From an uncultured Bdellovibrionales bacterium (lineage in GTDB: Bacteria; Patescibacteriota; Minisyncoccia; Moranbacterales; UBA1568), in assembly GCA_964420045.1 (NCBI GenBank), contig CAYQPQ010000002.1, positions 2,979 through 66,978 on the forward strand: a stretch of DNA of 64,000 nt, read 5' to 3'. The notes under the pieces are model-generated. The model searched no databases. It was given only the letters and a program-made list of their open reading frames with translations, and had not been told where the DNA came from. Of the stretch, positions 1 through 64,000 are shown in pieces. The position numbers and the translations under genes were made by a program. Every line of letters begins with the position of its first letter. Position 1 is the stretch's first letter.

Positions 1-1297
1 AACGTTCTCCCTATAGTATAGATCGATTCGTTTCGAACGACAACAAAAAAATGAAAACGGGCACAAAAACGGGAAAATGCGGAACCCCCGAATCCATACG
101 GAAACACCCGAATCGAACATTTCGAATGGGTACGGGTACTCCTTTGAAGATGAAGATGGCAAGGATTGAGTGAAACAGCGAGTACCTTCTTCTGCAAGGA
201 GGCTCCGGCTTCCCGATACGAAGAAAACAGAAACGACGCGCAGTTGAACGCGCCCTCGAAGAACGACGCACTCGCTCCCGCTCCCAATGAATGAAAGTCC
301 CTCGAAAGTGAATCACAAAACTTCTCCCTCTGAGTTGTGGCGAGCGAACCCCGCCGAGAGGCGGGGGAGCGAGTAGAAAGAATGACTCGACAATCCTAAA
401 AGTGTCCCGAGTACTCTCGGGACTCCTTATTCGGAGAACGTCACCCCGCCCCGAGGGCGGGGATGGGGGTGGGAGCGTACCCGTATTGTCGGGCGAGAGA
501 GTGGAGCGTGAGACGTACTCGTCGAACTCCTCAATGAACCCGTGCCCCGTCGCGTCCCGTAGCATTTTTCGGTACTCCGAAAATGCGATTAGGGGGCAAA
601 AGGCGAGAGGTTGGGTGAATCGCCTTTTGAGCACCCCGATGGAGAGCCCTATCCCCCCTGCATAGCAATTAGGACTCCTATCATTATTGGGGTACGCCGG
701 GGTTGGGGGGTGCAGGGGGGAGGGTCGGCTCGGGGTGCGACCCCTACTGGATGGGTGGCTGTTCCCCGAGGACGGCGAGGGGGACAGGCACCCTAGCGAC
801 GACTCTCTACTGAGAGCTCCGAGTATGCTCTCGGGGCACCGCTTCCCCGTACCCGTGCCTGTATGACGCGCGAATCCGAAGAGGCTTTATCCATAATGAA
901 CCCGTACCCTTCGCCCGAGGAAAGTTGCGCCCCGAGTATGCTCTCGGGGCACCTTTTCCTCGTACCGGCATTAATGAGTGTTTTGGCTTGAAATGAGGAC
1001 AAATATCTGATAGAGTAAAAATGCACACAACTCAATTTCATCGAAGTGGAAGCGATGTATTTTTTTACATCGTTTCAGCGAAAGGGCGACCTTCGTTACG
1101 ACTTCGATGAGGAGTTGTGTGCAAACGAGTGGTCGTCCTTTTGTGTTTGCACTCATGTACTCCTCACGCCATTCTCGACATTCATTCTTGAGATACAAAG
1201 GCGGTCGGCCGTTTTGGGAATGGACTGTTGCTGACATTGTTCTCTACTTCGTTTTGCTTGGGATCATTCTATTGCTCACTCTTTTTGAGAATTGAGT

Positions 1298-3073
1298 ATG
1301 AAATACGTCATCTACGCGAGAAAATCTACCGAAAGCGAAGACCGACAAACGCTCTCGATTCAGTCGCAGATTATCGAAATGCAAGAGATTGCAAAACGCG
1401 AGAATCTCGATATTGTGAAATTGTTTCAGGAATCGAAATCAGCAAAAGCGCCGGGGCGTCCGGTGTTTTCCGAGATGATCGAGTTTATCAAAAAGGGCAA
1501 AGCGGACGGAATACTTTGTTGGAAAATCGATCGTCTCGCAAGAAATCCACTTGATGAAGGGCTGATCAAATGGATGCTTCAAAAGAGCGAGATCAAACAA
1601 ATCAAAACATCCGAACGCGATTACAATCCGGAAGACAATGTGGTCATTGCGAGCATCGAGTTTTCCATGGCGAATCAGTACATCCGAGACTTGAGCCGAA
1701 ACGTGAAACGCGGACAAGCGGAGAAAGTGCGGCGAGGAGAATATCCGAGCTCCCCTCCCCTCGGGTACACGGGCGATCCCAAAACGAAGCGATTGATTAT
1801 CGTCGAGAAAGAAGCGAGGTGTATCAGAAAAGCATTTGCTCTCTACGCGGCAAAAAGTCATTCGATCATTTCGATTACCGAAGAGTTACAAAAAGAAGGG
1901 CTTCGAACTCGTCGAGGAAGGATCATCTACAAGTCCACGCTCCATCGTATCCTCACCAATCCCATCTACTGCGGAATGTTTGAGTGGAACGGACAAACCC
2001 ACGCAGGAACGCACGAGCCGATTGTTTCGAAGAAACTCTTTGACGAAGTGCAACACATACTCTCCCCGGCGCAGTTTGTCCGACGGACGGAATCATGGAA
2101 GTACACCTACCGCGGACTCATGATGTGCGGCGAGTGCGGACTTAAAGTAACCGCGGAAAAGCAGAAGGGTCATGTCTACTACCGATGCACCAAAACATTC
2201 GGGACACACCGCTGTTCGCAACCGTACCTGCGCGAAGAAAAACTCATTGAACTTATCGGCGAAGAGTTGAAAAGAATTCAGTTTGATGAAGAGATTCTCG
2301 ATCTTGTGGTGGATGCGTCCAAAGAGAAGTACGCTTCCATGGGAGCAGACACCGCCGAGCAAGAAAAGACACTCCTTGCCGCTCTCAAAGAAAATCAAAG
2401 TCGGAAGGATTCGCTTGTGGAAAAGTTTATCGACAATGCACTTCCAAAAGACATCTACGATCGAAAGTTCTCCGAGCTCTCGGAAGAAGAAGCGGGCATC
2501 AGGGAACAACTTCAAGATATGCAAACACAGGACGGGAAGGTTATTGAGAACATTGAGACAGCGGTACAGTTCATCAAGACCGCGCATGACCTCTTCAATC
2601 GAGGCGACGAAACCGTCAAAAGAGAGGTCGCCTTTCTCGTATCTTCGAACCTGGGGTTAAAGGACCGAAAGATCGCGTATTTCAACCTCAATGACCCCTT
2701 CTCGTGGCTCGTCGAAGACGCGTCGTCCCTTCTTCCTCAAAACACAACCCTCGAACCGGCGTTTGTGCGCTTCCCAAAAGGAAAAGCAGTCTCTCATGAG
2801 ACTGCTCGTTCTGTTCTGCGGAGAGGCAGGGATTCGAACCCTGGAAGGGGTTTCCCCCTTAACACATTAGCAGTGTGCTGCTTTCAGCCGCTCAGCCACC
2901 TCTCCAAGTTCTCACAAATTTTCAATGAGCTACGCGCCAAGCAGACTGTAACTCCCCCAAAACAGCTTCATTGCTCGAAGTACCGAGGGACACGCATAGA
3001 AAGAGTGTATCACTGCCAAACACCCTCTGGCAAGACAAGAAACACGCGACCAGTTCGAGCAAATAGACTTTGA
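1298..3073 (+). CDS. Large serine recombinase (resolvase/invertase catalytic domain, recombinase domain, zinc ribbon, coiled coil). The ORF track's frame starts at a TTG at 1292; the first ATG is 1298. There is no in-frame stop until 3073, so the C-terminal ~90 aa read antisense through tRNA-Ser and are probably not functional
   Basis: The N-terminus VIYARKSTESEDRQTLSIQSQ is the hallmark serine-recombinase catalytic motif, with the nucleophile Ser in YARKST. A Cys-rich segment CGECG...YYRC...HRC is followed by a long coiled coil, as in large serine integrases. The 3' end of the ORF overlaps the tRNA at 2819-2905 on the opposite strand. Confidence 0.8.
   Translation: MKYVIYARKSTESEDRQTLSIQSQIIEMQEIAKRENLDIVKLFQESKSAKAPGRPVFSEMIEFIKKGKADGILCWKIDRLARNPLDEGLIKWMLQKSEIKQIKTSERDYNPEDNVVIASIEFSMANQYIRDLSRNVKRGQAEKVRRGEYPSSPPLGYTGDPKTKRLIIVEKEARCIRKAFALYAAKSHSIISITEELQKEGLRTRRGRIIYKSTLHRILTNPIYCGMFEWNGQTHAGTHEPIVSKKLFDEVQHILSPAQFVRRTESWKYTYRGLMMCGECGLKVTAEKQKGHVYYRCTKTFGTHRCSQPYLREEKLIELIGEELKRIQFDEEILDLVVDASKEKYASMGADTAEQEKTLLAALKENQSRKDSLVEKFIDNALPKDIYDRKFSELSEEEAGIREQLQDMQTQDGKVIENIETAVQFIKTAHDLFNRGDETVKREVAFLVSSNLGLKDRKIAYFNLNDPFSWLVEDASSLLPQNTTLEPAFVRFPKGKAVSHETARSVLRRGRDSNPGRGFPLNTLAVCCFQPLSHLSKFSQIFNELRAKQTVTPPKQLHCSKYRGTRIERVYHCQTPSGKTRNTRPVRANRL
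2819..2905 (-). tRNA. tRNA-Ser (anticodon GCT), class II with a long variable arm
   Basis: The reverse complement reads GGAGAGGTGGCTGAGCGG...GCACA-CTGCTAA-TGTGT...GGGGGAAACCCC...CAGGGTTCGAATCCCTGCCTCTCCG. It has a 7-bp acceptor stem, a GTTCGAATC T-loop, an anticodon loop CTGCTAA and a long variable stem-loop. Confidence 0.88.
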
Positions 3074-3378
3074 GGTAACAGTGGTGCGGAGGCTTGCACA
3101 AAGGTGAGAAGTATGCTACACTCGCGCTAGTAGTAAGTTTTCTCTCAATGAGTTTCTGGCGGAATCCAGCACCTTTTTTGGCAAGAGTCCCCGTATCATG
3201 AGCGTGAAAGCGAAGCGGCTTCGCCTTTACACATACGATGATATCAAGGACTTTATCTGAAAAAGGTGCTGGACATTCTAAGGGCGAGATATTCGAGCTT
3301 TTAGGGAAAGCGGGAGCAGGTAGAGGAGAAAGAAGGTCGGCTTACTCGCGTTACTCTTACCTTAGAATCAGAATTTCT

Positions 3379-3690
3379 ATGGCACAGAAGCTCTACGTCG
3401 GTAACCTCTCATACGGCACCACGGACGACAGCCTCCGAGAAGCATTCTCAGAAGCGGGATCCGTTACGTCGGCGAGCGTTATTACCGATCGTGCCACCGG
3501 TCGTTCGAAAGGCTTCGGCTTTGTCGAAATGGCTAGTGATGCGGATGCCGAAAAGGCTATCTCCATGTGGAACGGAAAGGATCTCGATGGTCGCACCCTC
3601 GTAGTAAACGAGGCTCGCCCATTCGAACCCCGCCCGCGCCAAGGTGGAAACGATGGCGGTTACGGCGGTGGCAACAAGCGGGACTGGTAA
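3379..3690 (+). CDS. RRM-type RNA-binding protein with a glycine-rich C-terminus
   Basis: MAQKLYVGNLSYGTTDDSLREAFSEAG...RSKGFGFVEMA carries the RNP2 (LYVGNL) and RNP1 (KGFGFVEM) motifs. The tail is GGNDGGYGGG. Confidence 0.85.
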   Translation: MAQKLYVGNLSYGTTDDSLREAFSEAGSVTSASVITDRATGRSKGFGFVEMASDADAEKAISMWNGKDLDGRTLVVNEARPFEPRPRQGGNDGGYGGGNKRDW

Positions 3691-3781
3691 TTCTCTCCTG
3701 CTTCGAGTTCTCCAAAGAAAAACTCTCCGAGCAATCGGGGAGTTTTTTATTCCTTCCTCATTATAAACAATACAGCAACGT

Positions 3782-4960
3782 TTAATGCACCGTGACGGGC
3801 GTGCCGATGTCTGCCCAATTATAGACGCGCTCGGCAGGACCGACACCGAGGCGGACACAGCCGTGCGAGACCGGCGTGCCAAGATGATTTGCACCTTCCT
3901 TGTAGCCGCCCGGCCACTCAGGCAGTTCGTGAATGCCATATTTCCCGCTTGCCACAAGTGCCATCCAATACGGCATATAGAGCCCATAAGCCTTGGACCA
4001 CGGGCGCGGCGCCTTATTGTGAATCGTATAGTTCCCCTTCGGCGTATCCATTCCCCGCTTGCCCGACGAAACCATATAGGCATCAACAGCCTTCCCATCT
4101 TCAAAAGTTGTCATGACCTGCGTCTCCACATTGATATCGATATATTTTCCCGTGGCGACAACCGGCACCGTATAGCGCTTCGCATTGAGAAGTCGCGTCG
4201 GAAAATCCGCAGCCATAACCGTCGGCGCAGGCGGCAATGTCTCAAAACTTCCTTCATATGCCGTTTCAAAAGATGCGTCCGATGATTCCCGATGGCGCAC
4301 TCGAACCGTCAATGAATACTTCACGCCCGATTGAGTGTCCCGCGGGAGAATGCGAAACTCCTGCTTATCAGAATCAATGCCATACACCACTGCCTTTTCT
4401 CCATTGAACGAGAAATCAAGAAAAGAATCTTCCGCCGATCGATCAAGATGTACCACGACCGGATCCTCTGCTCCGAGTAGCACATCTCTCGCTCCGTCAC
4501 TCGGCGAGACCGATTCCACTTTTGGCGGCGCCCAGGTTTCGAAAAACAGCTTCGTTTCCGGGATCGACCCCAGCCACACGGTTTTCCCTGCCGGCAAAAG
4601 AAGTGAATACCGAGTCCCGGACAACCAATGCCCAACCGGCTTTACGAGAAGCTTCCGATCATCGTTCGTCCATTCAAAAATGACCGGCGTATCCGGCACA
4701 AGCCGGACAGCGTCAGCGAATCCATCCACATCAACCGAAGACGGAAAAGTCACCCCGAGCACACTCTCCGGCTTTACGCCCGCCACCGACACATCAAGCA
4801 TCGGTCGCGCTTCAAGAATGCGTGCATACGCTCGAAATCCATACACTCCCGCCGACGAAAGAAAGAGACCGATGACAAAAAGAGGCAATATGCCCCATGA
4901 CGTCTTTCGCTTTCGCTGACCGCGCAACTGATTTTCTCCCGATGAAAAATTGAAATGCAT
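3782..4960 (-). CDS. L,D-transpeptidase (YkuD domain) with an N-terminal membrane anchor
   Basis: The C-terminal HLGTPVSHGCVRLGVGPAERVYNW segment holds the catalytic His/Cys of the YkuD fold. A transmembrane segment sits at the N-terminus. Confidence 0.75.
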   Translation of the reverse strand: MHFNFSSGENQLRGQRKRKTSWGILPLFVIGLFLSSAGVYGFRAYARILEARPMLDVSVAGVKPESVLGVTFPSSVDVDGFADAVRLVPDTPVIFEWTNDDRKLLVKPVGHWLSGTRYSLLLPAGKTVWLGSIPETKLFFETWAPPKVESVSPSDGARDVLLGAEDPVVVHLDRSAEDSFLDFSFNGEKAVVYGIDSDKQEFRILPRDTQSGVKYSLTVRVRHRESSDASFETAYEGSFETLPPAPTVMAADFPTRLLNAKRYTVPVVATGKYIDINVETQVMTTFEDGKAVDAYMVSSGKRGMDTPKGNYTIHNKAPRPWSKAYGLYMPYWMALVASGKYGIHELPEWPGGYKEGANHLGTPVSHGCVRLGVGPAERVYNWADIGTPVTVH

Positions 4961-5069
4961 AAAAGCTCAGAGATTCATTGCAGTGAAAGAAAACATGCCT
5001 AACTTCCATCCCGCGCAAGAGGCCATTCCGAACTTTCGAGCGGAATGGCCTCCGAAAAAATACGAAGCC

Positions 5070-5267
5070 CTATTGCGGCATTGATGACGAACCCATACCG
5101 GTTCCGCATGCCCGACAGTTCTTCTTATGCGTCGCCACTTCATAGAGCGCCGCCGCACCCACGAGTACATAAATAAGACGCGATACAGGAGCATCCATTC
5201 CGCCAAACAAAAAATCGCCGATATCCGAACCGAACACCCCGACGAGCAACCAATTAATTCCCCCCAA
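5070..5267 (-). CDS. Small membrane protein, DUF378 family
   Basis: The 65-aa protein MGGINWLLVGVFGSDIGDFLFGG...RLIYVLVGAAALYEV resembles the DUF378 two-helix pattern. Confidence 0.45.
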   Translation of the reverse strand: MGGINWLLVGVFGSDIGDFLFGGMDAPVSRLIYVLVGAAALYEVATHKKNCRACGTGMGSSSMPQ

Positions 5268-5420
5268 CGATGAGGAGAATGAAGGCTGCCATATGCATCA
5301 TCTTCATACGCGTGCGCGTAAATAATTATGCTTTCGCTCTCTGCAAAAATTATACCACGAAAATGAAGACGTCGGGAGATGTGTCAATATGAAGAGATTC
5401 CAACTGCCAACATGAAGCAA

Positions 5421-6278
5421 CTACTGTCTCGCTTGATGAATAACTCTTTGAGGAAATGGAATCTCAATACCCTCTTTGTCAAAAGCGATCTTGAGGCGCT
5501 TTCGAAGCTCGCCTGTCACATCCCACTGCTTAATCGGCTGCGTATCGCCGAGAATTTTTATGACAACCGCCGAATCACCAAAGTCATCGACGCGAAGAAA
5601 TTGCGGCGGCGCAATAATCATATCCTTCCAATCCGGATCCTCGGCAAGTTCCTTGCCAACACGGTTCACCACCGAAATCACCCGCTCCAAATCAGCAGAA
5701 TAGGCAATGCCAATATTGAGATTGACCCGGGAAAAATTCTTGGACAAGTTGGAAACCTGTTTCACTTCTCCGTGCGGCACGTGATGCACAACGCCATCAA
5801 GGTCGCGAAGCGTCGTCATACGCAAACTGATATCCTCAACCAAGCCACAGGTGGTATCGAAACACACCACATCGCCGATGCGATACTGATTCTCCATAAT
5901 AATGAAAAGTCCGCTGATGAGATCGCGAATAAGATATTGCCCGCCGAAGCCAAAAGCGATGCCTGCCACTCCCGCCGCCGCCAGGAGCGGCCCCACCGCA
6001 AAGCCGAGTTCGGACAAGAGCATAAGCCCGACAAGCACCCACAACAATATATTGACCGATGTTACAAAGATACGAATAAGCGTATCCTCGCGCTTTCGCT
6101 CCGCTTCCTTGCTCAAGAATCGACTCGGCACCACCAGCCGACGCACCGACTTCTCGATAAACACCCCAACAAACCGCTGAATCAAAAGCGCCGCAAACGC
6201 AATCGCAATCACTTTCACCCCATGATCCAAAAACCACGGCGCCAAACTCTGCACACTCGTTTGAATAAGATTCTGCAT
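5421..6278 (-). CDS. mscS: Small-conductance mechanosensitive channel (MscS family)
   Basis: Transmembrane helices are followed by a conserved beta-domain ...FGFGGQYLIRDLISGLFIIMENQYRIGDVVCFDTTCGLVEDISLRMTTLRDLDGVVHHVPHGEV, typical of MscS. Confidence 0.85.
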   Translation of the reverse strand: MQNLIQTSVQSLAPWFLDHGVKVIAIAFAALLIQRFVGVFIEKSVRRLVVPSRFLSKEAERKREDTLIRIFVTSVNILLWVLVGLMLLSELGFAVGPLLAAAGVAGIAFGFGGQYLIRDLISGLFIIMENQYRIGDVVCFDTTCGLVEDISLRMTTLRDLDGVVHHVPHGEVKQVSNLSKNFSRVNLNIGIAYSADLERVISVVNRVGKELAEDPDWKDMIIAPPQFLRVDDFGDSAVVIKILGDTQPIKQWDVTGELRKRLKIAFDKEGIEIPFPQRVIHQARQ

Positions 6279-6312
6279 AAAAAATTCTGTTAAACACTCG
6301 CGATCAAAAGAG

Positions 6313-6399
6313 CGGTGGGGGTGAGATTCGAACTCACGGTACCGTTTCCGGTACGGCAGTTTTCAAGACTGCTACCTTAAACCGCTCGGTCACCCCACC
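6313..6399 (-). tRNA. tRNA-Ser (anticodon TGA), class II
   Basis: The reverse complement reads GGTGGGGTGACCGAGCGGTTTAAGGTAGCAGT-CTTGAAA-ACTGC...GGAAACGG...GAGTTCGAATCTCACCCCCACCG. It has a long variable arm, a GTTCGAATC T-loop and anticodon TGA. Confidence 0.88.
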
Positions 6400-6518
6400 A
6401 GAAAGAGCCCGCAGCGCCAAAAGCAAGTCACACACTTGCTTCTTTCCAGACTATCAAGAAAGAAACGGCTTGTAAAACATGCTATACTACATACGTTGAA
6501 AAGAATTTTCAGAAGCAT

Positions 6519-6986
6519 ATGGGAAGCAATGCCCCGCAAATCACCTGGTCGGCACCGGAATTCGACGCGTCGCCTGTCCACTCGCGCGTGCTGCTCGCGC
6601 TTCTTGGCGTGTTTCTCGCCATCATTGTCTATGCGCTCATCGAGAACAGCTCCATCATGGCCATCACCTTTGTGCTTTTGGGAACGGTCACACTCCTTCA
6701 CAGCCGCAAGCCTCCAAAAACACTCGACTGCGCCATCACATCCGAGGGCGTGATCGTCGAAAAAGAAGCCTATATGTTCGACAATATAGCCTCGTTTTGG
6801 ATCATCTACGAAGAAGACGAGCGCAGCCTTTTCTTGAAAACGCACGGATCACTCATTGCTTCCGTCCGTGTACCCCTCGGATCCATGAACCCAACCACTG
6901 TCCGAGACGCCCTTCTCCCCTCTGTAAGAGAAATAAAATACGAGCCGACGATTGTTGACACACTCTCTCGTTTCCTGCATATTTAA
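6519..6986 (+). CDS. Hypothetical membrane protein (two transmembrane helices)
   Basis: The ORF has a hydrophobic hairpin LLALLGVFLAIIVYALIENSSIMAITFVLLGTV and sits in a coding-like context. No motif was recognised. Confidence 0.4.
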   Translation: MGSNAPQITWSAPEFDASPVHSRVLLALLGVFLAIIVYALIENSSIMAITFVLLGTVTLLHSRKPPKTLDCAITSEGVIVEKEAYMFDNIASFWIIYEEDERSLFLKTHGSLIASVRVPLGSMNPTTVRDALLPSVREIKYEPTIVDTLSRFLHI

Positions 6987-6996
6987 ACGAGGTTGC

Positions 6997-7198
6997 GCGC
7001 TCGTAGCTCAGTGGATACCTGCCTGCCGGTAGGCGGGGAGCGCCTGGTTGGTATCCAGAAGGTTGTTGCTTTATACACAATCGTAATTCATGTTTTTGCG
7101 CTCGTAGCTCAGTGGATACCTGCCTGCCGGTAGGCGGGGAGCGTCTGGTTGGTATCCAGAAGGTTGCTGTTTTATACACAATCGTAATTCATGTTTTT
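6997..7198 (+). repeat. Two tandem 101-bp repeats, each a truncated tRNA 5' half followed by a spacer. The fragment spans acceptor arm, D-arm and anticodon arm and carries a 20-nt insertion in the D-loop region
   Basis: Units begin at 6997 and 7098 (period 101) and the intact tRNA begins at 7199. Each unit reads GCGCTCGTAGCTCAGTGGATA+cctgcctgccggtaggcggg+GAGCG(C/T)CTGGTTGGTATCCAGAAGG and then diverges into ttatacacaatcgtaattcatgttttt. Neither unit has a T-arm or a 3' acceptor strand. Confidence 0.8.
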
Positions 7199-7271
7199 GC
7201 GCTCGTAGCTCAGTGGATAGAGCGTCTGGTTGCGGTCCAGAAGGTCGCAGGTTCGATTCCTGCCGAGCGCA
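7199..7271 (+). tRNA. tRNA, 73 nt, anticodon GCG (Arg); the isotype call is tentative
   Basis: The sequence is GCGCTCG-TA-GCTC-AGTGGATA-GAGC-G-TCTGG-TTGCGGT-CCAGA-AGGTC-GCAGG-TTCGATT-CCTGC-CGAGCGC-A, a canonical cloverleaf. Anticodon loop positions 34-36 are GCG. Confidence 0.8.
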
Positions 7272-7398
7272 CACTGACACAAAGTACAAGGATTTACACC
7301 TCTCCAAGAAAGATAAAAGACAGGCTCTTCGCCTGTCTTTACTATATTCATCGACAAAAACACGTGAAAGCTTCGCCATGCAGACGTCAAGACACTTC

Positions 7399-7962
7399 CT
7401 ACGCGCCACTCCAAAAGCTCATCATGATGCCGAGATCGCGAGTGTTCACCACATTGTCCGTATTCACATCCGCCGAAAGTCCCGATCCTGTCTGAAGCCA
7501 CTGCGCAACCAGTGCGGTAAAGTCAGCGAGTGAATATGTTTTTGTCTGTGTATTCGTCTCAACACTCGTCGACTTCGCCGACTCGCCAAACCCGCTATAT
7601 GCCGAGACCGCATACACATAGGTTCCCGATGAAAGCCCGGTGTCGGAATAGGTTGTTGTTGTCGCATTGGTTGTTCCAATTTGCACAGTCGGAGTACAGC
7701 CAGCACCACCGCACCGATATACATTATACCCGGCGAGCCACCCGTCCGAAACCGCATCCCACGACAAATTGATCTGTGTTGTCGAGGGAGACGAAGCGAC
7801 AAGATTTGCCGGCGTCGGCGGCGCACCCGCAGGAGGCGGAGGCGGAGGCGGAAGTGCTGCAAATGCCGCCGGCACAAACAGCACCGCAATCGAGAGAAAG
7901 CCGAGAATTGCTCCCGTAAGCATCCGGTTTTCTTTTGCAAAGATGCCTAATTTTTGTTTCAT
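7399..7962 (-). CDS. Secreted or anchored protein with a proline-rich linker, an FN3-like domain and a C-terminal dockerin-like calcium-binding repeat
   Basis: An N-terminal hydrophobic segment is followed by PPPPPPPAGAPPTP and then ...NLSWDAVSDGWLAGYNVYR, which is FN3-like. The C-terminal ADVNTDNVVNTRDLGIMMSFW fits the dockerin pattern D-x-N-x-D-x-x-V-N-x-x-D-L. Confidence 0.6.
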   Translation of the reverse strand: MKQKLGIFAKENRMLTGAILGFLSIAVLFVPAAFAALPPPPPPPAGAPPTPANLVASSPSTTQINLSWDAVSDGWLAGYNVYRCGGAGCTPTVQIGTTNATTTTYSDTGLSSGTYVYAVSAYSGFGESAKSTSVETNTQTKTYSLADFTALVAQWLQTGSGLSADVNTDNVVNTRDLGIMMSFWSGA

Positions 7963-8016
7963 AGAATTCTACGCTGCATGGATTAAATCACATTCCTCAC
8001 TTTTCAAAGACTCAAC

Positions 8017-9888
8017 CTATCGAACGCGAATGAGAATCGTCTTTGAGGTGCTATTGCCAACATCATCATATACCTTGAGCTGGAACACATGGAGACCCGT
8101 CGGCGTATTCGCCGGAATATTGAACGATTTGCTCTTCGTAGTCTTCCAATACCCAAGGAACTGATAGCGGTAACGATCTATGTCTTCGTTATCCTGTGCA
8201 TCCCACCACACTTTTTCGCCACGCGACTTCGTGAGAAACCGAGGAAGATCGGTGATTTCGGGATCCTTGTCATCCACAAAGACATTGTAGGAAGCGGATT
8301 TGTCCACCTCGTTTCCATTTGCATCGATATAGCGCACCGCATATCGAGACGTGCCGTTTTCCTTCTCGGTTACCTTGATCGACCAATTTCCATCGCCATC
8401 CACCTTCGTACTATCCTTCAACTTTCCCTCTCGATAAATCTCAACCTTTCCGTTCTTAATGTCCGCATCCGATCCCTTAAACGAAAGCTTCGAATCATCC
8501 GTCATGAAATCATCGCGTTTTCCGAATTTCGTCTTTTCTCCGATAACCTTGATAGGATCTCTCGAGAATTCTCCTTTCCGATCCGAAGCGCCCGCAGCGC
8601 ACGACCGTTCGGTATCCGGGTTACCACCTGCGCATCCGGCAGGGCTTCCTTCGGCATCACGAGTCTGCACCCCGCCAAGACATCTCCCCCATTCGCCATA
8701 TGTAAAGCTCGAACAGGTTGTGACAGGAGGTTCATACGCACAGCTCTGACTCGACGAAGGTGGCGTACCACCGGAGCACCCGGCTGGAACTCCTGTTACT
8801 GCTCGCGTCTGCGTATTATCAACCTGGCAAGCGCCCCAGTCAGATGTATTGAAATTCGTGCAGGTCGTACTTCCACCGGTATAGGTACAGCTCTGTGTCG
8901 ACGCCGGCGGATTTCCACCAGTACACCCCACAGGAATACCCGTCACCGTCTGCGTCTGCGTGCCATCCGGTTGACATGCGCCCCAGCCAGATTCTGTGAA
9001 ACTTGTGCACGTCGGCGGCGTGTAGGCACACGATTGTGTCGTCTCCGGTACAGCGCCACCGGAACACACATCGGGAATCGTCGAGACAACCGTCTGTGTC
9101 TGCGTGCCATCCGGTTGACATGCGCCCCAGCCCGAATAGACATAGCCGGTACACGCCGGCGCACCCACGAGCGCCCGAATACCGGAAACGCTCGACAGCA
9201 AATCATTAGCGGATCCTCCCTCTTCAATAACGTCCGAATCGGTCTCGTTGTCCTGACCGATAAAGGTATATCGAATATTGTTTGTCGTCGAAGAGACCGA
9301 GCGAAGCGCTTTAAACGTCAGCGTTGCCACAAGACCCGAATTGTTTCGAACTCCCGGCGACGGCTTGGCAAGTGTCAAAGAAATCGTACCCCCCGCAGTA
9401 TCGTTATCCACAATCTGACATGGATTCCCTTGATACACACAGCTGTTGTCAACGCCGAATATGGAATTGCTCGTATCCCATCCCGTCAGTTGAAAATCCG
9501 CAGGATCATACGTCACCAAAGCACGCGTCGCAACAACGTCCATACCGCCCGTATCAACCACCAGATCCACGGAAAACGTATCGTCTTGAGCGACATTAAT
9601 CGTGGTTCCATCTCCGGTTGCGTCCGGCGATGTCATCGATAATGTTGCCGTTCCACTTGCTTTGGACAAACTCTCGATTTCCAGCGACACACTCCACACA
9701 AACGATACGAACGCGCCGGATATAAAAGCGAGCATAAAGAGCCCTTGCCAGGTCTTTACGCGCGTTCGCGACACAAACACCCACGACTTCCCCAAAAACG
9801 GCAGAGTATCTCCCGCAAGGTTGTCAATATGCCGATTTATAGTCCCCCCCGTTTGAAGAGGATCTTTCTTTTGTTTTTCTTCCGCCAT
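8017..9888 (-). CDS. Membrane-anchored surface protein with an N-terminal cohesin-like domain, four tandem Cys-rich repeats of about 38 aa and a C-terminal Ig-like region
   Basis: A transmembrane helix GLFMLAFISGAFVSFVWSV is followed by TINVAQDDTFSVDLVVDTGGMDVVATRALVTYDPADFQL...GLVATLTFKAL, a pattern like type I cohesin. A repeat of the form C..F..S.WGACQPDGTQTQTV.G.P.GC.GG.PP...QSC.Y occurs four times; the matching nucleotide direct repeats lie at about 8745-9200. Confidence 0.6.
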   Translation of the reverse strand: MAEEKQKKDPLQTGGTINRHIDNLAGDTLPFLGKSWVFVSRTRVKTWQGLFMLAFISGAFVSFVWSVSLEIESLSKASGTATLSMTSPDATGDGTTINVAQDDTFSVDLVVDTGGMDVVATRALVTYDPADFQLTGWDTSNSIFGVDNSCVYQGNPCQIVDNDTAGGTISLTLAKPSPGVRNNSGLVATLTFKALRSVSSTTNNIRYTFIGQDNETDSDVIEEGGSANDLLSSVSGIRALVGAPACTGYVYSGWGACQPDGTQTQTVVSTIPDVCSGGAVPETTQSCAYTPPTCTSFTESGWGACQPDGTQTQTVTGIPVGCTGGNPPASTQSCTYTGGSTTCTNFNTSDWGACQVDNTQTRAVTGVPAGCSGGTPPSSSQSCAYEPPVTTCSSFTYGEWGRCLGGVQTRDAEGSPAGCAGGNPDTERSCAAGASDRKGEFSRDPIKVIGEKTKFGKRDDFMTDDSKLSFKGSDADIKNGKVEIYREGKLKDSTKVDGDGNWSIKVTEKENGTSRYAVRYIDANGNEVDKSASYNVFVDDKDPEITDLPRFLTKSRGEKVWWDAQDNEDIDRYRYQFLGYWKTTKSKSFNIPANTPTGLHVFQLKVYDDVGNSTSKTILIRVR

Positions 9889-9942
9889 AGCGCCACAAAA
9901 ATAAACTTAAAAGATACGCATTCGGCTATCTTGAAAATGAAT

Positions 9943-10419
9943 TCACAAGCTTCCTTCCGAGAAATCAAACGACTTGAGCACATCGGCAATAGCCACAATC
10001 CCCACCATATGATCAGTACTGTCCACCACCGGAAACACGCTCAGTCCCGTTTCTTTGAATTTTCCGACCAACTCTCGAAGAGGCATGTTTTCGGAAACCG
10101 TCTGACAGGGAACACTCATAATATCTTTCGCTTTTGCCTGCATCAACCGATCCACCATCTCCCGACGACTGCCACTCATCTCACTCGCAACACGCATTTT
10201 CCGCATGAAGTCTATATACGAAGGCAAGTAGATATTCGACGAATCCTTCGTAAAAAAGTCTGTCTCCGTAATGATACCGGATATTTTCCCGGCATCCAAA
10301 ACGGGAACACCGTGAATCCGATGTTCCGTGAGAAGCGACGCCACTCTTTGCAACGGCTCTTCCAGTCCAACGGAAATGACCGACACGGTCATGATATCCT
10401 TCACAACAGAATTATTCAT
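9943..10419 (-). CDS. CBS-domain pair protein
   Basis: Two CBS motifs are present: VKDIMTVSVISVGLEEPLQRVASLLTEHRIHGVPVLD and AKDIMSVPCQTVSENMPLRELVGKFKETGLSVFPVVD. Confidence 0.75.
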   Translation of the reverse strand: MNNSVVKDIMTVSVISVGLEEPLQRVASLLTEHRIHGVPVLDAGKISGIITETDFFTKDSSNIYLPSYIDFMRKMRVASEMSGSRREMVDRLMQAKAKDIMSVPCQTVSENMPLRELVGKFKETGLSVFPVVDSTDHMVGIVAIADVLKSFDFSEGSL

Positions 10420-10582
10420 ACTCTGTCTACAGAAAAAGAATAGAGACGCTCTTCTCCGAAAAAGCACTTTCAGTATAAATCATTCTTCTCATATCCGCAA
10501 AAAGGAACAATGTCATTCCTGTCAACATGCAGAGCACACCGCTCCTCTTTACAAGAAATCGGAAAAAGACTCTTATGAAAGT

Positions 10583-12664
10583 ATGCTTTCCTACCAAACA
10601 GCCATTTCGGCTCTCCCGACAATTCAAAAGACCTTCGTCTCAAAATTTGCAACGCTCGGCCTATATACCGTTCGAGATCTCTTGTTTCATATTCCCTCGC
10701 GATACGAAGATTTCTCACGCATACAACTCATCGCCAGCGCCGTCGAAGAAGAAAAAACCACATTTGAAGGAACCGTCGCGCCGTTTCGAGAGAAAAAGAC
10801 ATGGAAACGACGCCTCACCATATTCGAAACCGAGTTGACCGACGACTCGGGAACGATTCGCCTCGTCTGGTTCAATCAGAAACTCGTCGCCGGGAGCCTG
10901 CTCCCAGGAACACGCATTCGCGTCTCCGGAAAGGTCTCGAGCGATCGCGACGGACTCGTGATGGTTTCCCCCGCATTCGAACGCGCGAATCGCCGCCCGA
11001 CACACACTGCGCGCCTCGTTCCTATCTATCCGGAAACCTACGGACTCACCTCAAAATTCATCCGCTGGCAAATCGAAACACTCTTCGAGAAAAAAATTGG
11101 CGTGCCAGATCCGCTGCCGCAGTCGCTCGTCGACAAACTTCACCTCCCGACACTTCCGCGCGCCCTCCGCATGATTCACTTTCCCGAATCTCCGGACGAA
11201 GTGGAAATCGCCCGAAAGCGACTCGCTTTCGATGACATGTTTCTCGCTCAACTCAAAAGCCTCGAGCTAAAATCGATCTGGAAACAATCGTCCGCCCTTC
11301 CCTTTCCGAGAGACACGAATTTCCTTGCGGAAAGCGCGTCCTATTTTCCCTTTTCACTTACCGCCGCACAAACGAAAGCCACGGAAGAAATTCTCGATGA
11401 TCTTGCCAAAAGCATACCGATGAACCGTCTCGTCAACGGCGACGTCGGTTCCGGGAAAACTGCCGTTGCCATACTTGCAGCGCTTCGAGTGGCGCACGAC
11501 GGATTTCAAGTTGCGCTGCTTGCACCGACAGAAGTGCTCGCCCGACAACATTTTGAAACCCTCTCGACACACTTATCGCACGCGCCATTTCAAATCGCCC
11601 TCCTGACGCGTTCTTCACAGATACTCGCTACAGAAACCGTCGCCAAGGAAACCCTCAAGAACGCTATAAAGAGCGGGCTCGCAAGCATCATTATCGGCAC
11701 GCATGCACTGCTTCAAGAAGACGTGTCGTTTCGAAACCTCGCTTTGGTTATCGTCGACGAACAACATCGCTTCGGCGTTTCCCAGCGAGCCGCACTCCAA
11801 GAAGCGACGAGACATTCGAAGGACGGAATGCCTAAGACAACGCCGCACCTCCTCACACTGACCGCAACACCGATACCGCGCACCCTTGCTATCACATTCC
11901 TCGGCAATCTCGACATCTCTGTGCTCGACGAGATGCCAAAAAATCGCCTCCCTGTCATTACGAAAATAGCCGCAACACGCGACGCACGAGAAACCGTCTT
12001 TCGATTCGCTCGGCAAGAAATAAGAAAGGGTCGACAAATCTTCATTATCCTACCCCTCGTCGAAGAATCGGCAACGCTCTCCGAAGTCAAAGCCGCCAAA
12101 ACCGAGCACGAGAAACTCTCCGCAAAGGTATTTCCCGAATACTCCGTTGGATTGCTCTACGGAAAAATGAAATCCTCCGACAAAGAAAACGTTATGCGTG
12201 ACTTCAAAGAAGGAAGATTGCATGTCCTCGTTTCGACCTCCGTTGTCGAGGTGGGCGTCGACGTGCCAAATGCCACTGTCATGATTATCGAAAACGCCGA
12301 CCGATTTGGACTCTCCCAACTCCATCAATTTCGCGGACGCGTCGGGCGCGGGACACACCAATCCTATTGCTTCCTCCTTCCGGGAAAAAACAGCGCCAAC
12401 GACCGTCTTGACGCTCTCGTCGAAAGCAACAACGGCTTTTTCCTTGCCGAGAAAGACCTCGAGATTCGCGGTCCGGGAGCCTTCTTCGGACTCCGACAGT
12501 CAGGCATCCCCGATATCGCCATGAGTCACCTCGGCAACGCCCGACTCATCAAAATCGCCCACGATGAAGCAGAAGCGCTTCTCCTCGAAGATCCAGTGTT
12601 AGAGCATCATCCTTATCTTCGTGCTGCCCTCGCCGAGATGACCGAGAACGTGCACATGGAGTAA
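10583..12664 (+). CDS. recG: ATP-dependent DNA helicase RecG
   Basis: The protein has a wedge/OB N-terminal region, then helicase motif I GDVGSGKT, DEQHRFG (motif II), the TATPIPRTL segment and the RecG C-terminal motifs. Confidence 0.85.
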   Translation: MLSYQTAISALPTIQKTFVSKFATLGLYTVRDLLFHIPSRYEDFSRIQLIASAVEEEKTTFEGTVAPFREKKTWKRRLTIFETELTDDSGTIRLVWFNQKLVAGSLLPGTRIRVSGKVSSDRDGLVMVSPAFERANRRPTHTARLVPIYPETYGLTSKFIRWQIETLFEKKIGVPDPLPQSLVDKLHLPTLPRALRMIHFPESPDEVEIARKRLAFDDMFLAQLKSLELKSIWKQSSALPFPRDTNFLAESASYFPFSLTAAQTKATEEILDDLAKSIPMNRLVNGDVGSGKTAVAILAALRVAHDGFQVALLAPTEVLARQHFETLSTHLSHAPFQIALLTRSSQILATETVAKETLKNAIKSGLASIIIGTHALLQEDVSFRNLALVIVDEQHRFGVSQRAALQEATRHSKDGMPKTTPHLLTLTATPIPRTLAITFLGNLDISVLDEMPKNRLPVITKIAATRDARETVFRFARQEIRKGRQIFIILPLVEESATLSEVKAAKTEHEKLSAKVFPEYSVGLLYGKMKSSDKENVMRDFKEGRLHVLVSTSVVEVGVDVPNATVMIIENADRFGLSQLHQFRGRVGRGTHQSYCFLLPGKNSANDRLDALVESNNGFFLAEKDLEIRGPGAFFGLRQSGIPDIAMSHLGNARLIKIAHDEAEALLLEDPVLEHHPYLRAALAEMTENVHME

Positions 12665-12726
12665 CGCTTGCCACAAACCAATTCGCCTCTTCGATCTCAC
12701 CTCCTTGCCAACACGGATTCCAAAAA

Positions 12727-14274
12727 TCAAATCCTCCAAACTGACCCGACACGCGCATCCATCCGTGTACATACTCCAAGAAGAAGCCCGAGAAACATCA
12801 TGCCGAAGTGTCCGCTCCACAGCCAGTGGTCGAGCAAAAGCATGGGAAGAAGGGTACAGAAAATCGCCATCGAAAGAGCATTTCTTCTCTTCCATGCGGA
12901 GACAAACCAGCACAAGAGAGGCAGAGCAAACAACACGAATCCGACCGCGCCAAGCTCAGCAAATACCAGGACCGGCACCATATGCACCGGCTGAAACGCA
13001 CCGACAAATGTTCCAGCGCTCGGGAGACGCTCCCGCGTAAATGCCGTAAAATTTCCGCCGCCGACGCCAAGAACCAGGTGCTCGCGTATCACCGAGAGCG
13101 CCTGCTCAAAATAAAGCGCCCGATCTGAAAGCGACCCTTCACGCGCAAGTGTTCCTTCCGAAAAGCGACTCAATGCAATATCGCAAACAAGAAAGAAAGC
13201 AATAGAGAAAGAAAGAATCACAATAACTACGCTGCTCACCCATCCCATTCCGTCATTCCCGCGCCTGCCTGCCGGTAGGCATGGAAGGCGGGAATCCAGA
13301 TACCGCAAGACTCCAGACAAATTGAAACGGGATTTTCTCGGAAAATTATCGACACTATCAACCGTCGAAAGGCACGTTTCGGGAAAGTTTTCTCTTGGAA
13401 CATCCGAGTCTTGGTAAAGCGTAGATTCCCGCCTTCGCGGGAATGACGAGAAAAGAGAGTGCTTCAGACATCGAGTCAAACCCAGAAGCAGCACTCCCAT
13501 CCCCAAGAGAAGCCCCATCCACCCGCTTCGAGAAAAGGTAAACACAAGCGCAAAGCTCATCAGAGCCGTCATCCCCAAAAATACAGCTCTCGAAGAGACT
13601 CGCTTCGCCGTCACCGAAAGCCATACACCAAACAGCATGGCAACCGCCAGCGCGCCTCCGAGCACATTTGGGTGTTCAAACCCGCCATACGCACGGAGGA
13701 ATCGCCCGCCCTCGGTTTTCAAAACAAACGTCCCCCATCGCGCCGGATCATGCTCCGCGATGCCAAGCAGTGTCGAAGGTGCGATATATTGCCCTGCCCA
13801 CTGCGAAAGCGCGAGACTTGCTTGAATCGACATCGAGAGGAGAAAAATAGAGATCGTCTTCCGCATCGAAACGTCACTATATCGCGCAAGCACAAAGGCA
13901 AGCGTCATGAGAAATATTCTCCACGCAGAAATAAGTGCAAGACTCGCATCGATCGACCAGAGAGAAGAAAGAAGCGCCCACAGGAAAAATACGCCAAGCA
14001 GAAGCAACACGCGGTCACGAACAACAACTCGCCACACCTCCCGTTTCGTTCCAAAAACAAAAAACAGAGCACACAAAAGAAGTGCCACATCCGACACATA
14101 TGTCCCAAGCGTCGCATATTGCCATTTCTCCCCACTCACAAATACCTCCCGCACTATCCACACCGTCTGCCACGGAAGGAGAAAGACAAACGCATACCAC
14201 AAAAATTGTCGCCCCGATTTCAACATAGCGCCAGCATAGCACTCGCCCCACCCCTTCGTCATTCCTTCAAGCAA
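12727..14274 (-). CDS. O-antigen ligase / O-antigen polymerase family (Wzy_C) membrane protein, carrying an in-frame insertion of about 210 nt made of palindromic repeat elements
   Basis: Multiple transmembrane helices are present. The Wzy_C motif FTFSRSGWMGLLLG and the downstream periplasmic-loop motif ...GGGNF...FQPVHMVPVLVFAELG match the O-antigen ligase family. Between them a hydrophilic low-complexity stretch of about 70 aa is encoded by nt 13245-13455, the segment that holds the repeat elements. Confidence 0.7.
   Translation of the reverse strand: MLEGMTKGWGECYAGAMLKSGRQFLWYAFVFLLPWQTVWIVREVFVSGEKWQYATLGTYVSDVALLLCALFFVFGTKREVWRVVVRDRVLLLLGVFFLWALLSSLWSIDASLALISAWRIFLMTLAFVLARYSDVSMRKTISIFLLSMSIQASLALSQWAGQYIAPSTLLGIAEHDPARWGTFVLKTEGGRFLRAYGGFEHPNVLGGALAVAMLFGVWLSVTAKRVSSRAVFLGMTALMSFALVFTFSRSGWMGLLLGMGVLLLGLTRCLKHSLFSSFPRRRESTLYQDSDVPRENFPETCLSTVDSVDNFPRKSRFNLSGVLRYLDSRLPCLPAGRRGNDGMGWVSSVVIVILSFSIAFFLVCDIALSRFSEGTLAREGSLSDRALYFEQALSVIREHLVLGVGGGNFTAFTRERLPSAGTFVGAFQPVHMVPVLVFAELGAVGFVLFALPLLCWFVSAWKRRNALSMAIFCTLLPMLLLDHWLWSGHFGMMFLGLLLGVCTRMDARVGSVWRI
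13245..13455. mobile_element. MITE-like palindromic element inside the O-antigen ligase ORF. Two inverted copies of a 26-nt hairpin core gattcccgccttcgcgggaatgacga flank about 125 nt; the left copy carries a nested 17-21-nt element cctgcctgccggtaggc in its loop
   Basis: The segment 13251-13300 reads cgtcattcccgcg+cctgcctgccggtaggcatgg+aaggcgggaatccaga. The segment 13424-13449 reads gattcccgccttcgcgggaatgacga, the same core in opposite orientation. The identical 26-nt core recurs at 62276-62301 inside ileS. Confidence 0.7.
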
Positions 14275-14300
14275 ACAAAAAAGCCTCCAATAGAGACTTC

Positions 14301-14343
14301 AAAAAAATCAAGGGCGGATGGAGGTTTATTTCCACACCCGCCC
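14301..14343 (-). terminator. Rho-independent terminator module (GGGCGG-N20-CCGCCC hairpin followed by a T-run on the minus strand), copy 1
   Basis: The minus strand reads gggcgggtgtggaaataaacctccatccgccc followed by gattttttt, directly downstream of the lipoprotein gene. Confidence 0.55.
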
Positions 14344-14351
14344 TGCCAACA

Positions 14352-14834
14352 TTATCGGAACTGAACGCAGTCACCGGGATCTATCCCGGTTTGCAAGAAT
14401 ACCGCTCCGCGCGCAGCCGCCGTTTCCCTATCTTTTGAGACGATTTCCGTCGGAACGAGAGCGTCTCCCTGAACCAGGAAAACACGCCACCCTTGCTTCG
14501 CACGATGAATCCTCGCATACCGGGAACCTTCGGTTCCCGGACCTATAGTGCCGAGCGAAACAAACGAAATGGCTCCGGTCACCCACCCGAAATTTGGATT
14601 GTACGCCAGCTCGCCGCGATGTGGGAAATAAAATACCTTCCCATACCTCTCGTATGGTTCCCCGCTTTCAGACATCCCGCCTACGGAAACATACGTTTCC
14701 ACCATACAGGTATCGCGATGGACAACCATATCCACCGAACGCGTCACTGTCACATCCCTCGACGTCGGAATCCCCGCACAGCCGACAAGAAAGAGCAAGC
14801 TCACAGCAAACAACAAACCACAAAAATTCTTCAT
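14352..14834 (-). CDS. Putative lipoprotein of unknown function
   Basis: MKNFCGLLFAVSLLFLVGCAG has a signal peptide and a lipobox-like LVGC. No motif was recognised. Confidence 0.5.
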   Translation of the reverse strand: MKNFCGLLFAVSLLFLVGCAGIPTSRDVTVTRSVDMVVHRDTCMVETYVSVGGMSESGEPYERYGKVFYFPHRGELAYNPNFGWVTGAISFVSLGTIGPGTEGSRYARIHRAKQGWRVFLVQGDALVPTEIVSKDRETAAARGAVFLQTGIDPGDCVQFR

Positions 14835-14859
14835 CGCATCCTCCAATCTTTCGCTCTTC

Positions 14860-14903
14860 AAAAAAATCGGGGGCGAATGGAAATTTATTTCCACACCCGC
14901 CCC
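14860..14903 (-). terminator. Rho-independent terminator module, copy 2, nearly identical to copy 1
   Basis: The minus strand reads ggggcgggtgtggaaataaatttccattcgcccc followed by gattttttt. It shares the core tttatttccacacccgccc with copy 1, 560 bp away. Confidence 0.55.
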
Positions 14904-15380
14904 AATGAACAATCCTTTTCAGCGCTGTCGAAATCCATTCTGTCCCGGACGGATAATGGTCTTCATCCTGCGAACAGGAGGTTTTTTTGTGCCTCCTGAC
15001 TGGTGACAAGCGCAGCCGGCATCAACCCACCCGGCAACCGCTTTGATGTCAAAATCAGCAGAACTGCCAAACCCGGCACGTAACACAATCTTACCAGCTT
15101 CTTTTAAAAACATTGTCATTCTCTCCAGAATACAGATTTAGGAAGAAAGAATACAAAAAATTATTTGCCGATACGGCGGAGAAATTTCCACGGACAAATC
15201 AGAGACCTGAATCAACCGTAAAATTCCTCTCCGCCGTATCGGGTGAATTGTCAAAGATCTGCACAACCGGAATAGTAGCATATCGCCTCTGTTTTGTCAA
15301 TAACATTGGACAAGTGGCGCACACAACATAAAAACGGCTCTTTTAAGTCGTTTTTATGAAACAAACACGATGTACACTCT

Positions 15381-17171
15381 TTATTTGCCTTTCCTCCCTG
15401 CTTTCACTCTATCGTTTTCGGTGAGGTACTGTTTGCGAAGGCGGACATTTTCCGGGGTAATTTCGAGGTATTCGTCACCGGCCATCACTTCGAGTCCGCG
15501 TTCAATGGAGAGCGTCCACGGCGGCGTGAGCTGGATCGCATCGTCCGATCCCGAGGCGCGCATATTGGTAAGTTGCTTGCCCTTGGTCGGATTGACACTC
15601 ATATCATCGCCCTTCGAGGCATTGCCGATCACTTGCCCCTCATATACATCCGTGCCGGCGCCGATATAGAGTACGCCACGCTCCTGCAAATTCCAGAGCG
15701 AGAAGCCAAGCGCCTTCCCAGTCGCCATCGAAATCATCGAGCCGACGCCGCGGTGCTCGATATCACCCACATGCGGACGAAATTCCAAGAACCGAGAAGA
15801 AAGAATGCCTTCGCCCTTCGTATCGACGGTAAACTGCCCGCGATACCCCAAGAGTCCTCGAGTCGGGATTTCAAAGAGAAGTCGCGAATCATTGCCTTGC
15901 CCCTGCCTCATGTCCATCATAATGCCCTTCCGCTTCCCCATGCGCTCGATGACCGCGCCGGTATATTCCGTCGGCACATCCACTGTCACCTCTTCAAACG
16001 GCTCGCACTTCTTGCCGTCGATTTCCTTCATAATAACCTTCGGCTGAGACACCTGGCATTCATAGCCTTCGCGCCGCATCGTCTCCAAGAGAATAGCAAT
16101 GTGAAGCTCGCCACGCCCCGACACCAAGAAATGCTCGCCCGAATCAAAGTCGATTTTCAGTCCCACGTTTATCTCAAGCTCTCGGCGCAAACGCTCACGA
16201 ATCTGCTCGCGCGTCACAAATTTCCCTTCCCGACCGGCAAAGGGCGAGTCGTTCACCAGAAAATGCAGCGTGATCGTCGGCTCATCAATCGCAATCGATG
16301 GCAGGCTTTCCACTTCCTTAGTGTGCGCAATCGTATCGCCGATATACACATCGGCAATACCGGCAATCAGTGCGATATCGCCCGCCGACACGTCCGCCGA
16401 TTCTTCGCGATTCATGCCGCGAAAGGTAAAAATTTTGGTAATGCGCCCCGAAGAAACTTCCCCCGTCGGCTTTTTCGCGTAGACCGTATCGCCCACCTTC
16501 GCCGAACCCTCATAGACACGACAGATGGCAAGTCGCCCGAGGAAATTGTCATAACCCAGATTAAAAGGCTGGGCTCGAAACGGCGACGCCGTATCCTGTC
16601 CCGCCGCCGGCACCGCCTCGAGCACTGTATCGAGAAGCGGCGAGAGATCCATCGATTCGTCCGCCATATCTCGTTTCGCAATGCCCTGCTTCGCAATCGC
16701 ATAGACCGTCTTGAACTCCAATTGCTCGTCCGTCGCCCCAAGATCGAGAAACAGCTCAAACACCTGATCGAGCACCCACTCGACGCGCGCCGCCGGCTTG
16801 TCTATCTTGTTCACCACGACAATCGGCTTCAATCCGAGTTCGAGCGACTTTTTGAGCACAAATCGCGTCTGCGGCATCGGACCCTCCTGAGCATCAACCA
16901 CCAAGAGAACTGAGTCGATCGAGCGAAGCACGCGTTCCACCTCGCTCCCGAAGTCCGCATGCCCCGGCGTATCGACGATATTGATCTTCGTGTCCTTGTA
17001 GAACAGCGCCGCGTTTTTGGAATAAATAGTGATGCCCCGTTCCTGTTCGAGCGCATTCGAATCCATACTCGCCCCCTCTTCGGTCATCCCCGTCTGGCGC
17101 ATCAAGGCATCGGTCAGGGTCGTCTTCCCGTGATCGACGTGCGCGATAATAGCAATATTGCGAATGTCCAT
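15381..17171 (-). CDS. typA: Translational GTPase TypA/BipA
   Basis: [24 protein letters not shown] is the G1 motif. [14 protein letters not shown] and an EF-G-like domain layout follow, with a BipA-specific C-terminal domain. The length is about 597 aa. Confidence 0.9.
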
Positions 17172-17527
17172 AGGCGGCACAAAAAGTTAAGAGAAATGCG
17201 AGCGACGAAGAGCCAACAAAAAACGGCTCCCGCCGCTCGAAGTCTTGACAGACTACCAAATAAAAGAATATTTGTCAAAAAAATATCCCGAAGCGCATTG
17301 TACACTTCGGGATCTTGGAAACCAACCTTGCTGAACTCAAGAATCCGCTATCTCATAGACTATTGACAGTTATCAATACAGGAGAATTTCCCCAATACGT
17401 TCACGCATTCTCACGAAAACCTCTGATCGTCTATTGAACGAATGGGGCAGAATTGAGGGGCTAATAGTCACAAGCAGAGGGACTCGAAATGCCACGCGAC
17501 TCGGCTTTATAGTTCGAAGAAACGCAG

Positions 17528-17935
17528 TTATTTCAGAGAGGCAAGCGCTTTTCGAATGCGTTGCACCATATCAGGGAGCGAGATATTCGACTTCACGATA
17601 TAGTCGAGTGCACCGAGCTCTTTGGCATGAGCGATATCCTTCCCTTGGCTCAAATTTGACATCACAACCACGCGAATATCCGACAATCCCGCATCCGCGC
17701 GAAGTTCTGAAAGCACCTGGAAACCATCCTTGAGCGGAATCATAATATCAAGCAAGAGAACATCCGGCTTCCGATCGCGAATAGCGCGAAGCGCTTCTTC
17801 GCCATCCCGGGCAAGACTTACTTCAAACCCTTCCATGGCCAGTTTCCTCATATAAACATCGGATATAAACTCATCGTCTTCGACAATGAGAATATAGTGC
17901 GCAGTATCCGACGCATTCGTATGTTCAGCGCTCAT
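17528..17935 (-). CDS. Single-domain response regulator (CheY-like receiver)
   Basis: ILIVEDDEFI, the phospho-acceptor region VLLLDIMIP and a conserved Lys in YIVKS form a receiver fold of about 120 aa. Confidence 0.85.
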   Translation of the reverse strand: MSAEHTNASDTAHYILIVEDDEFISDVYMRKLAMEGFEVSLARDGEEALRAIRDRKPDVLLLDIMIPLKDGFQVLSELRADAGLSDIRVVVMSNLSQGKDIAHAKELGALDYIVKSNISLPDMVQRIRKALASLK

Positions 17936-17953
17936 AAAGAAACGTAAAGAATA

Positions 17954-19681
17954 TTATTTTTTCGCAATCGGAAGTCTGACGAGAAACGTCGTTCCCTTCC
18001 CCTCCTCACTCTCAAATGAAACACGTCCGCCCATTTCTTCAACGAAGTTTTTCACCACAGCAAGTCCCAATCCCGATCCTTCTGTCTTCCAGCGAAGTGC
18101 ATTTGAAGCGCGGAAAAACTTCCCGAAAATTTTCTCGCGTTCCGACTTCGGAATACCGATACCGGTATCGGAAACGGAAAGACTCGCTTCATGTTCCGAA
18201 AGTTCTTCCAATCGAACGGTAACCGTCGACTCGGGACGACTGTATTTGACAGCATTGTGGATAAGATTCTCGCACACCTCATGCAAACGCCTCGGAAACG
18301 ATACGACTTTCCAGCTACTCGACTTTTTTGTCGGTGAAAAATCAATGCGCACGCCGGATTTCTCCGCAAGCGATTGCAGTTCACCGAGCACCGTCGATAT
18401 CGTCTCGACAATACCGACCGCTTCGGACGATTCGGGATCCTGCCCGGCGTCAAGCAAGGCGACGTTCAAGAGATCATTGATAAGCCCGATCATGCGAAGT
18501 GTATTCGCGTGTATCTTCTTCACCGTCTCGGAAACTTCCGGAGAAACATCTCCGACATCACCGCCCAAGAGCATCTCCATATTCCACCGCATACCCGAAA
18601 GCGGCGTCCGAAGCTGATGTGCTGCAACGGAAAGAAATCGATCCTTGGCACTGTCCATGGCGCGCTCTTCCGTCATGTCCTTGAGGACAATCATACAGCC
18701 GAGCAGTCGCTTGTCATCGGAAGAAATCGGATTAACGGAGTAGGCAACAGCCAACGGTTCCAGATCTTTTCGGATCAATATGCCGCGAGCGTCTTCCAGA
18801 GAAGATTTCGTAGCAATAATCTGTTCGAGAAAATCCACCACAGTGTCCGGACGTTTCTCATTGGCAAGTGAAAACAAATCCTGACACCGACTTCCCAGAA
18901 GAGCCTGCTTTTCAATGTCACCCTTCGAAACGCCGAGAATATTCCCCGCCGCTTCATTGAGAAACAAAATATTTCCTCCGAGATCAACGGCGATGACGCT
19001 ATCGCCGATAGATCGCAAGAAACGAAGAACCGAATCTCGCTCCTCTTTTTCTCGAGCAAGCGCTTCATTGGCGATTTTCAAGTCTTCCGCTTGGGCCACC
19101 AAGCGCGATTCATACTGTCGCCGCTCGGTAATATCGCGTTCGATGCCCACAAAGAATCGAATATCGCCCTGTTCATCAAGAAGCGGGGAAACGCCGATCT
19201 CAGCAGCATACAACTCACCGGACTTTCGTTTATTTGTCACTTCGCCGGAAAACCGCCGCTTTCGGCCCTTAATCGTGCTCCAGAATTCCTCATAGAATTC
19301 CTTTCCCATCTGCTTTCCCCACAGTGCAGGGGTTTTTCCGATAATCTCATCGATCGCGAAACCGGTTACGTGCTCGACAGCCGGATTCGCATAGAGCACG
19401 ATGCCGTCCGGATCGGTAATGACCATGTGATCAAAACTTTCTTCCGCCGCCATGCGAAACTTCTTCAATTCCTCCGTTTGATCCCGAAGTTGCCCCTCGA
19501 GAATGCGCGCGTCGTCGAGCACATTGAGAATCGCTTTTTCGGTATCTTCAAGCTGGCGCACTTTTTTCTCAAGATCGCGAACATACACTGTGGACACCTT
19601 CGTCTCTTCGCTACTTGATGACTCCGACGATGTAGTGATGTGTGGCATAAAAAGAATTCCGTCAATTATGGTTCTTGCCAA
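17954..19681 (-). CDS. PAS-domain sensor histidine kinase (HisKA and HATPase_c domains), cytoplasmic
   Basis: The H-box is VAAHQLRTPLSGMRWNMEML. The N-box and G-boxes ...NLIHNAVKYS...VSDTGIGIP...GSGLGLAVV follow. Upstream PAS repeats are present (DGIVLYANPAVEHVTGF). Confidence 0.85.
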   Translation of the reverse strand: MARTIIDGILFMPHITTSSESSSSEETKVSTVYVRDLEKKVRQLEDTEKAILNVLDDARILEGQLRDQTEELKKFRMAAEESFDHMVITDPDGIVLYANPAVEHVTGFAIDEIIGKTPALWGKQMGKEFYEEFWSTIKGRKRRFSGEVTNKRKSGELYAAEIGVSPLLDEQGDIRFFVGIERDITERRQYESRLVAQAEDLKIANEALAREKEERDSVLRFLRSIGDSVIAVDLGGNILFLNEAAGNILGVSKGDIEKQALLGSRCQDLFSLANEKRPDTVVDFLEQIIATKSSLEDARGILIRKDLEPLAVAYSVNPISSDDKRLLGCMIVLKDMTEERAMDSAKDRFLSVAAHQLRTPLSGMRWNMEMLLGGDVGDVSPEVSETVKKIHANTLRMIGLINDLLNVALLDAGQDPESSEAVGIVETISTVLGELQSLAEKSGVRIDFSPTKKSSSWKVVSFPRRLHEVCENLIHNAVKYSRPESTVTVRLEELSEHEASLSVSDTGIGIPKSEREKIFGKFFRASNALRWKTEGSGLGLAVVKNFVEEMGGRVSFESEEGKGTTFLVRLPIAKK

Positions 19682-21212
19682 TAAGCCGACGACACTCGCC
19701 TATTTCCTTCTTGAGTTCAACCATACGAAGTTCCCGACTCACCATGATGGCATTCAATCGCTCCGTATCTTTTCGCTTCTGAACCTCCGCATCTTCCAAC
19801 TCTTTCCGATCGGTTATATCGATGGCCGTATGCAAAAATCCCAAGAAGACACCCGAGGAACTCGAAAATGGAACACTATTATCAAGCATCCATCGATACC
19901 GATTCTTCGACAATGCCACGCGATATTCCATCCGAAGCGGTTTCCTGTTTTCAAAAGCAGACAAACATTGCGCACGGTAGAGCGGTTCATCATCAGGATG
20001 TATACTCTTCTGCCACACATCCGTAAAACGCTCTTTGGAAACTTCTCCGACAAGCGAGAGCGTCTGCTTGTTCGCATAGAGACAGGCCCGATTCCGGTCA
20101 ATCATCCAGAGAAATGCCGGCATAGTATCGGCAATTGTCTGGAATCGCCGCTCGGCAAGATCTCCCCGCTCGCGCACCTGCAAAAGCGACCGAAGCATGG
20201 CGTTGATTTCCCCGGCAAGCTTAGCAATCTCATCACTCCCCGAAAATTCTATGCCCGATTTTGATATACCCTTCTCACGCGCCTGTGCAAGAGATCGGCT
20301 CAAGTAGTTCACGCGAGACAGCACCGTCCAATGAAGAAGAAAGAAAATAAGCGCCGTCGACACAAGAAAAAATCCGAGCAAGGAGAGAATCACGACGATT
20401 TTCGACACACCGAAAGCCGTAGGAATTGCCCGCTCGACTTTATAGAAGAGAAGCGGGCTTCCGAAAACATCCGAAACAAATCCGTATCCGGAAATCGTCG
20501 CCTCCCCAACGACGGTCTGCGGTTCTTTTGAAACAACAAGCGTATTCGCAATGCTCGAAAAATCCGCCGGAAAATTCTTCGATCCGTACAGTTCAAACGA
20601 AACCGGATACCCGAGAAAATTGGACAACTCATATCGATACGAGTCATTGACCGTCATTACAAACGCTATCGTACCGCGAGACGGTCCTTCTCCGTGCGAA
20701 GTCATAATGGGTCGTGTCGCGATAAACGCCGGCCCAGACGACAATTGAATCATCCCGGAATGCACTCTCGAAAGAGAATCGAATGTCGAGAGAAGCGATC
20801 CCGCTTTCAACTGATTATCAATATCACCCGGAACGGGAATCTCCTTTCGAGTTTCCTGATCCATGCCCCGTTCCGCCAAAACATTCCCCTCCCGGTCGGC
20901 GACGACAACAAAGTTAACGTCGAGCACATCGAGAGATTCGACCGGAAGATTCGAGTCAATAAACTCCTTCGTCGGACTATCCGCAAACGCATACATATCG
21001 TCCCACTGCGACCAATCGAAAAGTTGATGATCCATGTTCCGTATATCCCGATCAATCGCCCGACCGGTCCATTCAACATTTCCCTGAACCGATCGCTGCT
21101 CATTCTCAACCAGTCGCCCCAAAAAGAAAACACCCAACCATCCATAGAGCGCAATTAAGACCACTTCCAACGAATACGCCACAATAAAAAATATTTTCTT
21201 TCGCAAAGTCAT
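19662..21212 (-). CDS. Membrane sensor protein with a periplasmic sensing domain, a transmembrane helix and a PAS domain, but no kinase domain; a possible N-terminal half of a split or frameshifted hybrid sensor kinase
   Basis: Two transmembrane helices flank a periplasmic domain of about 230 aa, followed by a PAS-like region (TMPAFLWMIDRNRACLYANKQ...) and a coiled coil. The ORF ends 20 nt inside the start of the downstream kinase ORF, in a different frame. Confidence 0.6.
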   Translation of the reverse strand: MTLRKKIFFIVAYSLEVVLIALYGWLGVFFLGRLVENEQRSVQGNVEWTGRAIDRDIRNMDHQLFDWSQWDDMYAFADSPTKEFIDSNLPVESLDVLDVNFVVVADREGNVLAERGMDQETRKEIPVPGDIDNQLKAGSLLSTFDSLSRVHSGMIQLSSGPAFIATRPIMTSHGEGPSRGTIAFVMTVNDSYRYELSNFLGYPVSFELYGSKNFPADFSSIANTLVVSKEPQTVVGEATISGYGFVSDVFGSPLLFYKVERAIPTAFGVSKIVVILSLLGFFLVSTALIFFLLHWTVLSRVNYLSRSLAQAREKGISKSGIEFSGSDEIAKLAGEINAMLRSLLQVRERGDLAERRFQTIADTMPAFLWMIDRNRACLYANKQTLSLVGEVSKERFTDVWQKSIHPDDEPLYRAQCLSAFENRKPLRMEYRVALSKNRYRWMLDNSVPFSSSSGVFLGFLHTAIDITDRKELEDAEVQKRKDTERLNAIMVSRELRMVELKKEIGECRRLIGKNHN

Positions 21213-21324
21213 AGGGATATTTATTTTGTTTTAGAACCTGTTTACAATCTCTCTTTCGTTACGAGACTCTCAAATTTCGGCTGCAAAACATTCGTATTTC
21301 GTCTGGTTGCTCTCCGAGTAGCCG

Positions 21325-23631
21325 TCACTCATAGCGAAGCGCATTCAGTGCTGATATTTTCGTCGCACGGCGCGCCGGATAGAGCCCCGTCAAAACACCG
21401 ACAGCCAGAGAGAAAATAAGAATGGTAACCACGAAAAGATTCGGGATATATGCGACATCAAGAACACCGAGATTCTTATCGCGAAGAAAGGCAACGGTAG
21501 AAATCAATATGCCAATCGCCTTGCCCGCCAAAAATCCCAAGAAAAGCCCCAGCACCCCGCCAAAGAACGACATAACCATAGACTCCGTAAGAAACAACTC
21601 CTGCACTTCGAACGCTTTCATGCCCATCGCTTTCATAAGTCCGACTTCGCGCGTTCGTTCGAGGAGCGACACTGTGAGCGTATTGAACATACCGAGTGCG
21701 GCAACGCCAAGTGCTGCCATACCGAGAAGCGCTAGCACAATTCTTGCCGTTCCGAAAAAATTATTGATCTGCTCCACCGTATCGGCAACGGACGTGGTCA
21801 CATATCCCATGCCTTCGACTTGCCGACGAACATTCGCGAGCGATTCCTGCGTCGCAACCGTCAATTTCACCTGAGAATAATTTGTAACGCCGAGCGTTCG
21901 CACATCAATAAAGGGAACATAAAATACCGGTGTTTTATCATCGGGAATAACTCCGATAATCGAATACTCCGATTCAACAGACTCGACCTTCTGCGCCTTG
22001 CCTCCAAGGAGCGAACCGGTTATCACAAAAGAAACACTAAACTTCTTGCCAACAGCTTCCGATTCGGAAAGCGAGAGCACGCGAAGCATTGCGCGATTTA
22101 CCACCGCTTCGCGCTTCGCCGCGTCCCCAAGAGCCGCTCGCTCCACCGATTTATCAGTTCCGGCCGCATCACCAAGGTCAAGTTCCACCCACTCGCCATC
22201 CGATGCGGACACCTTGATATTGTTCACCGTGGTCGATGCATCGGGAGAGGATTCGGCAGCTGCTGCACCCTCTGATGAGACTGCCTCCGTACTCTCACCA
22301 AGCACAAGACCGGCAGCGTCGGTCATCTCTTGATCGGCAACATATACCGGAGTGATCGAAACTTCGTCATCTACAAGAGCGAAATATCCCTGCTCCACCC
22401 GAACAGATCCATTCGAATCTTTGAGAGGTGAAAAATCATCCGCACAAGCATCGGAATCATTGCAGTCGGAAGACTGCTTCCAGAGAGGCGCTTCCAGAGA
22501 AATCCACTTCCCCAGCACCTCTCCCTGCGCGCCGCGGTATGCCTCTCCAGAATCCAGAACCGTACTCCCATAGGGTTTTCCGGCAACAATATCACCCTTC
22601 ACGGGAATACGAGCAATGCGAACATATCCGAGCAGCCGCGATTTCGGATCGGGCGATTCCCGCAATCTTGCCCACACCGTCGAAGACGCCTGGATCGAAA
22701 TCGGTTCGAGAATATCGCCGAAGCCATCGGGAGAAGGCGGGGCGGAATCAGAGACTCCCGCTACGGTTTTCACCGTCGGAAGATTCGCCGAAAGATCATT
22801 GCTTTCGAAAATCACTCCTGAAGACGGCCGAATTGCCGACTGGCGCAAATAATCGGAAGTGACCGCATAAACCGCCATGTCCGATACCGATCCTTGGTAG
22901 TTCACCTTGCCAACCACGGCAACGAGCGGCGCAACGGATTCGACATTTGGAATCTCTCGCATATTCGCAAGCGTCTCATCATTAATCTTCACTTTGCCAC
23001 CGGCTTGAGGAGACACATCCATCTGTCGCATCTCCTCAAGTCTCGCCACCTGAGAAATAACCAGCCGCTGCACGCCATACCCGAGCGACACGAGAAACAC
23101 AATCGAAGCGATGCCCAATGCCATGCCGCCTATGGTAATCGCCGTTCGCGTTTTCTTCACTTTCATATTCCGAACCGCAATGCCGATAAGGCTGATTCGA
23201 TCAATGGATTTTCGCCGCTCGATACGAAATAATTTTTCGATTTTGCTGTAGAGTGCGGCAAACATTTCTTCGCTTGACCGCGGAGACGGATGGCGCAGCA
23301 CTTTCCGAACACGTCCATATACCGAAAACACCCCGCGCGCCACAATATAGAAAAGCAGAAGCACGACAAAGAGCACGAGCCGAAGGAAAGTACTCTTAAA
23401 AAATTCCGGAATCCCGACAATCGAGCGCCACAAACGCACAAAAAACGACGCGCGATAAATCGGCACAGCAGATTCGAGAACGGCAACACCGTGCGCGGCG
23501 GCATCTTGCACGTCACGAACGGGTTTCTTTTTTCCAAAAAAAGGAAATTGCATACAACAAAAAGAATGAATTCTAAGAACCTGCTGAAAAAACTTCAAAC
23601 CAATAAAGAGTTGACCGAGCTTTTTCAACAA
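21325..23631 (-). CDS. ABC transporter permease, FtsX/MacB family with a large periplasmic domain
   Basis: An N-terminal transmembrane helix and a long periplasmic region precede the C-terminal FtsX four-helix module ...LLERTREVGLMKAMGMKAFEVQELFLTESMVMSFFGGVLGLFLGF... The true start is probably internal to this ORF. Confidence 0.7.
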   Translation of the reverse strand: MLKKLGQLFIGLKFFQQVLRIHSFCCMQFPFFGKKKPVRDVQDAAAHGVAVLESAVPIYRASFFVRLWRSIVGIPEFFKSTFLRLVLFVVLLLFYIVARGVFSVYGRVRKVLRHPSPRSSEEMFAALYSKIEKLFRIERRKSIDRISLIGIAVRNMKVKKTRTAITIGGMALGIASIVFLVSLGYGVQRLVISQVARLEEMRQMDVSPQAGGKVKINDETLANMREIPNVESVAPLVAVVGKVNYQGSVSDMAVYAVTSDYLRQSAIRPSSGVIFESNDLSANLPTVKTVAGVSDSAPPSPDGFGDILEPISIQASSTVWARLRESPDPKSRLLGYVRIARIPVKGDIVAGKPYGSTVLDSGEAYRGAQGEVLGKWISLEAPLWKQSSDCNDSDACADDFSPLKDSNGSVRVEQGYFALVDDEVSITPVYVADQEMTDAAGLVLGESTEAVSSEGAAAAESSPDASTTVNNIKVSASDGEWVELDLGDAAGTDKSVERAALGDAAKREAVVNRAMLRVLSLSESEAVGKKFSVSFVITGSLLGGKAQKVESVESEYSIIGVIPDDKTPVFYVPFIDVRTLGVTNYSQVKLTVATQESLANVRRQVEGMGYVTTSVADTVEQINNFFGTARIVLALLGMAALGVAALGMFNTLTVSLLERTREVGLMKAMGMKAFEVQELFLTESMVMSFFGGVLGLFLGFLAGKAIGILISTVAFLRDKNLGVLDVAYIPNLFVVTILIFSLAVGVLTGLYPARRATKISALNALRYE

Positions 23632-23634
23632 ACC

Positions 23635-24555
23635 CTAAGCAGTTTCTGGCACCGAAGGTTGAGAAGCAGACTTCCCACTCGACCCTCCATACGAAAATAC
23701 CTCTGGTTCGGCATTCGGATCCTCTTCAAGACCGGCACCCTGTTGAATACTCACACCGCGTTTGTATTTCAATTCTTTCTCCAGATTCGCTTTTTCCTCA
23801 CCGCGATAAATACCAAGAAGATGCCCGTCTCGCATGGAAAGCGCTGTTTTTGCATACGCAAGATACTCAAGATCGTGCGTCACCATAATGAGCGTTTTCC
23901 CGTTCTCATTGAGTGACCGAAGAAGTTTTAAGAGCATCTCGCCGGCATCATAATCCAGGTTGCCGGTCGGTTCATCCGCAATGATAACTTCCGGATCGGT
24001 GATAAGCGCTCGAGCAACCGCGATACGCTGCTGCTGTCCGCTCGAGAGATCCATCGGGTGATAATCCGCCCAATCGACAAGCTCCACCGAGCGAAGCGCC
24101 TCGCGCGCGCGTTCAAACGCCGTCAGCCGATCCCAGCCAAGCAAGAACAATGGAAAGGCGATATTCTCCAGAACGCTCAGTGACTTCACCCAATTCGACT
24201 GCTGATACACCATACCGATATGCTTTTTGCGAAACTCCGATCGAACATCCTCTTCCACTCCCGGACCATACAGGTTTTCTCCGAGAAACGTCATACTTCC
24301 TTTTGATGGTCCCTCCAGCCCGAGAATAATATGGAGCAGCGTCGACTTCCCACATCCGGACGGCCCGAACACGATCAAGAAATCAGATCGCTCTACGGTA
24401 AAACTAATGCCTTTCAAGACATCGATAATCTGCGTTCCGACATGAAACGATTTATGTACGTCGGTCACCGCAATAACCGGTTCGCCCGCCTGAGGAGTCG
24501 ATTCGTACCCTCCGGCAAATGGCTGTTTTGAAATGGGAGTGATAGTTTCCGACAT
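23635..24555 (-). CDS. ABC transporter ATP-binding protein (MacB/LolD-like)
   Basis: Walker A is GPSGCGKST, the signature is LSGGQQQRIAVARAL and Walker B is IIADEPTGNLD. Confidence 0.88.
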   Translation of the reverse strand: MSETITPISKQPFAGGYESTPQAGEPVIAVTDVHKSFHVGTQIIDVLKGISFTVERSDFLIVFGPSGCGKSTLLHIILGLEGPSKGSMTFLGENLYGPGVEEDVRSEFRKKHIGMVYQQSNWVKSLSVLENIAFPLFLLGWDRLTAFERAREALRSVELVDWADYHPMDLSSGQQQRIAVARALITDPEVIIADEPTGNLDYDAGEMLLKLLRSLNENGKTLIMVTHDLEYLAYAKTALSMRDGHLLGIYRGEEKANLEKELKYKRGVSIQQGAGLEEDPNAEPEVFSYGGSSGKSASQPSVPETA

Positions 24556-24563
24556 ATCAGCGT

Positions 24564-27500
24564 TTACTGGCCAAAGATGGATTTAAGACTCGAAAACACA
24601 ATATCGAGCGCATTCTCGGTCGCTTTCGGCGCAATGGAGACAATATCAATCGATTCTCCGACATTCCCCGCCTTGTCTTTCGAAAGCACACGAAGATGAT
24701 ACACCTTCGACGGCGTTAATTTCGAGATCACCACCGTGTGATTCGATACCAACGAAGCGTCCTCTTGCGTCTTCTGCGGATAGACCGACCCCGTCCCCTC
24801 GCCATACTCCACCTGCGAAGTTGCCGACTCATCCGTTGTCCATGTAATCACCAATTGCGCCTCCGCCTCGCCCTGACTCCCGTCGGACGACTTCACGATA
24901 AGCCCCTCGACATTCGCATCAATGATTTGCGGAGCGCGCGTGTCGGTTGCCGTCGTGAACTGCAAGGCGTCGGATTTCGCTTCATTGCCAAAATTGTCTC
25001 TCCCTCGCACCACCAGCGAATAAGATGTTTGAGGCAGAAGATCCCGAAGCAATATGCGGTGTTCTCCCGCTACCATCTTCGCATCCACCTCATCCTTCGC
25101 ATCGCCCGCATTTCCCTCGGGGACATATGTGACAATGGAAGACGTTTCCGTATTGGTCTTCCATGAAATCAAAAGTACGGTCTGCGCCGTTCCCTTTACC
25201 TGCTGAATACGCACTTCTTCAATCTTTGGTCGCGGCAACGTTTCAAAGGAAAGCGTATTTCCTTCATATTCCTCTTCTTCACTATCAACGGTATTGATCT
25301 TGTAATAATATTTCGTGCCATCAAGCAGATCTTCGAGACTGGTCGTATAGGTTGTCTCGGACGTCGAGGTGGATATCTCCTTCACCAAACCAAACGCCTC
25401 CGTAAGTCCGTAGTATATTTTCACTTTGCTCGCCCCTCTTGCCGTAAATTCCAAAATAGCACTCGAAAGACCCGCGCTTTTCAAATTCGGATCGATAACC
25501 GTCGGAGCAGGATCAGTCTTAAACGACTTCTCACCCGAGAGTCCGGTATTACCGTCTTCGTCCGTCCAGCGCGCACGGTAGTGATAGGTTGTCCCCGGAG
25601 AAAGATTCGAGAGCTTGATCTCATGATCCGTCACCTGTTCGGAATTACTTGGTTCCTCGGAATAATAGTCTCCGGAACCCTTCCCATATTGCACCTTGCT
25701 GTCAGACGCCCGATCGGTCGACCACCCAATAGTCGCACTCTTGGTGGTAATGAGTGAAACCGACGGACCGGAAGCGAGCCCCGCCGCCTCGGTGTATTTC
25801 CCGGTCGGATACGCCGAAACAATTTCACTGAATGCGCCGCAGTTATTAACACTGTCACACGCGCGAATCTTATAGTAGTGCAGCGCCTGCGTCAGTCCCG
25901 TGTCCACAAAGGCGATACCGCTCGTCGAGGCAACTTTCGTATACGTCCCGCTCTCACTCAACGAGTGATAGATCTGATAGGAATCGACACCGGAACCGAT
26001 ATCCGCCGGCGCCTCCCATGACACCGCCAGCTTCCATGACTCGGTATTTTTCACTGACACATCCGCGATATCGGTATTCAGCGGAATGCCCGGCGCGCTT
26101 GTATCAGCGACAAACTCAACCGTTTCGTAGGCTCCATAATTTATAACGCCGCCCAAATCCTCCGGATTCTTCGCAACAACATAAAACGTGTTCGTGCCCT
26201 TTTGCGTCGCAAACGCCGATGCTGCAACCGACTCCACTCCGGAAGCGGTAAACGTGCAGGCATCTTCCGACGGCACAGCATTTACCGTATAGCAGTACGT
26301 GAGATCACTCGCATCTCCCGAAAAACTAAACGGCGGATCCCACGTGAACGCGAAAGAGTTCGCGGTGTTTGTTGCCGGTATCGCTTGGACATTTTGCGGC
26401 GCCGTCGGTCCGGCTCCTGCATAGTAAAACGAGGTACGCACATTGCTCGCGCTGACATTTCCCGCCACATCAATCGTACGCAAATAAAAGAAATTCTCTC
26501 CCGTCTGGTAGGCAGCGTCGGCGATATCAACTTGGAGAGCCGTCGTCGTTGACGACCAACCATCGCTCGCAACCGTCGCTGCAATTTGATACTGATATCC
26601 GGCAATCATCGAGTTCGTCGACGGATTGCCGTTTCCGTCCGTTCCCGCGCTCCACAAGAACGAAAAGTCATTGTCAGGAGAGTACACAGCTGGCGCTGCG
26701 GTTACACCAAGCGGATTCGTCGGAGCCGTCGAGTCGAGCCAATAGGAAAACGCCACAGGAAATGTCACACTTGTATTCTGTGCGACATCTTTCGCTTTCA
26801 CGATAAGATAGTATTTCTGTCCGCTTACCAAGGCATTCCCATCCGTATCGACAGTGGCTGTATAGCTGTTTCCTGCTTGGAAATCCCCCTGCGTTGTCGG
26901 CTCAGCACTCGCCGATGTGCCGAAATATACATAGTACCCCGCAACGCCCGACCCGCCGGTATCGGCTGCAGCGGACCACTCGAAATAGGGTGCTGAATAG
27001 GAATACCACGTACCCGTTGTCAAATCGGTTAATCCACCGCTTGCATTCTTGGCAGCGAGTGTCGGCGTACCGGACCATGTTGGCGCCGCAAGATCCGCTG
27101 TCGCTGTCAACGTAACCGAGTTGAGTCGAACTAACTCATTGCCATTCCCAAGAAGCACCGCTTGCCACAACAATCCGCCCGACCCTGCGGGAAATGTCGG
27201 GATATTCGTCGATATCGTCGAGGCGTCATTCGACTGCGCATATCCAGACGATGTTGCCCATGCGGAACCACTCCAATATTGCCATGTCGATCCGCCATCG
27301 CTCGAGAGGCGGTATGCGATATTTCCCGGCGCATCCTCATCCGCAACAAATGAGTCCCACTTCTTCACGCCGGAGGTGTGAACCGCCGAAGCGAGCGTCA
27401 CGGTTTCGTATCCGTTCGAATACGGAGTCGACTGAAACGACGTTCGCGCAACAGAACTGATTCGAAGCTCATCGAGAGAACCCTGAAAGAACCCTTCCGG

Positions 27501-30500
27501 TTTTCCGTATTCGCGACCGGCATATGTTGTCCCGATAAGAATATCGCTCGACGAATCCGCAATCGACATCGAAATAGAGCGCGAATTATTCAGCGTACCG
27601 TCAATATACACACTCATCGTGGAGCCATTATACGTTGCGGCGACATGGTGCCAATTTGTATTAAAAGAACTCGTTGAAGACTGCAAGAAAGCATTGTTGC
27701 CAAACGACCAAACAGCCGCATCGGCATTCGCTGTATTTCCGGTGCCAGCATAAAACTTTCCTTTGTAGGCACTGAACGCGCCGACTTCTTCAATCGTCGA
27801 CCCCCAACTTCCGTTCACGTTGTCACCACCGGCTTGCGCCCACAACGATCCAGCATATCGCCACACCTCTCCGTCTCCGGCTGTCGTGCCCAGTCCCGCA
27901 TAGAGCGCTCCGTTATAAACAGCGAGCGTTCGAACCCGCTCATAGGTTCCGCTTGACCAACTTCCACCAATATCGTCGCCTCCGATAAGCGTCCACGACG
28001 AGCCATCATATTTCCACACTTCCGCATCATCGGTCGATGTGCCAAGCCCCACATACAAAAACCCGGCGTACACAATCATACTGTCCACTTGTTCATAGGT
28101 ACTGTTCGCCCAGCTCGAATTGATACCGTCCCCACCGACACGACTCCACGATGGAGTACCGTCACAATTGGCACACTCCCACACCTCGGCGTCGCCGGCG
28201 CTCGACCCCAAGCCGGCATAGAGCTTCCCAGCATGCACCCCGAGCGTTGTCACTCGTTCAAAATTCGTCGTCCAGCCGGAATACAGACTGTCGCCGCCAA
28301 CCTTAGTCCACGTTGAACCATTCCATCGCCATACTTCCGCGTCATTCGCGCTATTGCCCAAACCGGCGTAGAGGAATCCGCCGTATGACGCCAAAGAATT
28401 TACCTCTTCAAAGCCCGTTGTCCAGCCGGAATTGAGACTGTCTCCGCCGATTTGTTCCCATGTCGAGCCGTTCCAATGCCACACTTCCGCATCATTCGAA
28501 CTCGACCCCAAGCCGGCATACAATTCTCCTCCGTGCCCGATAAGACTCGTCACCGTTTCATAGGTATTCGCATCCCAACTCCCATTTACACCCTGACCAC
28601 CGATAATGGTCCATGTCGTCCCATCAAACTGCCACACCATAGCATTGCCGATAGTGGCGACGCCCGTTCCCGCATACAAATAGTCACCCGTCACGTTTAA
28701 AACCTCAACACTTCGGAGCCCACGAAATCCCCAGCTGAAATTCACATAATCACCTCCGATAAGCGTCCATGACGATCCGTTCCACGCCCATTCCTGTGCC
28801 GAAACCGTCGAACTCGAAGTACTCACACCGGCATAGAGCGTCGATCCGGACACGGCAAGGGTACTTACAATAGTGTGTGTATTCGTAAAACTCCCATTCA
28901 CGCCGTCGCCGCCGATTTTAGTCCAGGTTGATCCGTCAAAACTCCATACCTCATTGTCTCCGGCCGTTGAGCCAAGACCGGCATAGAGTGTTGTCCCGTC
29001 ATTCACGATGGAGTACACCATTTCATAGCTCGAACTGTCCCAGCTTGAATTTACGGTGTCGCCGCCGATCTTGCTCCATGTCGAGCCGTTCCATTTCCAT
29101 ACTTCTGCGTCGCCTGCCGTCGAGCCGAGACCAACATAGAGATTCCCGCCAAAATAGGTCATCGAGTAGACATATTCGAACGTCGTATCCCAACTTGAGT
29201 TCAGACTGTCGCCGCCGATCTTGCTCCATGTCGAGCCGTTCCATTTCCAGACTTCGGAATCCCCGGCTGTCAAACCCAGCCCGGCATACACGTTCGTACC
29301 GTCATTCACCAAGCTATATACGCCTTCGTAATTTGTCGTCCAGCCGGAATTCAAACTATCACCGCCGATCTTGCTCCATGTCGAGCCGTTCCATTTCCAC
29401 ACTTCGGCATCATTCGCGCCCGTCCCGAGACCAGCGTAGAGCTCCCCGCCAACAAACGTCAGCGCATTCACCGCCTCAAACGTATTAATCTGCCAGCTTG
29501 AATTGAGCGCATCGCCGCCGATCTTGCTCCATGTCGAGCCGTTCCACTTCCACACCTCGGCATCGCCCGTTCCACTTCCCAGTCCGACATAGAGATTCGT
29601 GCCGTCATTCGCCATGACATACACCGCCTCAAACGTATTGATTGCCCAGCAATTGTTCAGTCCGTCTCCGCCGATCTGCGTCCATCTCGTTCCGTTCCAT
29701 TTCCACACTTCGGCGTCGCCCGTTCCGTTTCCCGTCCCGACATAGAGATTCCCATCGAGAACATTCGACGATTCGATAGTCGGATTTCCGTTCAAATCCC
29801 AACTTCCGTTAATATCGTTCCCCGCCTGCTGCGTCCATCCGGATGCCGAATCATTCGCCAGCTCATAGGTGAGCTTGCCCGTCTCATTGTCGTAGTACAA
29901 CTGATAGTCGCCCTTATCGACAATACCCTGCCGTTGAGAATGGCTTCCCGCCGAAAAAGCCGAGGAAAATTTCGTCCACGCTTCAATCGTATTCGCCTGG
30001 GACAAAGAATTTGCCGTCGAATCCGGAACCGACGCAAAAGCTGTCGTTCCGTTGAGCGAGAGCGCATTGTTTAGATTCCCCGAAACAAAGCTTCCTCCCG
30101 ATACCGTCGCGTGATTCGCATTCGACGAACTATCATTGGCCGTCGACCCGCTCGATTCGTCGAAATGATAGAGTGCTACCGTATCGCTATCGTCCGCATA
30201 GTTCTTCACCGAAAGCCGCGATTCCGTATTCGAACTATCGAGAGTCACTCCACTCGAAGCAACATAGTCACTCGGCGTTGCAAAATTCCATGCTTCACCA
30301 ATCTCCCCGTCAGCGAAAATACTGTGGATCCGACCCGAAAAGAACAGAAACGCGCCCGCCGCCACACAAGCGGACAAGACAGATAGACCGATGTATCTCG
30401 GCTTCAGACTCCAAAAAATTCGAGCTATCCGAAGCAGGAATCGCCCAAAGAAAACTCCGATCGATATGAGGAGTCGATAGAAATGGTTGTGTTTTTGCAT

Positions 30501-30509
30501 AATACCCAA
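24564..30509 (-). CDS. Giant surface protein of 1981 aa. It has an N-terminal membrane anchor, two LamG/ConA-like lectin domains, about 14 tandem beta-propeller-type repeats with the motif YAGLGS.AGDAEVWKWNGSTWSKIGGD, and C-terminal FN3/Ig-like domains
   Basis: The N-terminal transmembrane segment is LSACVAAGAFLFFSG. Repeats of about 50 aa are clear in the translation, and near-identical units of about 150 nt are visible at about 28900-29720, for example ccgccgatcttgctccatgtcgagccgttccatttcca four times. LamG-like segments are ...ALYHFDESSGSTANDSS... and ...NWHHVAATYNGSTMSVYIDGT...LDELRIS. Confidence 0.8.
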   Translation of the reverse strand: MGIMQKHNHFYRLLISIGVFFGRFLLRIARIFWSLKPRYIGLSVLSACVAAGAFLFFSGRIHSIFADGEIGEAWNFATPSDYVASSGVTLDSSNTESRLSVKNYADDSDTVALYHFDESSGSTANDSSSNANHATVSGGSFVSGNLNNALSLNGTTAFASVPDSTANSLSQANTIEAWTKFSSAFSAGSHSQRQGIVDKGDYQLYYDNETGKLTYELANDSASGWTQQAGNDINGSWDLNGNPTIESSNVLDGNLYVGTGNGTGDAEVWKWNGTRWTQIGGDGLNNCWAINTFEAVYVMANDGTNLYVGLGSGTGDAEVWKWNGSTWSKIGGDALNSSWQINTFEAVNALTFVGGELYAGLGTGANDAEVWKWNGSTWSKIGGDSLNSGWTTNYEGVYSLVNDGTNVYAGLGLTAGDSEVWKWNGSTWSKIGGDSLNSSWDTTFEYVYSMTYFGGNLYVGLGSTAGDAEVWKWNGSTWSKIGGDTVNSSWDSSSYEMVYSIVNDGTTLYAGLGSTAGDNEVWSFDGSTWTKIGGDGVNGSFTNTHTIVSTLAVSGSTLYAGVSTSSSTVSAQEWAWNGSSWTLIGGDYVNFSWGFRGLRSVEVLNVTGDYLYAGTGVATIGNAMVWQFDGTTWTIIGGQGVNGSWDANTYETVTSLIGHGGELYAGLGSSSNDAEVWHWNGSTWEQIGGDSLNSGWTTGFEEVNSLASYGGFLYAGLGNSANDAEVWRWNGSTWTKVGGDSLYSGWTTNFERVTTLGVHAGKLYAGLGSSAGDAEVWECANCDGTPSWSRVGGDGINSSWANSTYEQVDSMIVYAGFLYVGLGTSTDDAEVWKYDGSSWTLIGGDDIGGSWSSGTYERVRTLAVYNGALYAGLGTTAGDGEVWRYAGSLWAQAGGDNVNGSWGSTIEEVGAFSAYKGKFYAGTGNTANADAAVWSFGNNAFLQSSTSSFNTNWHHVAATYNGSTMSVYIDGTLNNSRSISMSIADSSSDILIGTTYAGREYGKPEGFFQGSLDELRISSVARTSFQSTPYSNGYETVTLASAVHTSGVKKWDSFVADEDAPGNIAYRLSSDGGSTWQYWSGSAWATSSGYAQSNDASTISTNIPTFPAGSGGLLWQAVLLGNGNELVRLNSVTLTATADLAAPTWSGTPTLAAKNASGGLTDLTTGTWYSYSAPYFEWSAAADTGGSGVAGYYVYFGTSASAEPTTQGDFQAGNSYTATVDTDGNALVSGQKYYLIVKAKDVAQNTSVTFPVAFSYWLDSTAPTNPLGVTAAPAVYSPDNDFSFLWSAGTDGNGNPSTNSMIAGYQYQIAATVASDGWSSTTTALQVDIADAAYQTGENFFYLRTIDVAGNVSASNVRTSFYYAGAGPTAPQNVQAIPATNTANSFAFTWDPPFSFSGDASDLTYCYTVNAVPSEDACTFTASGVESVAASAFATQKGTNTFYVVAKNPEDLGGVINYGAYETVEFVADTSAPGIPLNTDIADVSVKNTESWKLAVSWEAPADIGSGVDSYQIYHSLSESGTYTKVASTSGIAFVDTGLTQALHYYKIRACDSVNNCGAFSEIVSAYPTGKYTEAAGLASGPSVSLITTKSATIGWSTDRASDSKVQYGKGSGDYYSEEPSNSEQVTDHEIKLSNLSPGTTYHYRARWTDEDGNTGLSGEKSFKTDPAPTVIDPNLKSAGLSSAILEFTARGASKVKIYYGLTEAFGLVKEISTSTSETTYTTSLEDLLDGTKYYYKINTVDSEEEEYEGNTLSFETLPRPKIEEVRIQQVKGTAQTVLLISWKTNTETSSIVTYVPEGNAGDAKDEVDAKMVAGEHRILLRDLLPQTSYSLVVRGRDNFGNEAKSDALQFTTATDTRAPQIIDANVEGLIVKSSDGSQGEAEAQLVITWTTDESATSQVEYGEGTGSVYPQKTQEDASLVSNHTVVISKLTPSKVYHLRVLSKDKAGNVGESIDIVSIAPKATENALDIVFSSLKSIFGQ

Positions 30510-30645
30510 ACAGCGGAAACTTCCCGCAGATGGAGAACCTTTTGTTCTTTAAATTGTACATCAATTCGAAGAAAATTCATAACGAAGAAATGCTCGCTTG
30601 CCCGAATACAGGTTCATGCTAGAGTAAAGAAAATACCTCAATGCC

Positions 30646-31089
30646 ATGCCAACTCTCGCCTACAACAAACGAGCACGATTCGACTACGAAATCCTCGAGA
30701 CACTAGAAGCGGGCATCTCCCTCCTCGGACACGAAGTCAAATCGATCAAAACCGGACACGTGAGTCTCCAGGGGAGTTTCGTAACCATTCACGGCGACGA
30801 TATCATGCTCACTAATGCCCTTATCCCCTTCTACCCCTTTGCGGGCGACCCCTCAAGCTATAATCCCACGCGTCCGCGCCGCCTCCTTATCAAAAAGAAC
30901 GAGTCCAAGCGACTTATCGGAAAAGTACGAACAAACGGCTTGACACTCATTCCGCTTCGGGTCTATACTAAGAGACACCTCGTAAAGGTCGAGTTTGCTT
31001 TGGCAAAGGGAAAGAAGGAATACGACAAGCGCGCCACTACCAAAAAGCGCGAAGCCAACCGCAAGATAGCCCGAGCCATGAAAAGCTAG
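30646..31089 (+). CDS. smpB: SsrA-binding protein SmpB
   Basis: NKRARFDYEILETLEAGISLLGHEVKS...LLIKKNE...KGKKEYDKR is conserved along the full length of SmpB. Confidence 0.92.
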   Translation: MPTLAYNKRARFDYEILETLEAGISLLGHEVKSIKTGHVSLQGSFVTIHGDDIMLTNALIPFYPFAGDPSSYNPTRPRRLLIKKNESKRLIGKVRTNGLTLIPLRVYTKRHLVKVEFALAKGKKEYDKRATTKKREANRKIARAMKS

Positions 31090-31131
31090 AATATCCCGCC
31101 CGCAAATACTCCTGATGTTCGGGATACGGGC

Positions 31132-31529
31132 GGGGTTGTCTAGACTCGACAGGATGCACTTTGAAAATACGCAAGCCGATTATGAAGGTGATATCGCTAA
31201 TCTCCCCTTCACGATGATATCTGCAAAATTCATCACAAAGGCAAAGCAAGCCTTCGCGCAAGCGTTCCAGCCTGCTTTCGCTTCCGCTCTCGCCTAATTT
31301 CGGCAAGAGCCATCGGACTCCCAACTCCCGATAGGGAATGTTCCGGTGTCATATCTTCGGGAAAGCCCCCTGCTCTCGCTTTATGGAGTAGCGGTCGCTT
31401 CTGCACATGAGGCACGCCGACCCGTTTTCGCACGCTTCTACGGTCCGGCGCACACCAAGCGCGCTATGCTTGTAGACTATTTTTGAAACTCATCACTGGA
31501 CATGGGTGCAATTCCCATCAACTCCACTA
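31132..31529 (+). ncRNA. ssrA: tmRNA (ssrA), one-piece. The tag ORF would be AKFITKAKQAFAQAFQPAFASALA (24 aa), with resume codon GCA at nt 31223 and stop TAA at 31295
   Basis: The 5' end GGGGTTGTCTAGACTCGACAGGAT parallels E. coli GGGGCUGAUUCUGGAUUCGACGGGAU. The 3' end GGACATGGG-TGCAATT-CCCAT-CAACTCCA forms the T-arm and the acceptor strand that pairs with the 5' GGGGTTG, keeping the G3:U wobble. The resume codon lies 91 nt from the 5' end, the tag ends ...ALA-stop, and the gene is immediately downstream of smpB. Confidence 0.8.
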
Positions 31530-31630
31530 GAAACAAACTTCAACCACCAATGCCCAACGTATACAACCGACGATTTCTGGAGGTGATATTCGTATCGGTT
31601 GTGCGTTGTGAGTTGTGAGTTGCCACGTAT

Positions 31631-32180
31631 CATGCGCAGACGTCGTTACCGAAGACCACAACCGAAAGTCGTCGAACTTCCCAAGGCGCGCGTCAATGAG
31701 CATATTCGAGTGCCATTTGTGTTTGTCGTCGACGCGGACGGGACCGTCACTGAAAACATGCCCATCGAACAAGCTATCGCTCGCGCCAAAGAGCAAGAGC
31801 TCGATCTCGTCGAAGTGTCTCCAAAAGCAACACCACCGGTGTGTAAGATCCTTGACTACGGAAAATACCTCTACGCCGAGGGAAAGAAAGAGCAGAAAGC
31901 AAAGAGCAAACAAAAGAAAGTCGAAACAAAAGGCATCCGCCTCCGTCTTCGAACCGACACGCATGACCTCAATTTCAAACGAGCGCAAGCGGAAAAATTC
32001 CTCACGCGAGGACACAAGGTCAAAATAGAGATCGTACTCCGCGGACGAGAAAAAGCGCTCCCGGAAAAGGCACGGGATGCACTGCGAGAATTTTTCAACA
32101 GCATAAAGGCGCCATTTGGCATCGAAGAAGATATCAAACGCTTCCCCAATGGTTTTCACATCATTATCGCCCCCAAATAA
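31631..32180 (+). CDS. infC: Translation initiation factor IF-3
   Basis: KARVNEHIRVPFVFVVDADG...LDLVEVSPKATPPVCKILDYGKYLYA...KGIRLR..D.HDL.FK aligns with IF-3 N- and C-domains. The start codon is uncertain, since IF-3 genes often use a non-ATG start. Confidence 0.85.
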
Positions 32181-32189
32181 GTAAACCCT

Positions 32190-32384
32190 ATGAAGCAAAA
32201 GACTCGGAAATCCGTTGCTAAGAAAGTTCAGGTTACCAAGAGTGGAAAGGTGATTCGACGCACGACCAAGCAAAATCACTACAATCTCCGCGAAACCAAA
32301 GAATCCAAACGAGCCAAGCGTCGGGATATCACCATGACCGGAAAAGACGCTAAGAATATCAAAGCCGCCCTCCCCTACGCTTAA
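32190..32384 (+). CDS. rpmI: 50S ribosomal protein L35
   Basis: MKQKTRKSVAKKVQVTKSGKVIRRTTKQNH is a typical L35 sequence; the protein is 64 aa and follows infC. Confidence 0.88.
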   Translation: MKQKTRKSVAKKVQVTKSGKVIRRTTKQNHYNLRETKESKRAKRRDITMTGKDAKNIKAALPYA

Positions 32385-32403
32385 GAAACTGATCGATTTG
32401 AAT

Positions 32404-32520
32404 GTTTCTCCGGAAAAAATTCTTTTTTGCAGCTTTCCTTGCCCGAATTGCTACGCAAAACGTTGCGGGCAGGCGTACGAAGTGTAAGACAAGCGAAAAA
32501 AGAATTTTTTCCGGAGAAAC
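32404..32520. repeat. Perfect 25-bp inverted repeat flanking a structured 67-nt loop in the rpmI-rplT intergenic region (a MITE-like or RNase III-type stem-loop)
   Basis: The left arm gtttctccggaaaaaattctttttt (32404-32428) is an exact reverse complement of the right arm aaaaaagaattttttccggagaaac (32496-32520). The loop holds a second hairpin gcccg...cgggc. Confidence 0.8.
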
Positions 32521-32584
32521 AGGCATCTTTAGACAAATCTCAACAGATCACACTGCAAGCAAATAACTTCTAGAGAGAACCATT

Positions 32585-32929
32585 ATGCCAAGAGTCAAGC
32601 GCGGCGTCACTGCCAATAAACGAAGAAAAAATGTCCTCAAGATGGCGGAGGGTTTCCGATGGCGCCGAAAAACGAACTATCGCGCCGCCAAAGAGGCCAT
32701 CATGAAAGCGGGCAAATATGCCTATCGAGACCGCCGCGCCAAAAAGCGATCATTCCGCAGTCTCTGGATCGTCCGCCTCAATAATGCTCTGCGCGAGCAC
32801 GGACTCACCTATGCTCGGTTCATCGATATCGAAAAAAAGAAGAATATCGAACTCGACCGAAAAGTGCTCTCCGAACTCGCCGTACAACACCCCGATATCT
32901 TCAAGACATTCGTCGCTTCCGTCAAATAG
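32585..32929 (+). CDS. rplT: 50S ribosomal protein L20
   Basis: MPRVKRGVTANKRRKNVLKMAEGFRWRR...YRDRRAKKRSFRSLWIVRLNNA is highly conserved L20. Confidence 0.92.
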   Translation: MPRVKRGVTANKRRKNVLKMAEGFRWRRKTNYRAAKEAIMKAGKYAYRDRRAKKRSFRSLWIVRLNNALREHGLTYARFIDIEKKKNIELDRKVLSELAVQHPDIFKTFVASVK

Positions 32930-33042
32930 GAGAAATTTCACAAAGACTTTGTCTTGCGACTTCAAAAAGACTTCATCGAAAAACACCCGGAATTCGGGTG
33001 TTTTTCTTGTATCTTTCCTGCCGCTGTCCCAATTCACCTGAA

Positions 33043-33486
33043 TTACTTTCGCAAGCTCCCCTTCTGATGTTGCCAATGTCGGAGCATTCCCAACGAAAAA
33101 ACCAGAGCAAGAAAAATTCCGAAAGCATCGATAACAATGTCGGAAACTCTACCCTGTCGCCCGGTCACAAAGAGCTGATGAGCCTCATCAGATATAGCGA
33201 AAGGCAATGAAAGCAAGAGCATGCCCGCAGCTGCTATATGAGAGTTCCGAGGAAACCCATGATCGAAGAGTCGAAAAGAAAGCACTCCGAGAATAAAATA
33301 CTCGGCAACATGCGCACCTTTTCGCAGAAGCAAATAGGGCAAGGAAATATGTTGTCCAGCAACACCGAGACTTGGCTGGTCGGAAAGTAAGAAGATCACC
33401 ATCATCCACACCAAAACAGGAACCGCGTAACAGTAGAAAGACATGCTGAACCGCGCCAATCGGTCTAATGAAAAAACGTTTTTCAT
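33043..33486 (-). CDS. VanZ-like family membrane protein
   Basis: Four transmembrane helices are present, with a conserved ISDEAHQLFVTGRQGRVSDIVIDAFGIFLALVFS segment typical of VanZ. Confidence 0.65.
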   Translation of the reverse strand: MKNVFSLDRLARFSMSFYCYAVPVLVWMMVIFLLSDQPSLGVAGQHISLPYLLLRKGAHVAEYFILGVLSFRLFDHGFPRNSHIAAAGMLLLSLPFAISDEAHQLFVTGRQGRVSDIVIDAFGIFLALVFSLGMLRHWQHQKGSLRK

Positions 33487-33623
33487 TTTGGGCTCTTGGA
33501 ACGATTGGAAAGCTCTCTCAAGAGAACGCCAAGTGCGAAAAACGGGAGCCACAGCCAGAGCGTCTTCTTGAGAAATTTTTCGAGAAACTGACTCATATTC
33601 ATGAAAAGCAAAATACCAAATGT

Positions 33624-34358
33624 CTATTTATGCAAAGGAAGCGCATGATAACATCGCGGATCTATTTCGTACACCACATCTTTTTTCTCTACGACAATGC
33701 GCCACTGCTTTTCTTCCGCTGCCGCTTTGAGGTTTTCATTCGGATTGAAGGCGATCGGATGAGCAACTAATTCCAAGAATTTTATATCAGATTCGGTATC
33801 GCCAATACCATACGAGTCCGCAAACGACACATTGTACTCCTTGAAAAGCTTTCGCGCCGCCGTCCCCTTGTCTCGACTTGGTTCATACGAAGCTATACCG
33901 GTATACCGACCGTCGTCGCCCACTTCATATACACTCCCGATAACCGTGTCGAAATGAAGATAATCTCGGTTATACGCTTCAACAATCTCAAGAGGCGATC
34001 CGGAAATAGCAAAGAGCAGGTATCCGTCATCGCGAAGTTTTGTAATGAGATTCTCGGCAAATATATAGGTCTGCCGCTCTCGAAATGGCACGACACTCTC
34101 TGCCGCACGTGCCACGTCTTGCGGTGTGCATCCCCGCAAGAACCGCGCATAGAGATCAATAAGAGCCAAACGGTAATCCTCATAGGTCCCCGTATGCGCG
34201 AGCCACTTTGAGTACAGATCAACCAGCGTCTTCCGCACATGTGATGGAAAAATATGCAGCCACGAAAGTTCATTGATAAGCTCGAAATGAAGATTCTTCC
34301 GAAATATTGTCCCATCTATATCGAAAATAGCCGCTCGAGTTTTTGGAGGTGTTCCCAT
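33624..34358 (-). CDS. HAD-superfamily hydrolase, subfamily IB (phosphoserine phosphatase-like)
   Basis: Motif I is AIFDIDGTIF. It is followed by ...AISGSP... and a C-terminal YGIGDTESDIKFL with a motif IV Asp pair. Confidence 0.75.
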   Translation of the reverse strand: MGTPPKTRAAIFDIDGTIFRKNLHFELINELSWLHIFPSHVRKTLVDLYSKWLAHTGTYEDYRLALIDLYARFLRGCTPQDVARAAESVVPFRERQTYIFAENLITKLRDDGYLLFAISGSPLEIVEAYNRDYLHFDTVIGSVYEVGDDGRYTGIASYEPSRDKGTAARKLFKEYNVSFADSYGIGDTESDIKFLELVAHPIAFNPNENLKAAAEEKQWRIVVEKKDVVYEIDPRCYHALPLHK

Positions 34359-34389
34359 AAGAGAAGTATATCGGCTTCAACACTGACGG

Positions 34390-35403
34390 TCAACGAGCAC
34401 GGAATATACTTCGAGCCGCATTCCAGAGTGCAGGAGTCTCTTTTTTCTCCTTGAGCCAATACCACCACTCCGCACCCCAGAGATACACATCCGAAAAACC
34501 CACCTGACGTGCATACCGCACGTTTTCCATTAGCTGCTCGGCATTCATCGTCTTCCACTGCTCATCAAGCGAAACATCGGTCAATGATCCGTTCGCCCAC
34601 GGCTCCGCCTGCAGTTCAATGACCATAAAATGCTTCTGCTGCGTGAAGAGTCGAACAAGTTGCTCCTTGAATCGGAAGAAATTCGGACCAATCGGATAGG
34701 TTATATAGCCAAATCTATTGCTCCAAAGTTTCCGATAGAGCGTCGTCCCAAACACATCCCCTCGACTCGCTGCCGGAATCCATGTTGAAAGTTCGCCACT
34801 ATCCGTCGTGAGTATCAGACGAGAAGTATCTTCCGCACGAGCGGCAGCAACCTCACGATCAAGTGTCTCACCGGAAATTGGCGGACACACTCCAAATGCC
34901 AAGAACGGCTCGTTCTCAATTTGCCAAAGCGAAACTTCAGAACGATTCTTGTATCGCCCGATTGTTTCTTGGATAAATCGTATGGCCGCCTCATTTTTCA
35001 GAACGTCCGTATTTGCCCATGCCGGCACGAAACACTCCGGCCACCGCGGAACTTTCTGTCCCACAGCGAGAATTACCTCTGCGTTGTACTGCTTCACCAT
35101 ATCGAGCTGCCAGTCTATATCGGAAAAATCAAACCGACCGCGCTCACGCTCCACAACATCCCAGTACACCGGAATGCGAACCTTTCGAACCCCGAGGTCC
35201 TCAAAAAGTGCACGAAGAACTTTCGGAGCATCCAATCCCAAATCTCGCGCAAACCGACTCGAAAAAGTTACTCCGAACTGCACGTCTCCTCGGGGTGCCG
35301 GTCCGGGGAGATTAAAATATGCAAAAAGAATTGCGCAAAGCACGAAGACAAAAAGAAATGCCCACAAAAAAACACGAAAAGATCGAAGAAAAAGATGCTT
35401 CAT
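34390..35403 (-). CDS. Membrane-anchored glycoside hydrolase-like TIM-barrel protein with an NEP catalytic motif; the family is uncertain but looks GH5 or GH42-like
   Basis: An N-terminal transmembrane helix is followed by ...VRIPVYWDVVE...LWQIENEPF...YLWGAEWWYW, the pattern of clan GH-A enzymes. Confidence 0.45.
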   Translation of the reverse strand: MKHLFLRSFRVFLWAFLFVFVLCAILFAYFNLPGPAPRGDVQFGVTFSSRFARDLGLDAPKVLRALFEDLGVRKVRIPVYWDVVERERGRFDFSDIDWQLDMVKQYNAEVILAVGQKVPRWPECFVPAWANTDVLKNEAAIRFIQETIGRYKNRSEVSLWQIENEPFLAFGVCPPISGETLDREVAAARAEDTSRLILTTDSGELSTWIPAASRGDVFGTTLYRKLWSNRFGYITYPIGPNFFRFKEQLVRLFTQQKHFMVIELQAEPWANGSLTDVSLDEQWKTMNAEQLMENVRYARQVGFSDVYLWGAEWWYWLKEKKETPALWNAARSIFRAR

Positions 35404-35417
35404 GACGCTTCAAAAAT

Positions 35418-36425
35418 TCAAAAAAGCGAATACTCCCCGCGGACCGCAAACCATATGCCAAGCGAGATGAGAATAAATGCCCCGATTTTCCGAATCCATT
35501 CCGCACGAGATATTCGCTCCGAGAAAATGTCCGGGAATCTCTTTGAAAGAATCAGCGCAAGGAGAAAGACGAACACGAACTGCGCGCCCACAAGCGCTTG
35601 AACAAGCGAAACCGGTCCGCGATATGTGGCAAATATAATAAGAATCGCACCGATGCCACCGAGAGTTTTCCCGGAGATAAAGAGTAGCCACGTCGGAACG
35701 GAACCTGTTCGCCGACGCTGCGCATCAGCACTCTTCAAGCGAGCATCGACCGAAGACAAAGAAGCATCTCTTCGCACAAAAATCTCTTGAGACAAGAAAG
35801 CGACCATGTCTCGGCGGTAGACAGGAATGATACAAAGAGAAAGTCCTCCAAGAAACACGCCGAGCCGAGACCAAATAAGTCCACTCACAAAATTCGCGCC
35901 ACTTCCTTCTCCCACTTTGATGAGAAGATAGAATCCCGCGAGAAACAAACCCGAAAGAAATGCGAGCCGGACCTCACCCTGCGAATACCAGCATCCGCCG
36001 GAACCGGAAAGAGAGAGCAATACGACTCCGACAAGTAAAAGAGCAAATGAGAGAAGACCGAAAACCGGGATTTCTCCGGAAACAACAATCCGAACAATCG
36101 ACGGAAACAGCGTGATAACCGCCGAGAAAATGCCAACCAATGGCAGAATACGCGACACTTCGCCCGTCCGAAACGCGGTAAACAAAAAAAGCAAACTCCA
36201 CGCAAAGAGCACTCCCGATACCAAGAAGATCGCCATGCCCGCAGGCGGAAGGAGATGCAATCCGAACGGCGCAAGCACAAACGACGTCAAACTAAACAGC
36301 GTCAGGATCAAAACATAGACCGCCGGTTTCTCGATGCGCCCTGACACCAAAAACTTATCCGCAATCCCGGAAAGCGCCGTCGCCCCATACCCCCCAATCG
36401 CCGAGAAGAGCCACAGCATAGTCAC
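35418..36425 (-). CDS. Polytopic membrane protein, about 10 transmembrane helices, possibly a DMT/EamA-like transporter
   Basis: The hydropathy pattern shows 10 helices. No diagnostic motif was found, so the family assignment is tentative. Confidence 0.4.
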   Translation of the reverse strand: MTMLWLFSAIGGYGATALSGIADKFLVSGRIEKPAVYVLILTLFSLTSFVLAPFGLHLLPPAGMAIFLVSGVLFAWSLLFLFTAFRTGEVSRILPLVGIFSAVITLFPSIVRIVVSGEIPVFGLLSFALLLVGVVLLSLSGSGGCWYSQGEVRLAFLSGLFLAGFYLLIKVGEGSGANFVSGLIWSRLGVFLGGLSLCIIPVYRRDMVAFLSQEIFVRRDASLSSVDARLKSADAQRRRTGSVPTWLLFISGKTLGGIGAILIIFATYRGPVSLVQALVGAQFVFVFLLALILSKRFPDIFSERISRAEWIRKIGAFILISLGIWFAVRGEYSLF

Positions 36426-36478
36426 ACAAAAACAAATGAAGTGCCTCCATTATACCATCAAAGATTCGAAAGCAGCAT

Positions 36479-36508
36479 AAAAAAAGACGACCCTTGAGAC
36501 GGGTCGTC
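36479..36508 (-). terminator. Rho-independent terminator for the minus-strand gene ending at 36619
   Basis: The minus strand reads gacgacccgtctcaagggtcgtc, an 8-bp GC-rich stem, followed by ttttttt. Confidence 0.7.
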
Positions 36509-36618
36509 GAAGTCTTTGATAAATACGCTTTAATATTTTAACTGTGAGATTTAACAGCTTCAACCTCAAAGCTTTCATGTACACTGTCCAGTCTTCTTTC
36601 GTTTAACGAAACCGAGAA

Positions 36619-37314
36619 TCAAAAAAACCGATGGTACACGTTTCCGACATCAGAAATCCATTTCGCCACACTTTCTGGAGAATGTCCTTCACAGGACGAG
36701 CCGCACTTCCAAACAATGAGTCGCTCCGGCGAGTCCAAATGTTTCTCATGAACCAGCTCGGAGAGTCGATTGCCTACCGTCTCAATCGCTTCTTCCGGAC
36801 TCGCGAAACACGCATAGCCCATACCGGTGCCGCGGCTTCCCGTTCCCTTATAGCCCCAATAGTTGTAGCAGTCAATGCCGTCCTTCGTCGGAGCATGCTC
36901 TCCCCAGGAGCTTTCCTTTCGAGCGATGCTCACCAAAAACGCCGCCGTCTCCCGATCGCGCTTCGCCAAGAAAGGCGCCATCGCTTCCATCGGTTCGCCC
37001 TGGAGCGTTGAGGCAAGCAATGTGCGAAACCGAAACTCCTCCTCCGTCTCCCCTTCTTTCGGAGACATTTCCGCCTCGCAAGAGGGGGCAAGAGTCTCCT
37101 GACTCGCATCACTCAGAGCATTCTCCGATCGGAATTCCAGCAGATCGTCCTGCAAGTGAATATCCGACCCTTCTGCCGAAGCCATACCCCCATTCCAAAC
37201 AAAGAACACGAAAAAGAGGCTAATAAAGCCAAAAAATCTGCAAGCATACCACATCCCCCGCCCGCAACGCTGTGCGTAGCAGTGCGGGCGGGCCCGACGT
37301 AAAGGAATATCCAT
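36619..37314 (-). CDS. Membrane-anchored protein and paralog of the next gene; the C-terminal domain weakly resembles a glucosaminidase or peptidoglycan-hydrolase domain
   Basis: ...AAFLVSIARKESSWGEHAPTKDGIDCYNYWGYKG... compares with the glucosaminidase-domain pattern ESgWG...NlFGiK. The C-terminal region WKCGSSCEGH is conserved in both paralogs. Confidence 0.35.
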   Translation of the reverse strand: MDIPLRRARPHCYAQRCGRGMWYACRFFGFISLFFVFFVWNGGMASAEGSDIHLQDDLLEFRSENALSDASQETLAPSCEAEMSPKEGETEEEFRFRTLLASTLQGEPMEAMAPFLAKRDRETAAFLVSIARKESSWGEHAPTKDGIDCYNYWGYKGTGSRGTGMGYACFASPEEAIETVGNRLSELVHEKHLDSPERLIVWKCGSSCEGHSPESVAKWISDVGNVYHRFF

Positions 37315-37364
37315 AGAGAAAGAGTGTTACCAAGTGATAACACTCATTTCTAGCATATTTAAAG

Positions 37365-38507
37365 CTATTCGTCAATATCATGAAAATACAGATCGACATC
37401 TTGAATCCATTTCTTTGTGTCCGCCTTATCATGCGAGGAGCAGTCGTAGCCACACTTCCACACCACCATCATCTCTGCCGGCGTATCAACTTTCTCGGTA
37501 TAGATAAGTTTTTCCAGCCGACGAGACACCGTATCAACCGCATCTTTCGGGCTATTGAAACACGTATGCCCTCCCGTCCCCATAAAGCGACGCTTCCCGC
37601 GATATCCCCAGTAATTAAAGCAGTCATGACTCTTCAAGAGCGGCACTCGCTTTCCCCAGGCGCTTTCTTTTTTGGAAATACCGATAAGAAACGCGGCAAC
37701 AATCTTATCTTTCTCCAAGATATAGGGCACCATGTCTTCAATCGGGTATCCGGCAACCATTTCTCGAATTTTCGTTTCGAGCTCTTTCTTCTCTTCAACT
37801 TCTCGAATACTTTCGAGATCTTCCGTCACCTCGGTAACAAATTGATCGTCCAGAGCATGATCGTTCGCACCAAGAACAGCTGGCTCTTCCGGCATCGACG
37901 CTTGGGAACGTTCAAGAGCAACCTTTGCAGCTTTGGGAGATTCTCCCTGCGCAAGCGCTTGCTCTCCAAAATACCGATAGAGAAGCGCGGTCAGCATTGC
38001 ACCGAGGAAGATCGCCCCCACAAGCGATGCTCGCAGAGCATACTGCGGGGAAAGAGAAAACCAAGCGCCGGTTTTCACAAGGATGTTCTCAAGCATGCGA
38101 AACCTCCGCGCGCACCTCTCCCCAAAAGACACCGGTCGAACAGATTCAAGCCCGACATACTGAGAGGCACGCGGACGAATATCATCAACAGGACGCCGAT
38201 GTCGACCCGAAGACGCTGCTATTTTTGAACGCTGGTGATAGGCAATGCGGCTTCCACGAAAGAACACTGTTGACTCAAGCGGCTTCTCAGCGAAGCCTCG
38301 CGAAGAACACGTGCTCGATTGAACAACCGGGGATGCTGGTTGTTTTGGAACACCGTCAACGCATACTCGTCTCCGCATGCGTTGCAATGAGTATGAAGAT
38401 ACATCCATGATATCAGTTCTATTGAATGCCCGCCTTCTCCTTGAAGAACTTCTCCGCGTCCGGACCACCAACAAAGCATTTCCCTTCAGCCCATACAAAA
38501 GGCACAC
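37365..38507 (-). CDS. Membrane-anchored paralog of the previous gene with the same C-terminal domain
   Basis: ...AAFLIGISKKESAWGKRVPLLKSHDCFNYWGYRGK...VVWKCGYDCSSHDKADTKKWIQDV parallels the 36619-37314 product. Confidence 0.35.
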   Translation of the reverse strand: MCLLYGLKGNALLVVRTRRSSSRRRRAFNRTDIMDVSSYSLQRMRRRVCVDGVPKQPASPVVQSSTCSSRGFAEKPLESTVFFRGSRIAYHQRSKIAASSGRHRRPVDDIRPRASQYVGLESVRPVSFGERCARRFRMLENILVKTGAWFSLSPQYALRASLVGAIFLGAMLTALLYRYFGEQALAQGESPKAAKVALERSQASMPEEPAVLGANDHALDDQFVTEVTEDLESIREVEEKKELETKIREMVAGYPIEDMVPYILEKDKIVAAFLIGISKKESAWGKRVPLLKSHDCFNYWGYRGKRRFMGTGGHTCFNSPKDAVDTVSRRLEKLIYTEKVDTPAEMMVVWKCGYDCSSHDKADTKKWIQDVDLYFHDIDE

Positions 38508-38820
38508 CCATACCGGATTTCTCTATGCCACATTCATCCGCACGCTTTTGCATTTCACTGGAATTCCTCGGATTATGCCACACTTCTTTCTTGGCAAATG
38601 AAACCTTTTCGGCTATATCGTTCTCTTCAAGAAATTTCTCGAGATCTTTGCAGTGCGGACATTCTTTTCCGTAGTAGTATACTATCGGCGAATTCGGATC
38701 GCCGGAATCATCCGTTGATGGAGCGCTTGCCGACGGAGCACTCAGAACACCCCACACAATGAGCCCGAGGACACCTGCCACAAGAGCGCACACAAGGATC
38801 ACTTTTGTATATCGCGCCAT
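38419..38820 (-). CDS. Membrane-anchored glutaredoxin/thioredoxin-fold protein (CPHC active site)
   Basis: A transmembrane helix precedes ...IVYYYGKECPHCKDLEKFLEEN...VPFVWAEGKCFVGG, a glutaredoxin-like fold. Confidence 0.7.
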   Translation of the reverse strand: MARYTKVILVCALVAGVLGLIVWGVLSAPSASAPSTDDSGDPNSPIVYYYGKECPHCKDLEKFLEENDIAEKVSFAKKEVWHNPRNSSEMQKRADECGIEKSGMGVPFVWAEGKCFVGGPDAEKFFKEKAGIQ

Positions 38821-38839
38821 AGACGTCTGGGTAAAGAAA

Positions 38840-39685
38840 TTACTCCGTACGAGGGAGTATAGCATTTTTGCCACTCCTTATCCACAAGAGCAACGCGCCG
38901 GAAACACAGAGCACACACAAAGAAAGAAGCTGTCCCAAAGTAAACACGCCGGCAATAAAACCAATTTGGGAGTCCGGCGCGCGAAAATACTCGAGCAAAA
39001 AGCGAATCCCCCCATATGCACCAAGTGCCCAAACGAAGAGTTGCCCGGGAGACCGGAGGCGCTTTGAAAGCAGCGTGAGCACACACCACAGCAGCAAGCC
39101 CTCGCCAACCGCTTCATAGAGTTGTGATGGATGGTGGAGCAGTCCATCAGCCGCATGAGGAAATACCATACCCCATGGCACGGATGTCACGCGACCGAAG
39201 AGCTCTCCTGCAAGAAAGTTCCCTATGCGCCCGAAGAAAATCGCAAGAGGAAGAGACCACGCGACACTGTCGAGCAATACCCATACTGACTTCCCATATC
39301 GCCAAGAAAAAAGAATAACGGCAGATGTCATGCCAAGTATTCCCCCATGCGCACTCATGCCGGCAATGCCCGTCCAAGCGCCCGTCTCAATACTAAACGG
39401 GGAAACAATCGCAATCGGATGAGCGGCGAAGAAAGCCACATTGTAGAACAGAACATATCCGAGACGAGCCCCGAGAATCGTCCCAGCAAGAAGATACAGA
39501 GAGAAATCCAGAAACTCGCCCGAAGACAACAATGCAGGAACAGACCGACAAAGTGCCTTCCAAAGAAAAAGGAGCGAGAAAACCGCTCCACACAAAAAAG
39601 CAATACCGTACCAAGAAAGAGAAAAGACGCCGAAGGAAAGAGCAATCGGGTCAATGTGTTCCGGAATGCGCTGCCACCATGACAT
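38840..39685 (-). CDS. lgt: Prolipoprotein diacylglyceryl transferase
   Basis: The Lgt signature FGRIGNFLAGELFG is followed by ...PWGMVFPH...HPSQLYEA..., in a multi-pass membrane protein. Confidence 0.88.
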   Translation of the reverse strand: MSWWQRIPEHIDPIALSFGVFSLSWYGIAFLCGAVFSLLFLWKALCRSVPALLSSGEFLDFSLYLLAGTILGARLGYVLFYNVAFFAAHPIAIVSPFSIETGAWTGIAGMSAHGGILGMTSAVILFSWRYGKSVWVLLDSVAWSLPLAIFFGRIGNFLAGELFGRVTSVPWGMVFPHAADGLLHHPSQLYEAVGEGLLLWCVLTLLSKRLRSPGQLFVWALGAYGGIRFLLEYFRAPDSQIGFIAGVFTLGQLLSLCVLCVSGALLLWIRSGKNAILPRTE

Positions 39686-40758
39686 TATGTTGATCCATTT
39701 TGATTGTAGGTCTCGAGATCAATTTTGAACTCGCGGACATATATCCGCATCAATGCCAAAAAGAATGAAACGAGAAGCGGACCGAGCAGGAGTCCGATAA
39801 TGCCGAACAACGCAATACCGCCAAGCGTTGAAAAAAACACGAGAAGCGGATGAATCTGCGTATCTCGACCAACAAGTTTCGGGCGAACCACATTATCCAC
39901 CGTCGAGACAATGCCCACACCGAACGCAAGCAGAAATATCCCGTGCCACACATCCCCCGAAAAGAAGAGCCATAGCCCCATCGGAAGCCAAACAATACCC
40001 GACCCAACCGCCGGAATAAGCGAGAAAAATCCCATAACCGCACCCCAAATGGCGGGCGAGGACACCCCGGCAACAGCAACTCCGATACCGCCGATAACTC
40101 CTTGCAACAAAGCAATGGCAAGGGATCCTCGAATGACCGCGCGACTCATGGAGGCGAAATCCCGCATAAGTTCCTCATCGTCCCGATCCGAAAGAGGGCT
40201 CACATGCTTCATAAGACGAACAACGCGATCACCGTCGATGAGAAAATAAAACAAAGCGAAGAACATCGCGAATATCCACAAGACAAGCCCCGCAACACTC
40301 ACGTAAAGCGCCTGGAGAAAAGAAATAAGCGCGCCGCTCCCGCCGACGATATTCCCTGCAATATCAGCGAAGCGAACATTCTTTTCCGACAAGTATTCGC
40401 CGACAACGGGCAGATTCGACAGCCACGTCTGCACCGACCCCATCAACTCTCCAAACGAGTGATTCTCCGACGAAAGAGATGCAAGCGCACTCGTCGCCTC
40501 ACCGGCAACCAATGTCGCGAGCATGAGAATCGGGATAATAACCAGAAATGCCACTAGCAACAAAACACTCGCCGCACTCAACCCCTTTCGACCGCCGAAA
40601 ACTCGAAGAAAGAATTGATACTTCCCAAAGAAGAGCGTCGCCAAAACCGCAGCAACAAGCAGTGCTGTCAAAAAAGGTTGCATTACAAAAAACACCGCCA
40701 CGCCCGTTATGAGAAGGACGCAGAAGAAAAAGATAGTATTGAAGTAAGGAATGCGCAT
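39685..40758 (-). CDS. AI-2E family transporter (UPF0118/PerM-like)
   Basis: Eight transmembrane helices are present, and the C-terminal conserved region ...FSLIPAVGSGIVWLPMGLWLFFSGDVWHGIFLLAFGVGIVSTVDNVVRPKL is characteristic of the family. Confidence 0.8.
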   Translation of the reverse strand: MRIPYFNTIFFFCVLLITGVAVFFVMQPFLTALLVAAVLATLFFGKYQFFLRVFGGRKGLSAASVLLLVAFLVIIPILMLATLVAGEATSALASLSSENHSFGELMGSVQTWLSNLPVVGEYLSEKNVRFADIAGNIVGGSGALISFLQALYVSVAGLVLWIFAMFFALFYFLIDGDRVVRLMKHVSPLSDRDDEELMRDFASMSRAVIRGSLAIALLQGVIGGIGVAVAGVSSPAIWGAVMGFFSLIPAVGSGIVWLPMGLWLFFSGDVWHGIFLLAFGVGIVSTVDNVVRPKLVGRDTQIHPLLVFFSTLGGIALFGIIGLLLGPLLVSFFLALMRIYVREFKIDLETYNQNGST

Positions 40759-40784
40759 GTTGTGAGTATAACACACTGCTTGCC

Positions 40785-41945
40785 TTAGCCTGCAAACACC
40801 GTTTCCTTCGAAAACTCAGCGAATCTATGTTGACCCGACAGAACTTGCGCATTAACGAAGAGCATTGGCACGCCACGGACGCATTCTCTCCTATGAGGCA
40901 GGCGCACCGACACTTCCAAACCGTATCGATCCCGAAACCATTGCTTTATACCAGCGCGCGTATTGTGCGATGCTGGCACAAAAAACGGCGTATACGAAGT
41001 TTTCAGAGATGAAAAATACTTGCGGTGATCCTCATGCAAAGTCACTTCAACCCGAGCATCCTTCCAGTCAAACCGTTCAGAGCCGCCATACGATTTCCTG
41101 TTCTGTATTTTTGATTTCTGTTTCCCTTCGGCCTGCCGCGCATTCTCACGCGATCCATGCTCCCTATAATACCGACACTGCTTTTGAAGCGGACACGCCG
41201 CACACTTCGGCTTTCCCACGCACATCGCGCTCCCAAAATCCATCAGTGCCGCATTCAAAACCTTTGCCGACAAGGAAAATTCCCGCCCAATACGATTCAT
41301 ATGCTGCCATTCGGTATTCCCGCGACTCAACACCGTTCTTTTTTTGAGACGCTTCGCTTCCAAATTTCCCGATTTCGAATTCGCGCTTTCCGAGTGCCAA
41401 TCACCCACACTCTTGGTCCCAAAGAAGAATCTCCCAACAACTCGACGAAGATTTGTATCCCACGCGAGGTATTCCTCGCCATGCGCAAAACTCGCAATCG
41501 CACTCGCCGTATACGTTCCGACACCGGGCAACTTTTGGAGCGCTGTAATATCATTCGGAAATTCCCCGCCGAATTCATCAACCACCATTCGTGCTGTCCG
41601 GAGCATGTTTCTCCCGCGCGCATAGTACCCGAGTCCGGCATAATACGGCAGGAATTCTTCCCACGACGCCCGCGCCAAACTTTCAACAGTCGGAAAGCAC
41701 TCCAAAAACTTTTCGTAATACGAAATAACACGAGACACCTGCGTCTGCTGCAACATAATCTCCGACACCCAGACTTCATATGCTGAAATTCCCTCCCGCC
41801 GCCACGGCAAATGCTCCCGCCCAGCTTTTTCGAAGAAATCGAGGAGAGTAGATTCAAAAAAGCGAAGTTTTTCCGAAGAAATATTTGTAGGTAAACCTTT
41901 CATAAACGTGAGGGATATTCTATCATAAAGCCGTAACCTTTTCAC
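40785..41945 (-). CDS. mutY: A/G-specific adenine DNA glycosylase (MutY family)
   Basis: The HhH-GPD region is ...VWVSEIMLQQTQVSRV...LPGVGTYTASAIASFA..., followed by the [4Fe-4S] cluster loop CVGKPKCAACPLQKQC and a C-terminal NUDIX-like domain. Confidence 0.8.
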   Translation of the reverse strand: MKRLRLYDRISLTFMKGLPTNISSEKLRFFESTLLDFFEKAGREHLPWRREGISAYEVWVSEIMLQQTQVSRVISYYEKFLECFPTVESLARASWEEFLPYYAGLGYYARGRNMLRTARMVVDEFGGEFPNDITALQKLPGVGTYTASAIASFAHGEEYLAWDTNLRRVVGRFFFGTKSVGDWHSESANSKSGNLEAKRLKKRTVLSRGNTEWQHMNRIGREFSLSAKVLNAALMDFGSAMCVGKPKCAACPLQKQCRYYREHGSRENARQAEGKQKSKIQNRKSYGGSERFDWKDARVEVTLHEDHRKYFSSLKTSYTPFFVPASHNTRAGIKQWFRDRYGLEVSVRLPHRRECVRGVPMLFVNAQVLSGQHRFAEFSKETVFAG

Positions 41946-41947
41946 TC

Positions 41948-42976
41948 TTGATTATGGGATTAGAAAACATGCCAACTTCATCCGATTCGGAAACATATCT
42001 TTCTCGACATGAGAAGAACATTGAGAAAAAACGCGAAGCATTCGCTCGAGAAACAGAAGAAAGATCGAAGGCGCTCAGTATTTCACCAGAAGAATATACT
42101 GATGCTTATGCGCGAAACGAAAAGAACGATCGAGAACGAATGAGCAAGAGGAGCAGCAAAACAGTAAAAAGAATGTTTGAAATCGGAAACATTGTTGGAG
42201 AAGAGAAAAATATTGGGCTACATGATCGAACAGAACTTCAATATAAAAGCGACGAACTCGAGCGTCAAAATAACGAGCTCGAGCGTCAAAAAGAGCTTGC
42301 CGATCATGATTCTCTGACAGGACTTTTGAGTCGCCGTGCATTCGAAGAAGAAGTAGCAAAGAGACAAGCAGTTATACAGAGACTCGAGAACTCAGAAGAA
42401 TACGCGGGAACTGATCATCGAAAAGATCGAAGGAAAGAAAAGCCGCCATATTACTCTCTATTGTTTATAGACGCCGATCACTTCAAATCCGTCAATGACA
42501 CCTATGGACATAGCGTGGGCGACAAAGTACTCCAAGAGATAGCCCGTACACTTCAAGAAAAATTGCGCGCAAAGGACACCATCAATACACTCATTGCCCG
42601 ATGGGGAGGTGAAGAGATAGTCGCTATTGTCCAAGCAGATATTGATACTACATGCTCTATCGCGGAACGTATCCGAGAAGCAATTGAAGAAAAAGTGTTC
42701 GAGGAAATGCCCAAACGAAAAGTCACCGTAAGTATAGGTGTTGCTCCGTACAACAAAGACCTCGCACATCACATCAAAACCGCAGACATGGCTGTTTATG
42801 CCGCAAAAGGCGATATTTCATCATCTCAGAAAATTGGAAATGAACTGAGCGCATCCGGACTTGATATTTCCATACAACACCCAGGGATATCAGAAACCCG
42901 CAATCAAATATGGTTTGTGAAAGATGGGACGCTCTCGAAATTCAAACCAAAGAAACCAGAGGTGTCTGAATCTTGA
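41948..42976 (+). CDS. GGDEF-domain protein (diguanylate cyclase-like) with an N-terminal coiled coil; the active-site motif reads GGEEI
   Basis: DSLTGLLSRRAFEEE...LLFIDADHFKSVNDTYGHSVGDKVL...RWGGEEIVAIV is a GGDEF fold in which the signature Phe is replaced by Ile. Confidence 0.75.
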   Translation: MIMGLENMPTSSDSETYLSRHEKNIEKKREAFARETEERSKALSISPEEYTDAYARNEKNDRERMSKRSSKTVKRMFEIGNIVGEEKNIGLHDRTELQYKSDELERQNNELERQKELADHDSLTGLLSRRAFEEEVAKRQAVIQRLENSEEYAGTDHRKDRRKEKPPYYSLLFIDADHFKSVNDTYGHSVGDKVLQEIARTLQEKLRAKDTINTLIARWGGEEIVAIVQADIDTTCSIAERIREAIEEKVFEEMPKRKVTVSIGVAPYNKDLAHHIKTADMAVYAAKGDISSSQKIGNELSASGLDISIQHPGISETRNQIWFVKDGTLSKFKPKKPEVSES

Positions 42977-43043
42977 TTTTGGGATTTCCCCGATTATCTA
43001 TTATCTATCCATCGCATCATAGTCACCAGACTAATCATGTGAA

Positions 43044-44144
43044 TCAGAGAACAGATATTACCCCTCCCCCCAAGCACATTTCCCCATCATAGAACACTGC
43101 GAATTGTCCGGGCGCAATGCCGGGTTGAGATTCATCGAGATATACGCGCCACCCATTATTGCGAAGCAAGCGAATACGACACGGGTATCGCGATTCCCCA
43201 TGGCGGATTTTCACTTCGAAAGTTCTTTCTTGTGGTGCCACTCCGGCAATCCAATTCATATTTTCGATATCAAATGTCTTCCGCGATCCTTCCGCGCCGC
43301 GCCAGGCATTGGAAACGAACACTTCATTCTTCGCAGCATCCTTCCCCACCACAAACCACGGTCCGCCGGAAAGTTTCACGCCTTTTCGCTGTCCGATCGT
43401 GAAATACCAAAAGCCATCGTGCTCGCCGACCTTTCTCCCGGTTTCGTATTCGATAAGGTCGCCGCGCTTCGTGCCAAGATAGTGCCGCAAGAATTCATCA
43501 AACCGAACCTTTCCCAAAAAGCAAATGCCCTGACTGTCTTTTCGCTTCGCATTCGACAAACCGAATTCTTGCGCCAATTCTCGCACGAGATTCTTCTGAT
43601 ACCCGCCAATCGGAAAGATCGCTCGCGAAAGCTGCGCCTGCGAAAGCTGTGAGAGAAAATACGTTTGATCTTTCACTAGGTCAGGTGAACACAGAAGTTT
43701 CGTTTTTCCCCGAACGAGTTTCGTTTGCGCATAGTGCCCCGTCGCAACACGATCAAAAGACGTCTGCGCCAGCGTCTCAAGAAATGCGCCAAATTTCACC
43801 CGCGGATTGCAGAGCATGTCGGGGTTCGGCGTCCGCCCGAGGCGAACCTCGTTGAGCACATACGACACCACTCGCGTCCAATACTCCTTCTGAAGCGCCA
43901 CCACCGTAAGCGGCACACCGAGCTTCGCACACACCGCTCGCACATATCGCAAATCCTCTTCCCACGGGCATTCCCCCAAAAACGACACCTCATCCTCAAG
44001 CCAAATCTTGAGATAAAATGCATGGACATCATGTCCAGCACGCTTCAGCAATGCCAAAGAAACGGAGCTGTCCACCCCACCCGAAACCAATACCGCAATT
44101 TTTTCCTTCCGTAGAATTGAATGTAACATTCCCACTACACACAA
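43044..44144 (-). CDS. mnmA: tRNA-specific 2-thiouridylase MnmA
   Basis: The PP-loop is IAVLVSGGVDSSV, followed by ...VATGHYAQ... and MnmA catalytic cysteines. Confidence 0.88.
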   Translation of the reverse strand: MCVVGMLHSILRKEKIAVLVSGGVDSSVSLALLKRAGHDVHAFYLKIWLEDEVSFLGECPWEEDLRYVRAVCAKLGVPLTVVALQKEYWTRVVSYVLNEVRLGRTPNPDMLCNPRVKFGAFLETLAQTSFDRVATGHYAQTKLVRGKTKLLCSPDLVKDQTYFLSQLSQAQLSRAIFPIGGYQKNLVRELAQEFGLSNAKRKDSQGICFLGKVRFDEFLRHYLGTKRGDLIEYETGRKVGEHDGFWYFTIGQRKGVKLSGGPWFVVGKDAAKNEVFVSNAWRGAEGSRKTFDIENMNWIAGVAPQERTFEVKIRHGESRYPCRIRLLRNNGWRVYLDESQPGIAPGQFAVFYDGEMCLGGGVISVL

Positions 44145-44165
44145 AATAAACCTTCAATATCCTTA

Positions 44166-45443
44166 CTACCCAAACATTGCATACTCGGCGCACCAGACGG
44201 CGATGCCGGCGATGTAGCCGAAGAGTGCCGGGACAAATGCTTTGTCGAAATAATTTCGAAATGAAAGATCCTTGATCATGCCCATCGCGACAACACCCGC
44301 CGCCGACCCGATCACAAGAAGCGACCCGCCCGTTCCCGCGGTGAGCGCGAGCAATACCCATATCGCCGGGTGATGGCTCGCCACAATATCGATCGCGGCG
44401 GCGGTCAATGGAATATTATCAACAACCGCGGAGAGAATGCCGAGCGATGTATTCCCGGCAACAAGCCGCCACGTCTCCGGATTCGACCCAAATATCGCCG
44501 CAGAAATATCAGCAAGTACTCCCAAATGCCGAAGCGCGCCAACCGCGAGGAGAATACCAACAAAGAACAAAATACTTGCGTAGTCGACGCTTTTCAAAAG
44601 GCGCTCTATATCGGCGGCAAGGTGCGTCTTCGGATGCCTCGCGATTCTTGCAAAAAACGCGATAGCGATACCCGTTGTTCCAAGCCCCAAGAGAAGTCCC
44701 ATATACGGAGGAAGTCCGAAGAAATGCGAGACAAGCGGAAGCGAGAAAGACAACAAAGCAAGTGACACAATGATACGTTCCGACCGCGTCAACCGAAACG
44801 ACTCCTGCTCGGATTCCTCACTATCAATCGTATCGCGCACAATGCGTCGCGAAAGAAATGCGACACTTATCAACAGAATCGCGAAAGATGGCAAAAATCC
44901 CCATACCAAAATATTCTCAGCAGAAAACTTCCCGGCAAGCCACAGCATAATAGTCGTAATATCACCTATCGGAGAGAACGCACCCCCCGCATTGGCGGCA
45001 ATCACGATAGCAGCCGCAACAACCAAGAGATTATTCCCTCGAAAGAATCGCCGCGCAATTTGAACCATGACAATAGTCGTAGTCAAGTTGTCGATAATCG
45101 CAGAAAGAAAAAACGCCACCGACGCCAAGAGCCAGATCTGCCCGGAGTCTGTCAGATGGAAACGCTGAATCTTCATCCGAACAAAATCAAAAAACCGATA
45201 GTGAATAAGAATCTCCACCAGCGTCATAGCCGCCAAGAGGAATGCAACCAATTCAAACACTTCCCGTCCAATTTCACCCAGAACGTCCTCCAAATTTCGC
45301 TCACCGGAAAAGACAGCGATAATCGCCCAGAGCGAAGCTCCTAGAAAAAGTGCGGTGTGCGTCTTGTGCACATGCCAGCGATGCTCCATAACAATCGCCG
45401 CATACCCAAACACAAAAACCGCACACACGAGAGAAATCAACAT
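44166..45443 (-). CDS. ArsB/NhaD-superfamily ion transporter (NhaD-type Na+/H+ antiporter-like)
   Basis: About 12 transmembrane helices are present, with conserved SAIIDNLTTTIVM and AVVDNIPLTAAAI re-entrant motifs typical of NhaD/CitMHS transporters. Confidence 0.65.
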   Translation of the reverse strand: MLISLVCAVFVFGYAAIVMEHRWHVHKTHTALFLGASLWAIIAVFSGERNLEDVLGEIGREVFELVAFLLAAMTLVEILIHYRFFDFVRMKIQRFHLTDSGQIWLLASVAFFLSAIIDNLTTTIVMVQIARRFFRGNNLLVVAAAIVIAANAGGAFSPIGDITTIMLWLAGKFSAENILVWGFLPSFAILLISVAFLSRRIVRDTIDSEESEQESFRLTRSERIIVSLALLSFSLPLVSHFFGLPPYMGLLLGLGTTGIAIAFFARIARHPKTHLAADIERLLKSVDYASILFFVGILLAVGALRHLGVLADISAAIFGSNPETWRLVAGNTSLGILSAVVDNIPLTAAAIDIVASHHPAIWVLLALTAGTGGSLLVIGSAAGVVAMGMIKDLSFRNYFDKAFVPALFGYIAGIAVWCAEYAMFG

Positions 45444-45641
45444 AGACAGACCAGAAAAAAATAAAAGACTCCGCCACAGCGCAACCGAATCCCAGCATAC
45501 CCCGGCTGGTCAATTTTGACAATGCTTTCTGAATACTTCTGAACAAAAAGAAAAGAACCGGCACAAACCGGCGCTTTTCTTCGATATTCCGAGGACAATA
45601 CGTACTATCAAAACGCGAACATTTCCGGAGAAGTCAGCTAA

Positions 45642-46646
45642 CTAGGAATTGGACTCGCTTTCAGATTCGGTAGTTCCAAATGCCGCTTTCAAATCAGCGC
45701 GAGCCTGCTCCATCGCCAATTTGAACTCCGAAAGTGCTGTAGCAAAAGATGTCTTCTTCGCTTCAGCAAGCGACCTCACCTGCTCACCCACCGTATCTGC
45801 ATCCTTTCGCTCGCTCCCCATACTCGCCCGAGCCGCCTTGAGACTCGCTTGCAGTGTCTCGCGAACCGTCACCGGATCAGTCCCTGATTCACAACCACTC
45901 TTTGCCGTCGCAAATGCCGCATCAACAGCAGTCTTGAATGTCGCTAAACTCGAATCAACCGTAGTTTTCTTGCTACCGATCGCCGCATCAACTCCGGTAC
46001 GGAACGCTTCAATCGCCGCATCAACCGCTTGCTTTCGATTGGCAACCGCCGTTTCCACCGCCGCCTTAAACGCAGCTACGGCCGCTTGCTTCTTCGTATC
46101 ATCTCCTGCTCGTTCAAGCAGCTTCGCATACATTTCCTCGCGCTTCATGTCGCGCTCATTGCGGTTCGTCTCAAGCGTCGCATCACGCTCATCGCGATTC
46201 TCATCAAAAACATTTCGTCGAGTCGCTTTCCGATTCATGATAGTCTTCTGAGCATCTCCCAAGCGCTGACTCAACTTCTCATTCCGCTCAACCATAGTCG
46301 TGCACAGATTCTGCTGTCGCTCCGACATATTCTCTTCTCTCTGCGCCTTGCGATCCTCAGCATTTCCTTCCATAAAAGCGCGCTTCTGCATGCTATCATT
46401 CTCAACCTGCAGCTTCCGCTCCGTTGCAAGATCATGCGCCCGCACCCACGGAGTTTTCCTGTCGCTAGCACTCTTATCAGTGACATCACCTTCATTGGCA
46501 TCACCACTGTTGCTGTTACTATTTTCGATCGCGTCGCTTTCGGAGTTTTCATCGGCATGCGCCAGAAACATTCCTCCTGCAAGAAGTACACCAACAAACA
46601 CGGGGAGGGCAGCGCCAAAAAGAAATTTATTGTTGCGTAACATCAT
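45642..46646 (-). CDS. Secreted coiled-coil repeat protein of unknown function
   Basis: A signal peptide is followed by alanine-rich repeats (AAVETAVANRKQAVDAAIEAFRTGVDAAIG...). Confidence 0.45.
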   Translation of the reverse strand: MMLRNNKFLFGAALPVFVGVLLAGGMFLAHADENSESDAIENSNSNSGDANEGDVTDKSASDRKTPWVRAHDLATERKLQVENDSMQKRAFMEGNAEDRKAQREENMSERQQNLCTTMVERNEKLSQRLGDAQKTIMNRKATRRNVFDENRDERDATLETNRNERDMKREEMYAKLLERAGDDTKKQAAVAAFKAAVETAVANRKQAVDAAIEAFRTGVDAAIGSKKTTVDSSLATFKTAVDAAFATAKSGCESGTDPVTVRETLQASLKAARASMGSERKDADTVGEQVRSLAEAKKTSFATALSEFKLAMEQARADLKAAFGTTESESESNS

Positions 46647-46986
46647 AAGAGTTTGTTATATCATCAACAGTTTGCACATTTTCTTTTGCCGATTGCATCT
46701 CGCCATTCGCTTCATCGTCGAGCGCCGACGTGCCGGCATCATTTTTCAAAATATCATCAACAACAGTATCCGGTGTTGCCGGGGTTGATTCGCTTTTCTG
46801 CATCATTGCCTCCCCCGCAGGAGAAGCACTCGACGGCGTCGGAGCCGTTGGAGGCGCAGGCATTCTCACAGACGGCTCGTCCATCGGAGTAGCATTCCGA
46901 TCGGCAAACTGCCGATAGATAAACGCAAACGAGATAATCAAAAGACCAACGCCGACCGCCACGGCGATTTTTTGTTTTTCCGTCAT
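46627..46986 (-). CDS. Small membrane-anchored hypothetical protein
   Basis: An N-terminal transmembrane helix (IAVAVGVGLLIISFAFIY) is followed by a low-complexity tail. Confidence 0.35.
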   Translation of the reverse strand: MTEKQKIAVAVGVGLLIISFAFIYRQFADRNATPMDEPSVRMPAPPTAPTPSSASPAGEAMMQKSESTPATPDTVVDDILKNDAGTSALDDEANGEMQSAKENVQTVDDITNSYDVTQQ

Positions 46987-47139
46987 AACGACTTCTTTTC
47001 AAAAGAATTAAAAGTGCCTTCATTGTACCATGACACTCGACAGAAAGAAAAAGCGGTTTACACAAATGGCCATTCGCCACCAGCATAAACCGCATTGGAA
47101 AATATCGAGAGAGTACCCCTCCCGAAGCTCAATCTTCAT

Positions 47140-48408
47140 TCAGTGAACCCTCCGCCGAAACAAATCTCGAAACACCGGATAAATATCCGCCGGACCATCA
47201 ATCTGCCGCATCGCGAAATGCGGACACCGTTCTTTCACTTCCTCATACGACTCCCATAAACTCTGATGCCGATCCGGCGTAATTTCAATATACGCATAAT
47301 AGCGAACGAATGGCACGATTTCCTTGAGAAGAATATCTTTGCAACGAGGCGAGTCATGCGCCCAATTGTCGCCGTCCGAAGCCTGAGCCACATAGATATT
47401 ACAACTACTCGTCGGATAGCGATTCCTCATGATTTCACGCATCAACTCGAGCGCACTTGATACGACCGTACCTCCCGTTTCCTTTTTGCAGAAGAACTCG
47501 TGTTCAGTAGCTTCCTCCGCAACGGTATGATGTCGAATAAACACTATGTCTATCTTCTCATAGTTGCGCTTCAGAAAGAGGTGAAGCAACATAAAAAATC
47601 GCTTTGCCAAATCCTTTCGCGCTCGATCCATCGACCCCGACACATCCATAATACAAAACATCACCGCCTGTGTCGTCGGCTGGGGTTGCTGAGTCCTGTT
47701 TGTATAGCGCAAATCGAATGTATCGATGAACGGTACTGATCGAAGACAGGCACGTTCCCGAGAAAGCTCCTCAAGAAGAGCGCGCACAACAGGCGACTCT
47801 GATACGCCACTTTCACGGAAACATTCCAAAACTTCCTCGATTTCCGCAATACGGCGCTTATGCTGGCTCCCAAATGCTATGCGTCGCGCCATCGCGCCCC
47901 GGAGAGACCGGACAATATCAATGTTCGACGGATTTCCCGCACTGCTAAACCCGGCACGAACAGACTTGAATTCGGTCAACGTGGCAAGTTGTGTCCGGAC
48001 CAGGTTGGGTAATTCCAAATCCTCAAAGAACAATTCCAAAAATTCCGCGCGCGACAATTCGAAGACAAAGTCATCTGTGCCCTCTCCGCCATTGCCTGCC
48101 TGCCCACTGCCGGAACCACTCCCATTTCCGCCCTTCGGACGTGAAACTTTGTCTCCCGGAACAAACTCTTGGTTGCCCGGATGAATCACTTCGCGTTTTC
48201 CACCATCGCCGTGCCTGAATTGCGGTTCGGACAAATCGCGGTTCGGAATATTCACCTGCTCGCCATTGTCGATATCAGTAATACTCCGACCATTCATAGC
48301 CTCGGTCACCGCCTTCTTGATCTGAACCTTGAACCGCCGAATGAATCGCTGCCGATTCACTGTGCTCTTGTGCTTCCCATCCAACCGCCGATCAATAAGC
48401 TGCGCCAT
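47140..48408 (-). CDS. yeaH: YeaH/YhbH family protein (DUF444; a vWA-like stress-response protein usually partnered with PrkA/YeaG kinase)
   Basis: MAQLIDRRLDGKHKSTVNRQRF...HPGNQEF...GSGSGSGQAG...VPFIDTFDLRY...MFCIMDVSGSMD...YVAQASDGDNW...VVRYYAYIEI aligns along its full length with E. coli YeaH. Confidence 0.85.
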   Translation of the reverse strand: MAQLIDRRLDGKHKSTVNRQRFIRRFKVQIKKAVTEAMNGRSITDIDNGEQVNIPNRDLSEPQFRHGDGGKREVIHPGNQEFVPGDKVSRPKGGNGSGSGSGQAGNGGEGTDDFVFELSRAEFLELFFEDLELPNLVRTQLATLTEFKSVRAGFSSAGNPSNIDIVRSLRGAMARRIAFGSQHKRRIAEIEEVLECFRESGVSESPVVRALLEELSRERACLRSVPFIDTFDLRYTNRTQQPQPTTQAVMFCIMDVSGSMDRARKDLAKRFFMLLHLFLKRNYEKIDIVFIRHHTVAEEATEHEFFCKKETGGTVVSSALELMREIMRNRYPTSSCNIYVAQASDGDNWAHDSPRCKDILLKEIVPFVRYYAYIEITPDRHQSLWESYEEVKERCPHFAMRQIDGPADIYPVFRDLFRRRVH

Positions 48409-48719
48409 CACGCACCTCCGCACCTCAACAAATTGTTAAAAAACACCCCGCCGCCTTTTGTGCGACCGGGTTCTCTTTTTCATTCCCTTCTTTCGTGCTC
48501 ACATTCCTTTTTCTGCAAAGAGAGATCACCCGGTCACACCAAACGGTCACGCTTCGGAAGAAGCGCCCCAACAAAACACGCCGGAATCATACATCTCTCG
48601 GATTGCATATTTCCCTTATACCACGCCCCTCAAGGAAACGCAAGGGTTGCCGCACTCGCCCGCGGCAACCCGGAACCACACGAGAGATCATCTCAAAGGT
48701 CACGTCCGCAAAAACGCTT

Positions 48720-50000
48720 TTATCGGCGTCTTCGGCCGGTAGAGGCAAATGATCGAGGTGAAGGACCTCGCGACTCCACTTCGAAGCGTTCGACAAAAGT
48801 AAAGGCATAGCCGATCTTGGTGCCGCGACCCGTACGGCCGATGCGATGGATATAATCCTCGTAGGTCATCGGAAGATCATAGTTGATCACATGCGTGATC
48901 CCGTCGATATCGAGCCCACGCGCCGCAACATCCGTCGCTACCAAAACGCGCAATTGATCCTCACGAAACCGCGCAAGCGACCGCTCACGCTGCCCTTGAG
49001 ACAAGTCGCCATGAATAGCGCCCGCTTTGAATCCGCGTTCGAAGAGCACTTTGGCAAGTTTCTCCGCGCCATGTTTCGTCTTGCTAAAGACGAGCACTTT
49101 CCGGAAAGTCTCCTGCAACAGCATCTCATGAAGACGTTCAATCTTTTCCTCGCGCCCGTTCACCTGCACGACATCCTGATGTACATTCTCCGACGTCGCA
49201 CGCGATTTGACGAAAACCGTCACAGGATTGGTGAGGAATGACTTGGCAATCTCGCGCACGCCCGCTTCCATCGTTGCCGAGAAGAAGAGTGACTGCCGCT
49301 CTTTCTTGGCAAGCGACAGAATATGCTTGATGTCTCGCACAAATCCCATGTCGAGCATACGATCGACTTCATCGAGCACGACATTATTGAATCCGGAGAT
49401 ATCCATGAGCCGACGCTCAATCAAGTCTTTGATGCGCCCCGGCGTCCCAATGATAAAGTTCGGACGCAATCGAAGGTCTCGCACTTGGGAGTGCATATGC
49501 GCCCCGCCAATCACAACAGCCGACCGAAGTCCCGATCCCTTGGAAAAGGCAGCAAACTCCGCTTGAATCTGCAGAGCGAGCTCTCGTGTCGGCACCAAGA
49601 TAAGAACGAATTCGCTCTTTGGCGCGTGAAATATTTTGTGAATAAGTGGGATAAGAAATGCCGCCGTTTTCCCTGTTCCGGTATTCGCGATACCGATCAC
49701 ATCGCGTCCCGAGAGAACAAGCGGGATTGCCGCATCCTGAATCGGCGTCGGATTTTCAAAATTCCGATCGGCGATGATTTTCTTCAATTTTTCGTGTATG
49801 GGAAAATCAGAAAACCGGTGTTCCGGCTGAAATACTTCCGTTTCCGTCGATACGACGGCTTTTTTTACAAACTGTGAAATATCAAAATTCTTTTCCAGCG
49901 ACGACTTCCCTCGGCCACGACCACCCTTACCGGTCATTCCTTTGGGCGCGCTCCACTTTGATCGCGAATTGTGCGACCGAAAACTTCTCTCCTGAAACAT
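48720..50000 (-). CDS. DEAD-box ATP-dependent RNA helicase with an RG-rich N-terminal extension
   Basis: The Q-motif is FENPTPIQ and motif I is ANTGTGKTAAF. The DEVD Walker B variant, SAT and the HRIGRTGR motif VI follow. Confidence 0.88.
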   Translation of the reverse strand: MFQERSFRSHNSRSKWSAPKGMTGKGGRGRGKSSLEKNFDISQFVKKAVVSTETEVFQPEHRFSDFPIHEKLKKIIADRNFENPTPIQDAAIPLVLSGRDVIGIANTGTGKTAAFLIPLIHKIFHAPKSEFVLILVPTRELALQIQAEFAAFSKGSGLRSAVVIGGAHMHSQVRDLRLRPNFIIGTPGRIKDLIERRLMDISGFNNVVLDEVDRMLDMGFVRDIKHILSLAKKERQSLFFSATMEAGVREIAKSFLTNPVTVFVKSRATSENVHQDVVQVNGREEKIERLHEMLLQETFRKVLVFSKTKHGAEKLAKVLFERGFKAGAIHGDLSQGQRERSLARFREDQLRVLVATDVAARGLDIDGITHVINYDLPMTYEDYIHRIGRTGRGTKIGYAFTFVERFEVESRGPSPRSFASTGRRRR

Positions 50001-50437
50001 AGGCGTACTCTGCTAAGAAAAAATTATGTCCCGTTTTGCGCACGCCTCGCTCCGAAAAACGAAGCGTGCCAAACAAAAACGGAATCCTCCGAAAAGGATC
50101 CCTCGAACATACGAACAGAGAGCGCCGTTTCAGATGATATGTTGTAGCCTCGCGATAGTGTTCCCCTCTTGCAAGGCGTCGTCAATAGTGTGACGCCATT
50201 CGTCTTTCAGTGGAAAACGAATCAATCGCTTCCAAGACACAAGCACAGAGATGAATGAACATGCGAGGAAACTCCTTCGACTCTTCCGAGAAAAAAGCTT
50301 CTTCCTGCCCGATCATACTGATATTCCCAACCTCCTCGCATCCCAAAAAATATTGCTGGGGGATCGAAAGGAAAGAAGCACCAAGAAAACCGAACAGACA
50401 CTACAATTCTCAATAGTAGCAGAGAATATCCCCCCTG

Positions 50438-51454
50438 TCAAGACCGATCAGGCGAATTGTCCGAATATGGCTCATCATAAGCCTGTTCTCCCGAAAAACT
50501 TCGCGCGATGCCGGAGAGCGTTTCGCGCATCAGAAGAAGACTCGCGTCGTCGAGCACCGAGAAAGCAAACGTGTTCGGATTCTTCCGAGAAAGCGCTTTC
50601 ACGAGTTTTTGCACCGCTTCCGGCGTCTGCTCATCGGCACGCGACACAACAATCCATTCCGGCTTCTCAAGCAACTTCGGATTGTACCGCTTGAGCTCCC
50701 TGCGAATATTCATATAGTCCGTAACCGGCGTTTTGCTATCCGCCGCAACCAGATGAAAAAGCACGCGCGTCCGCTCTATGTGCTGCAAAAACTTATGACC
50801 CAAACCCTTCCCTTTCGAAGCACCCTCAATGAGTCCCGGAATATCCGCAATGATCGTATCGAAGTACACGCCAAGATTTGGCTCGAGTGTGGTGAAGCGA
50901 TAGTTCCCCACCTTGCTCGACGCATCGGTAAGCGCATTAAGCAGACTCGACTTCCCCACATTCGGATACCCGATAAGCCCGATATCGGCTATCATCTTGA
51001 GCTCCAAACGAAGCGTTATCGACTCCCCGGGAAGCCCCGGATTCGCCCGATTCGGTGTCGTATTCCGGCTCGACCGAAAGTGAAAGTTCCCGAATCCGCC
51101 GTTTCCGCCGCGCGCCACCAATACCTTCTGCCCGGGAAACACAATGTCATAGTCTTTGCCCTGTGCCACATCATGCGCCACCGTCCCCACCGGCACGCGT
51201 ACGATTTTGTCGGCGCCGTCGGCCCCGGTCCGCATGTTTTGCTCGCCATTTCCGCCATTCCCCGCGCGCACGCTTTTGACCGATCGAAACGGGCGAAGCG
51301 CACCCAAATCCGGCACGCCAAAAAGCACGACGTTCCCGCCACGTCCACCATTTCCACCGGTCGGCCCCTCGTTCATCATGGTCCGCGTAAACCGCACCAC
51401 CCCATCCCCACCCTTCCCCGCCGACACCTCAAGAGTAACATCATCGATAAGCAT
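50438..51454 (-). CDS. obg: GTPase Obg/CgtA
   Basis: The Obg-fold glycine-rich N-domain is MLIDDVTLEVSAGKGGDGVVRF...GGNGGRGGNV, followed by the G-domain DIGLIGYPNVGKSSLL. Confidence 0.9.
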   Translation of the reverse strand: MLIDDVTLEVSAGKGGDGVVRFTRTMMNEGPTGGNGGRGGNVVLFGVPDLGALRPFRSVKSVRAGNGGNGEQNMRTGADGADKIVRVPVGTVAHDVAQGKDYDIVFPGQKVLVARGGNGGFGNFHFRSSRNTTPNRANPGLPGESITLRLELKMIADIGLIGYPNVGKSSLLNALTDASSKVGNYRFTTLEPNLGVYFDTIIADIPGLIEGASKGKGLGHKFLQHIERTRVLFHLVAADSKTPVTDYMNIRRELKRYNPKLLEKPEWIVVSRADEQTPEAVQKLVKALSRKNPNTFAFSVLDDASLLLMRETLSGIARSFSGEQAYDEPYSDNSPDRS

Positions 51455-51600
51455 AGGTTGGAAGAGTATCACAGAATACGTTGAATAGCAAGAATATCTT
51501 CTTGACAACAGAAATTTGAATCATCAACTAAAGCACGGTCCATTGACAAAAAATTAATAATACGATACAAAGTATTTGCTATCAACCACCGGAGAAATCC

Positions 51601-51999
51601 ATGAAAGCAAGTGCAGTCCTTTTCAACATCGCCATCCTTACTACCACCCTCTGCTTCAGCAGCATAGCTCAGGCAGAAACGCCAAGTTGGTGCTCAATAG
51701 CCAAGAGCACCTTAAGTGAGGTGTACAGGAAGTACAACATAGTCGACCCCACACACGCAGGATACGCCGTCAGAGATTTCGAAGCAGCGCTTCCCTCATT
51801 GCCAAGAGAAATCGGGAAATCCATCATTGATGGCATTGTCCAAGGTAATGGCGGGGAACGCTACGAGGCAATCCCTAACCAAAACCGTGCGGAGGGATAC
51901 TTGAGAGCGTTCGAGCGAATTATCGAAAATAACTGCGAAGAGAAGAAAGACCCAACAGAGAAACTCTTGGCACCACCAACAAACCTAAGGGTGATGTAA
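51601..51999 (+). CDS. Small secreted hypothetical protein
   Basis: The signal peptide MKASAVLFNIAILTTTLCFSSIAQA is cleavable in appearance, and a rho-independent terminator follows the ORF. Confidence 0.45.
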   Translation: MKASAVLFNIAILTTTLCFSSIAQAETPSWCSIAKSTLSEVYRKYNIVDPTHAGYAVRDFEAALPSLPREIGKSIIDGIVQGNGGERYEAIPNQNRAEGYLRAFERIIENNCEEKKDPTEKLLAPPTNLRVM

Positions 52000-52022
52000 T
52001 CAGAAACAATCAACCCTCCAAA

Positions 52023-52052
52023 ACGACGAGACAGGAAGTCCGTCGTTTTTTA
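52023..52052 (+). terminator. Rho-independent terminator after the 51601-51999 ORF
   Basis: acgacg-agacaggaagtc-cgtcgt forms a hairpin followed by tttttt. Confidence 0.7.
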
Positions 52053-52143
52053 TTCCCCCCACAGAAGCAAAATCAAAAAATTTCAAATGAAGAAAGGCTC
52101 TCCGATTTCGGACAGCCTTTACCTTTACAAATTCAATCTCTCC

Positions 52144-52818
52144 TTATTCAACGTTTTGATTCAACCATCCTATCTGAGCACATACTTCCTTAAGAAGACT
52201 CTCGCGACGACACCGAGCAGCAAGAACGTCAGCCTGTACTCGAAAATCCGACTCATCCGCTAAGGCAGCTACTCTCTCCGCTTCCTCAAGAAATCCACGA
52301 TATGTTCCGAAAATATTACAGTGATGGCAGGGACCCTTGTGATCCAGAGCATTCGACTCGCAGTAGCACCCCCCTTTCACTGACTGACGAGCCATGTTCA
52401 CAAGTGGTGGCAGTTTCTCGAGCAACAACGAGATCTCTTGTCGGGTAACAACATTCGTTGAAACCCAAAACCCCTGTCTCAAATCGAAGGGGGTGATAAA
52501 GCATTCCACGAATATCCCGGGATATATCGTAAGCGCCGCATATCCAAGCCCGGCCGCAAGTTTCGCGCGAACGGCATTGCTTCTCCCTGAACCCACAAAC
52601 AGTCCATGAACCTCAATAATCAGCTCTCGGACCTCGCTTTGATACTCTCCATCCTTCGGGCAGAATACGCTCACGCATTGCTCGGAGGATATCCCCAGCT
52701 CTTCAACGCTGAGAACAGCCTTGCGTAATGCAGCCTTCAATTCTGAAACCCGGGAAAGAGAATATTCCATTCCCCTAAAAGCAGCTCCATACACCACGAT
52801 TACCGGCATGACAGACAC
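52144..52818 (-). CDS. Hypothetical protein with a C-terminal Cys/His cluster CYCES...PCHHC; function unknown
   Basis: The 224-aa ORF lies in a coding context. A Zn-finger-like cluster GGCYCESNALDHKGPCHHC is present, but no family was recognised. Confidence 0.4.
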   Translation of the reverse strand: MSVMPVIVVYGAAFRGMEYSLSRVSELKAALRKAVLSVEELGISSEQCVSVFCPKDGEYQSEVRELIIEVHGLFVGSGRSNAVRAKLAAGLGYAALTIYPGIFVECFITPFDLRQGFWVSTNVVTRQEISLLLEKLPPLVNMARQSVKGGCYCESNALDHKGPCHHCNIFGTYRGFLEEAERVAALADESDFRVQADVLAARCRRESLLKEVCAQIGWLNQNVE

Positions 52819-53028
52819 CTCTCTCGGTTGGTAAGAGTACTACACAAACGACACTTCAGGAACAGAAAAAATGTACCGTAGTTCCGAGTTCCCGTCAACA
52901 TTGAGCAAACAGAAACATCAGGGCGGGTTTACCATAAACAGCAAGGTACTGCTACCGCACCATTTACTTCACCGAATGAAGCGCGATGCGGTTGCCTTCG
53001 GTGTCGAGAACAAGCGCCATAAAAAAGA

Positions 53029-53562
53029 TTAAAGCAGCCACTTCCTTTTCATGGTCCTATAGGACCATGAAAAGATACGTTGCTGTAAGAGGAACTGTTG
53101 CTCAGCTTGCTGTTGAGCTTGCGTCGAATCCGTCGTTTGATTCTGTATAGAGGAGGACATGCGACTTTGGATTATAACTGAGCCTTCAGATACATATCTT
53201 TGTCCATATTCATCAGTGAGATATATTTTTACCGACATCTCGGTACTCGGTTGATTCGGAACCGGCACCATAAAAGATAAGTCAGGACTACAACCCAACA
53301 GTCGCGGCTTTTTATAGATCTCACCAGATCCCCCTATCTCCCACTTATGAAGATAAAGATTAATCCTGCCAACATTTTTAATCTGTAGCTTTGGTTCATT
53401 TTCAGCAAAAAATCCAAGAATCGAAACTGCAACGAAGTCCTGAATGTCCTTTAGACGCCTGTTTATTTCATGCTGTTTCCATCCAAACCACCCAGCACCG
53501 AAAGCAGCGCCAATCGTTCCAAGAGATCCTAGTGCATTCCAGAAAAGATTCCAATCATCCAT
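53029..53562 (-). CDS. Small membrane-anchored hypothetical protein
   Basis: The N-terminal transmembrane helix is LGSLGTIGAAFGAGWFGW and the 3' end overlaps a perfect palindrome. No family was recognised. Confidence 0.4.
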   Translation of the reverse strand: MDDWNLFWNALGSLGTIGAAFGAGWFGWKQHEINRRLKDIQDFVAVSILGFFAENEPKLQIKNVGRINLYLHKWEIGGSGEIYKKPRLLGCSPDLSFMVPVPNQPSTEMSVKIYLTDEYGQRYVSEGSVIIQSRMSSSIQNQTTDSTQAQQQAEQQFLLQQRIFSWSYRTMKRKWLL

Positions 53563-53579
53563 AACAATATTTCACAAAA

Positions 53580-54671
53580 TCACCTCCACCCCTGCCCGAC
53601 AATGCGCCAGACAATTTGCTCTTGTTGGACATTCACGACGCCGCCGGGGGTTTGTTGGGGGACGAGCTGTTGAAGTTTTTTGAATTCCATCGAGAGACCG
53701 AATGCGGCGCTCTTTTCGGTCGACTCAACGAATGCTATTTTGTAGTCTTTGCGATTCTCGCTCCGCCCGTCTATTTCCGTTTCCGGATTCCACGAATCCG
53801 TAAGATGCATATCGGCAGTATAGGATTCATAGAGCTGGGACAATATGTCGGCAAGCTTCGGATCGGCATCGACGATCGTCGAAACACCGAGCTCCTCGCG
53901 CGCTTCCTTTCTCCCGATATAGTACTGGTGCGAATAGAGTTTCTCGGTAAAGTGCTCGATGATATTCGCAACACCCTCTTTGGTCATCGGATGCGTATGA
54001 CTCTTTAGCAGCCGCCCCGCCAAAACCTTAATGAGATTGTGCGTCCGGTTCACATTGCCCAAAGCCAAGGGATGAATGGAGGGCGTTGCCTCCATGAATT
54101 TCATAAAAATATCGGCGAGCTTCTCGTCACTCTTCACGCCGAATTTGTTCTTCGCAAGATCGAAGTAACTCATCACCTCCTCGACCGAAATCTGAATGCG
54201 TCCGTCCGGATTCTTGGGATCGGCGGGATTGAAAAAGTTCGACGTCGACGGATCAATCGGCGAGAGCTCGCTCATGTCGCTCATCACGATTTCGTCGGCG
54301 CCGAGCGCGATCATCGTCGCCGCAGAGTGCGCCTTATACGGCACCAAAACGGAGAACTTTTCACAATACTCGCGTATCATCGAGACCAGTCGCCACGGCA
54401 CCATCGTGTCGCCGCCTGCACTGTAGAGGACGAGATCAATATGCTTCACCTTCCCTATCGCCCGCAATTGCCGGCTTATGATCGGGATGATATCCATCGC
54501 CACCCGCGCATTGACCGGCCCCTGCCGATCACTCGTCACATACGCCACCACCCGCGACCCGCGCGCGGACTCTATCGCCTCAAAAAGCTTTGAACGTTCC
54601 ATAAGAAGAAATTTACAACAGAAAACTGTCCCGGAAGTATATCGCGAGAACATCGCCAAGACAAGACTCAA
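53580..54671 (-). CDS. SDH-family (S49/ClpP-fold) serine protease
   Basis: IDLVLYSAGGDTMVPWRLVSMIREYCEKFSVLVPYKAHSAATMIALGADEIVMSDMSELSPIDP matches the SDH/SppA Clp-fold pattern, with a GG oxyanion region and a catalytic Ser within HSAAT. Confidence 0.65.
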   Translation of the reverse strand: MSLVLAMFSRYTSGTVFCCKFLLMERSKLFEAIESARGSRVVAYVTSDRQGPVNARVAMDIIPIISRQLRAIGKVKHIDLVLYSAGGDTMVPWRLVSMIREYCEKFSVLVPYKAHSAATMIALGADEIVMSDMSELSPIDPSTSNFFNPADPKNPDGRIQISVEEVMSYFDLAKNKFGVKSDEKLADIFMKFMEATPSIHPLALGNVNRTHNLIKVLAGRLLKSHTHPMTKEGVANIIEHFTEKLYSHQYYIGRKEAREELGVSTIVDADPKLADILSQLYESYTADMHLTDSWNPETEIDGRSENRKDYKIAFVESTEKSAAFGLSMEFKKLQQLVPQQTPGGVVNVQQEQIVWRIVGQGWR

Positions 54672-54731
54672 AAAGCAGGGGCGTCACACACTGTGACACC
54701 CCTGCAGTGGCAGTATATCTCAAGCGAGACC

Positions 54732-55196
54732 CTACCGGCTGGTCATCACGGTCACGCCGCCTTCGGCATTGCAGGCGCGAACGGTCACCATGTTGTTGGT
54801 ATCCTTGACAATGGAATACCCGGTAAGCGCCGCCGTTCCATTTGGATCAACCGGAATGCTCTTCAAGTAGCTGCCGAGCGCTGTCGAGAGATCAATGCAA
54901 TCTGTTGCGCCGGTAACATTGCACCCTCCAGCCCCAGAAATAGCGCATCCGGTTGTTGCCGTGCCGATCTGCTTCTCTGTCGAAGTAATCGCTGCCGGGA
55001 AGGTTCCCTTGGAATCATTCACATACGTATGCACCGCCGAAAGAATATTCTGGATATCCGTCGTCCGACGCGCGTTCCGCGTATCCTGGAAGCGCTTCGC
55101 TGGATCGAGCGCTACAAACACTACCACCGCCAACACCGCGAGAAGTCCGATAACCAAGAGAATTTCCATGAGCGTAAAACCTTTCTGCTGCCTCAT
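54732..55196 (-). CDS. Type IV pilin-like protein (prepilin N-terminal cleavage/methylation domain)
   Basis: KGFTLMEILLVIGLLAVLAVVVFVAL is a class III signal with G|FTLxE, and a C-terminal Cys pair is present. Confidence 0.85.
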   Translation of the reverse strand: MRQQKGFTLMEILLVIGLLAVLAVVVFVALDPAKRFQDTRNARRTTDIQNILSAVHTYVNDSKGTFPAAITSTEKQIGTATTGCAISGAGGCNVTGATDCIDLSTALGSYLKSIPVDPNGTAALTGYSIVKDTNNMVTVRACNAEGGVTVMTSR

Positions 55197-55372
55197 ATGT
55201 TTTTCTTTTATAAATTAGTTATGCAATGCTCCACAATACGAAACAATCCACTGCCTATAGTATACGAGAGAGACGTATCAAAAAATCACTTTATCTCGCC
55301 ATATCGTTTTTGTTTTTAACGGATAGAAATACGAGAAACTTTTCTTCAGTATACCATATCTTCAAAAAATCG

Positions 55373-55858
55373 TCAGCGGGACACAGAAATATTCGTCCCA
55401 CCCTCCGTGCCGCAGGCTTTGACCGTCACAATCCCATTGACATCAATCACTGCGGAATATTTCGTAAGCGTTGTCGTGCCGCCATTCGGATCCTTCGGAA
55501 CGGTTTTGAGATATTTGGCAAGCGTCGATGAGAAGTCAACGCAGTCGGTATTGCCCGTAACCGCACAGCCTCCGGTCGCAAGAGCGCACCCCGGTCCCGT
55601 GCCGAGTTGTTTCTCCGTCGTCGAAAGACCCGTCGGCATCGTCCCCTGATTGTCCACTATATACGTTTGAATCGCCGAGAGAATCGACTGCACATCGGTC
55701 GCACGTTTTGCGTCGCGCACATCGCGGAAGCGCTTCGCTGGATCGAGCGCTACCAAAACGACCGTCGCCAAAACGGCAATCATTCCGATTACGAGAAGGA
55801 TTTCGAGCAACGTAAATCCGCGAATGCGCCCTGCTCGTCGGGCAAGAATACTGTTCAT
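55373..55858 (-). CDS. Type IV pilin-like protein, paralog of the 54732-55196 product
   Basis: RGFTLLEILLVIGMIAVLATVVLVALDPAKRF is nearly identical in architecture to the neighbouring pilin. Confidence 0.85.
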   Translation of the reverse strand: MNSILARRAGRIRGFTLLEILLVIGMIAVLATVVLVALDPAKRFRDVRDAKRATDVQSILSAIQTYIVDNQGTMPTGLSTTEKQLGTGPGCALATGGCAVTGNTDCVDFSSTLAKYLKTVPKDPNGGTTTLTKYSAVIDVNGIVTVKACGTEGGTNISVSR

Positions 55859-55877
55859 ATTTCCATACTATTTAAGT

Positions 55878-57368
55878 TCACAGCGAACGAGCAATGTCTT
55901 TCCCAAGTACCAGAATCACATCGTCATCAGCATCTTCCGGTATGTCTCGACGGCGTTCGAGAGAAAATTCCAGTCCGGCATTCGCCAAGAGCTCGTCAAG
56001 AAACTCGTCCGGAACCGTTTCTTTCGCACGAACAAATGAGACGACAGACGCCGACGCCGCCGTGCGAACTCCGGAGATAGCGAATTTTTCCTCCGCAAGA
56101 TCATCCCCGAGGCGCGATGCTGCCCCGGTGATACCGCTTCCGTTTTCAAGTGCCACTCGAAAACTCTTATGGGTGATTTCTTCCGCATCTTCCGCCGGAA
56201 TACCTGCAGTGGTCGCAGAAGAGTTCTCCTGATCCTCCACACCGGGCAGTGAAACATCTTCAATCAAGGGAGCTGTTGCTTGCGGAACCGGAGCGATATC
56301 GCGCGCATTTGATGAGATCTCCCGTCGACTCCGAAGCAATGCGACAATAGAAACACCTCCCACAAGCAGCAGGGTGACAAAAAGCACCGCCAAAACTTTC
56401 GTACGGTTGGGAATCCCCGGACGGGCACGACTCGCATCGGTCATTCGCTCGGAAGACGTTCGTTCATCGAGCGCATGCGGACGAAAACGCTCGGATGTCT
56501 TCATCTCGGAGTCAGCCGCTTCTTCCGAATCGTTGTGAGTCTTCTTTTCCGCAATACTCAATTCAATAGAGAGAATATCCGAATCATTCCCGGACACGTC
56601 TTTCTTCAGGGCGAGACCGAGAATTGCATTCTTGTCGGAGAATTCCATCGAGAATCCGGCACGCTCTGCCCTTGATATCTCGAAATCTCCCAAGTCGCCT
56701 TCCGTACAGGCACCGACAAAAAGAATGCGCAAAGGTGAAAACCCGAATCGTTCCTTCATAAAATGCCCGACCGTTTCAACCGTTTCAAAGGTCAATTCCC
56801 GAAGCGACGTCGCGCTCGAAAGCACCATGCCATTCATCACTCCCGCTACAAAGAAAAATCCACTCTTATAGACAAGCAGCAGCGGCTCTTCCCGATCCGC
56901 AAACAGTCTCGCAACCGCACATGATTCCGGCAGGGTCACCGAGATACGAAACCCCGCCTCTCGAAGCGCCGGCACCACCACCCGCGCAAACGACGCCACG
57001 AGCGCCACCACCTGTACCGGACGTCCAAGAGACGCTTCCGGCAGAGAAATATCTTGGTAATCCCAGGCGCTCTCGGCAAGATCTTCCGGAATAAACTTTC
57101 CGGCAAGGTCGCGCACCGCAAGACGCTCCTCTTCCGGCGAAGCGTAGGACGCGTCTTTCGGTAGGAAAAAAGTGGCGACATATGAGAATTGTTCACCGAC
57201 AAGAAGCCGCGCCGTGCGACCAACCGCTGCGCGCGCTGTCCCCAGAACAGACCCAATATTCTCGGTTGTCCACGGAAGATTCACCACCTCCGTCACCTTC
57301 TCTCCCCGAACAGAGAAGCCCTGCACGGCACTCGGTGTGATAAAAAGAATTGATTTCGTATCAAACAT
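55878..57368 (-). CDS. Pilus assembly protein, a PilM-like N-domain fused to a PilN-like transmembrane segment and a C-terminal LytR_C-like domain
   Basis: The N-terminal roughly 250 aa have an actin-like, PilM-type layout. The transmembrane helix is VLAVLFVTLLLVGGVSIVALL. The C-terminus FRVALENGSGITGAASRLGDDLAEEKFAISGV resembles LytR_C. The fusion interpretation is tentative. Confidence 0.5.
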   Translation of the reverse strand: MFDTKSILFITPSAVQGFSVRGEKVTEVVNLPWTTENIGSVLGTARAAVGRTARLLVGEQFSYVATFFLPKDASYASPEEERLAVRDLAGKFIPEDLAESAWDYQDISLPEASLGRPVQVVALVASFARVVVPALREAGFRISVTLPESCAVARLFADREEPLLLVYKSGFFFVAGVMNGMVLSSATSLRELTFETVETVGHFMKERFGFSPLRILFVGACTEGDLGDFEISRAERAGFSMEFSDKNAILGLALKKDVSGNDSDILSIELSIAEKKTHNDSEEAADSEMKTSERFRPHALDERTSSERMTDASRARPGIPNRTKVLAVLFVTLLLVGGVSIVALLRSRREISSNARDIAPVPQATAPLIEDVSLPGVEDQENSSATTAGIPAEDAEEITHKSFRVALENGSGITGAASRLGDDLAEEKFAISGVRTAASASVVSFVRAKETVPDEFLDELLANAGLEFSLERRRDIPEDADDDVILVLGKDIARSL

Positions 57369-57415
57369 AGGCTACTTGCAAGTATACACCCTTCGCCGCA
57401 ATCTCCGCGAGACAC

Positions 57416-57793
57416 TCATGGAAGAGCGTGCCAACTCACAAGCGTGACGCCGGAACCAGTTCTGTTGAAAACAATTGTCGCCGCATGATCGTAGGCGCCA
57501 TTCGTTCGTACCGTTGCTGTCCATTCGTTTCCCACCTTCGAAAGAGATACGGAGCAAGACCCGTCCGGATGTGTTATTGTTCCGCCGGAATAGGAAGCGC
57601 TCGCGCGCGAGAAAAGCAGCACATCCTCAACACACCCATCAAGCAATCCGCGAGCACTCGCTCCTTCGGAAAGTGCAAACGACGTTTGCGCATTGCCAAT
57701 CGAGAGAATCGTCACCGTCACCCCGAGCGCAAGCGCAACCGCGAGAAGGATAAACACTGTCGAAAGGATAATGAAACCGCGAGACCGTCGCAT
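57416..57793 (-). CDS. Minor pilin / pseudopilin-like protein
   Basis: RGFIILSTVFILLAVALAL is an N-terminal hydrophobic prepilin-like segment, though the canonical Glu at +5 is absent. The protein is small. Confidence 0.5.
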   Translation of the reverse strand: MRRSRGFIILSTVFILLAVALALGVTVTILSIGNAQTSFALSEGASARGLLDGCVEDVLLFSRASASYSGGTITHPDGSCSVSLSKVGNEWTATVRTNGAYDHAATIVFNRTGSGVTLVSWHALP

Positions 57794-57807
57794 ACTGTAT
57801 AGGAAAA

Positions 57808-58368
57808 TTATAGTGAGTGAGACCGAAGTTCGGCGGAAGATCGAAGCGCTGTAGAACTCGAGTATTCAAAGCGATTGCCCGCAATAACCGTTCCAAGTTT
57901 GATTTCAAAACCGACATTTTTCGTGCTTCCATCGGCAGAAGACGCATTGGCAAACACCAGAGAACTCACCGCGACATTGGTTGATGTCAGAGCAACGGGT
58001 GCCGACGCGCCGAGCGCAACCCGAAGCGTCCCGCCGGAAACATCAATCACGATCGGATCATTTGGCGCAACGCCGCGAAGCGTCAACTTCGATCCGGAAA
58101 CAGTTGCCAGATTGACATTAAAATTGGAGTTCGTTGTATCAATATCCGTCGCCTCGCGAATAAAAAACGTGAGCTTCTCGGAAGCAAGCCTCGCATTCGA
58201 AACAACGTCATGATGCGTCCCATTCTTCGCACCAATGCCGATCATGTTCCACTCAAACAAAACAAGCACCGTCAAAACGATGCCGGATATACCCACATAC
58301 AACAGCATCTCAATAAGAGTAAATCCTTGCTGTTTTTGATTTTTTTTCAACATTCTTTTCATATCCAA
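57808..58368 (-). CDS. Minor pilin / pseudopilin with a prepilin-type N-terminal methylation domain
   Basis: QGFTLIEMLLYVGISGIVLTVLVL is a class III signal. Confidence 0.8.
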   Translation of the reverse strand: MDMKRMLKKNQKQQGFTLIEMLLYVGISGIVLTVLVLFEWNMIGIGAKNGTHHDVVSNARLASEKLTFFIREATDIDTTNSNFNVNLATVSGSKLTLRGVAPNDPIVIDVSGGTLRVALGASAPVALTSTNVAVSSLVFANASSADGSTKNVGFEIKLGTVIAGNRFEYSSSTALRSSAELRSHSL

Positions 58369-58389
58369 AATAGTTCCATTCCGGACATA

Positions 58390-59886
58390 CTATTGCGGAG
58401 CAAACACGACAAATTCCTCCGTATTGGAAGCGCCAACACCAAATGCCCGATCGAGCACCTCACTATACGCGATACCAAGAAGATTGGTATTGCCCGAAAC
58501 ATTCACAGAACCGACTACGGAGGGAGATGCTGGCGAAGCAATATCCACCACCTGAAACTCAGATGAATTACTACTCGTTGCCAAAAAAGCAAGCGTGTTG
58601 GAATTTCCAAAGGTGAGAGCGATATCATTCACAGTATCCGACACATTGACAGAACCAAGAAGTGATGGACTTCCCGGCGTCGAAACATTCACCGTATAGA
58701 CATCGCTCCCTCGTCCTACCAAGAGCGTTGTTCCGACAATCGCCACCGTCGTCGCATCGGTCGTCCCGAAAAGATCGAGCGACCCAGCAAGCGATGGTGA
58801 CGACGGAACGGAAACATTGATCACCTGCACCTCCCGTGAATCGTGCGCCGACGCCGCATAAGCGAAGTTCCCCGAAACAACCACTTCATTTCCACTGGCG
58901 CCAAGATCCATCGAGCCGACGAGTGTTGGCGAACTTGGCGTCGAAACATTTACAACCACGAACTCATTGTCCGAACCGCTCGCTCGAACCATATATGCTG
59001 TTGTGCCAACCAAGAAAACACCGAGAGCATCTTCCGTGCCGGGAGCATTCAGCGTACCAACCACGCTCGGTGACGATGGAGTCGCGATATCCACCACCTG
59101 CAACTCCTGATTATTATTCTTATTCGAAATCACCACAATTCCGCCAGAAACAGCGATATTGGTCGGCGTACCAGTAACAGTCAAAGACCCGACAATGCTC
59201 GGATTCAACGAGTCACTCACATCAATAATCAGGAAATTTGGACTTCCGCTCGGACGAATCATGTAAACAAAATTTCCTTGCAGTCGAATCTTGATGCCGT
59301 TATTCGTTCCGGACGTATTCAGACTCGCAATCTGTGTCGGATTCGTCCAGTCACCGCCACTGCTTATCGGCAGATTCCAATCGGTCACAAAGGAAACGAG
59401 TGAAATCGTATTCGTACGCGACACCGAAACCGGCCATGTCACCGTCGACGTTACTTTTCGACTCAATGGATCATCCGTACCACCGCTCGCCACGATATTT
59501 CCATTTCCATCGCGAGCAACTGGTGCAACCGATACCGTACGCACATACTTCCCATAGGACGTTGACGCACCGGAAAATGCCCACACACCTCCAACTCCAA
59601 CACGATCAATGCCGGAAGAAGCCACTGTCCCAAGCGATGCGAATGATTGATTCTTTATCGAGCGAAGCGCTTCGATACCCTCGCTTGCGTAATTCGACGC
59701 GATGCTTTCCTCTTCTGCAAGTCGATCCGCATCGAGCCCTTGCAAAAGAAGCGCGAGCGCCCCCGACGCGAACACTGCAAAAAGTGCCGCCCCAAGAAGC
59801 ACCTCAACCACTGAAAACCCGCGGCGTTTTTGAAAAAAAATATTTTGTTTTTGACCTTTCTTTTTCACGTTTCTATTGTAACACAA
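58390..59886 (-). CDS. Pilin-like protein fused to a large LVIVD-repeat beta-propeller domain (putative pilus tip adhesin)
   Basis: The N-terminal RGFSVVEVLLGAALFAVF prepilin signal is followed by at least seven repeats of the form ...S.P..VGS...G....V.V.G..AY.A....EVQV.DVS... (LVIVD-type). Confidence 0.7.
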   Translation of the reverse strand: MCYNRNVKKKGQKQNIFFQKRRGFSVVEVLLGAALFAVFASGALALLLQGLDADRLAEEESIASNYASEGIEALRSIKNQSFASLGTVASSGIDRVGVGGVWAFSGASTSYGKYVRTVSVAPVARDGNGNIVASGGTDDPLSRKVTSTVTWPVSVSRTNTISLVSFVTDWNLPISSGGDWTNPTQIASLNTSGTNNGIKIRLQGNFVYMIRPSGSPNFLIIDVSDSLNPSIVGSLTVTGTPTNIAVSGGIVVISNKNNNQELQVVDIATPSSPSVVGTLNAPGTEDALGVFLVGTTAYMVRASGSDNEFVVVNVSTPSSPTLVGSMDLGASGNEVVVSGNFAYAASAHDSREVQVINVSVPSSPSLAGSLDLFGTTDATTVAIVGTTLLVGRGSDVYTVNVSTPGSPSLLGSVNVSDTVNDIALTFGNSNTLAFLATSSNSSEFQVVDIASPASPSVVGSVNVSGNTNLLGIAYSEVLDRAFGVGASNTEEFVVFAPQ

Positions 59887-60036
59887 GGAAAAATGTCTTT
59901 TCTTCAGATACGCCTATCAAGATAGTAAAAGAAATCTTTCAAAAGTTTATTCAAACATTCGCCGAACATTTAGGAGAAGTTCTTCTTTTTGCTATCGAGA
60001 CAATTTTCAAAACAAATGAAATTTTTTAACACAACA

Positions 60037-60783
60037 TCACCCCGTCCAGTCAAGAAAGCTTTTAAGCGCGCGGCGTAGCGAGAGGGCGGTTTCGCGATTG
60101 AGTGACAGTTTCGGAAGCGAAGCGAGTGAATTAGCAAAGAGAATCCGCAGAAATTTCACCGCGCTCTCGCCAAACGGAAGCGCAATGCTTGCCCGATCTC
60201 GATGATAATCACAAACGATTCCGCCTACATCCGGACTGAAACAATACCGTCCGTTCGCAACAAGCACTTCTTGACCCACTGCGCACCGGTGCGTCTCGAT
60301 GCGATACCCGAGCCGTTCGAGCAATTTCCAGAAGAATCCTTGCGAAAGCAAAAATATTTTCTCCGAAAATCGGTCCGCTTCATCACACTCCTGCCTCGGC
60401 AACGCGCTGATAATTTCAAGTGCACGAAGAAGCCCCAGAAGCAGCGCGAATGCTTCCGCATCCGTTTCACCCTCCTCCATCCGCCGATCAACAACCGATA
60501 CTGCCTCAAGCGCCGCGCGAAGCGCCGCTTCGTCACTCCGAATATTCGGAAAGAATTCTTCCGCAATCGCGCCCGAAATATTCCCGCGCCCGCGACTCCG
60601 CATGACCGAAACACTCGCAAGCGAGAGCGTCTCGAGCTGCCCCGCGAGTTTCGCCTCGGGCTTCCGCACCCCGCGCGCCACCGCGCGCACCTTCCCTCCC
60701 TCCTTCGTCAACAGCGAATACACTCGGTCCGTCTCACCCGTGTCATACTTCCGCAAAACAAGAGCTGTATAGGAAAGTTCCAT
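60037..60783 (-). CDS. recO: DNA repair protein RecO
   Basis: The N-terminal OB fold is ALVLRKYDTGETDRVYSLLTKEGGKVRAVARGVRK, and a C-terminal Cys cluster C...C..C is typical of RecO. Confidence 0.75.
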   Translation of the reverse strand: MELSYTALVLRKYDTGETDRVYSLLTKEGGKVRAVARGVRKPEAKLAGQLETLSLASVSVMRSRGRGNISGAIAEEFFPNIRSDEAALRAALEAVSVVDRRMEEGETDAEAFALLLGLLRALEIISALPRQECDEADRFSEKIFLLSQGFFWKLLERLGYRIETHRCAVGQEVLVANGRYCFSPDVGGIVCDYHRDRASIALPFGESAVKFLRILFANSLASLPKLSLNRETALSLRRALKSFLDWTG

Positions 60784-60789
60784 GACTCA

Positions 60790-61347
60790 TTACAAGAGTT
60801 GCAAGTAATCCAATGCCATATATCCGAGCTCAACATCAGTCATGCAACCGGAACGAAGCAGCTTTCGAAATTCATTAAGAGAAAGGAACGCAACCTCTGT
60901 CGATTCTCCATTATCCTCCAACATCGGTTCGGCGACTTTTTCGCACTCGGTGATGCAAAACACATTCTTTTTGTAGGTTGCGTACGCGCTCGGCAATACC
61001 GTCCCGACAAATTTCGAAATGCCTCGATAGCCGGTTTCCTCGAGTAACTCGCGATTGATTGCCACTTCCAAATCCTCGCCGTCTTTCGGCCCGCCACCCG
61101 GCATTTCCAGAAGTATTTCCGCCGGTCCCGGGCGAAACTGCCGTGCCAAGATCACGCGATTATCCTTCGTAAGCGCGAGGCATGCCACCGGATCGTGATC
61201 AGAAGTATTCAGATAGAAATCCGTTTCCTTCCCATTTGGAAGCCGGTACACTCGTTTTTCTACCCCTCGTCCGTACTTCAAGAAGACGCTCTCTCGGGAA
61301 ACTTCTTCCCAACGTTGTACCGCGTTATTCATACTTTCTTCAACCAA
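60790..61347 (-). CDS. NUDIX hydrolase
   Basis: The NUDIX box is GGGPKDGEDLEVAINRELLEETGY, which fits GX5EX7REUXEEXGU. Confidence 0.85.
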   Translation of the reverse strand: MVEESMNNAVQRWEEVSRESVFLKYGRGVEKRVYRLPNGKETDFYLNTSDHDPVACLALTKDNRVILARQFRPGPAEILLEMPGGGPKDGEDLEVAINRELLEETGYRGISKFVGTVLPSAYATYKKNVFCITECEKVAEPMLEDNGESTEVAFLSLNEFRKLLRSGCMTDVELGYMALDYLQLL

Positions 61348-64000
61348 AAATGAAATGTGTCTCCCTCAATCTTAGTCTCCTCTACATATTCTGCATCAGC
61401 AATTTCACTAGACTGTACTTCCGTCGCCAGCACTTCTTTCGCGATCATCTCTTGGAAACCCGGAACACTATTTTCCGCATCACCCGCAAACACTTCTTTC
61501 TTCCCATCATACCCAAGCACGATTCTATCTTCCACATTGAATCCCGATTTCTTCCTTCCCTCCTGAATTGCCCGAATGATTTCCCTCGCCTCACCTTCGA
61601 GCTTGAGCTCGGGGGTGATGTTGGTATCCACAACTACAACTGGATTATTTATATGCGCCCTAGCCGAAACAACACTCACATGAACAACAGCATCAACACG
61701 TTTAGCATTCAGTTCATCAGCTATAATAGCTTTGAGTTCTTGCATCAGGTTTATCTCAATTTCCGCTCTAACATTAGATATGGGCTGCCTCACCTTTATC
61801 TTCGCTTCCGCACGTTTCAAAAGTCCCACACTAACAATCTCACGAACCAATTTCATGTCCGTATTCAGTTTCGCATCAATCAAACCACCATCCGCTTCCG
61901 GAAATTCCGCCAAATGAACAGAACTTTCCTTGGTAAGATTCCGATATATTTCTTCCGCAATAAAGGGAGTGAACGGCGCGAGAAGTTTTGCAAGTGTCAC
62001 GAGAACATCGTAGAGCGTTTGATAGGCTTGTTCTTTGTCACTATCATCCTCCGACTTCCAAAATCGTTTTCGCGAGCGGCGAATATACCAGTTCGAGAGA
62101 TTATCAAGAAACGTCTCCACCTTTTGCGTCGCACTATAGACGTCATAATTTTCAAGCGCGCCATCAACATCGCGAATCAAGAGTTGCAATTCCGACAATA
62201 TCCATCGATCAAGCAAACTCTTTTGTCTGTCATCCTCGGGCTTGACCCGGGGATCCAGAATACCGGAAGACTCTGGATTCCCGCCTTCGCGGGAATGACG
62301 ATTCAGAAGCTTCCACCCATCAATCGCCGCATACGTCATGAAAAACGAATACGAATTCCAGAGCATGCGAAAGACACGGTTCTGCACGTCGCGCATTCCT
62401 TTTACGTCAAAACGCTTCGGAAGGCCTGGCTGATTGAGTGAGAAGAGAAGCCAGCGAAGCGCATCCGCGCCATACTGATCGAACATTTCGAACGGATCAA
62501 TCACGTTCCCCTTCGACTTCGACATCTTCTTGCCTTTCGAATCGAGAATATGTCCGAGGCAAATCACGTTTTTGTACGCGCGTTGTTCTTTTACAACGCC
62601 AGCCTTTGCCAAGAGATTCGCCATCGCATGAAGCGTATAGAACCACCCTCTGGTCTGATCGATCGCTTCACAGATATAGTCCGCCGGAAATGTTTTTCCG
62701 GTTTCGATATTTTTCTTTTCTTCACTATTTGTCGACGTCGGATAGCCGAATTGCGCCAAAGGCATCGCACCCGAGTCAAACCACACATCCAACACTTCCG
62801 GCGTCCGTCGCATCATGCCGCCACACTCACACGAAAATTCCACATCATCAATATACGGCTTGTGCAAATCACCAAGCTTCTTTCCGGAAAGTTTTTCCAA
62901 TTCGGCGGCGGATTCAATCACCCTCGTTTTCCTGCACGACGCCAACTCGCATACCCAAATAGGAAGTGGCGTCCCCCAATATCGCTCGCGCGAAATCGCC
63001 CAGTCCTTCACGCCTCGCAGCCACTCACCAAATCGCCCGTCTCTGATATGCTCCGGCACCCAGTTGATCGATTCATTTCCCTTTGAGAGCTCCTCGCGCA
63101 GTTCCGACATGCGGATAAACCACGACGGCTTCGCATAGTAAATGAGCGGCGTATCGCACCGCCAGCAGAACGGATATTCGTGCGTATACGATTCTTCCTT
63201 GAAGAGCAATCCGCGATTTTTCAAATCTTCAATCACCAATTCATCCACAGCGTATCGATTCTTATCATTCATCTTCTTCACTGAGATTCCTTCGCCTGGA
63301 AGATCAAATCCTTTCTTCATCGTTCCATCCTGCTCGACCGTGAGAAGCGTCGGCAAGTCATTCTCCCTCGCCACATTCGCATCATCTTCCCCAAATGCCG
63401 GCGCAATATGCACAATCCCTGTCCCGGAATCCGTCGTGATGAAATGTTTTCCATTGACTTCATCCGAGATCACTTTATAGATTCTCTCTTCACCATTGTT
63501 CTTGCCAAGAGTTCTATAAAGTGACTTATACCGTAGCCCCAGCATCAGCACTGGCGTAACTAGCTCAAAAACCATTTCAATTCTTGTTTTTTTGTCATCG
63601 GAAGAAATAACAAAACCATTATTATTTCCACCTCCAAAGAATTTCCCAATTTCTTTTTCTTGAACAAAAATTTTCACTTTATTTGCATCCTTTGCAAAAT
63701 AATACTCATCGCCAATCTCAATTTTTGACAAGAATGACCTATCTCCCTCAATAGAGACTACTTTTGCTTTTACATATTCAATATTCGGATTCATCGCCAA
63801 AGCCACATTCCCCGGCAATGTCCACGGCGTCGTCGTCCATGCCAACAGATACGTCTTCCCCTGATTCTTAATTCCTAATTCCTGATTCTCCAATTCAAAC
63901 TTCACATACACCGAATTGTCCGTCGTCTCTTTGTACCCCTGCGCGACTTCGTGCGATGAAAGCGCCGTCCCACACCGATAGCAATACGGAACCACCTTGT
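61329..64000 (-). CDS. ileS: Isoleucyl-tRNA synthetase; the 5' end continues past the window edge. It carries an in-frame 26-nt palindromic element insertion at 62276-62301
   Basis: KMSKSKGNVIDP is present, along with an editing/CP1 region, the WFDSG segment and the anticodon-binding domain LDRWILSEL. The ORF stays open to coordinate 63995 with no start inside the window. Confidence 0.9.
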   Translation of the reverse strand, partial: KVVPYCYRCGTALSSHEVAQGYKETTDNSVYVKFELENQELGIKNQGKTYLLAWTTTPWTLPGNVALAMNPNIEYVKAKVVSIEGDRSFLSKIEIGDEYYFAKDANKVKIFVQEKEIGKFFGGGNNNGFVISSDDKKTRIEMVFELVTPVLMLGLRYKSLYRTLGKNNGEERIYKVISDEVNGKHFITTDSGTGIVHIAPAFGEDDANVARENDLPTLLTVEQDGTMKKGFDLPGEGISVKKMNDKNRYAVDELVIEDLKNRGLLFKEESYTHEYPFCWRCDTPLIYYAKPSWFIRMSELREELSKGNESINWVPEHIRDGRFGEWLRGVKDWAISRERYWGTPLPIWVCELASCRKTRVIESAAELEKLSGKKLGDLHKPYIDDVEFSCECGGMMRRTPEVLDVWFDSGAMPLAQFGYPTSTNSEEKKNIETGKTFPADYICEAIDQTRGWFYTLHAMANLLAKAGVVKEQRAYKNVICLGHILDSKGKKMSKSKGNVIDPFEMFDQYGADALRWLLFSLNQPGLPKRFDVKGMRDVQNRVFRMLWNSYSFFMTYAAIDGWKLLNRHSREGGNPESSGILDPRVKPEDDRQKSLLDRWILSELQLLIRDVDGALENYDVYSATQKVETFLDNLSNWYIRRSRKRFWKSEDDSDKEQAYQTLYDVLVTLAKLLAPFTPFIAEEIYRNLTKESSVHLAEFPEADGGLIDAKLNTDMKLVREIVSVGLLKRAEAKIKVRQPISNVRAEIEINLMQELKAIIADELNAKRVDAVVHVSVVSARAHINNPVVVVDTNITPELKLEGEAREIIRAIQEGRKKSGFNVEDRIVLGYDGKKEVFAGDAENSVPGFQEMIAKEVLATEVQSSEIADAEYVEETKIEGDTFHFWLKKV
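62276..62301. mobile_element. Copy of the 26-nt palindromic hairpin element gattcccgccttcgcgggaatgacga inside ileS, in frame (encodes ...HSREGGNPESSG...)
   Basis: The 26 nt are identical to 13424-13449. The flank ccagaataccggaagactctgg is related to the flank of the 13251-13300 copy. The IleRS segment between the conserved FMTYAAIDGW and LDRWIL blocks is about 20 aa longer than in E. coli IleRS. Confidence 0.75.

Follow-up and report, generated by a model that had tools for sequence, protein, structure and literature searches.

We propose that an SDH-family Clp-fold serine protease and the 177-aa membrane-anchored protein encoded behind it may form a conflict module of the anti-phage/abortive-infection type, similar in type to the system FS_HP_SDH_sah, and we give this reading a probability of roughly 45%. 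Both genes lie in the window, that is, the whole stretch of 64,000 nucleotides that was analysed (Table 1). A preliminary description of the locus had offered three guesses about a three-gene module. The one with the best support is that of a defence or toxin-like cassette, but only for the first two genes. Conserved linkage was found between the protease gene and the 177-aa gene, which would be the real unit, whereas the third gene, coding for a Cys/His-cluster protein, is not linked to them.

Table 1. Features of the protease locus and its surroundings (positions in the window)
Feature	Position	Strand	Basis
Second insertion relative to L087/L088, outside the module	51474..52163		comparison with L087/L088
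132-aa signal-peptide ORF, inside the second insertion	51601-51999	plus	ORF
Cys/His protein, 221 aa, lineage-specific neighbour, outside the module	52144..52809	minus	homolog starts, locus comparison
Glyoxalase/VOC remnant, last 19 codons (FMALVLDTEGNRIALHSVK) plus stop codon	52964..53023	minus	comparison with relatives
Swapped cassette segment	53013..53584		homology breaks, GC shift
Partner cassette gene, 177 aa	53029..53562	minus	ORF, AF2 model, hydropathy, family alignment
Perfect 30-nt palindrome (15+15 nt inverted repeat)	53045..53074		sequence
SDH-family Clp-fold serine protease, 340 aa	53580..54602	minus	ORF, Pfam/PHROG profiles, homolog alignment
Promoter-like site TTGTCT-17-TATACT before the protease gene	54636..54664	minus	consensus match only
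Intrinsic-terminator-like hairpin, 14 pairs plus T run, ending the pilin gene	54675..54705	minus	predicted, strong

Regarding the protease, the mechanically called ORF starts at a TTG codon, spans 53580-54671 and encodes 363 aa, and this was the length first reported for an SDH/S49-type protease. The SDH-family Clp fold was confirmed but the length was not: the homologs (about 2000) are all 338-343 aa long and start at the ATG equivalent to 54602 (MERSK...), and therefore the gene was shortened to the limits given in Table 1. Pfam SDH_protease (PF01972) matched the N-terminal half only (8e-16, 58.3 bits, cut-off 31.3), the best PHROG match, phrog_11747, covered the full length (2e-37) and is annotated as of unknown function, and the NCBIfam equivalog NF047768 scored 66.7 bits against a cut-off of 250. 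By these profiles the protease is a member of PF01972 outside the NCBI equivalog group NF047768. Its 33%-identical homolog in E. coli carries the RefSeq label 'SDH family Clp fold serine proteinase'. There was also a weak Clp-core match around the GGD/Ser motifs to ClpP-related phage head-maturation proteases (S49/S14; phrog_1684, phrog_53, NF045542; 1e-5 to 1e-9), but it spans only about 70 residues and phrog_11747 matches best. Furthermore, no capsid, portal or terminase genes were found near the protease in the part of the window that was examined, nor in those loci for which gene or Pfam annotations were looked at.

Gly63-Gly64, Ser93, Asp117 and His225 are invariant in six sequences reaching down to 24% identity and also in 15 Parcubacteria sequences. 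The active site, with its nucleophile Ser, Gly-Gly oxyanion motif, Asp and His, appears to be intact. The protein has no hydrophobic segment and is predicted to be cytoplasmic. At least 494 Parcubacteria species carry it, at 62-100% identity, and it looks like a hyper-conserved resident gene of these bacteria with a putative promoter of its own, recognised by consensus match.

This promoter-like site bears on another of the first guesses, that the genes form a pilin or adhesin processing system of the adjacent type IV pilus locus. Indeed, the pair adjoins genes with an N-terminal methylation motif, both in the window and in close relatives. However, a strong terminator-like hairpin and the promoter-like site stand between the pilin gene and the protease, and the protease has pilin neighbours only in the window's own lineage (80 loci were compared). 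Furthermore, the 177-aa protein has no G/FTLxE prepilin motif, whereas the neighbouring pilins have it, and prepilin peptidases belong to the membrane aspartic proteases, a class apart from the Clp-fold enzymes. We regard a processing role for the pilus as extremely improbable and no longer connect the pair with it.

The gene of the 177-aa protein starts 17 nt downstream of the protease gene. In its AF2 model (pLDDT 80.6) an N-terminal glycine-rich membrane helix is followed by an 8-strand beta-sandwich, and the C-terminal part consists of a disordered Q/S/T-rich linker (about residues 137-157, pLDDT below 50) directly before the conserved last strand, WSYxTxKxxW. The ORF and the N-terminal helix of the single-transmembrane protein described before are real, although the helix is marginally hydrophobic in the window copy (Kyte-Doolittle 19-residue maximum of 1.09 versus up to 2.2 in homologs). 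The charges flanking the helix suggest an N-out/C-in topology, which would place the sandwich in the cytoplasm and therefore within reach of the cytoplasmic protease. Neither this protein nor the Cys/His protein matched Pfam, NCBIfam or PHROGs, in agreement with the earlier remark that the two fit no recognised family. Solved structures searched by sequence gave no match for any of the three proteins. PADLOC v2 gave no hits either, whether for the window proteins, for the phage and E. coli homologs or for eight representatives of the cassette-slot proteins, and this counts against the defence reading.

In order to describe the linkage without regard to the protease, we used 21 metagenome loci picked by the TM protein alone. 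An SDH protease ends within about 65 nt upstream in 15 of them, and a proteasome-like protein lies directly upstream in 2 others. The latter was recognised by Pfam in L119 (Proteasome, 5e-6, above the cut-off) and was assigned in L116, where no Pfam match was obtained, because the protein is 29% identical to that of L119 (E 3e-28). No protease was seen upstream in the other 4 loci, but in 3 of these the sequence available on that side is only about 210-350 nt long, and a protease may lie further upstream. We interpret L116 and L119 as a putative swap of non-homologous proteases upstream of the TM family. Functional coupling is argued from this position behind a protease in 15 plus 2 of the 21 loci, and the 177-aa protein seems to be a true partner of the protease; the pairing can also be seen in L005, L091, L092 and L100.

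Seen from the side of the protease, the arrangement is operon-like: a gene on the same strand, coding for 90 aa or more, follows within 50 nt in 52 of 78 SDH loci, often overlapping, and precedes it within 50 nt in 18 of 79. About one third of the SDH loci have no tightly linked downstream gene, which counts against the pair reading, and no linked gene stands behind the protease in the close relatives L090 and L104. Furthermore, the SDH homologs of E. coli, Klebsiella and several viruses are solitary, therefore an adjacent partner is not required by the protease.

What stands behind the protease is replaced between relatives. Between the window and its close relatives, homology is lost at two points, the protease stop codon and position 53012, and the GC content of the segment in between is about 42% versus about 51% in the flanks. 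An unrelated 4-TM gene occupies this slot in L087-L089, and the slot is empty in L090. A glyoxalase/VOC gene is intact behind the protease in two other relatives (L001 and L003), and by this comparison the replaced cassette ends on the right at the remnant of such a gene in the window. Over all the loci, the gene behind the SDH protease is hypervariable, with at least 15 unrelated families in addition to singletons, and a profile-profile comparison looking for a common origin of the families merged only three pairs of them (c45/c123, c8/c13 and c48/c83). Identical SDH proteins have different partners (L101, L102 and L103; L003 and L004), and among SDH pairs at 90-97% identity the partner differs nearly always. 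In five loci pieces of the SDH gene flank the cassettes as recombination scars. The contents of the slot have been exchanged by recombination with the protease gene as the homologous anchor.

The same pattern could arise from a mere hotspot beside a resident gene, and this is a serious rival, which we consider possible though on the doubtful side. According to it, the conserved SDH gene is a recombination anchor, the accessory genes are parked behind it with no functional relation to the protease, and the protease is a housekeeping enzyme or a self-sufficient single-gene system. The SDH identity was 75.4% for same-cassette pairs and 74.5% for different-cassette pairs, so the protease does not co-vary with the cassette type, as would be expected from a hotspot. 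The scars, the unrelated cassette families, the slots found empty in some close relatives and the homologs that stand alone in prophages of E. coli or on a ColE1-type plasmid speak for it too. So do the mixed contents of the slot, which include self-sufficient systems and metabolic genes (glyoxalase, NYN, Bro-N, a PIN trio and, further along, type III restriction-modification); the glyoxalase, NYN and Bro-N genes do not resemble effectors and also count against the effector reading. The P2/P4 hotspots, which are defence/variation hotspots flanked by conserved genes (PMC9122126), are alike in that unrelated accessory or defence genes are exchanged between close strains at a fixed site by a conserved gene. 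Unlike them, the anchor here itself belongs to a family with links to phages and a defence system, and one cassette family keeps its protease neighbour even when the type of protease changes. Such a change is not predicted by a neutral hotspot, and the proteases stand upstream of the TM gene in unrelated genomic contexts even though the loci were chosen blind to SDH. In addition, the tight or overlapping spacing is found downstream of the SDH gene and not upstream, and the type III methyltransferase is never immediately behind SDH, one to three small genes intervening. If the hotspot reading is true, the locus is still a well-defined case of homology-facilitated cassette exchange in reduced genomes.

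A pair devoted to membrane proteostasis or regulated proteolysis has to be considered as well, with a protease that acts in stress or quality control and a small membrane protein that serves it as anchor, adaptor or substrate; NfeD-stomatin and FtsH-HflKC would be the analogues. The protease and its cassette are located between grpE and dnaK, within the hrcA-grpE-dnaK-dnaJ heat-shock operon, in several orders (L023, L025, L046 and L084), and the proteasome-like version in L119 is also between grpE and dnaK. The extreme conservation of the protease fits such a role, and many of the slot genes code for membrane proteins (23 of 52, versus a background of 33%). As in NfeD (STOPP)-stomatin, a Clp-fold serine protease gene stands beside the gene of a small membrane-anchored protein. 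Nevertheless, the partner is not an SPFH/Band_7 protein and has no Pfam match, the protease has neither a membrane segment nor an OB-fold tail, and its weak similarity to NfeD1b_N (E 0.022, 14.8 bits) is far under the cut-off of 40. Unrelated genes replace the partner between strains with identical proteases, which would not be expected of a housekeeping partner, and the phage homologs sit at moron sites. Thus, we find a proteostasis pair improbable.

Returning to the conflict module, the window itself has no recognisable defence gene, its neighbours being pilins, obg and a DEAD-box helicase, and the defence-type context comes from the relatives. A type III Mod/Res system lies behind the cassettes in about 17 of 83 protease loci (raw count), and PemK, a PIN domain, DUF3800, an AlwI endonuclease and an Mrr-methyltransferase fusion occur in the neighbourhood as well. 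The SDH homologs of E. coli prophages (47 of 5426 genomes) sit as antisense morons with the Q antiterminator on one side and the holin on the other, and a search at the nucleotide level found no diverged E. coli copies of the gene. In Porphyromonas phages the homologs adjoin HicAB, and a 4.1-kb ColE1-type plasmid carries a homolog as its main cargo.

DefenseFinder includes a model named FS_HP_SDH_sah, and the protease carries the same SDH_sah (PF01972) domain. This system was reportedly validated by Fillol-Salom et al. (Cell 2022) and is said to be found on phage-inducible chromosomal islands. The likeness consists of two genes, a PF01972 protein and a small domain-less protein, in accessory or defence regions; it is drawn from the model name and the PF01972 domain. 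There are differences too. Judging by the name, HP would be the first gene, but in the present locus the variable gene comes after the protease, and FS_HP_SDH_sah would be chromosomal-island cargo, whereas here a stable chromosomal protease of Parcubacteria has a rotating partner. We found no mention in the literature of PF01972, DUF6941 or DUF6680 in this context, and the DUF6941 cassette gave no match to plasmids. According to one report, very few defence systems are known from candidate-phyla-radiation bacteria, and LdgA and DdgA are defence genes almost exclusive to Patescibacteria (PMC12366544). Patescibacteria is the phylum that includes Parcubacteria.

As for how the conflict module might work, the conserved cytoplasmic protease would control the 177-aa membrane protein encoded behind it, most plausibly by cutting its disordered linker. 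The cut would release the C-terminal strand that completes the beta-sandwich, and the glycine-rich helices might then assemble and damage the membrane. Protease-activated effector pairs are known in bacterial immunity, such as a gasdermin with its protease or a trypsin-like protease with a proenzyme nuclease (PMC12799240). The proposed logic would be the same, with an adjacent protease that licenses an effector by cleavage, the effector being interchangeable and the protease class recurrent. However, those pairs use a caspase, trypsin or subtilisin, whereas here the enzyme is a Clp-fold SDH or proteasome-like protein, and cleavage is a proposal. The partner is neither a gasdermin nor a nuclease but, by prediction, a helix-anchored Ig-like sandwich, and we discarded a gasdermin-protease system on account of this fold.

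A broader and rather unlikely extension is that of an immune hub in Parcubacteria, where the nearly invariant SDH protease would sense infection and license interchangeable, mostly membrane-acting effectors, the slot being swapped by protease-anchored recombination and at least one effector family being also driven by a proteasome-like enzyme. If true, bacteria with very few known defence systems would have a modular kind of immunity, with 'one activator, many effectors'. If the conflict-module reading is right, the 340-aa SDH protease, a single and easily recognised gene, would be the marker by which hundreds of Parcubacteria species reveal a hypervariable slot. New effectors could be sought there, such as DUF6941, DUF6680, the TM-sandwich family and many nameless families. 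Clp-fold and proteasome-like enzymes would join the proteases that drive bacterial immune effectors, and the SDH-family morons of E. coli prophages would gain a function.

Regarding the palindrome near the end of the 177-aa gene, it is perfect over 30 nt as first described, but it had been placed one base off and is clear of the stop codon (53029-31). It covers codons 163-172, which encode FSWSYRTMKR and are among the last 15 codons of the gene. It is unique in the window, where 0 are expected by chance, and as RNA it folds with -29.5 kcal/mol (z = -3.8). It was absent from the 86 loci searched and from 7 other family members examined, and the closest relative, L100, has one uncompensated synonymous change in it. 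These results do not support the operator suggested at first. We also rejected an attachment site or cassette boundary, because the palindrome is neither recurrent nor conserved; the real right junction of the cassette is 20-30 nt beyond it, in the glyoxalase remnant. On this comparison, the palindrome is a lineage-specific hairpin within the coding sequence and a bystander.

The Cys/His gene is missing from all 80 other SDH loci, and L100, whose SDH protease is 97% identical, has other genes in its place. It has its own promoter-like site (52898-52870). The mechanically called ORF (52144-52818) was shortened because the homologs start at MPVI..., and the Cys/His cluster is real, although it is at residues 148-165 of 221 aa and not at the C-terminus of a 224-aa protein, as had been stated. 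The protein has a Met-Pro N-terminus, and of 30 diverse relatives at least 90% keep it. Its AF2 model (pLDDT 64.5) gives two beta-alpha-beta units; the C-terminal half is helical and bears the motif CYC...C.HH. Pfam gave no match in 10 relatives, nor did the PDB when searched by profile. A tautomerase superfamily assignment of the N-terminal domain was set aside, as its features are suggestive but have no statistical support, and hhalign of the family against approximate sequences of 4-OT and MIF gave probabilities below 1%. By locus comparison, the gene is a lineage-specific bystander from an uncurated family.

Finally, the three same-strand genes reported between the pilus genes and obg do exist as minus-strand ORFs, but a plus-strand ORF between the third gene and obg, the signal-peptide one of Table 1, was overlooked. 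Rfam gave nothing above threshold between 50000 and 56000, and no tRNA was found near the locus. The second insertion, which contains this plus-strand ORF, also has hairpin-plus-T-run sites.

Between the pilin gene and obg the window carries three minus-strand ORFs, and in this respect the preliminary description was largely right. The first ORF encodes, as proposed there, an SDH-family Clp-fold protease, with a Pfam match to the N-terminal half only (PF01972, 8e-16), a full-length match to phrog_11747 (2e-37) and an NCBIfam Clp_like_SDH score far under the equivalog cut-off. However, the length of 363 aa did not hold: about 2000 homologs are every one 338-343 aa long and start with MERSK, and therefore we assigned the gene the span given in the table instead of the mechanical ORF. 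The second and third proteins had no match in Pfam, NCBIfam, PHROGs or PADLOC. The names of the organisms from which the homologs come place the source of the window in Candidatus Moranbacteria (Parcubacteria, candidate phyla radiation).

Coordinates of the features in the window and in the related loci (L numbers)
Feature	Locus	Position	Strand	Remarks
Pilin gene	window	54732-55196		N_methyl motif
Terminator, 14-pair	window	54705-54675		between pilin gene and protease
Promoter-like site	window	54664-54636		between pilin gene and protease
Protease gene	window	53580-54602	-	start by homologs (MERSK)
Second gene, 177 aa	window	53029-53562	-	
Palindrome, perfect 15+15 nt	window	53045-53074		inside codons 163-172 of second gene
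Glyoxalase/VOC remnant	window	52964-53023	-	last 19 residues
Third gene, 221 aa	window	52144-52809	-	from MPVI...
Insertion relative to L087/L088	window	51474-52163		
Signal-peptide ORF, 132 aa	window	51601-51999	+	inside the insertion
obg	window	50438-51508		
ORF, 1981 aa	window	24564-30509	-	
SDH protease fragments flanking cassettes	L101	5944-6021; 6950-7028		3' or 5' end of gene
SDH protease fragments flanking cassettes	L025; L064	9723-9776; 10537-10656		3' or 5' end
SDH protease fragments flanking cassettes	L053; L073	5197-5283; 6096-6173		3' or 5' end
Proteasome-beta-like gene	L116; L119	1457-2224; 2038-2961		directly upstream of TM-sandwich gene
Zinc-ribbon protein, ~200 aa	L005; L091	6548-7147; 3399-4007		behind TM-sandwich gene
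E. coli SDH-family proteinase	L095; L098	2229-3224; 4001-4996		stand-alone moron beside lambda-type holin
Trypsin-like peptidase and SDH-like genes	L145	2200-4241		Thermus thermophilus plasmids

The protease is hyper-conserved, whereas its neighbour genes are not. When one genome per species was scanned, the 340-aa protein turned up in at least 494 species, with identities of 62-80%; among the matches listed, almost all came from Parcubacteria lineages. Gly63-Gly64, Ser93, Asp117 and His225 do not vary, even at 24% identity, and no hydrophobic segment was found in the protein. Regarding the neighbours, ORFs were called and clustered in 80 species loci, six earlier loci and the window, and the commonest neighbour family reached at most 18 of the 83 loci bearing the protease. 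A same-strand gene of at least 90 aa lies at most 50 nt downstream, often overlapping, in 52 of 78 loci, and the same criterion upstream of the protease selected only 18 of 79. This downstream slot is filled by at least 15 families and 9 singletons, for the most part mutually unrelated in profile-profile comparison. In 16 loci the occupant belongs to a two-TM family of about 210 aa, in 15 it is DUF6941 with a coiled-coil TM protein behind it, and in 6 it belongs to the same family as the window's 177-aa protein. Other occupants are a family of about 225 aa with a TM protein behind it, a gene trio with a PIN domain, DUF6680, a Bro-N protein and a Cys-rich protein, among others.

Slot contents are replaced even between near-identical genomes. 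Relatives whose protease gene is 85-90% identical at the nucleotide level have the slot filled by an unrelated four-TM gene (L087-L089) or empty (L090), the homology with the window breaking at the protease stop codon and at 53012. One exact protease protein precedes three different arrangements, namely NYN and DUF6941 (L101), DUF6941 on its own (L102) and something else again (L103); a second exact protein has DUF6941 behind it in L003 and a T4 Y00F-like gene in L004. Among species representatives, proteases 90-97% identical almost always have different cassettes.

These exchanges have left scars. Behind the NYN insertion in L101 the 3' end of the protease gene is repeated over about 65-79 nt, and this repeat matches the 3' end of the L102 protease gene exactly; C- or N-terminal protease fragments flank the cassettes in four more loci. 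In the window, the segment below the second gene encodes FMALVLDTEGNRIALHSVK and a stop codon, the end of a glyoxalase/VOC gene. L001 and L003 have the whole of this gene behind the protease, and in the window most of it has given way to the present cassette. The fragments and the remnant, together with a cassette GC of about 42% against about 51%, indicate recombination as the route of cassette exchange, in which the conserved protease gene serves as the anchor and the right-hand join is less specific.

Such turnover could arise simply because the protease gene, resident or self-sufficient, adjoins a recombination hotspot, an explanation that we consider possible but rather less likely than not. 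What a neutral hotspot does not predict is that the 177-aa gene keeps a protease neighbour while the type of protease changes. We sampled the 177-aa family independently of the protease, by a metagenome scan that gave 21 loci. The SDH protease ends at most about 65 nt upstream in 15 of them, and a proteasome-beta-like protein takes its place in two. The separately identified loci L005, L091, L092 and L100 agree with this linkage. The L119 protein matches Pfam Proteasome over the cut-off (5e-6), and that of L116, without a Pfam match of its own, was assigned through it (29% identical, E 3e-28). The other four loci have no protease in the available sequence, which in three extends only about 210-350 nt upstream. 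That a protease neighbour is kept although its type differs is the strongest argument for a probable functional coupling. We tentatively favour, with a probability of roughly 45%, a conflict module of protease plus effector made of genes 1 and 2; for these two genes only, the earlier guess of a defence or toxin-like cassette is the best fit. Its weak points are that protease and cassette do not co-evolve (mean protease identity among species representatives is 75.4% in same-cassette pairs vs 74.5% in different-cassette pairs), that many SDH homologs are solitary and that there is no defence gene within the window itself.

The AF2 model of the 177-aa partner (pLDDT 80.6) has a long N-terminal helix and an eight-strand sandwich. 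A Q/S/T-rich linker at about 137-157 falls below pLDDT 50, and the conserved last strand, R.RAW[S/A]Y.T.K..W, completes the sandwich. The helix is flanked by negative charges on its N-terminal side and positive charges after it, which would put the sandwich in the cytoplasm. Because the helix is glycine-rich and weakly hydrophobic in the window copy, membrane insertion is putative. Behind the gene in L005 and L091 lies one for a protein that combines a TM segment and a coiled coil with a C-terminal zinc ribbon, and a DNA methyltransferase comes next. The module may exist there in a form with three genes, which has no relation to the Cys/His gene of the window.

That third gene does not belong to the module, contrary to the three-gene cluster first proposed. 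L100 shares the TM gene and has a 97% identical protease, but carries a 332-aa protein and DUF6524 in place of the third gene, whose family profile matched no ORF in the 80 other protease loci. Its four close homologs (70-99% identical) lie between the slot and obg in the same narrow lineage. An exhaustive profile search with its N-terminal domain (about 115 aa) gave 229 relatives, mostly stand-alone proteins of 115-125 aa that start with Met-Pro and have two predicted beta-alpha-beta units. The family is uncurated, gave no Pfam match in the 10 relatives searched, and may be tautomerase-like but divergent. One subfamily, of about 215 aa, retains the CYC..N..D.KG.C.HH motif in a helical extension; the motif is partly lost in L090. 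Compared with L087/L088, in which the Cys/His gene directly adjoins obg, the window has an insertion beside its third gene. The signal-peptide ORF in this insertion, with hairpin-plus-T-run sites at either side, has a sole, weak match to phrog_19352 (E 0.0013). Elsewhere the window holds a 1981-aa ORF.

The palindrome is indeed perfect over 30 nt, with 0 expected by chance, and forms a stable hairpin, although it had been placed one base off and does not overlap the stop codon of the second gene. Its proposed role as an operator was rejected: it recurs neither in the window nor in the 86 loci then fetched, L100 has one synonymous, uncompensated change, and it is absent in all seven other family members examined, whose conserved WSY.T motif uses other codons. 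A role as cassette junction was also rejected. No T run stands directly behind it. The most fitting interpretation is a hairpin specific to this lineage, within the 3' coding region, that might stabilise the transcript or attenuate read-through.

Pilus processing, suggested by the adjoining pilin gene, is very improbable, as a terminator and a promoter-like site separate that gene from the protease, and pilin genes adjoin the protease only within the lineage of the window.

Regarding the wider context, a type III methyltransferase (PADLOC 3e-89) and a Res helicase lie behind the cassettes in about 17 loci, directly adjoining the protease in none. PemK, an Mrr-methyltransferase fusion, DUF3800, a PIN domain and an AlwI endonuclease also occur near the protease. 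DefenseFinder includes a model FS_HP_SDH_sah, which Fillol-Salom and colleagues reportedly validated in 2022 as a two-gene system. In several Parcubacteria orders (L023, L025, L046, L084) protease and cassette lie between grpE and dnaK, inside the hrcA-grpE-dnaK-dnaJ operon, which would be either a second hotspot or heat-shock co-regulation; a proteostasis or regulated-proteolysis pair is an improbable reading of the unit. The same site holds the proteasome-like unit of L119, together with a trypsin-like peptidase.

The E. coli homolog (331 aa, 33% identical, E 4e-50) matches no PADLOC model. Its gene lies in antisense orientation, as a moron, between those of the Q antiterminator and the holin in lambdoid prophages, and 47 of 5426 complete genomes carry it with at least 99% identity. 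Other SDH homologs adjoin HicAB in Porphyromonas phages, follow the tail genes in Gordonia phage BeeGee or are the main cargo of a 4.1-kb ColE1-type plasmid. In IMG/VR viral contigs a small overlapping downstream gene is often present: three divergent homologs (L127, L130, L131; 36-40% identical to the window protease) have one of 95-125 aa with an identical 16-nt overlap, low-complexity in appearance in L127 and L131. In these two the next gene encodes a protein with a GDI[FL] motif, and in L131 a type III methyltransferase comes after that. Two proteases are also paired on Thermus thermophilus plasmids, where the gene of a trypsin-like peptidase overlaps an SDH-like Clp-fold gene downstream of it.

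Follow-up and report, generated by a model that had tools for sequence, protein, structure and literature searches.

The window analysed here is a stretch of DNA of 64 kb, and its minus strand carries between positions 54732 and 59886 six consecutive open reading frames, all of them real genes. With a probability of roughly 0.7 we read them as the pilin and alignment-protein half of a type IV pilus (T4P) cluster typical of the ultrasmall Patescibacteria (CPR), nearly all of which have such a cluster, in a genome resembling Candidatus Moraniibacteriota; the genes would then encode three of four conserved minor pilins, with the propeller on the one in the PilV position, one bitopic scaffold protein and two GspG-like major pilin paralogues. 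This reading is built on the genes present, on their domains and predicted folds, and on how far sequence and gene order are conserved. The pilus locus itself is real, and its components are ordinary for the Patescibacteria lineage. A preliminary description had proposed a six-gene type IV pilus-like locus, and the six minus-strand reading frames were indeed found at the coordinates it gave and their prepilin motifs confirmed:

54675-54705, minus strand: intrinsic terminator-like hairpin closing the cluster, with a 14-bp stem, 9 G-C pairs and a T-run
54732-55196, minus strand: major pilin-like paralogue A, 154 aa, G|FTLME signal, four conserved Cys
55373-55858, minus strand: major pilin-like paralogue B, 161 aa, G|FTLLE signal, four conserved Cys
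55878-57368, minus strand: GspL-like PilM/PilN-LytR_C protein, 496 aa
57416-57793, minus strand: small minor pilin-like protein, 125 aa, signal-like G|FIILS
57808-58368, minus strand: minor pilin, 186 aa, G|FTLIE signal
58390-59886, minus strand: modular minor pilin with LVIVD propeller, 498 aa, G|FSVVE signal

Upstream of the gene of paralogue A lies a spacer of 176 nt with a promoter-like site (55376-55348). In clostridia pilins are controlled by c-di-GMP, and this analogy prompted a search for a riboswitch or other RNA element, in which an Rfam scan of the intergenic regions returned nothing credible. The DNA repeats of the locus are those of the propeller blades and of the pilin paralogues only, and nothing points to a variation system.

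How common is such an arrangement? A search with a 9-sequence alignment of the LVIVD pilin as query found relatives in no fewer than 387 reference species, of which 80 loci were listed, and the propeller pilin has more than 337 homologues. The titles of the listed loci name many Patescibacteria lineages, including Staskawicz-, Colwell-, Woese-, Falkow-, Gracili-, Peri- and Berkelbacteria as well as Dojka-, Uhr-, Doudna-, Jackson-, Kaiser- and Terrybacteria and WWE3. In most of them the order is PilB, PilC, a pilin of ~150 aa, the LVIVD pilin, a pilin of ~175 aa, a small E5-less pilin, in some cases a PilM-like gene, and one or more major pilins. In the literature, CPR have been described as enriched in T4P whose genes lie together, among them a 'GspL domain PilM' (PMC6744442). 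In the window, Pfam searches of 36 ORFs and six-frame motif scans revealed no gene for PilB, PilC, PilD, PilT or the first minor pilin, in line with the absence of PilB, PilC, PilT and PilD noted at the outset, and a peptidase A24 gene was likewise not found there. RecO lies directly upstream of the six genes, and the same six-gene block follows RecO in the complete 1.11-Mb Moraniibacteriota genome CP064974.1.

The class III signal (a basic leader with Gly-1 at its end, a hydrophobic residue at +1, Glu+5 and a hydrophobic helix of ~20 residues) is present in the 154-, 161-, 186- and 498-aa proteins. Against a gathering score of 21.2, the Pfam N_methyl family (PF07963) matches the 154-aa and 186-aa pilins with 28.6 and 30.4 bits, and the 161-aa and 498-aa proteins fall just under it with 19.2 and 19.3 bits; among homologues of the 498-aa protein, several have a precomputed PF07963 match. 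The two major pilin-like genes are paralogous, as had been proposed, since their products are 60% identical. Of the three minor pilins that had been counted, those of 498 and 186 aa are borne out by their signals, and the 125-aa protein comes with a caveat, having Ser at +5 instead of Glu, although all other features of the class III signal are present, and no Pfam family match. The N-termini of its family are hydrophobic and mostly read G-[YF]-[IV]-[TA]-L-[IL]-S. Of the 85 loci with a match to this family, 83 have it ~520 nt behind the LVIVD gene. The 186-aa pilin follows the LVIVD pilin directly, as do its homologues in other Patescibacteria clusters, where the distance between the two genes has a median of 2 nt (86 loci). 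Presumably the 125-aa protein is an E5-less tip subunit of the GspK/PilX type.

The largest of the minor pilins is composed of the following parts:

Residues 1-28, about 59803-59886, minus strand: leader and G|FSVVE class III signal
Residues 26-168, minus strand: alpha1 helix and pilin sheet
Residues 181-498, 58393-59346, minus strand: seven-bladed LVIVD beta-propeller

Seven repeats of ~45 aa are evident in the sequence of this protein, and Pfam assigns to it LVIVD (PF08309; E=4e-20, 71.3 bits, cut-off 20.2) and Beta_propel (23.2 bits, cut-off 22.4). The AlphaFold2 (AF2) model, with a pLDDT of 90, has 28 strands in seven blades and a long alpha1 helix at residues 26-85. The class III signal is conserved in the family, with G-1 in 56, F+1 in 47 and E+5 in all 60 of 60 homologues. 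Thus a prepilin signal is fused to an LVIVD propeller and the at least seven repeats that had been noticed are propeller blades. The gene may start at GTG 59868 (492 aa) and not at TTG 59886; a 100%-identical database copy (P0001) has 492 aa. With a class III signal, then a pilin module and finally the seven LVIVD blades, the protein is a modular minor pilin, in which the N-terminal pilin motif (IPR012902) is joined to an additional domain with no specific tie to T4P biology. IPR013211, which we take to be the LVIVD repeat, already occurs in such proteins. Modular pilins have been described as tip-exposed adhesins, and IPR012902-IPR013211 architectures are listed among them (Raynaud 2021, PMC8179133); Dataset S1 of that study holds IPR012902-IPR013211(xN) proteins, one of them an 860-aa protein from Falkowbacteria in which IPR013211 occurs 12 times. 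As in PilB and PilC of Streptococcus sanguinis (Raynaud 2021, PMC8179133), a class III signal and a pilin module are followed by a bulky C-terminal module predicted to be tip-exposed. However, that module is a vWA or lectin domain in S. sanguinis and a seven-bladed LVIVD propeller here, and the 498-aa family, which is known from sequence and prediction, sits at one and the same conserved place in the cluster of the Patescibacteria. The fusion had been called unusual, which does not hold: the pilin-LVIVD architecture is already known among modular pilins and is a conserved, syntenic component of Patescibacteria T4P, not a one-off oddity. Literature searches for LVIVD with Patescibacteria gave no paper, and for LVIVD with pilin nothing relevant.

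A comparison with PilY1/PilC of diderm T4aP suggests itself, as there, and presumably here, a propeller adhesin is presented at the tip by core minor pilins and the gene order follows a similar logic of minor pilins plus adhesin. This is an analogy only, since PilY1 is not a pilin and no specific similarity to the 498-aa protein was found. Homology to PilY1 was rejected, given that Pfam has no PilY1 match in the protein and PilY1 is absent from its best 50-60 structural matches; nor is it an IPR008707/Neisseria_PilC propeller in a non-pilin, as the PilY1/PilC adhesins are.

What does the propeller pilin bind? It could be imagined that DNA uptake is the main task of the filament, as a competence (Com/T2SS-like) pseudopilus, and that the propeller pilin captures DNA or another substrate and not host cells. 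In favor of this, the best, albeit weak, NCBIfam matches of the major pilins and of several minor pilins are to GspG/H and ComG pilins (GspG for paralogue B); a link between CPR T4P and competence has been drawn (PMC6744442), and RecO is the upstream neighbor. But the vicinity of RecO is lineage-specific, with PilB-PilC upstream in other genomes, and neither ComEA nor ComEC adjoins the locus. Moreover, experiments on a propeller pilin of this phylum serve as precedent in a single case, PilX2 of Nanosynbacter lyticus TM7x, which is needed for efficient host binding (Grossman 2024, PMC11623550). By its description PilX2 differs from the 498-aa protein, as it is reported to have RCC1-type repeats and no predicted PilD signal peptide, whereas the latter has LVIVD repeats and the conserved G, F and E5. 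As DNA uptake and host binding can also coexist, we consider a role mainly in competence unlikely. Still less probable is that the propeller is not a passive adhesin but an enzyme displayed on the pilus, a hydrolase or lyase with substrates from the host or the environment. The top Foldseek match of the propeller is an enzyme, the phosphotriesterase 5hrm, but the propeller fold is generic, identity to the structurally matching enzymes is only 11-15%, and equal or better matches are non-enzymatic WD40 scaffolds. In addition, the conserved Glu occurs once per blade within the repeat signature, suggesting a structural role.

The second multidomain protein of the locus, of 496 aa, had been described as a PilM-PilN-LytR_C protein. 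Its parts are:

Residues 1-258, 56595-57368, minus strand: actin-like PilM-fold domain (AF2 and Foldseek)
About residues 252-272, minus strand: motif 'GLALKKDVSGNDSDILSIELS', aligning with the PilM C-terminus and the PilN 'INLLP' motif
About residues 322-346, 56331-56405, minus strand: predicted transmembrane (TM) helix
Residues 403-491, 55896-56162, minus strand: LytR_C domain (Pfam)

LytR_C (PF13399) is matched with 32.2 bits against a cut-off of 22.2, scores above gathering also in homologues, and is separated from the TM helix by a low-complexity linker. For the N-terminal domain Foldseek with the AF2 model found as best matches PilM (5eox/5eou, E ~2e-12), 3jc8_Ma and 2ych, followed by the cytoplasmic domains of EpsL/GspL (E=3e-9, TM-score 0.62 normalised to the target); the top 9 matches are all PilM (E 2e-12 to 3e-10), and 2ych ranks 11. 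Sequence profiles did not lead to the same result. Pfam and NCBIfam at E<=1 contain no PilM or PilN match and Pfam no T2SSL match, a profile search of the PDB reached 2YCH at E=1.6 only, and hhalign of the family alignment against Terrybacteria PilM_2 gave a probability of 0.7%; one family member (P0149) has a weak PilM_2 match (E=6e-4). The assignment to PilM therefore rests on fold, synteny and one alignment. In this MAFFT alignment the protein is colinear with PilM_2 proteins, including the PilM C-terminus and the PilN 'G(I/M)NLLP' motif, its 'ILSIELS' being aligned with 'GINLLY/GMNLLP' of PilM_2-PilN-motif fusions, so that the equivalence of the PilN motif derives from a single alignment. 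The same holds for the phosphate-1 and phosphate-2 motifs of the actin/FtsA superfamily, of which the Asp residues seem to be lost ('GLDIxD' is replaced by 'LFITPS' and 'DIG' by 'KSG'); judged from sequence, the ATP motifs of the domain have apparently disappeared. Of the description as PilM-PilN-LytR_C, the PilM fold, one TM segment and LytR_C thus stood, LytR_C being the one domain of the three to be recovered in domain searches; a PilN domain proper was not detected, there being only the short INLLP-like motif before the TM helix. No gene for a PilO/GspM partner was seen in the locus.

We regard the protein as a GspL-like fusion of a PilM fold, a putative PilN-motif remnant, one TM helix and an outward LytR_C domain. 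Similar to GspL of the T2SS and PilM-PilN of T4aP, it has a cytoplasmic actin-like domain of ~250 aa, a single TM helix and an extracytoplasmic alpha/beta domain; unlike in these, the ectodomain is by Pfam LytR_C and not the periplasmic ferredoxin-like domain of PilN/GspL, and the PilM_2, PilN and T2SSL families do not match. A membrane-anchored extracytoplasmic LytR_C domain is also found in M. tuberculosis, where LytR_C mediates self- and hetero-interaction of VirR (PMC11832169), and there is a weak profile match to the Rv0431 structure 2m5y; the protein described here differs by its large cytoplasmic PilM-like domain and its place in a pilus cluster. The architecture is not unusual, as had been thought, since it is found in 125 of the top 158 cluster representatives of the family and in hundreds of 50%-identity clusters. 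No description of it was found in the literature, and a search for LytR_C together with PilM gave nothing.

Could the protein be a cell-envelope (LCP-associated) protein unrelated to pilus assembly? LytR_C is its sole significant sequence-family match, NCBI names its relatives 'LytR C-terminal domain-containing protein', and its ATP-binding motifs seem to be lost. Such a role is nevertheless very improbable, as the best structural matches are PilM and GspL, and in other clusters Pfam-positive PilM_2 genes occupy the same position (L004, L055, L063, L066 and L075), and in some of these a TM helix links the PilM_2 part to a different ectodomain, for example SH3_3. It counts against the main reading that a PilM-like gene is missing from this slot in the majority of syntenic loci. 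The 496-aa family itself recurs in T4P clusters of distant lineages (L014, L032, L039, L070 and L071). The LCP catalytic domain (LytR_cpsA_psr) has no Pfam match in the protein. Least credible of all is a decaying, non-functional T4P remnant, for which the absence here of the genes normally preceding the LVIVD pilin (PilB, PilC and the first minor pilin) and the abutting RecO could be cited, because all six reading frames are intact, the split arrangement is kept in several related genomes and samples at 65-79% protein identity, which indicates purifying selection, and in T4P systems, TM7x being an example (PMC11623550), the genes often lie at several separate places.

How could the products of the locus act together in a pilus of the Patescibacteria type? 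The location at the tip, the adhesin function, the contacts between partners and the role of LytR_C are what we infer here. Briefly, a prepilin peptidase encoded elsewhere would cleave the pilins after the conserved Gly. The minor pilins may assemble first on the PilC platform and prime PilB-driven polymerisation, and would therefore end up at the filament tip. The 35-kDa propeller, probably too bulky for the filament body, would be displayed there as a ligand-binding module for adhesion to host cells, doing the job of PilY1 in diderm T4aP while being covalently grafted onto a pilin. The 496-aa protein might play the role of PilM-PilN or GspL, with the actin-like domain contacting the ATPase or the platform and having apparently lost its nucleotide-binding Asp residues as in GspL. 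TM helix and flexible linker would place LytR_C outside the membrane, where it could oligomerise, tie the machine to the cell envelope, or both.

Patescibacteria are obligate episymbionts. A wider and tentative proposal, which we hold to be somewhat less probable than its negation, is that both proteins represent solutions spread through the phylum. On the one hand, a GspL-like protein would replace PilM-PilN-PilO in much of the Patescibacteria; its actin-like domain would no longer bind nucleotide, and an outward envelope module, LytR_C here and SH3_3 or others elsewhere, would physically couple the pilus motor to the wall of cells that have no outer membrane. On the other hand, the LVIVD pilin would be the phylum-wide pilin-fused counterpart of PilY1 and, from its fixed second minor-pilin position, determine which host cell the episymbiont recognises.

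Since modular pilins and CPR pili are already established, the value of these observations lies in annotation and in the generation of hypotheses and not in a new principle. Among the candidate means by which Patescibacteria locate a host and stay attached to it, type IV pili have the best support. A pilin with a propeller at its tip, whose position and sequence are conserved across the phylum, is an obvious candidate determinant of host recognition and offers a handle for predicting host range from sequence. Furthermore, the PilM-TM-LytR_C protein suggests how a pilus machine may be braced in an envelope that has neither outer membrane nor secretin, and for LytR_C, a domain that is poorly understood, it adds a second functional context independent of the first.

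Six consecutive ORFs lie on the minus strand at 54732-59886, separated by spacers of 21, 14, 47 and 19 nt and then by 176 nt ahead of the last gene, and this longest spacer, which precedes the last pilin gene, contains a promoter-like site. A strong terminator-like hairpin (54705-54675) stands at the cluster end. GC skew is negative across the whole window, the minus strand carries nearly all long ORFs, and plus-strand ORFs overlapping the locus are by-products. Pfam and NCBIfam detect N_methyl/prepilin motifs in the 154-, 161-, 186- and 498-aa proteins. ORF, Pfam, NCBIfam, paralogue and hairpin data confirm the preliminary description of a real six-gene type IV pilus (T4P)-like locus with pilins and a PilM/N-like protein, the domains of which had been read correctly. 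Downstream, an SDH-type ClpP-like serine protease gene (53580-54671, minus strand) directly follows the pilin genes, as it does in the related locus L003; in two other related loci (L001, L002) an unannotated 373-aa gene stands between them.

The 498-aa protein matches LVIVD with E=4e-20 and also Beta_propel (Pfam). Its N-terminus is, as proposed, a prepilin signal, of class III and not Sec: across 60 homologues Glu+5 is invariant, Gly-1 occurs in 56 and Phe+1 in 47. The AlphaFold2 model (pLDDT 90.3) has three parts.

Parts of the 498-aa protein (AlphaFold2)
residues 26-85, long alpha1 helix
residues 88-168, small pilin beta-sheet
residues 184-496, propeller of 28 strands in seven four-stranded blades

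The seven modelled blades agree with seven sequence repeats of ~45 aa, so that the claim of at least seven LVIVD repeats acting as propeller blades is borne out by Pfam, model and repeats alike. Translation may start at TTG 59886 or at GTG 59868; the TTG overlaps a TGnTACAAT extended -10-like sequence (59860-59890, minus strand), and the GTG six codons downstream yields a 492-aa product, as in the database copy.

How widespread is this pilin? In a word-indexed search, over 337 homologues shared this architecture at lengths of 440-500 aa; their names, where present, include Moraniibacteriota, Terrybacteria, Falkowbacteria and 'Tfp pilus assembly protein PilV'. When each species was represented by a single genome, relatives turned up in at least 387 species, and the best 80 come from many Patescibacteria lineages. 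ORFs were called in the related loci and searched with profiles built from sequences of this analysis, and most loci show the order PilB, PilC, pilin (~150 aa), LVIVD pilin, pilin (~175 aa), small protein (~135 aa) and major pilin(s). In the window and in CP064974.1, a complete 1.11-Mb Moraniibacteriota genome with a 78% identical protein, the block begins directly after RecO, and this site lacks PilB, PilC and the first minor pilin. The 125-aa gene belongs to the family of the small protein, which was matched in that slot in 83 of 85 loci. The N-termini of this family mostly read G-[YF]-[IV]-[TA]-L-[IL]-S; the helix is like that of a pilin but has Ser where Glu5 would stand, and the family presumably resembles GspK, the E5-less tip subunit. 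Gene order suggests that the four minor pilins parallel GspH-I-J-K and FimU-PilV-PilW-PilX and that the propeller pilin occupies the PilV/GspI slot; its match to TIGR02523 PilV is weak (NCBIfam, E=6.5e-4). Much longer ORFs at the LVIVD-pilin slot of L033 (7727-10975, 1082 aa), L048 (9977-12388, 803 aa) and L052 (8399-10948, 849 aa) probably include additional propellers or modules of another kind.

The 154- and 161-aa pilins are 60% identical, and their top NCBIfam match is the major pseudopilin GspG, below threshold. Both paralogues (54732-55858, minus strand) keep four Cys at aligned positions, a pattern that fits the disulfide-forming MdbA/VKOR families reported to be enriched in CPR (PMC6744442).

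In the 496-aa protein LytR_C is matched at residues 403-491 (32.2 bits, cut-off 22.2; Pfam), and sequence profiles recognise no other family.

Parts of the 496-aa protein (AF2), N- to C-terminus
residues 1-255, confident N-terminal domain (pLDDT ~90)
residues 321-357, long helix holding the TM segment
disordered Pro/Ser/Glu-rich linker
confident LytR_C domain, beta-alpha-beta-beta-alpha-beta

The closest structural matches are PilM of P. aeruginosa, Myxococcus and Thermus (E 2e-12 to 1e-9), followed by EpsL/GspL cytoplasmic domains (E=3e-9, TM-score 0.62 on target) and then FtsA. Synteny agrees, since PilM_2 genes fill the same slot elsewhere: in Terrybacteria a Pfam PilM_2 protein follows the small minor pilin, and other loci have PilM_2 proteins there, some of them Pfam-positive and joined via a TM helix to SH3_3 (L055, 10269-11903) or to an unassigned ectodomain of ~300 aa (L063, 12770-14887; L066, 12997-14610), and L039, L070 and L071 have LytR_C-bearing relatives. 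This looks like a general PilM-TM-ectodomain design with interchangeable outer modules. In a single MAFFT alignment the 496-aa protein is colinear with these PilM_2 proteins, its conserved GLALKKDVSGNDSDILSIELS is aligned with their GLALRGIEKNPKTAGINLLY, and they have the PilN-type motif 'G(I/M)NLLP/Y' at their C-termini. Of the proposed PilM-PilN-LytR_C composition, LytR_C (Pfam), TM segment and PilM fold (model) stand, and the PilN part comes down to this motif alignment, with no profile match. Because the Asp of both phosphate-binding motifs is replaced ('LFITPS', 'KSG'; same alignment), nucleotide binding has probably been lost, as in GspL. With one TM helix and no signal peptide, the LytR_C domain must face outward. 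By exhaustive profile search, representatives of 1251 clusters were matched, 301 of them with E<=1e-10; among the top 158, 125 combine PilM-like domain, TM and LytR_C and 24 have domain and TM only, and three close relatives end immediately past the TM helix. The PilM-like/LytR_C fusion thus represents a modular arrangement of wide distribution. These counts and those of the pilin homologues contradict the preliminary label 'unusual fusions'; both are instead the norm in the phylum.

Where is the remaining machinery? Neither Pfam searches of 36 ORFs nor six-frame scans for PilB/PilT Walker A and prepilin motifs revealed an ATPase, platform, peptidase or additional pilin in the 64 kb, in line with the reported absence of PilB, PilC, PilT and PilD from the window. 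On our reading the T4P system is split, and the locus supplies its pilin/alignment half. Judged from homology, fold and synteny, the minor pilins would prime assembly and cap the filament, and the propeller, because it would be too bulky for the filament body, would be displayed at the tip as a binding module. The GspL-like 496-aa protein could join ATPase and platform to the envelope, its LytR_C probably oligomerising or binding wall components; in M. tuberculosis VirR associates with itself and with Lcp proteins through LytR_C (PMC11832169).

Elsewhere in the window, a CHASE4-HAMP-PAS gene adjoins a PAS-HisKA-HATPase gene (17954-21212, minus strand), a split or paired sensor kinase. In L005 (12317-16679) and on the JGI contig of P0080, a database protein, the T4P cluster has as its immediate neighbour a pair of genes for a response regulator and a PAS kinase; such genes near T4P in other Patescibacteria hint that a regulatory connection may be conserved. 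At 24564-30509 (minus strand) a 1981-aa protein carries fibronectin-III, Laminin_G_3 and purple-acid-phosphatase-N repeats. It adjoins a MacB-like permease and ABC ATPase (21325-24555, minus strand), and is probably a giant surface protein that this neighbouring pair exports. An ORF for a large serine recombinase (Resolvase, Recombinase, Zn ribbon) at 1292-3073 (plus strand) overlaps a tRNA-Ser gene that runs the other way (2818-2905, minus strand); the overlap may point to the border of an integrated element or to an over-extended ORF. Minus-strand genes also encode a cohesin/Big_13-domain protein of 623 aa (8017-9888) and a full-length DUF444 protein (47140-48423, E=1e-174).

We take IPR013211 to be LVIVD. 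T4P clusters of CPR, with a 'GspL domain PilM', have been described (Meheust et al., 2019; PMC6744442), and Raynaud et al. (2021; PMC8179133) gave the definition of modular pilins. Their Dataset S1 lists IPR012902-IPR013211 architectures, among them a Falkowbacteria protein of 860 aa in which IPR013211 occurs 12 times, comparable to the longer ORFs of L033, L048 and L052. The LVIVD pilin adds a new member to a kind already catalogued. No paper was found in the literature that joins LytR_C with PilM or LVIVD with Patescibacteria, and the PilM-PilN-motif-TM-LytR_C protein is apparently an undescribed variant of the GspL/PilMN scaffold. Host binding by Nanosynbacter TM7x needs PilX2, a propeller-bearing minor pilin that is reported to have RCC1 repeats and to lack a PilD signal (PMC11623550), whereas the window's pilin combines LVIVD repeats with a prepilin signal. 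The locus would gain importance if the LVIVD pilin were shown to determine host specificity, or LytR_C to replace PilN/PilO.
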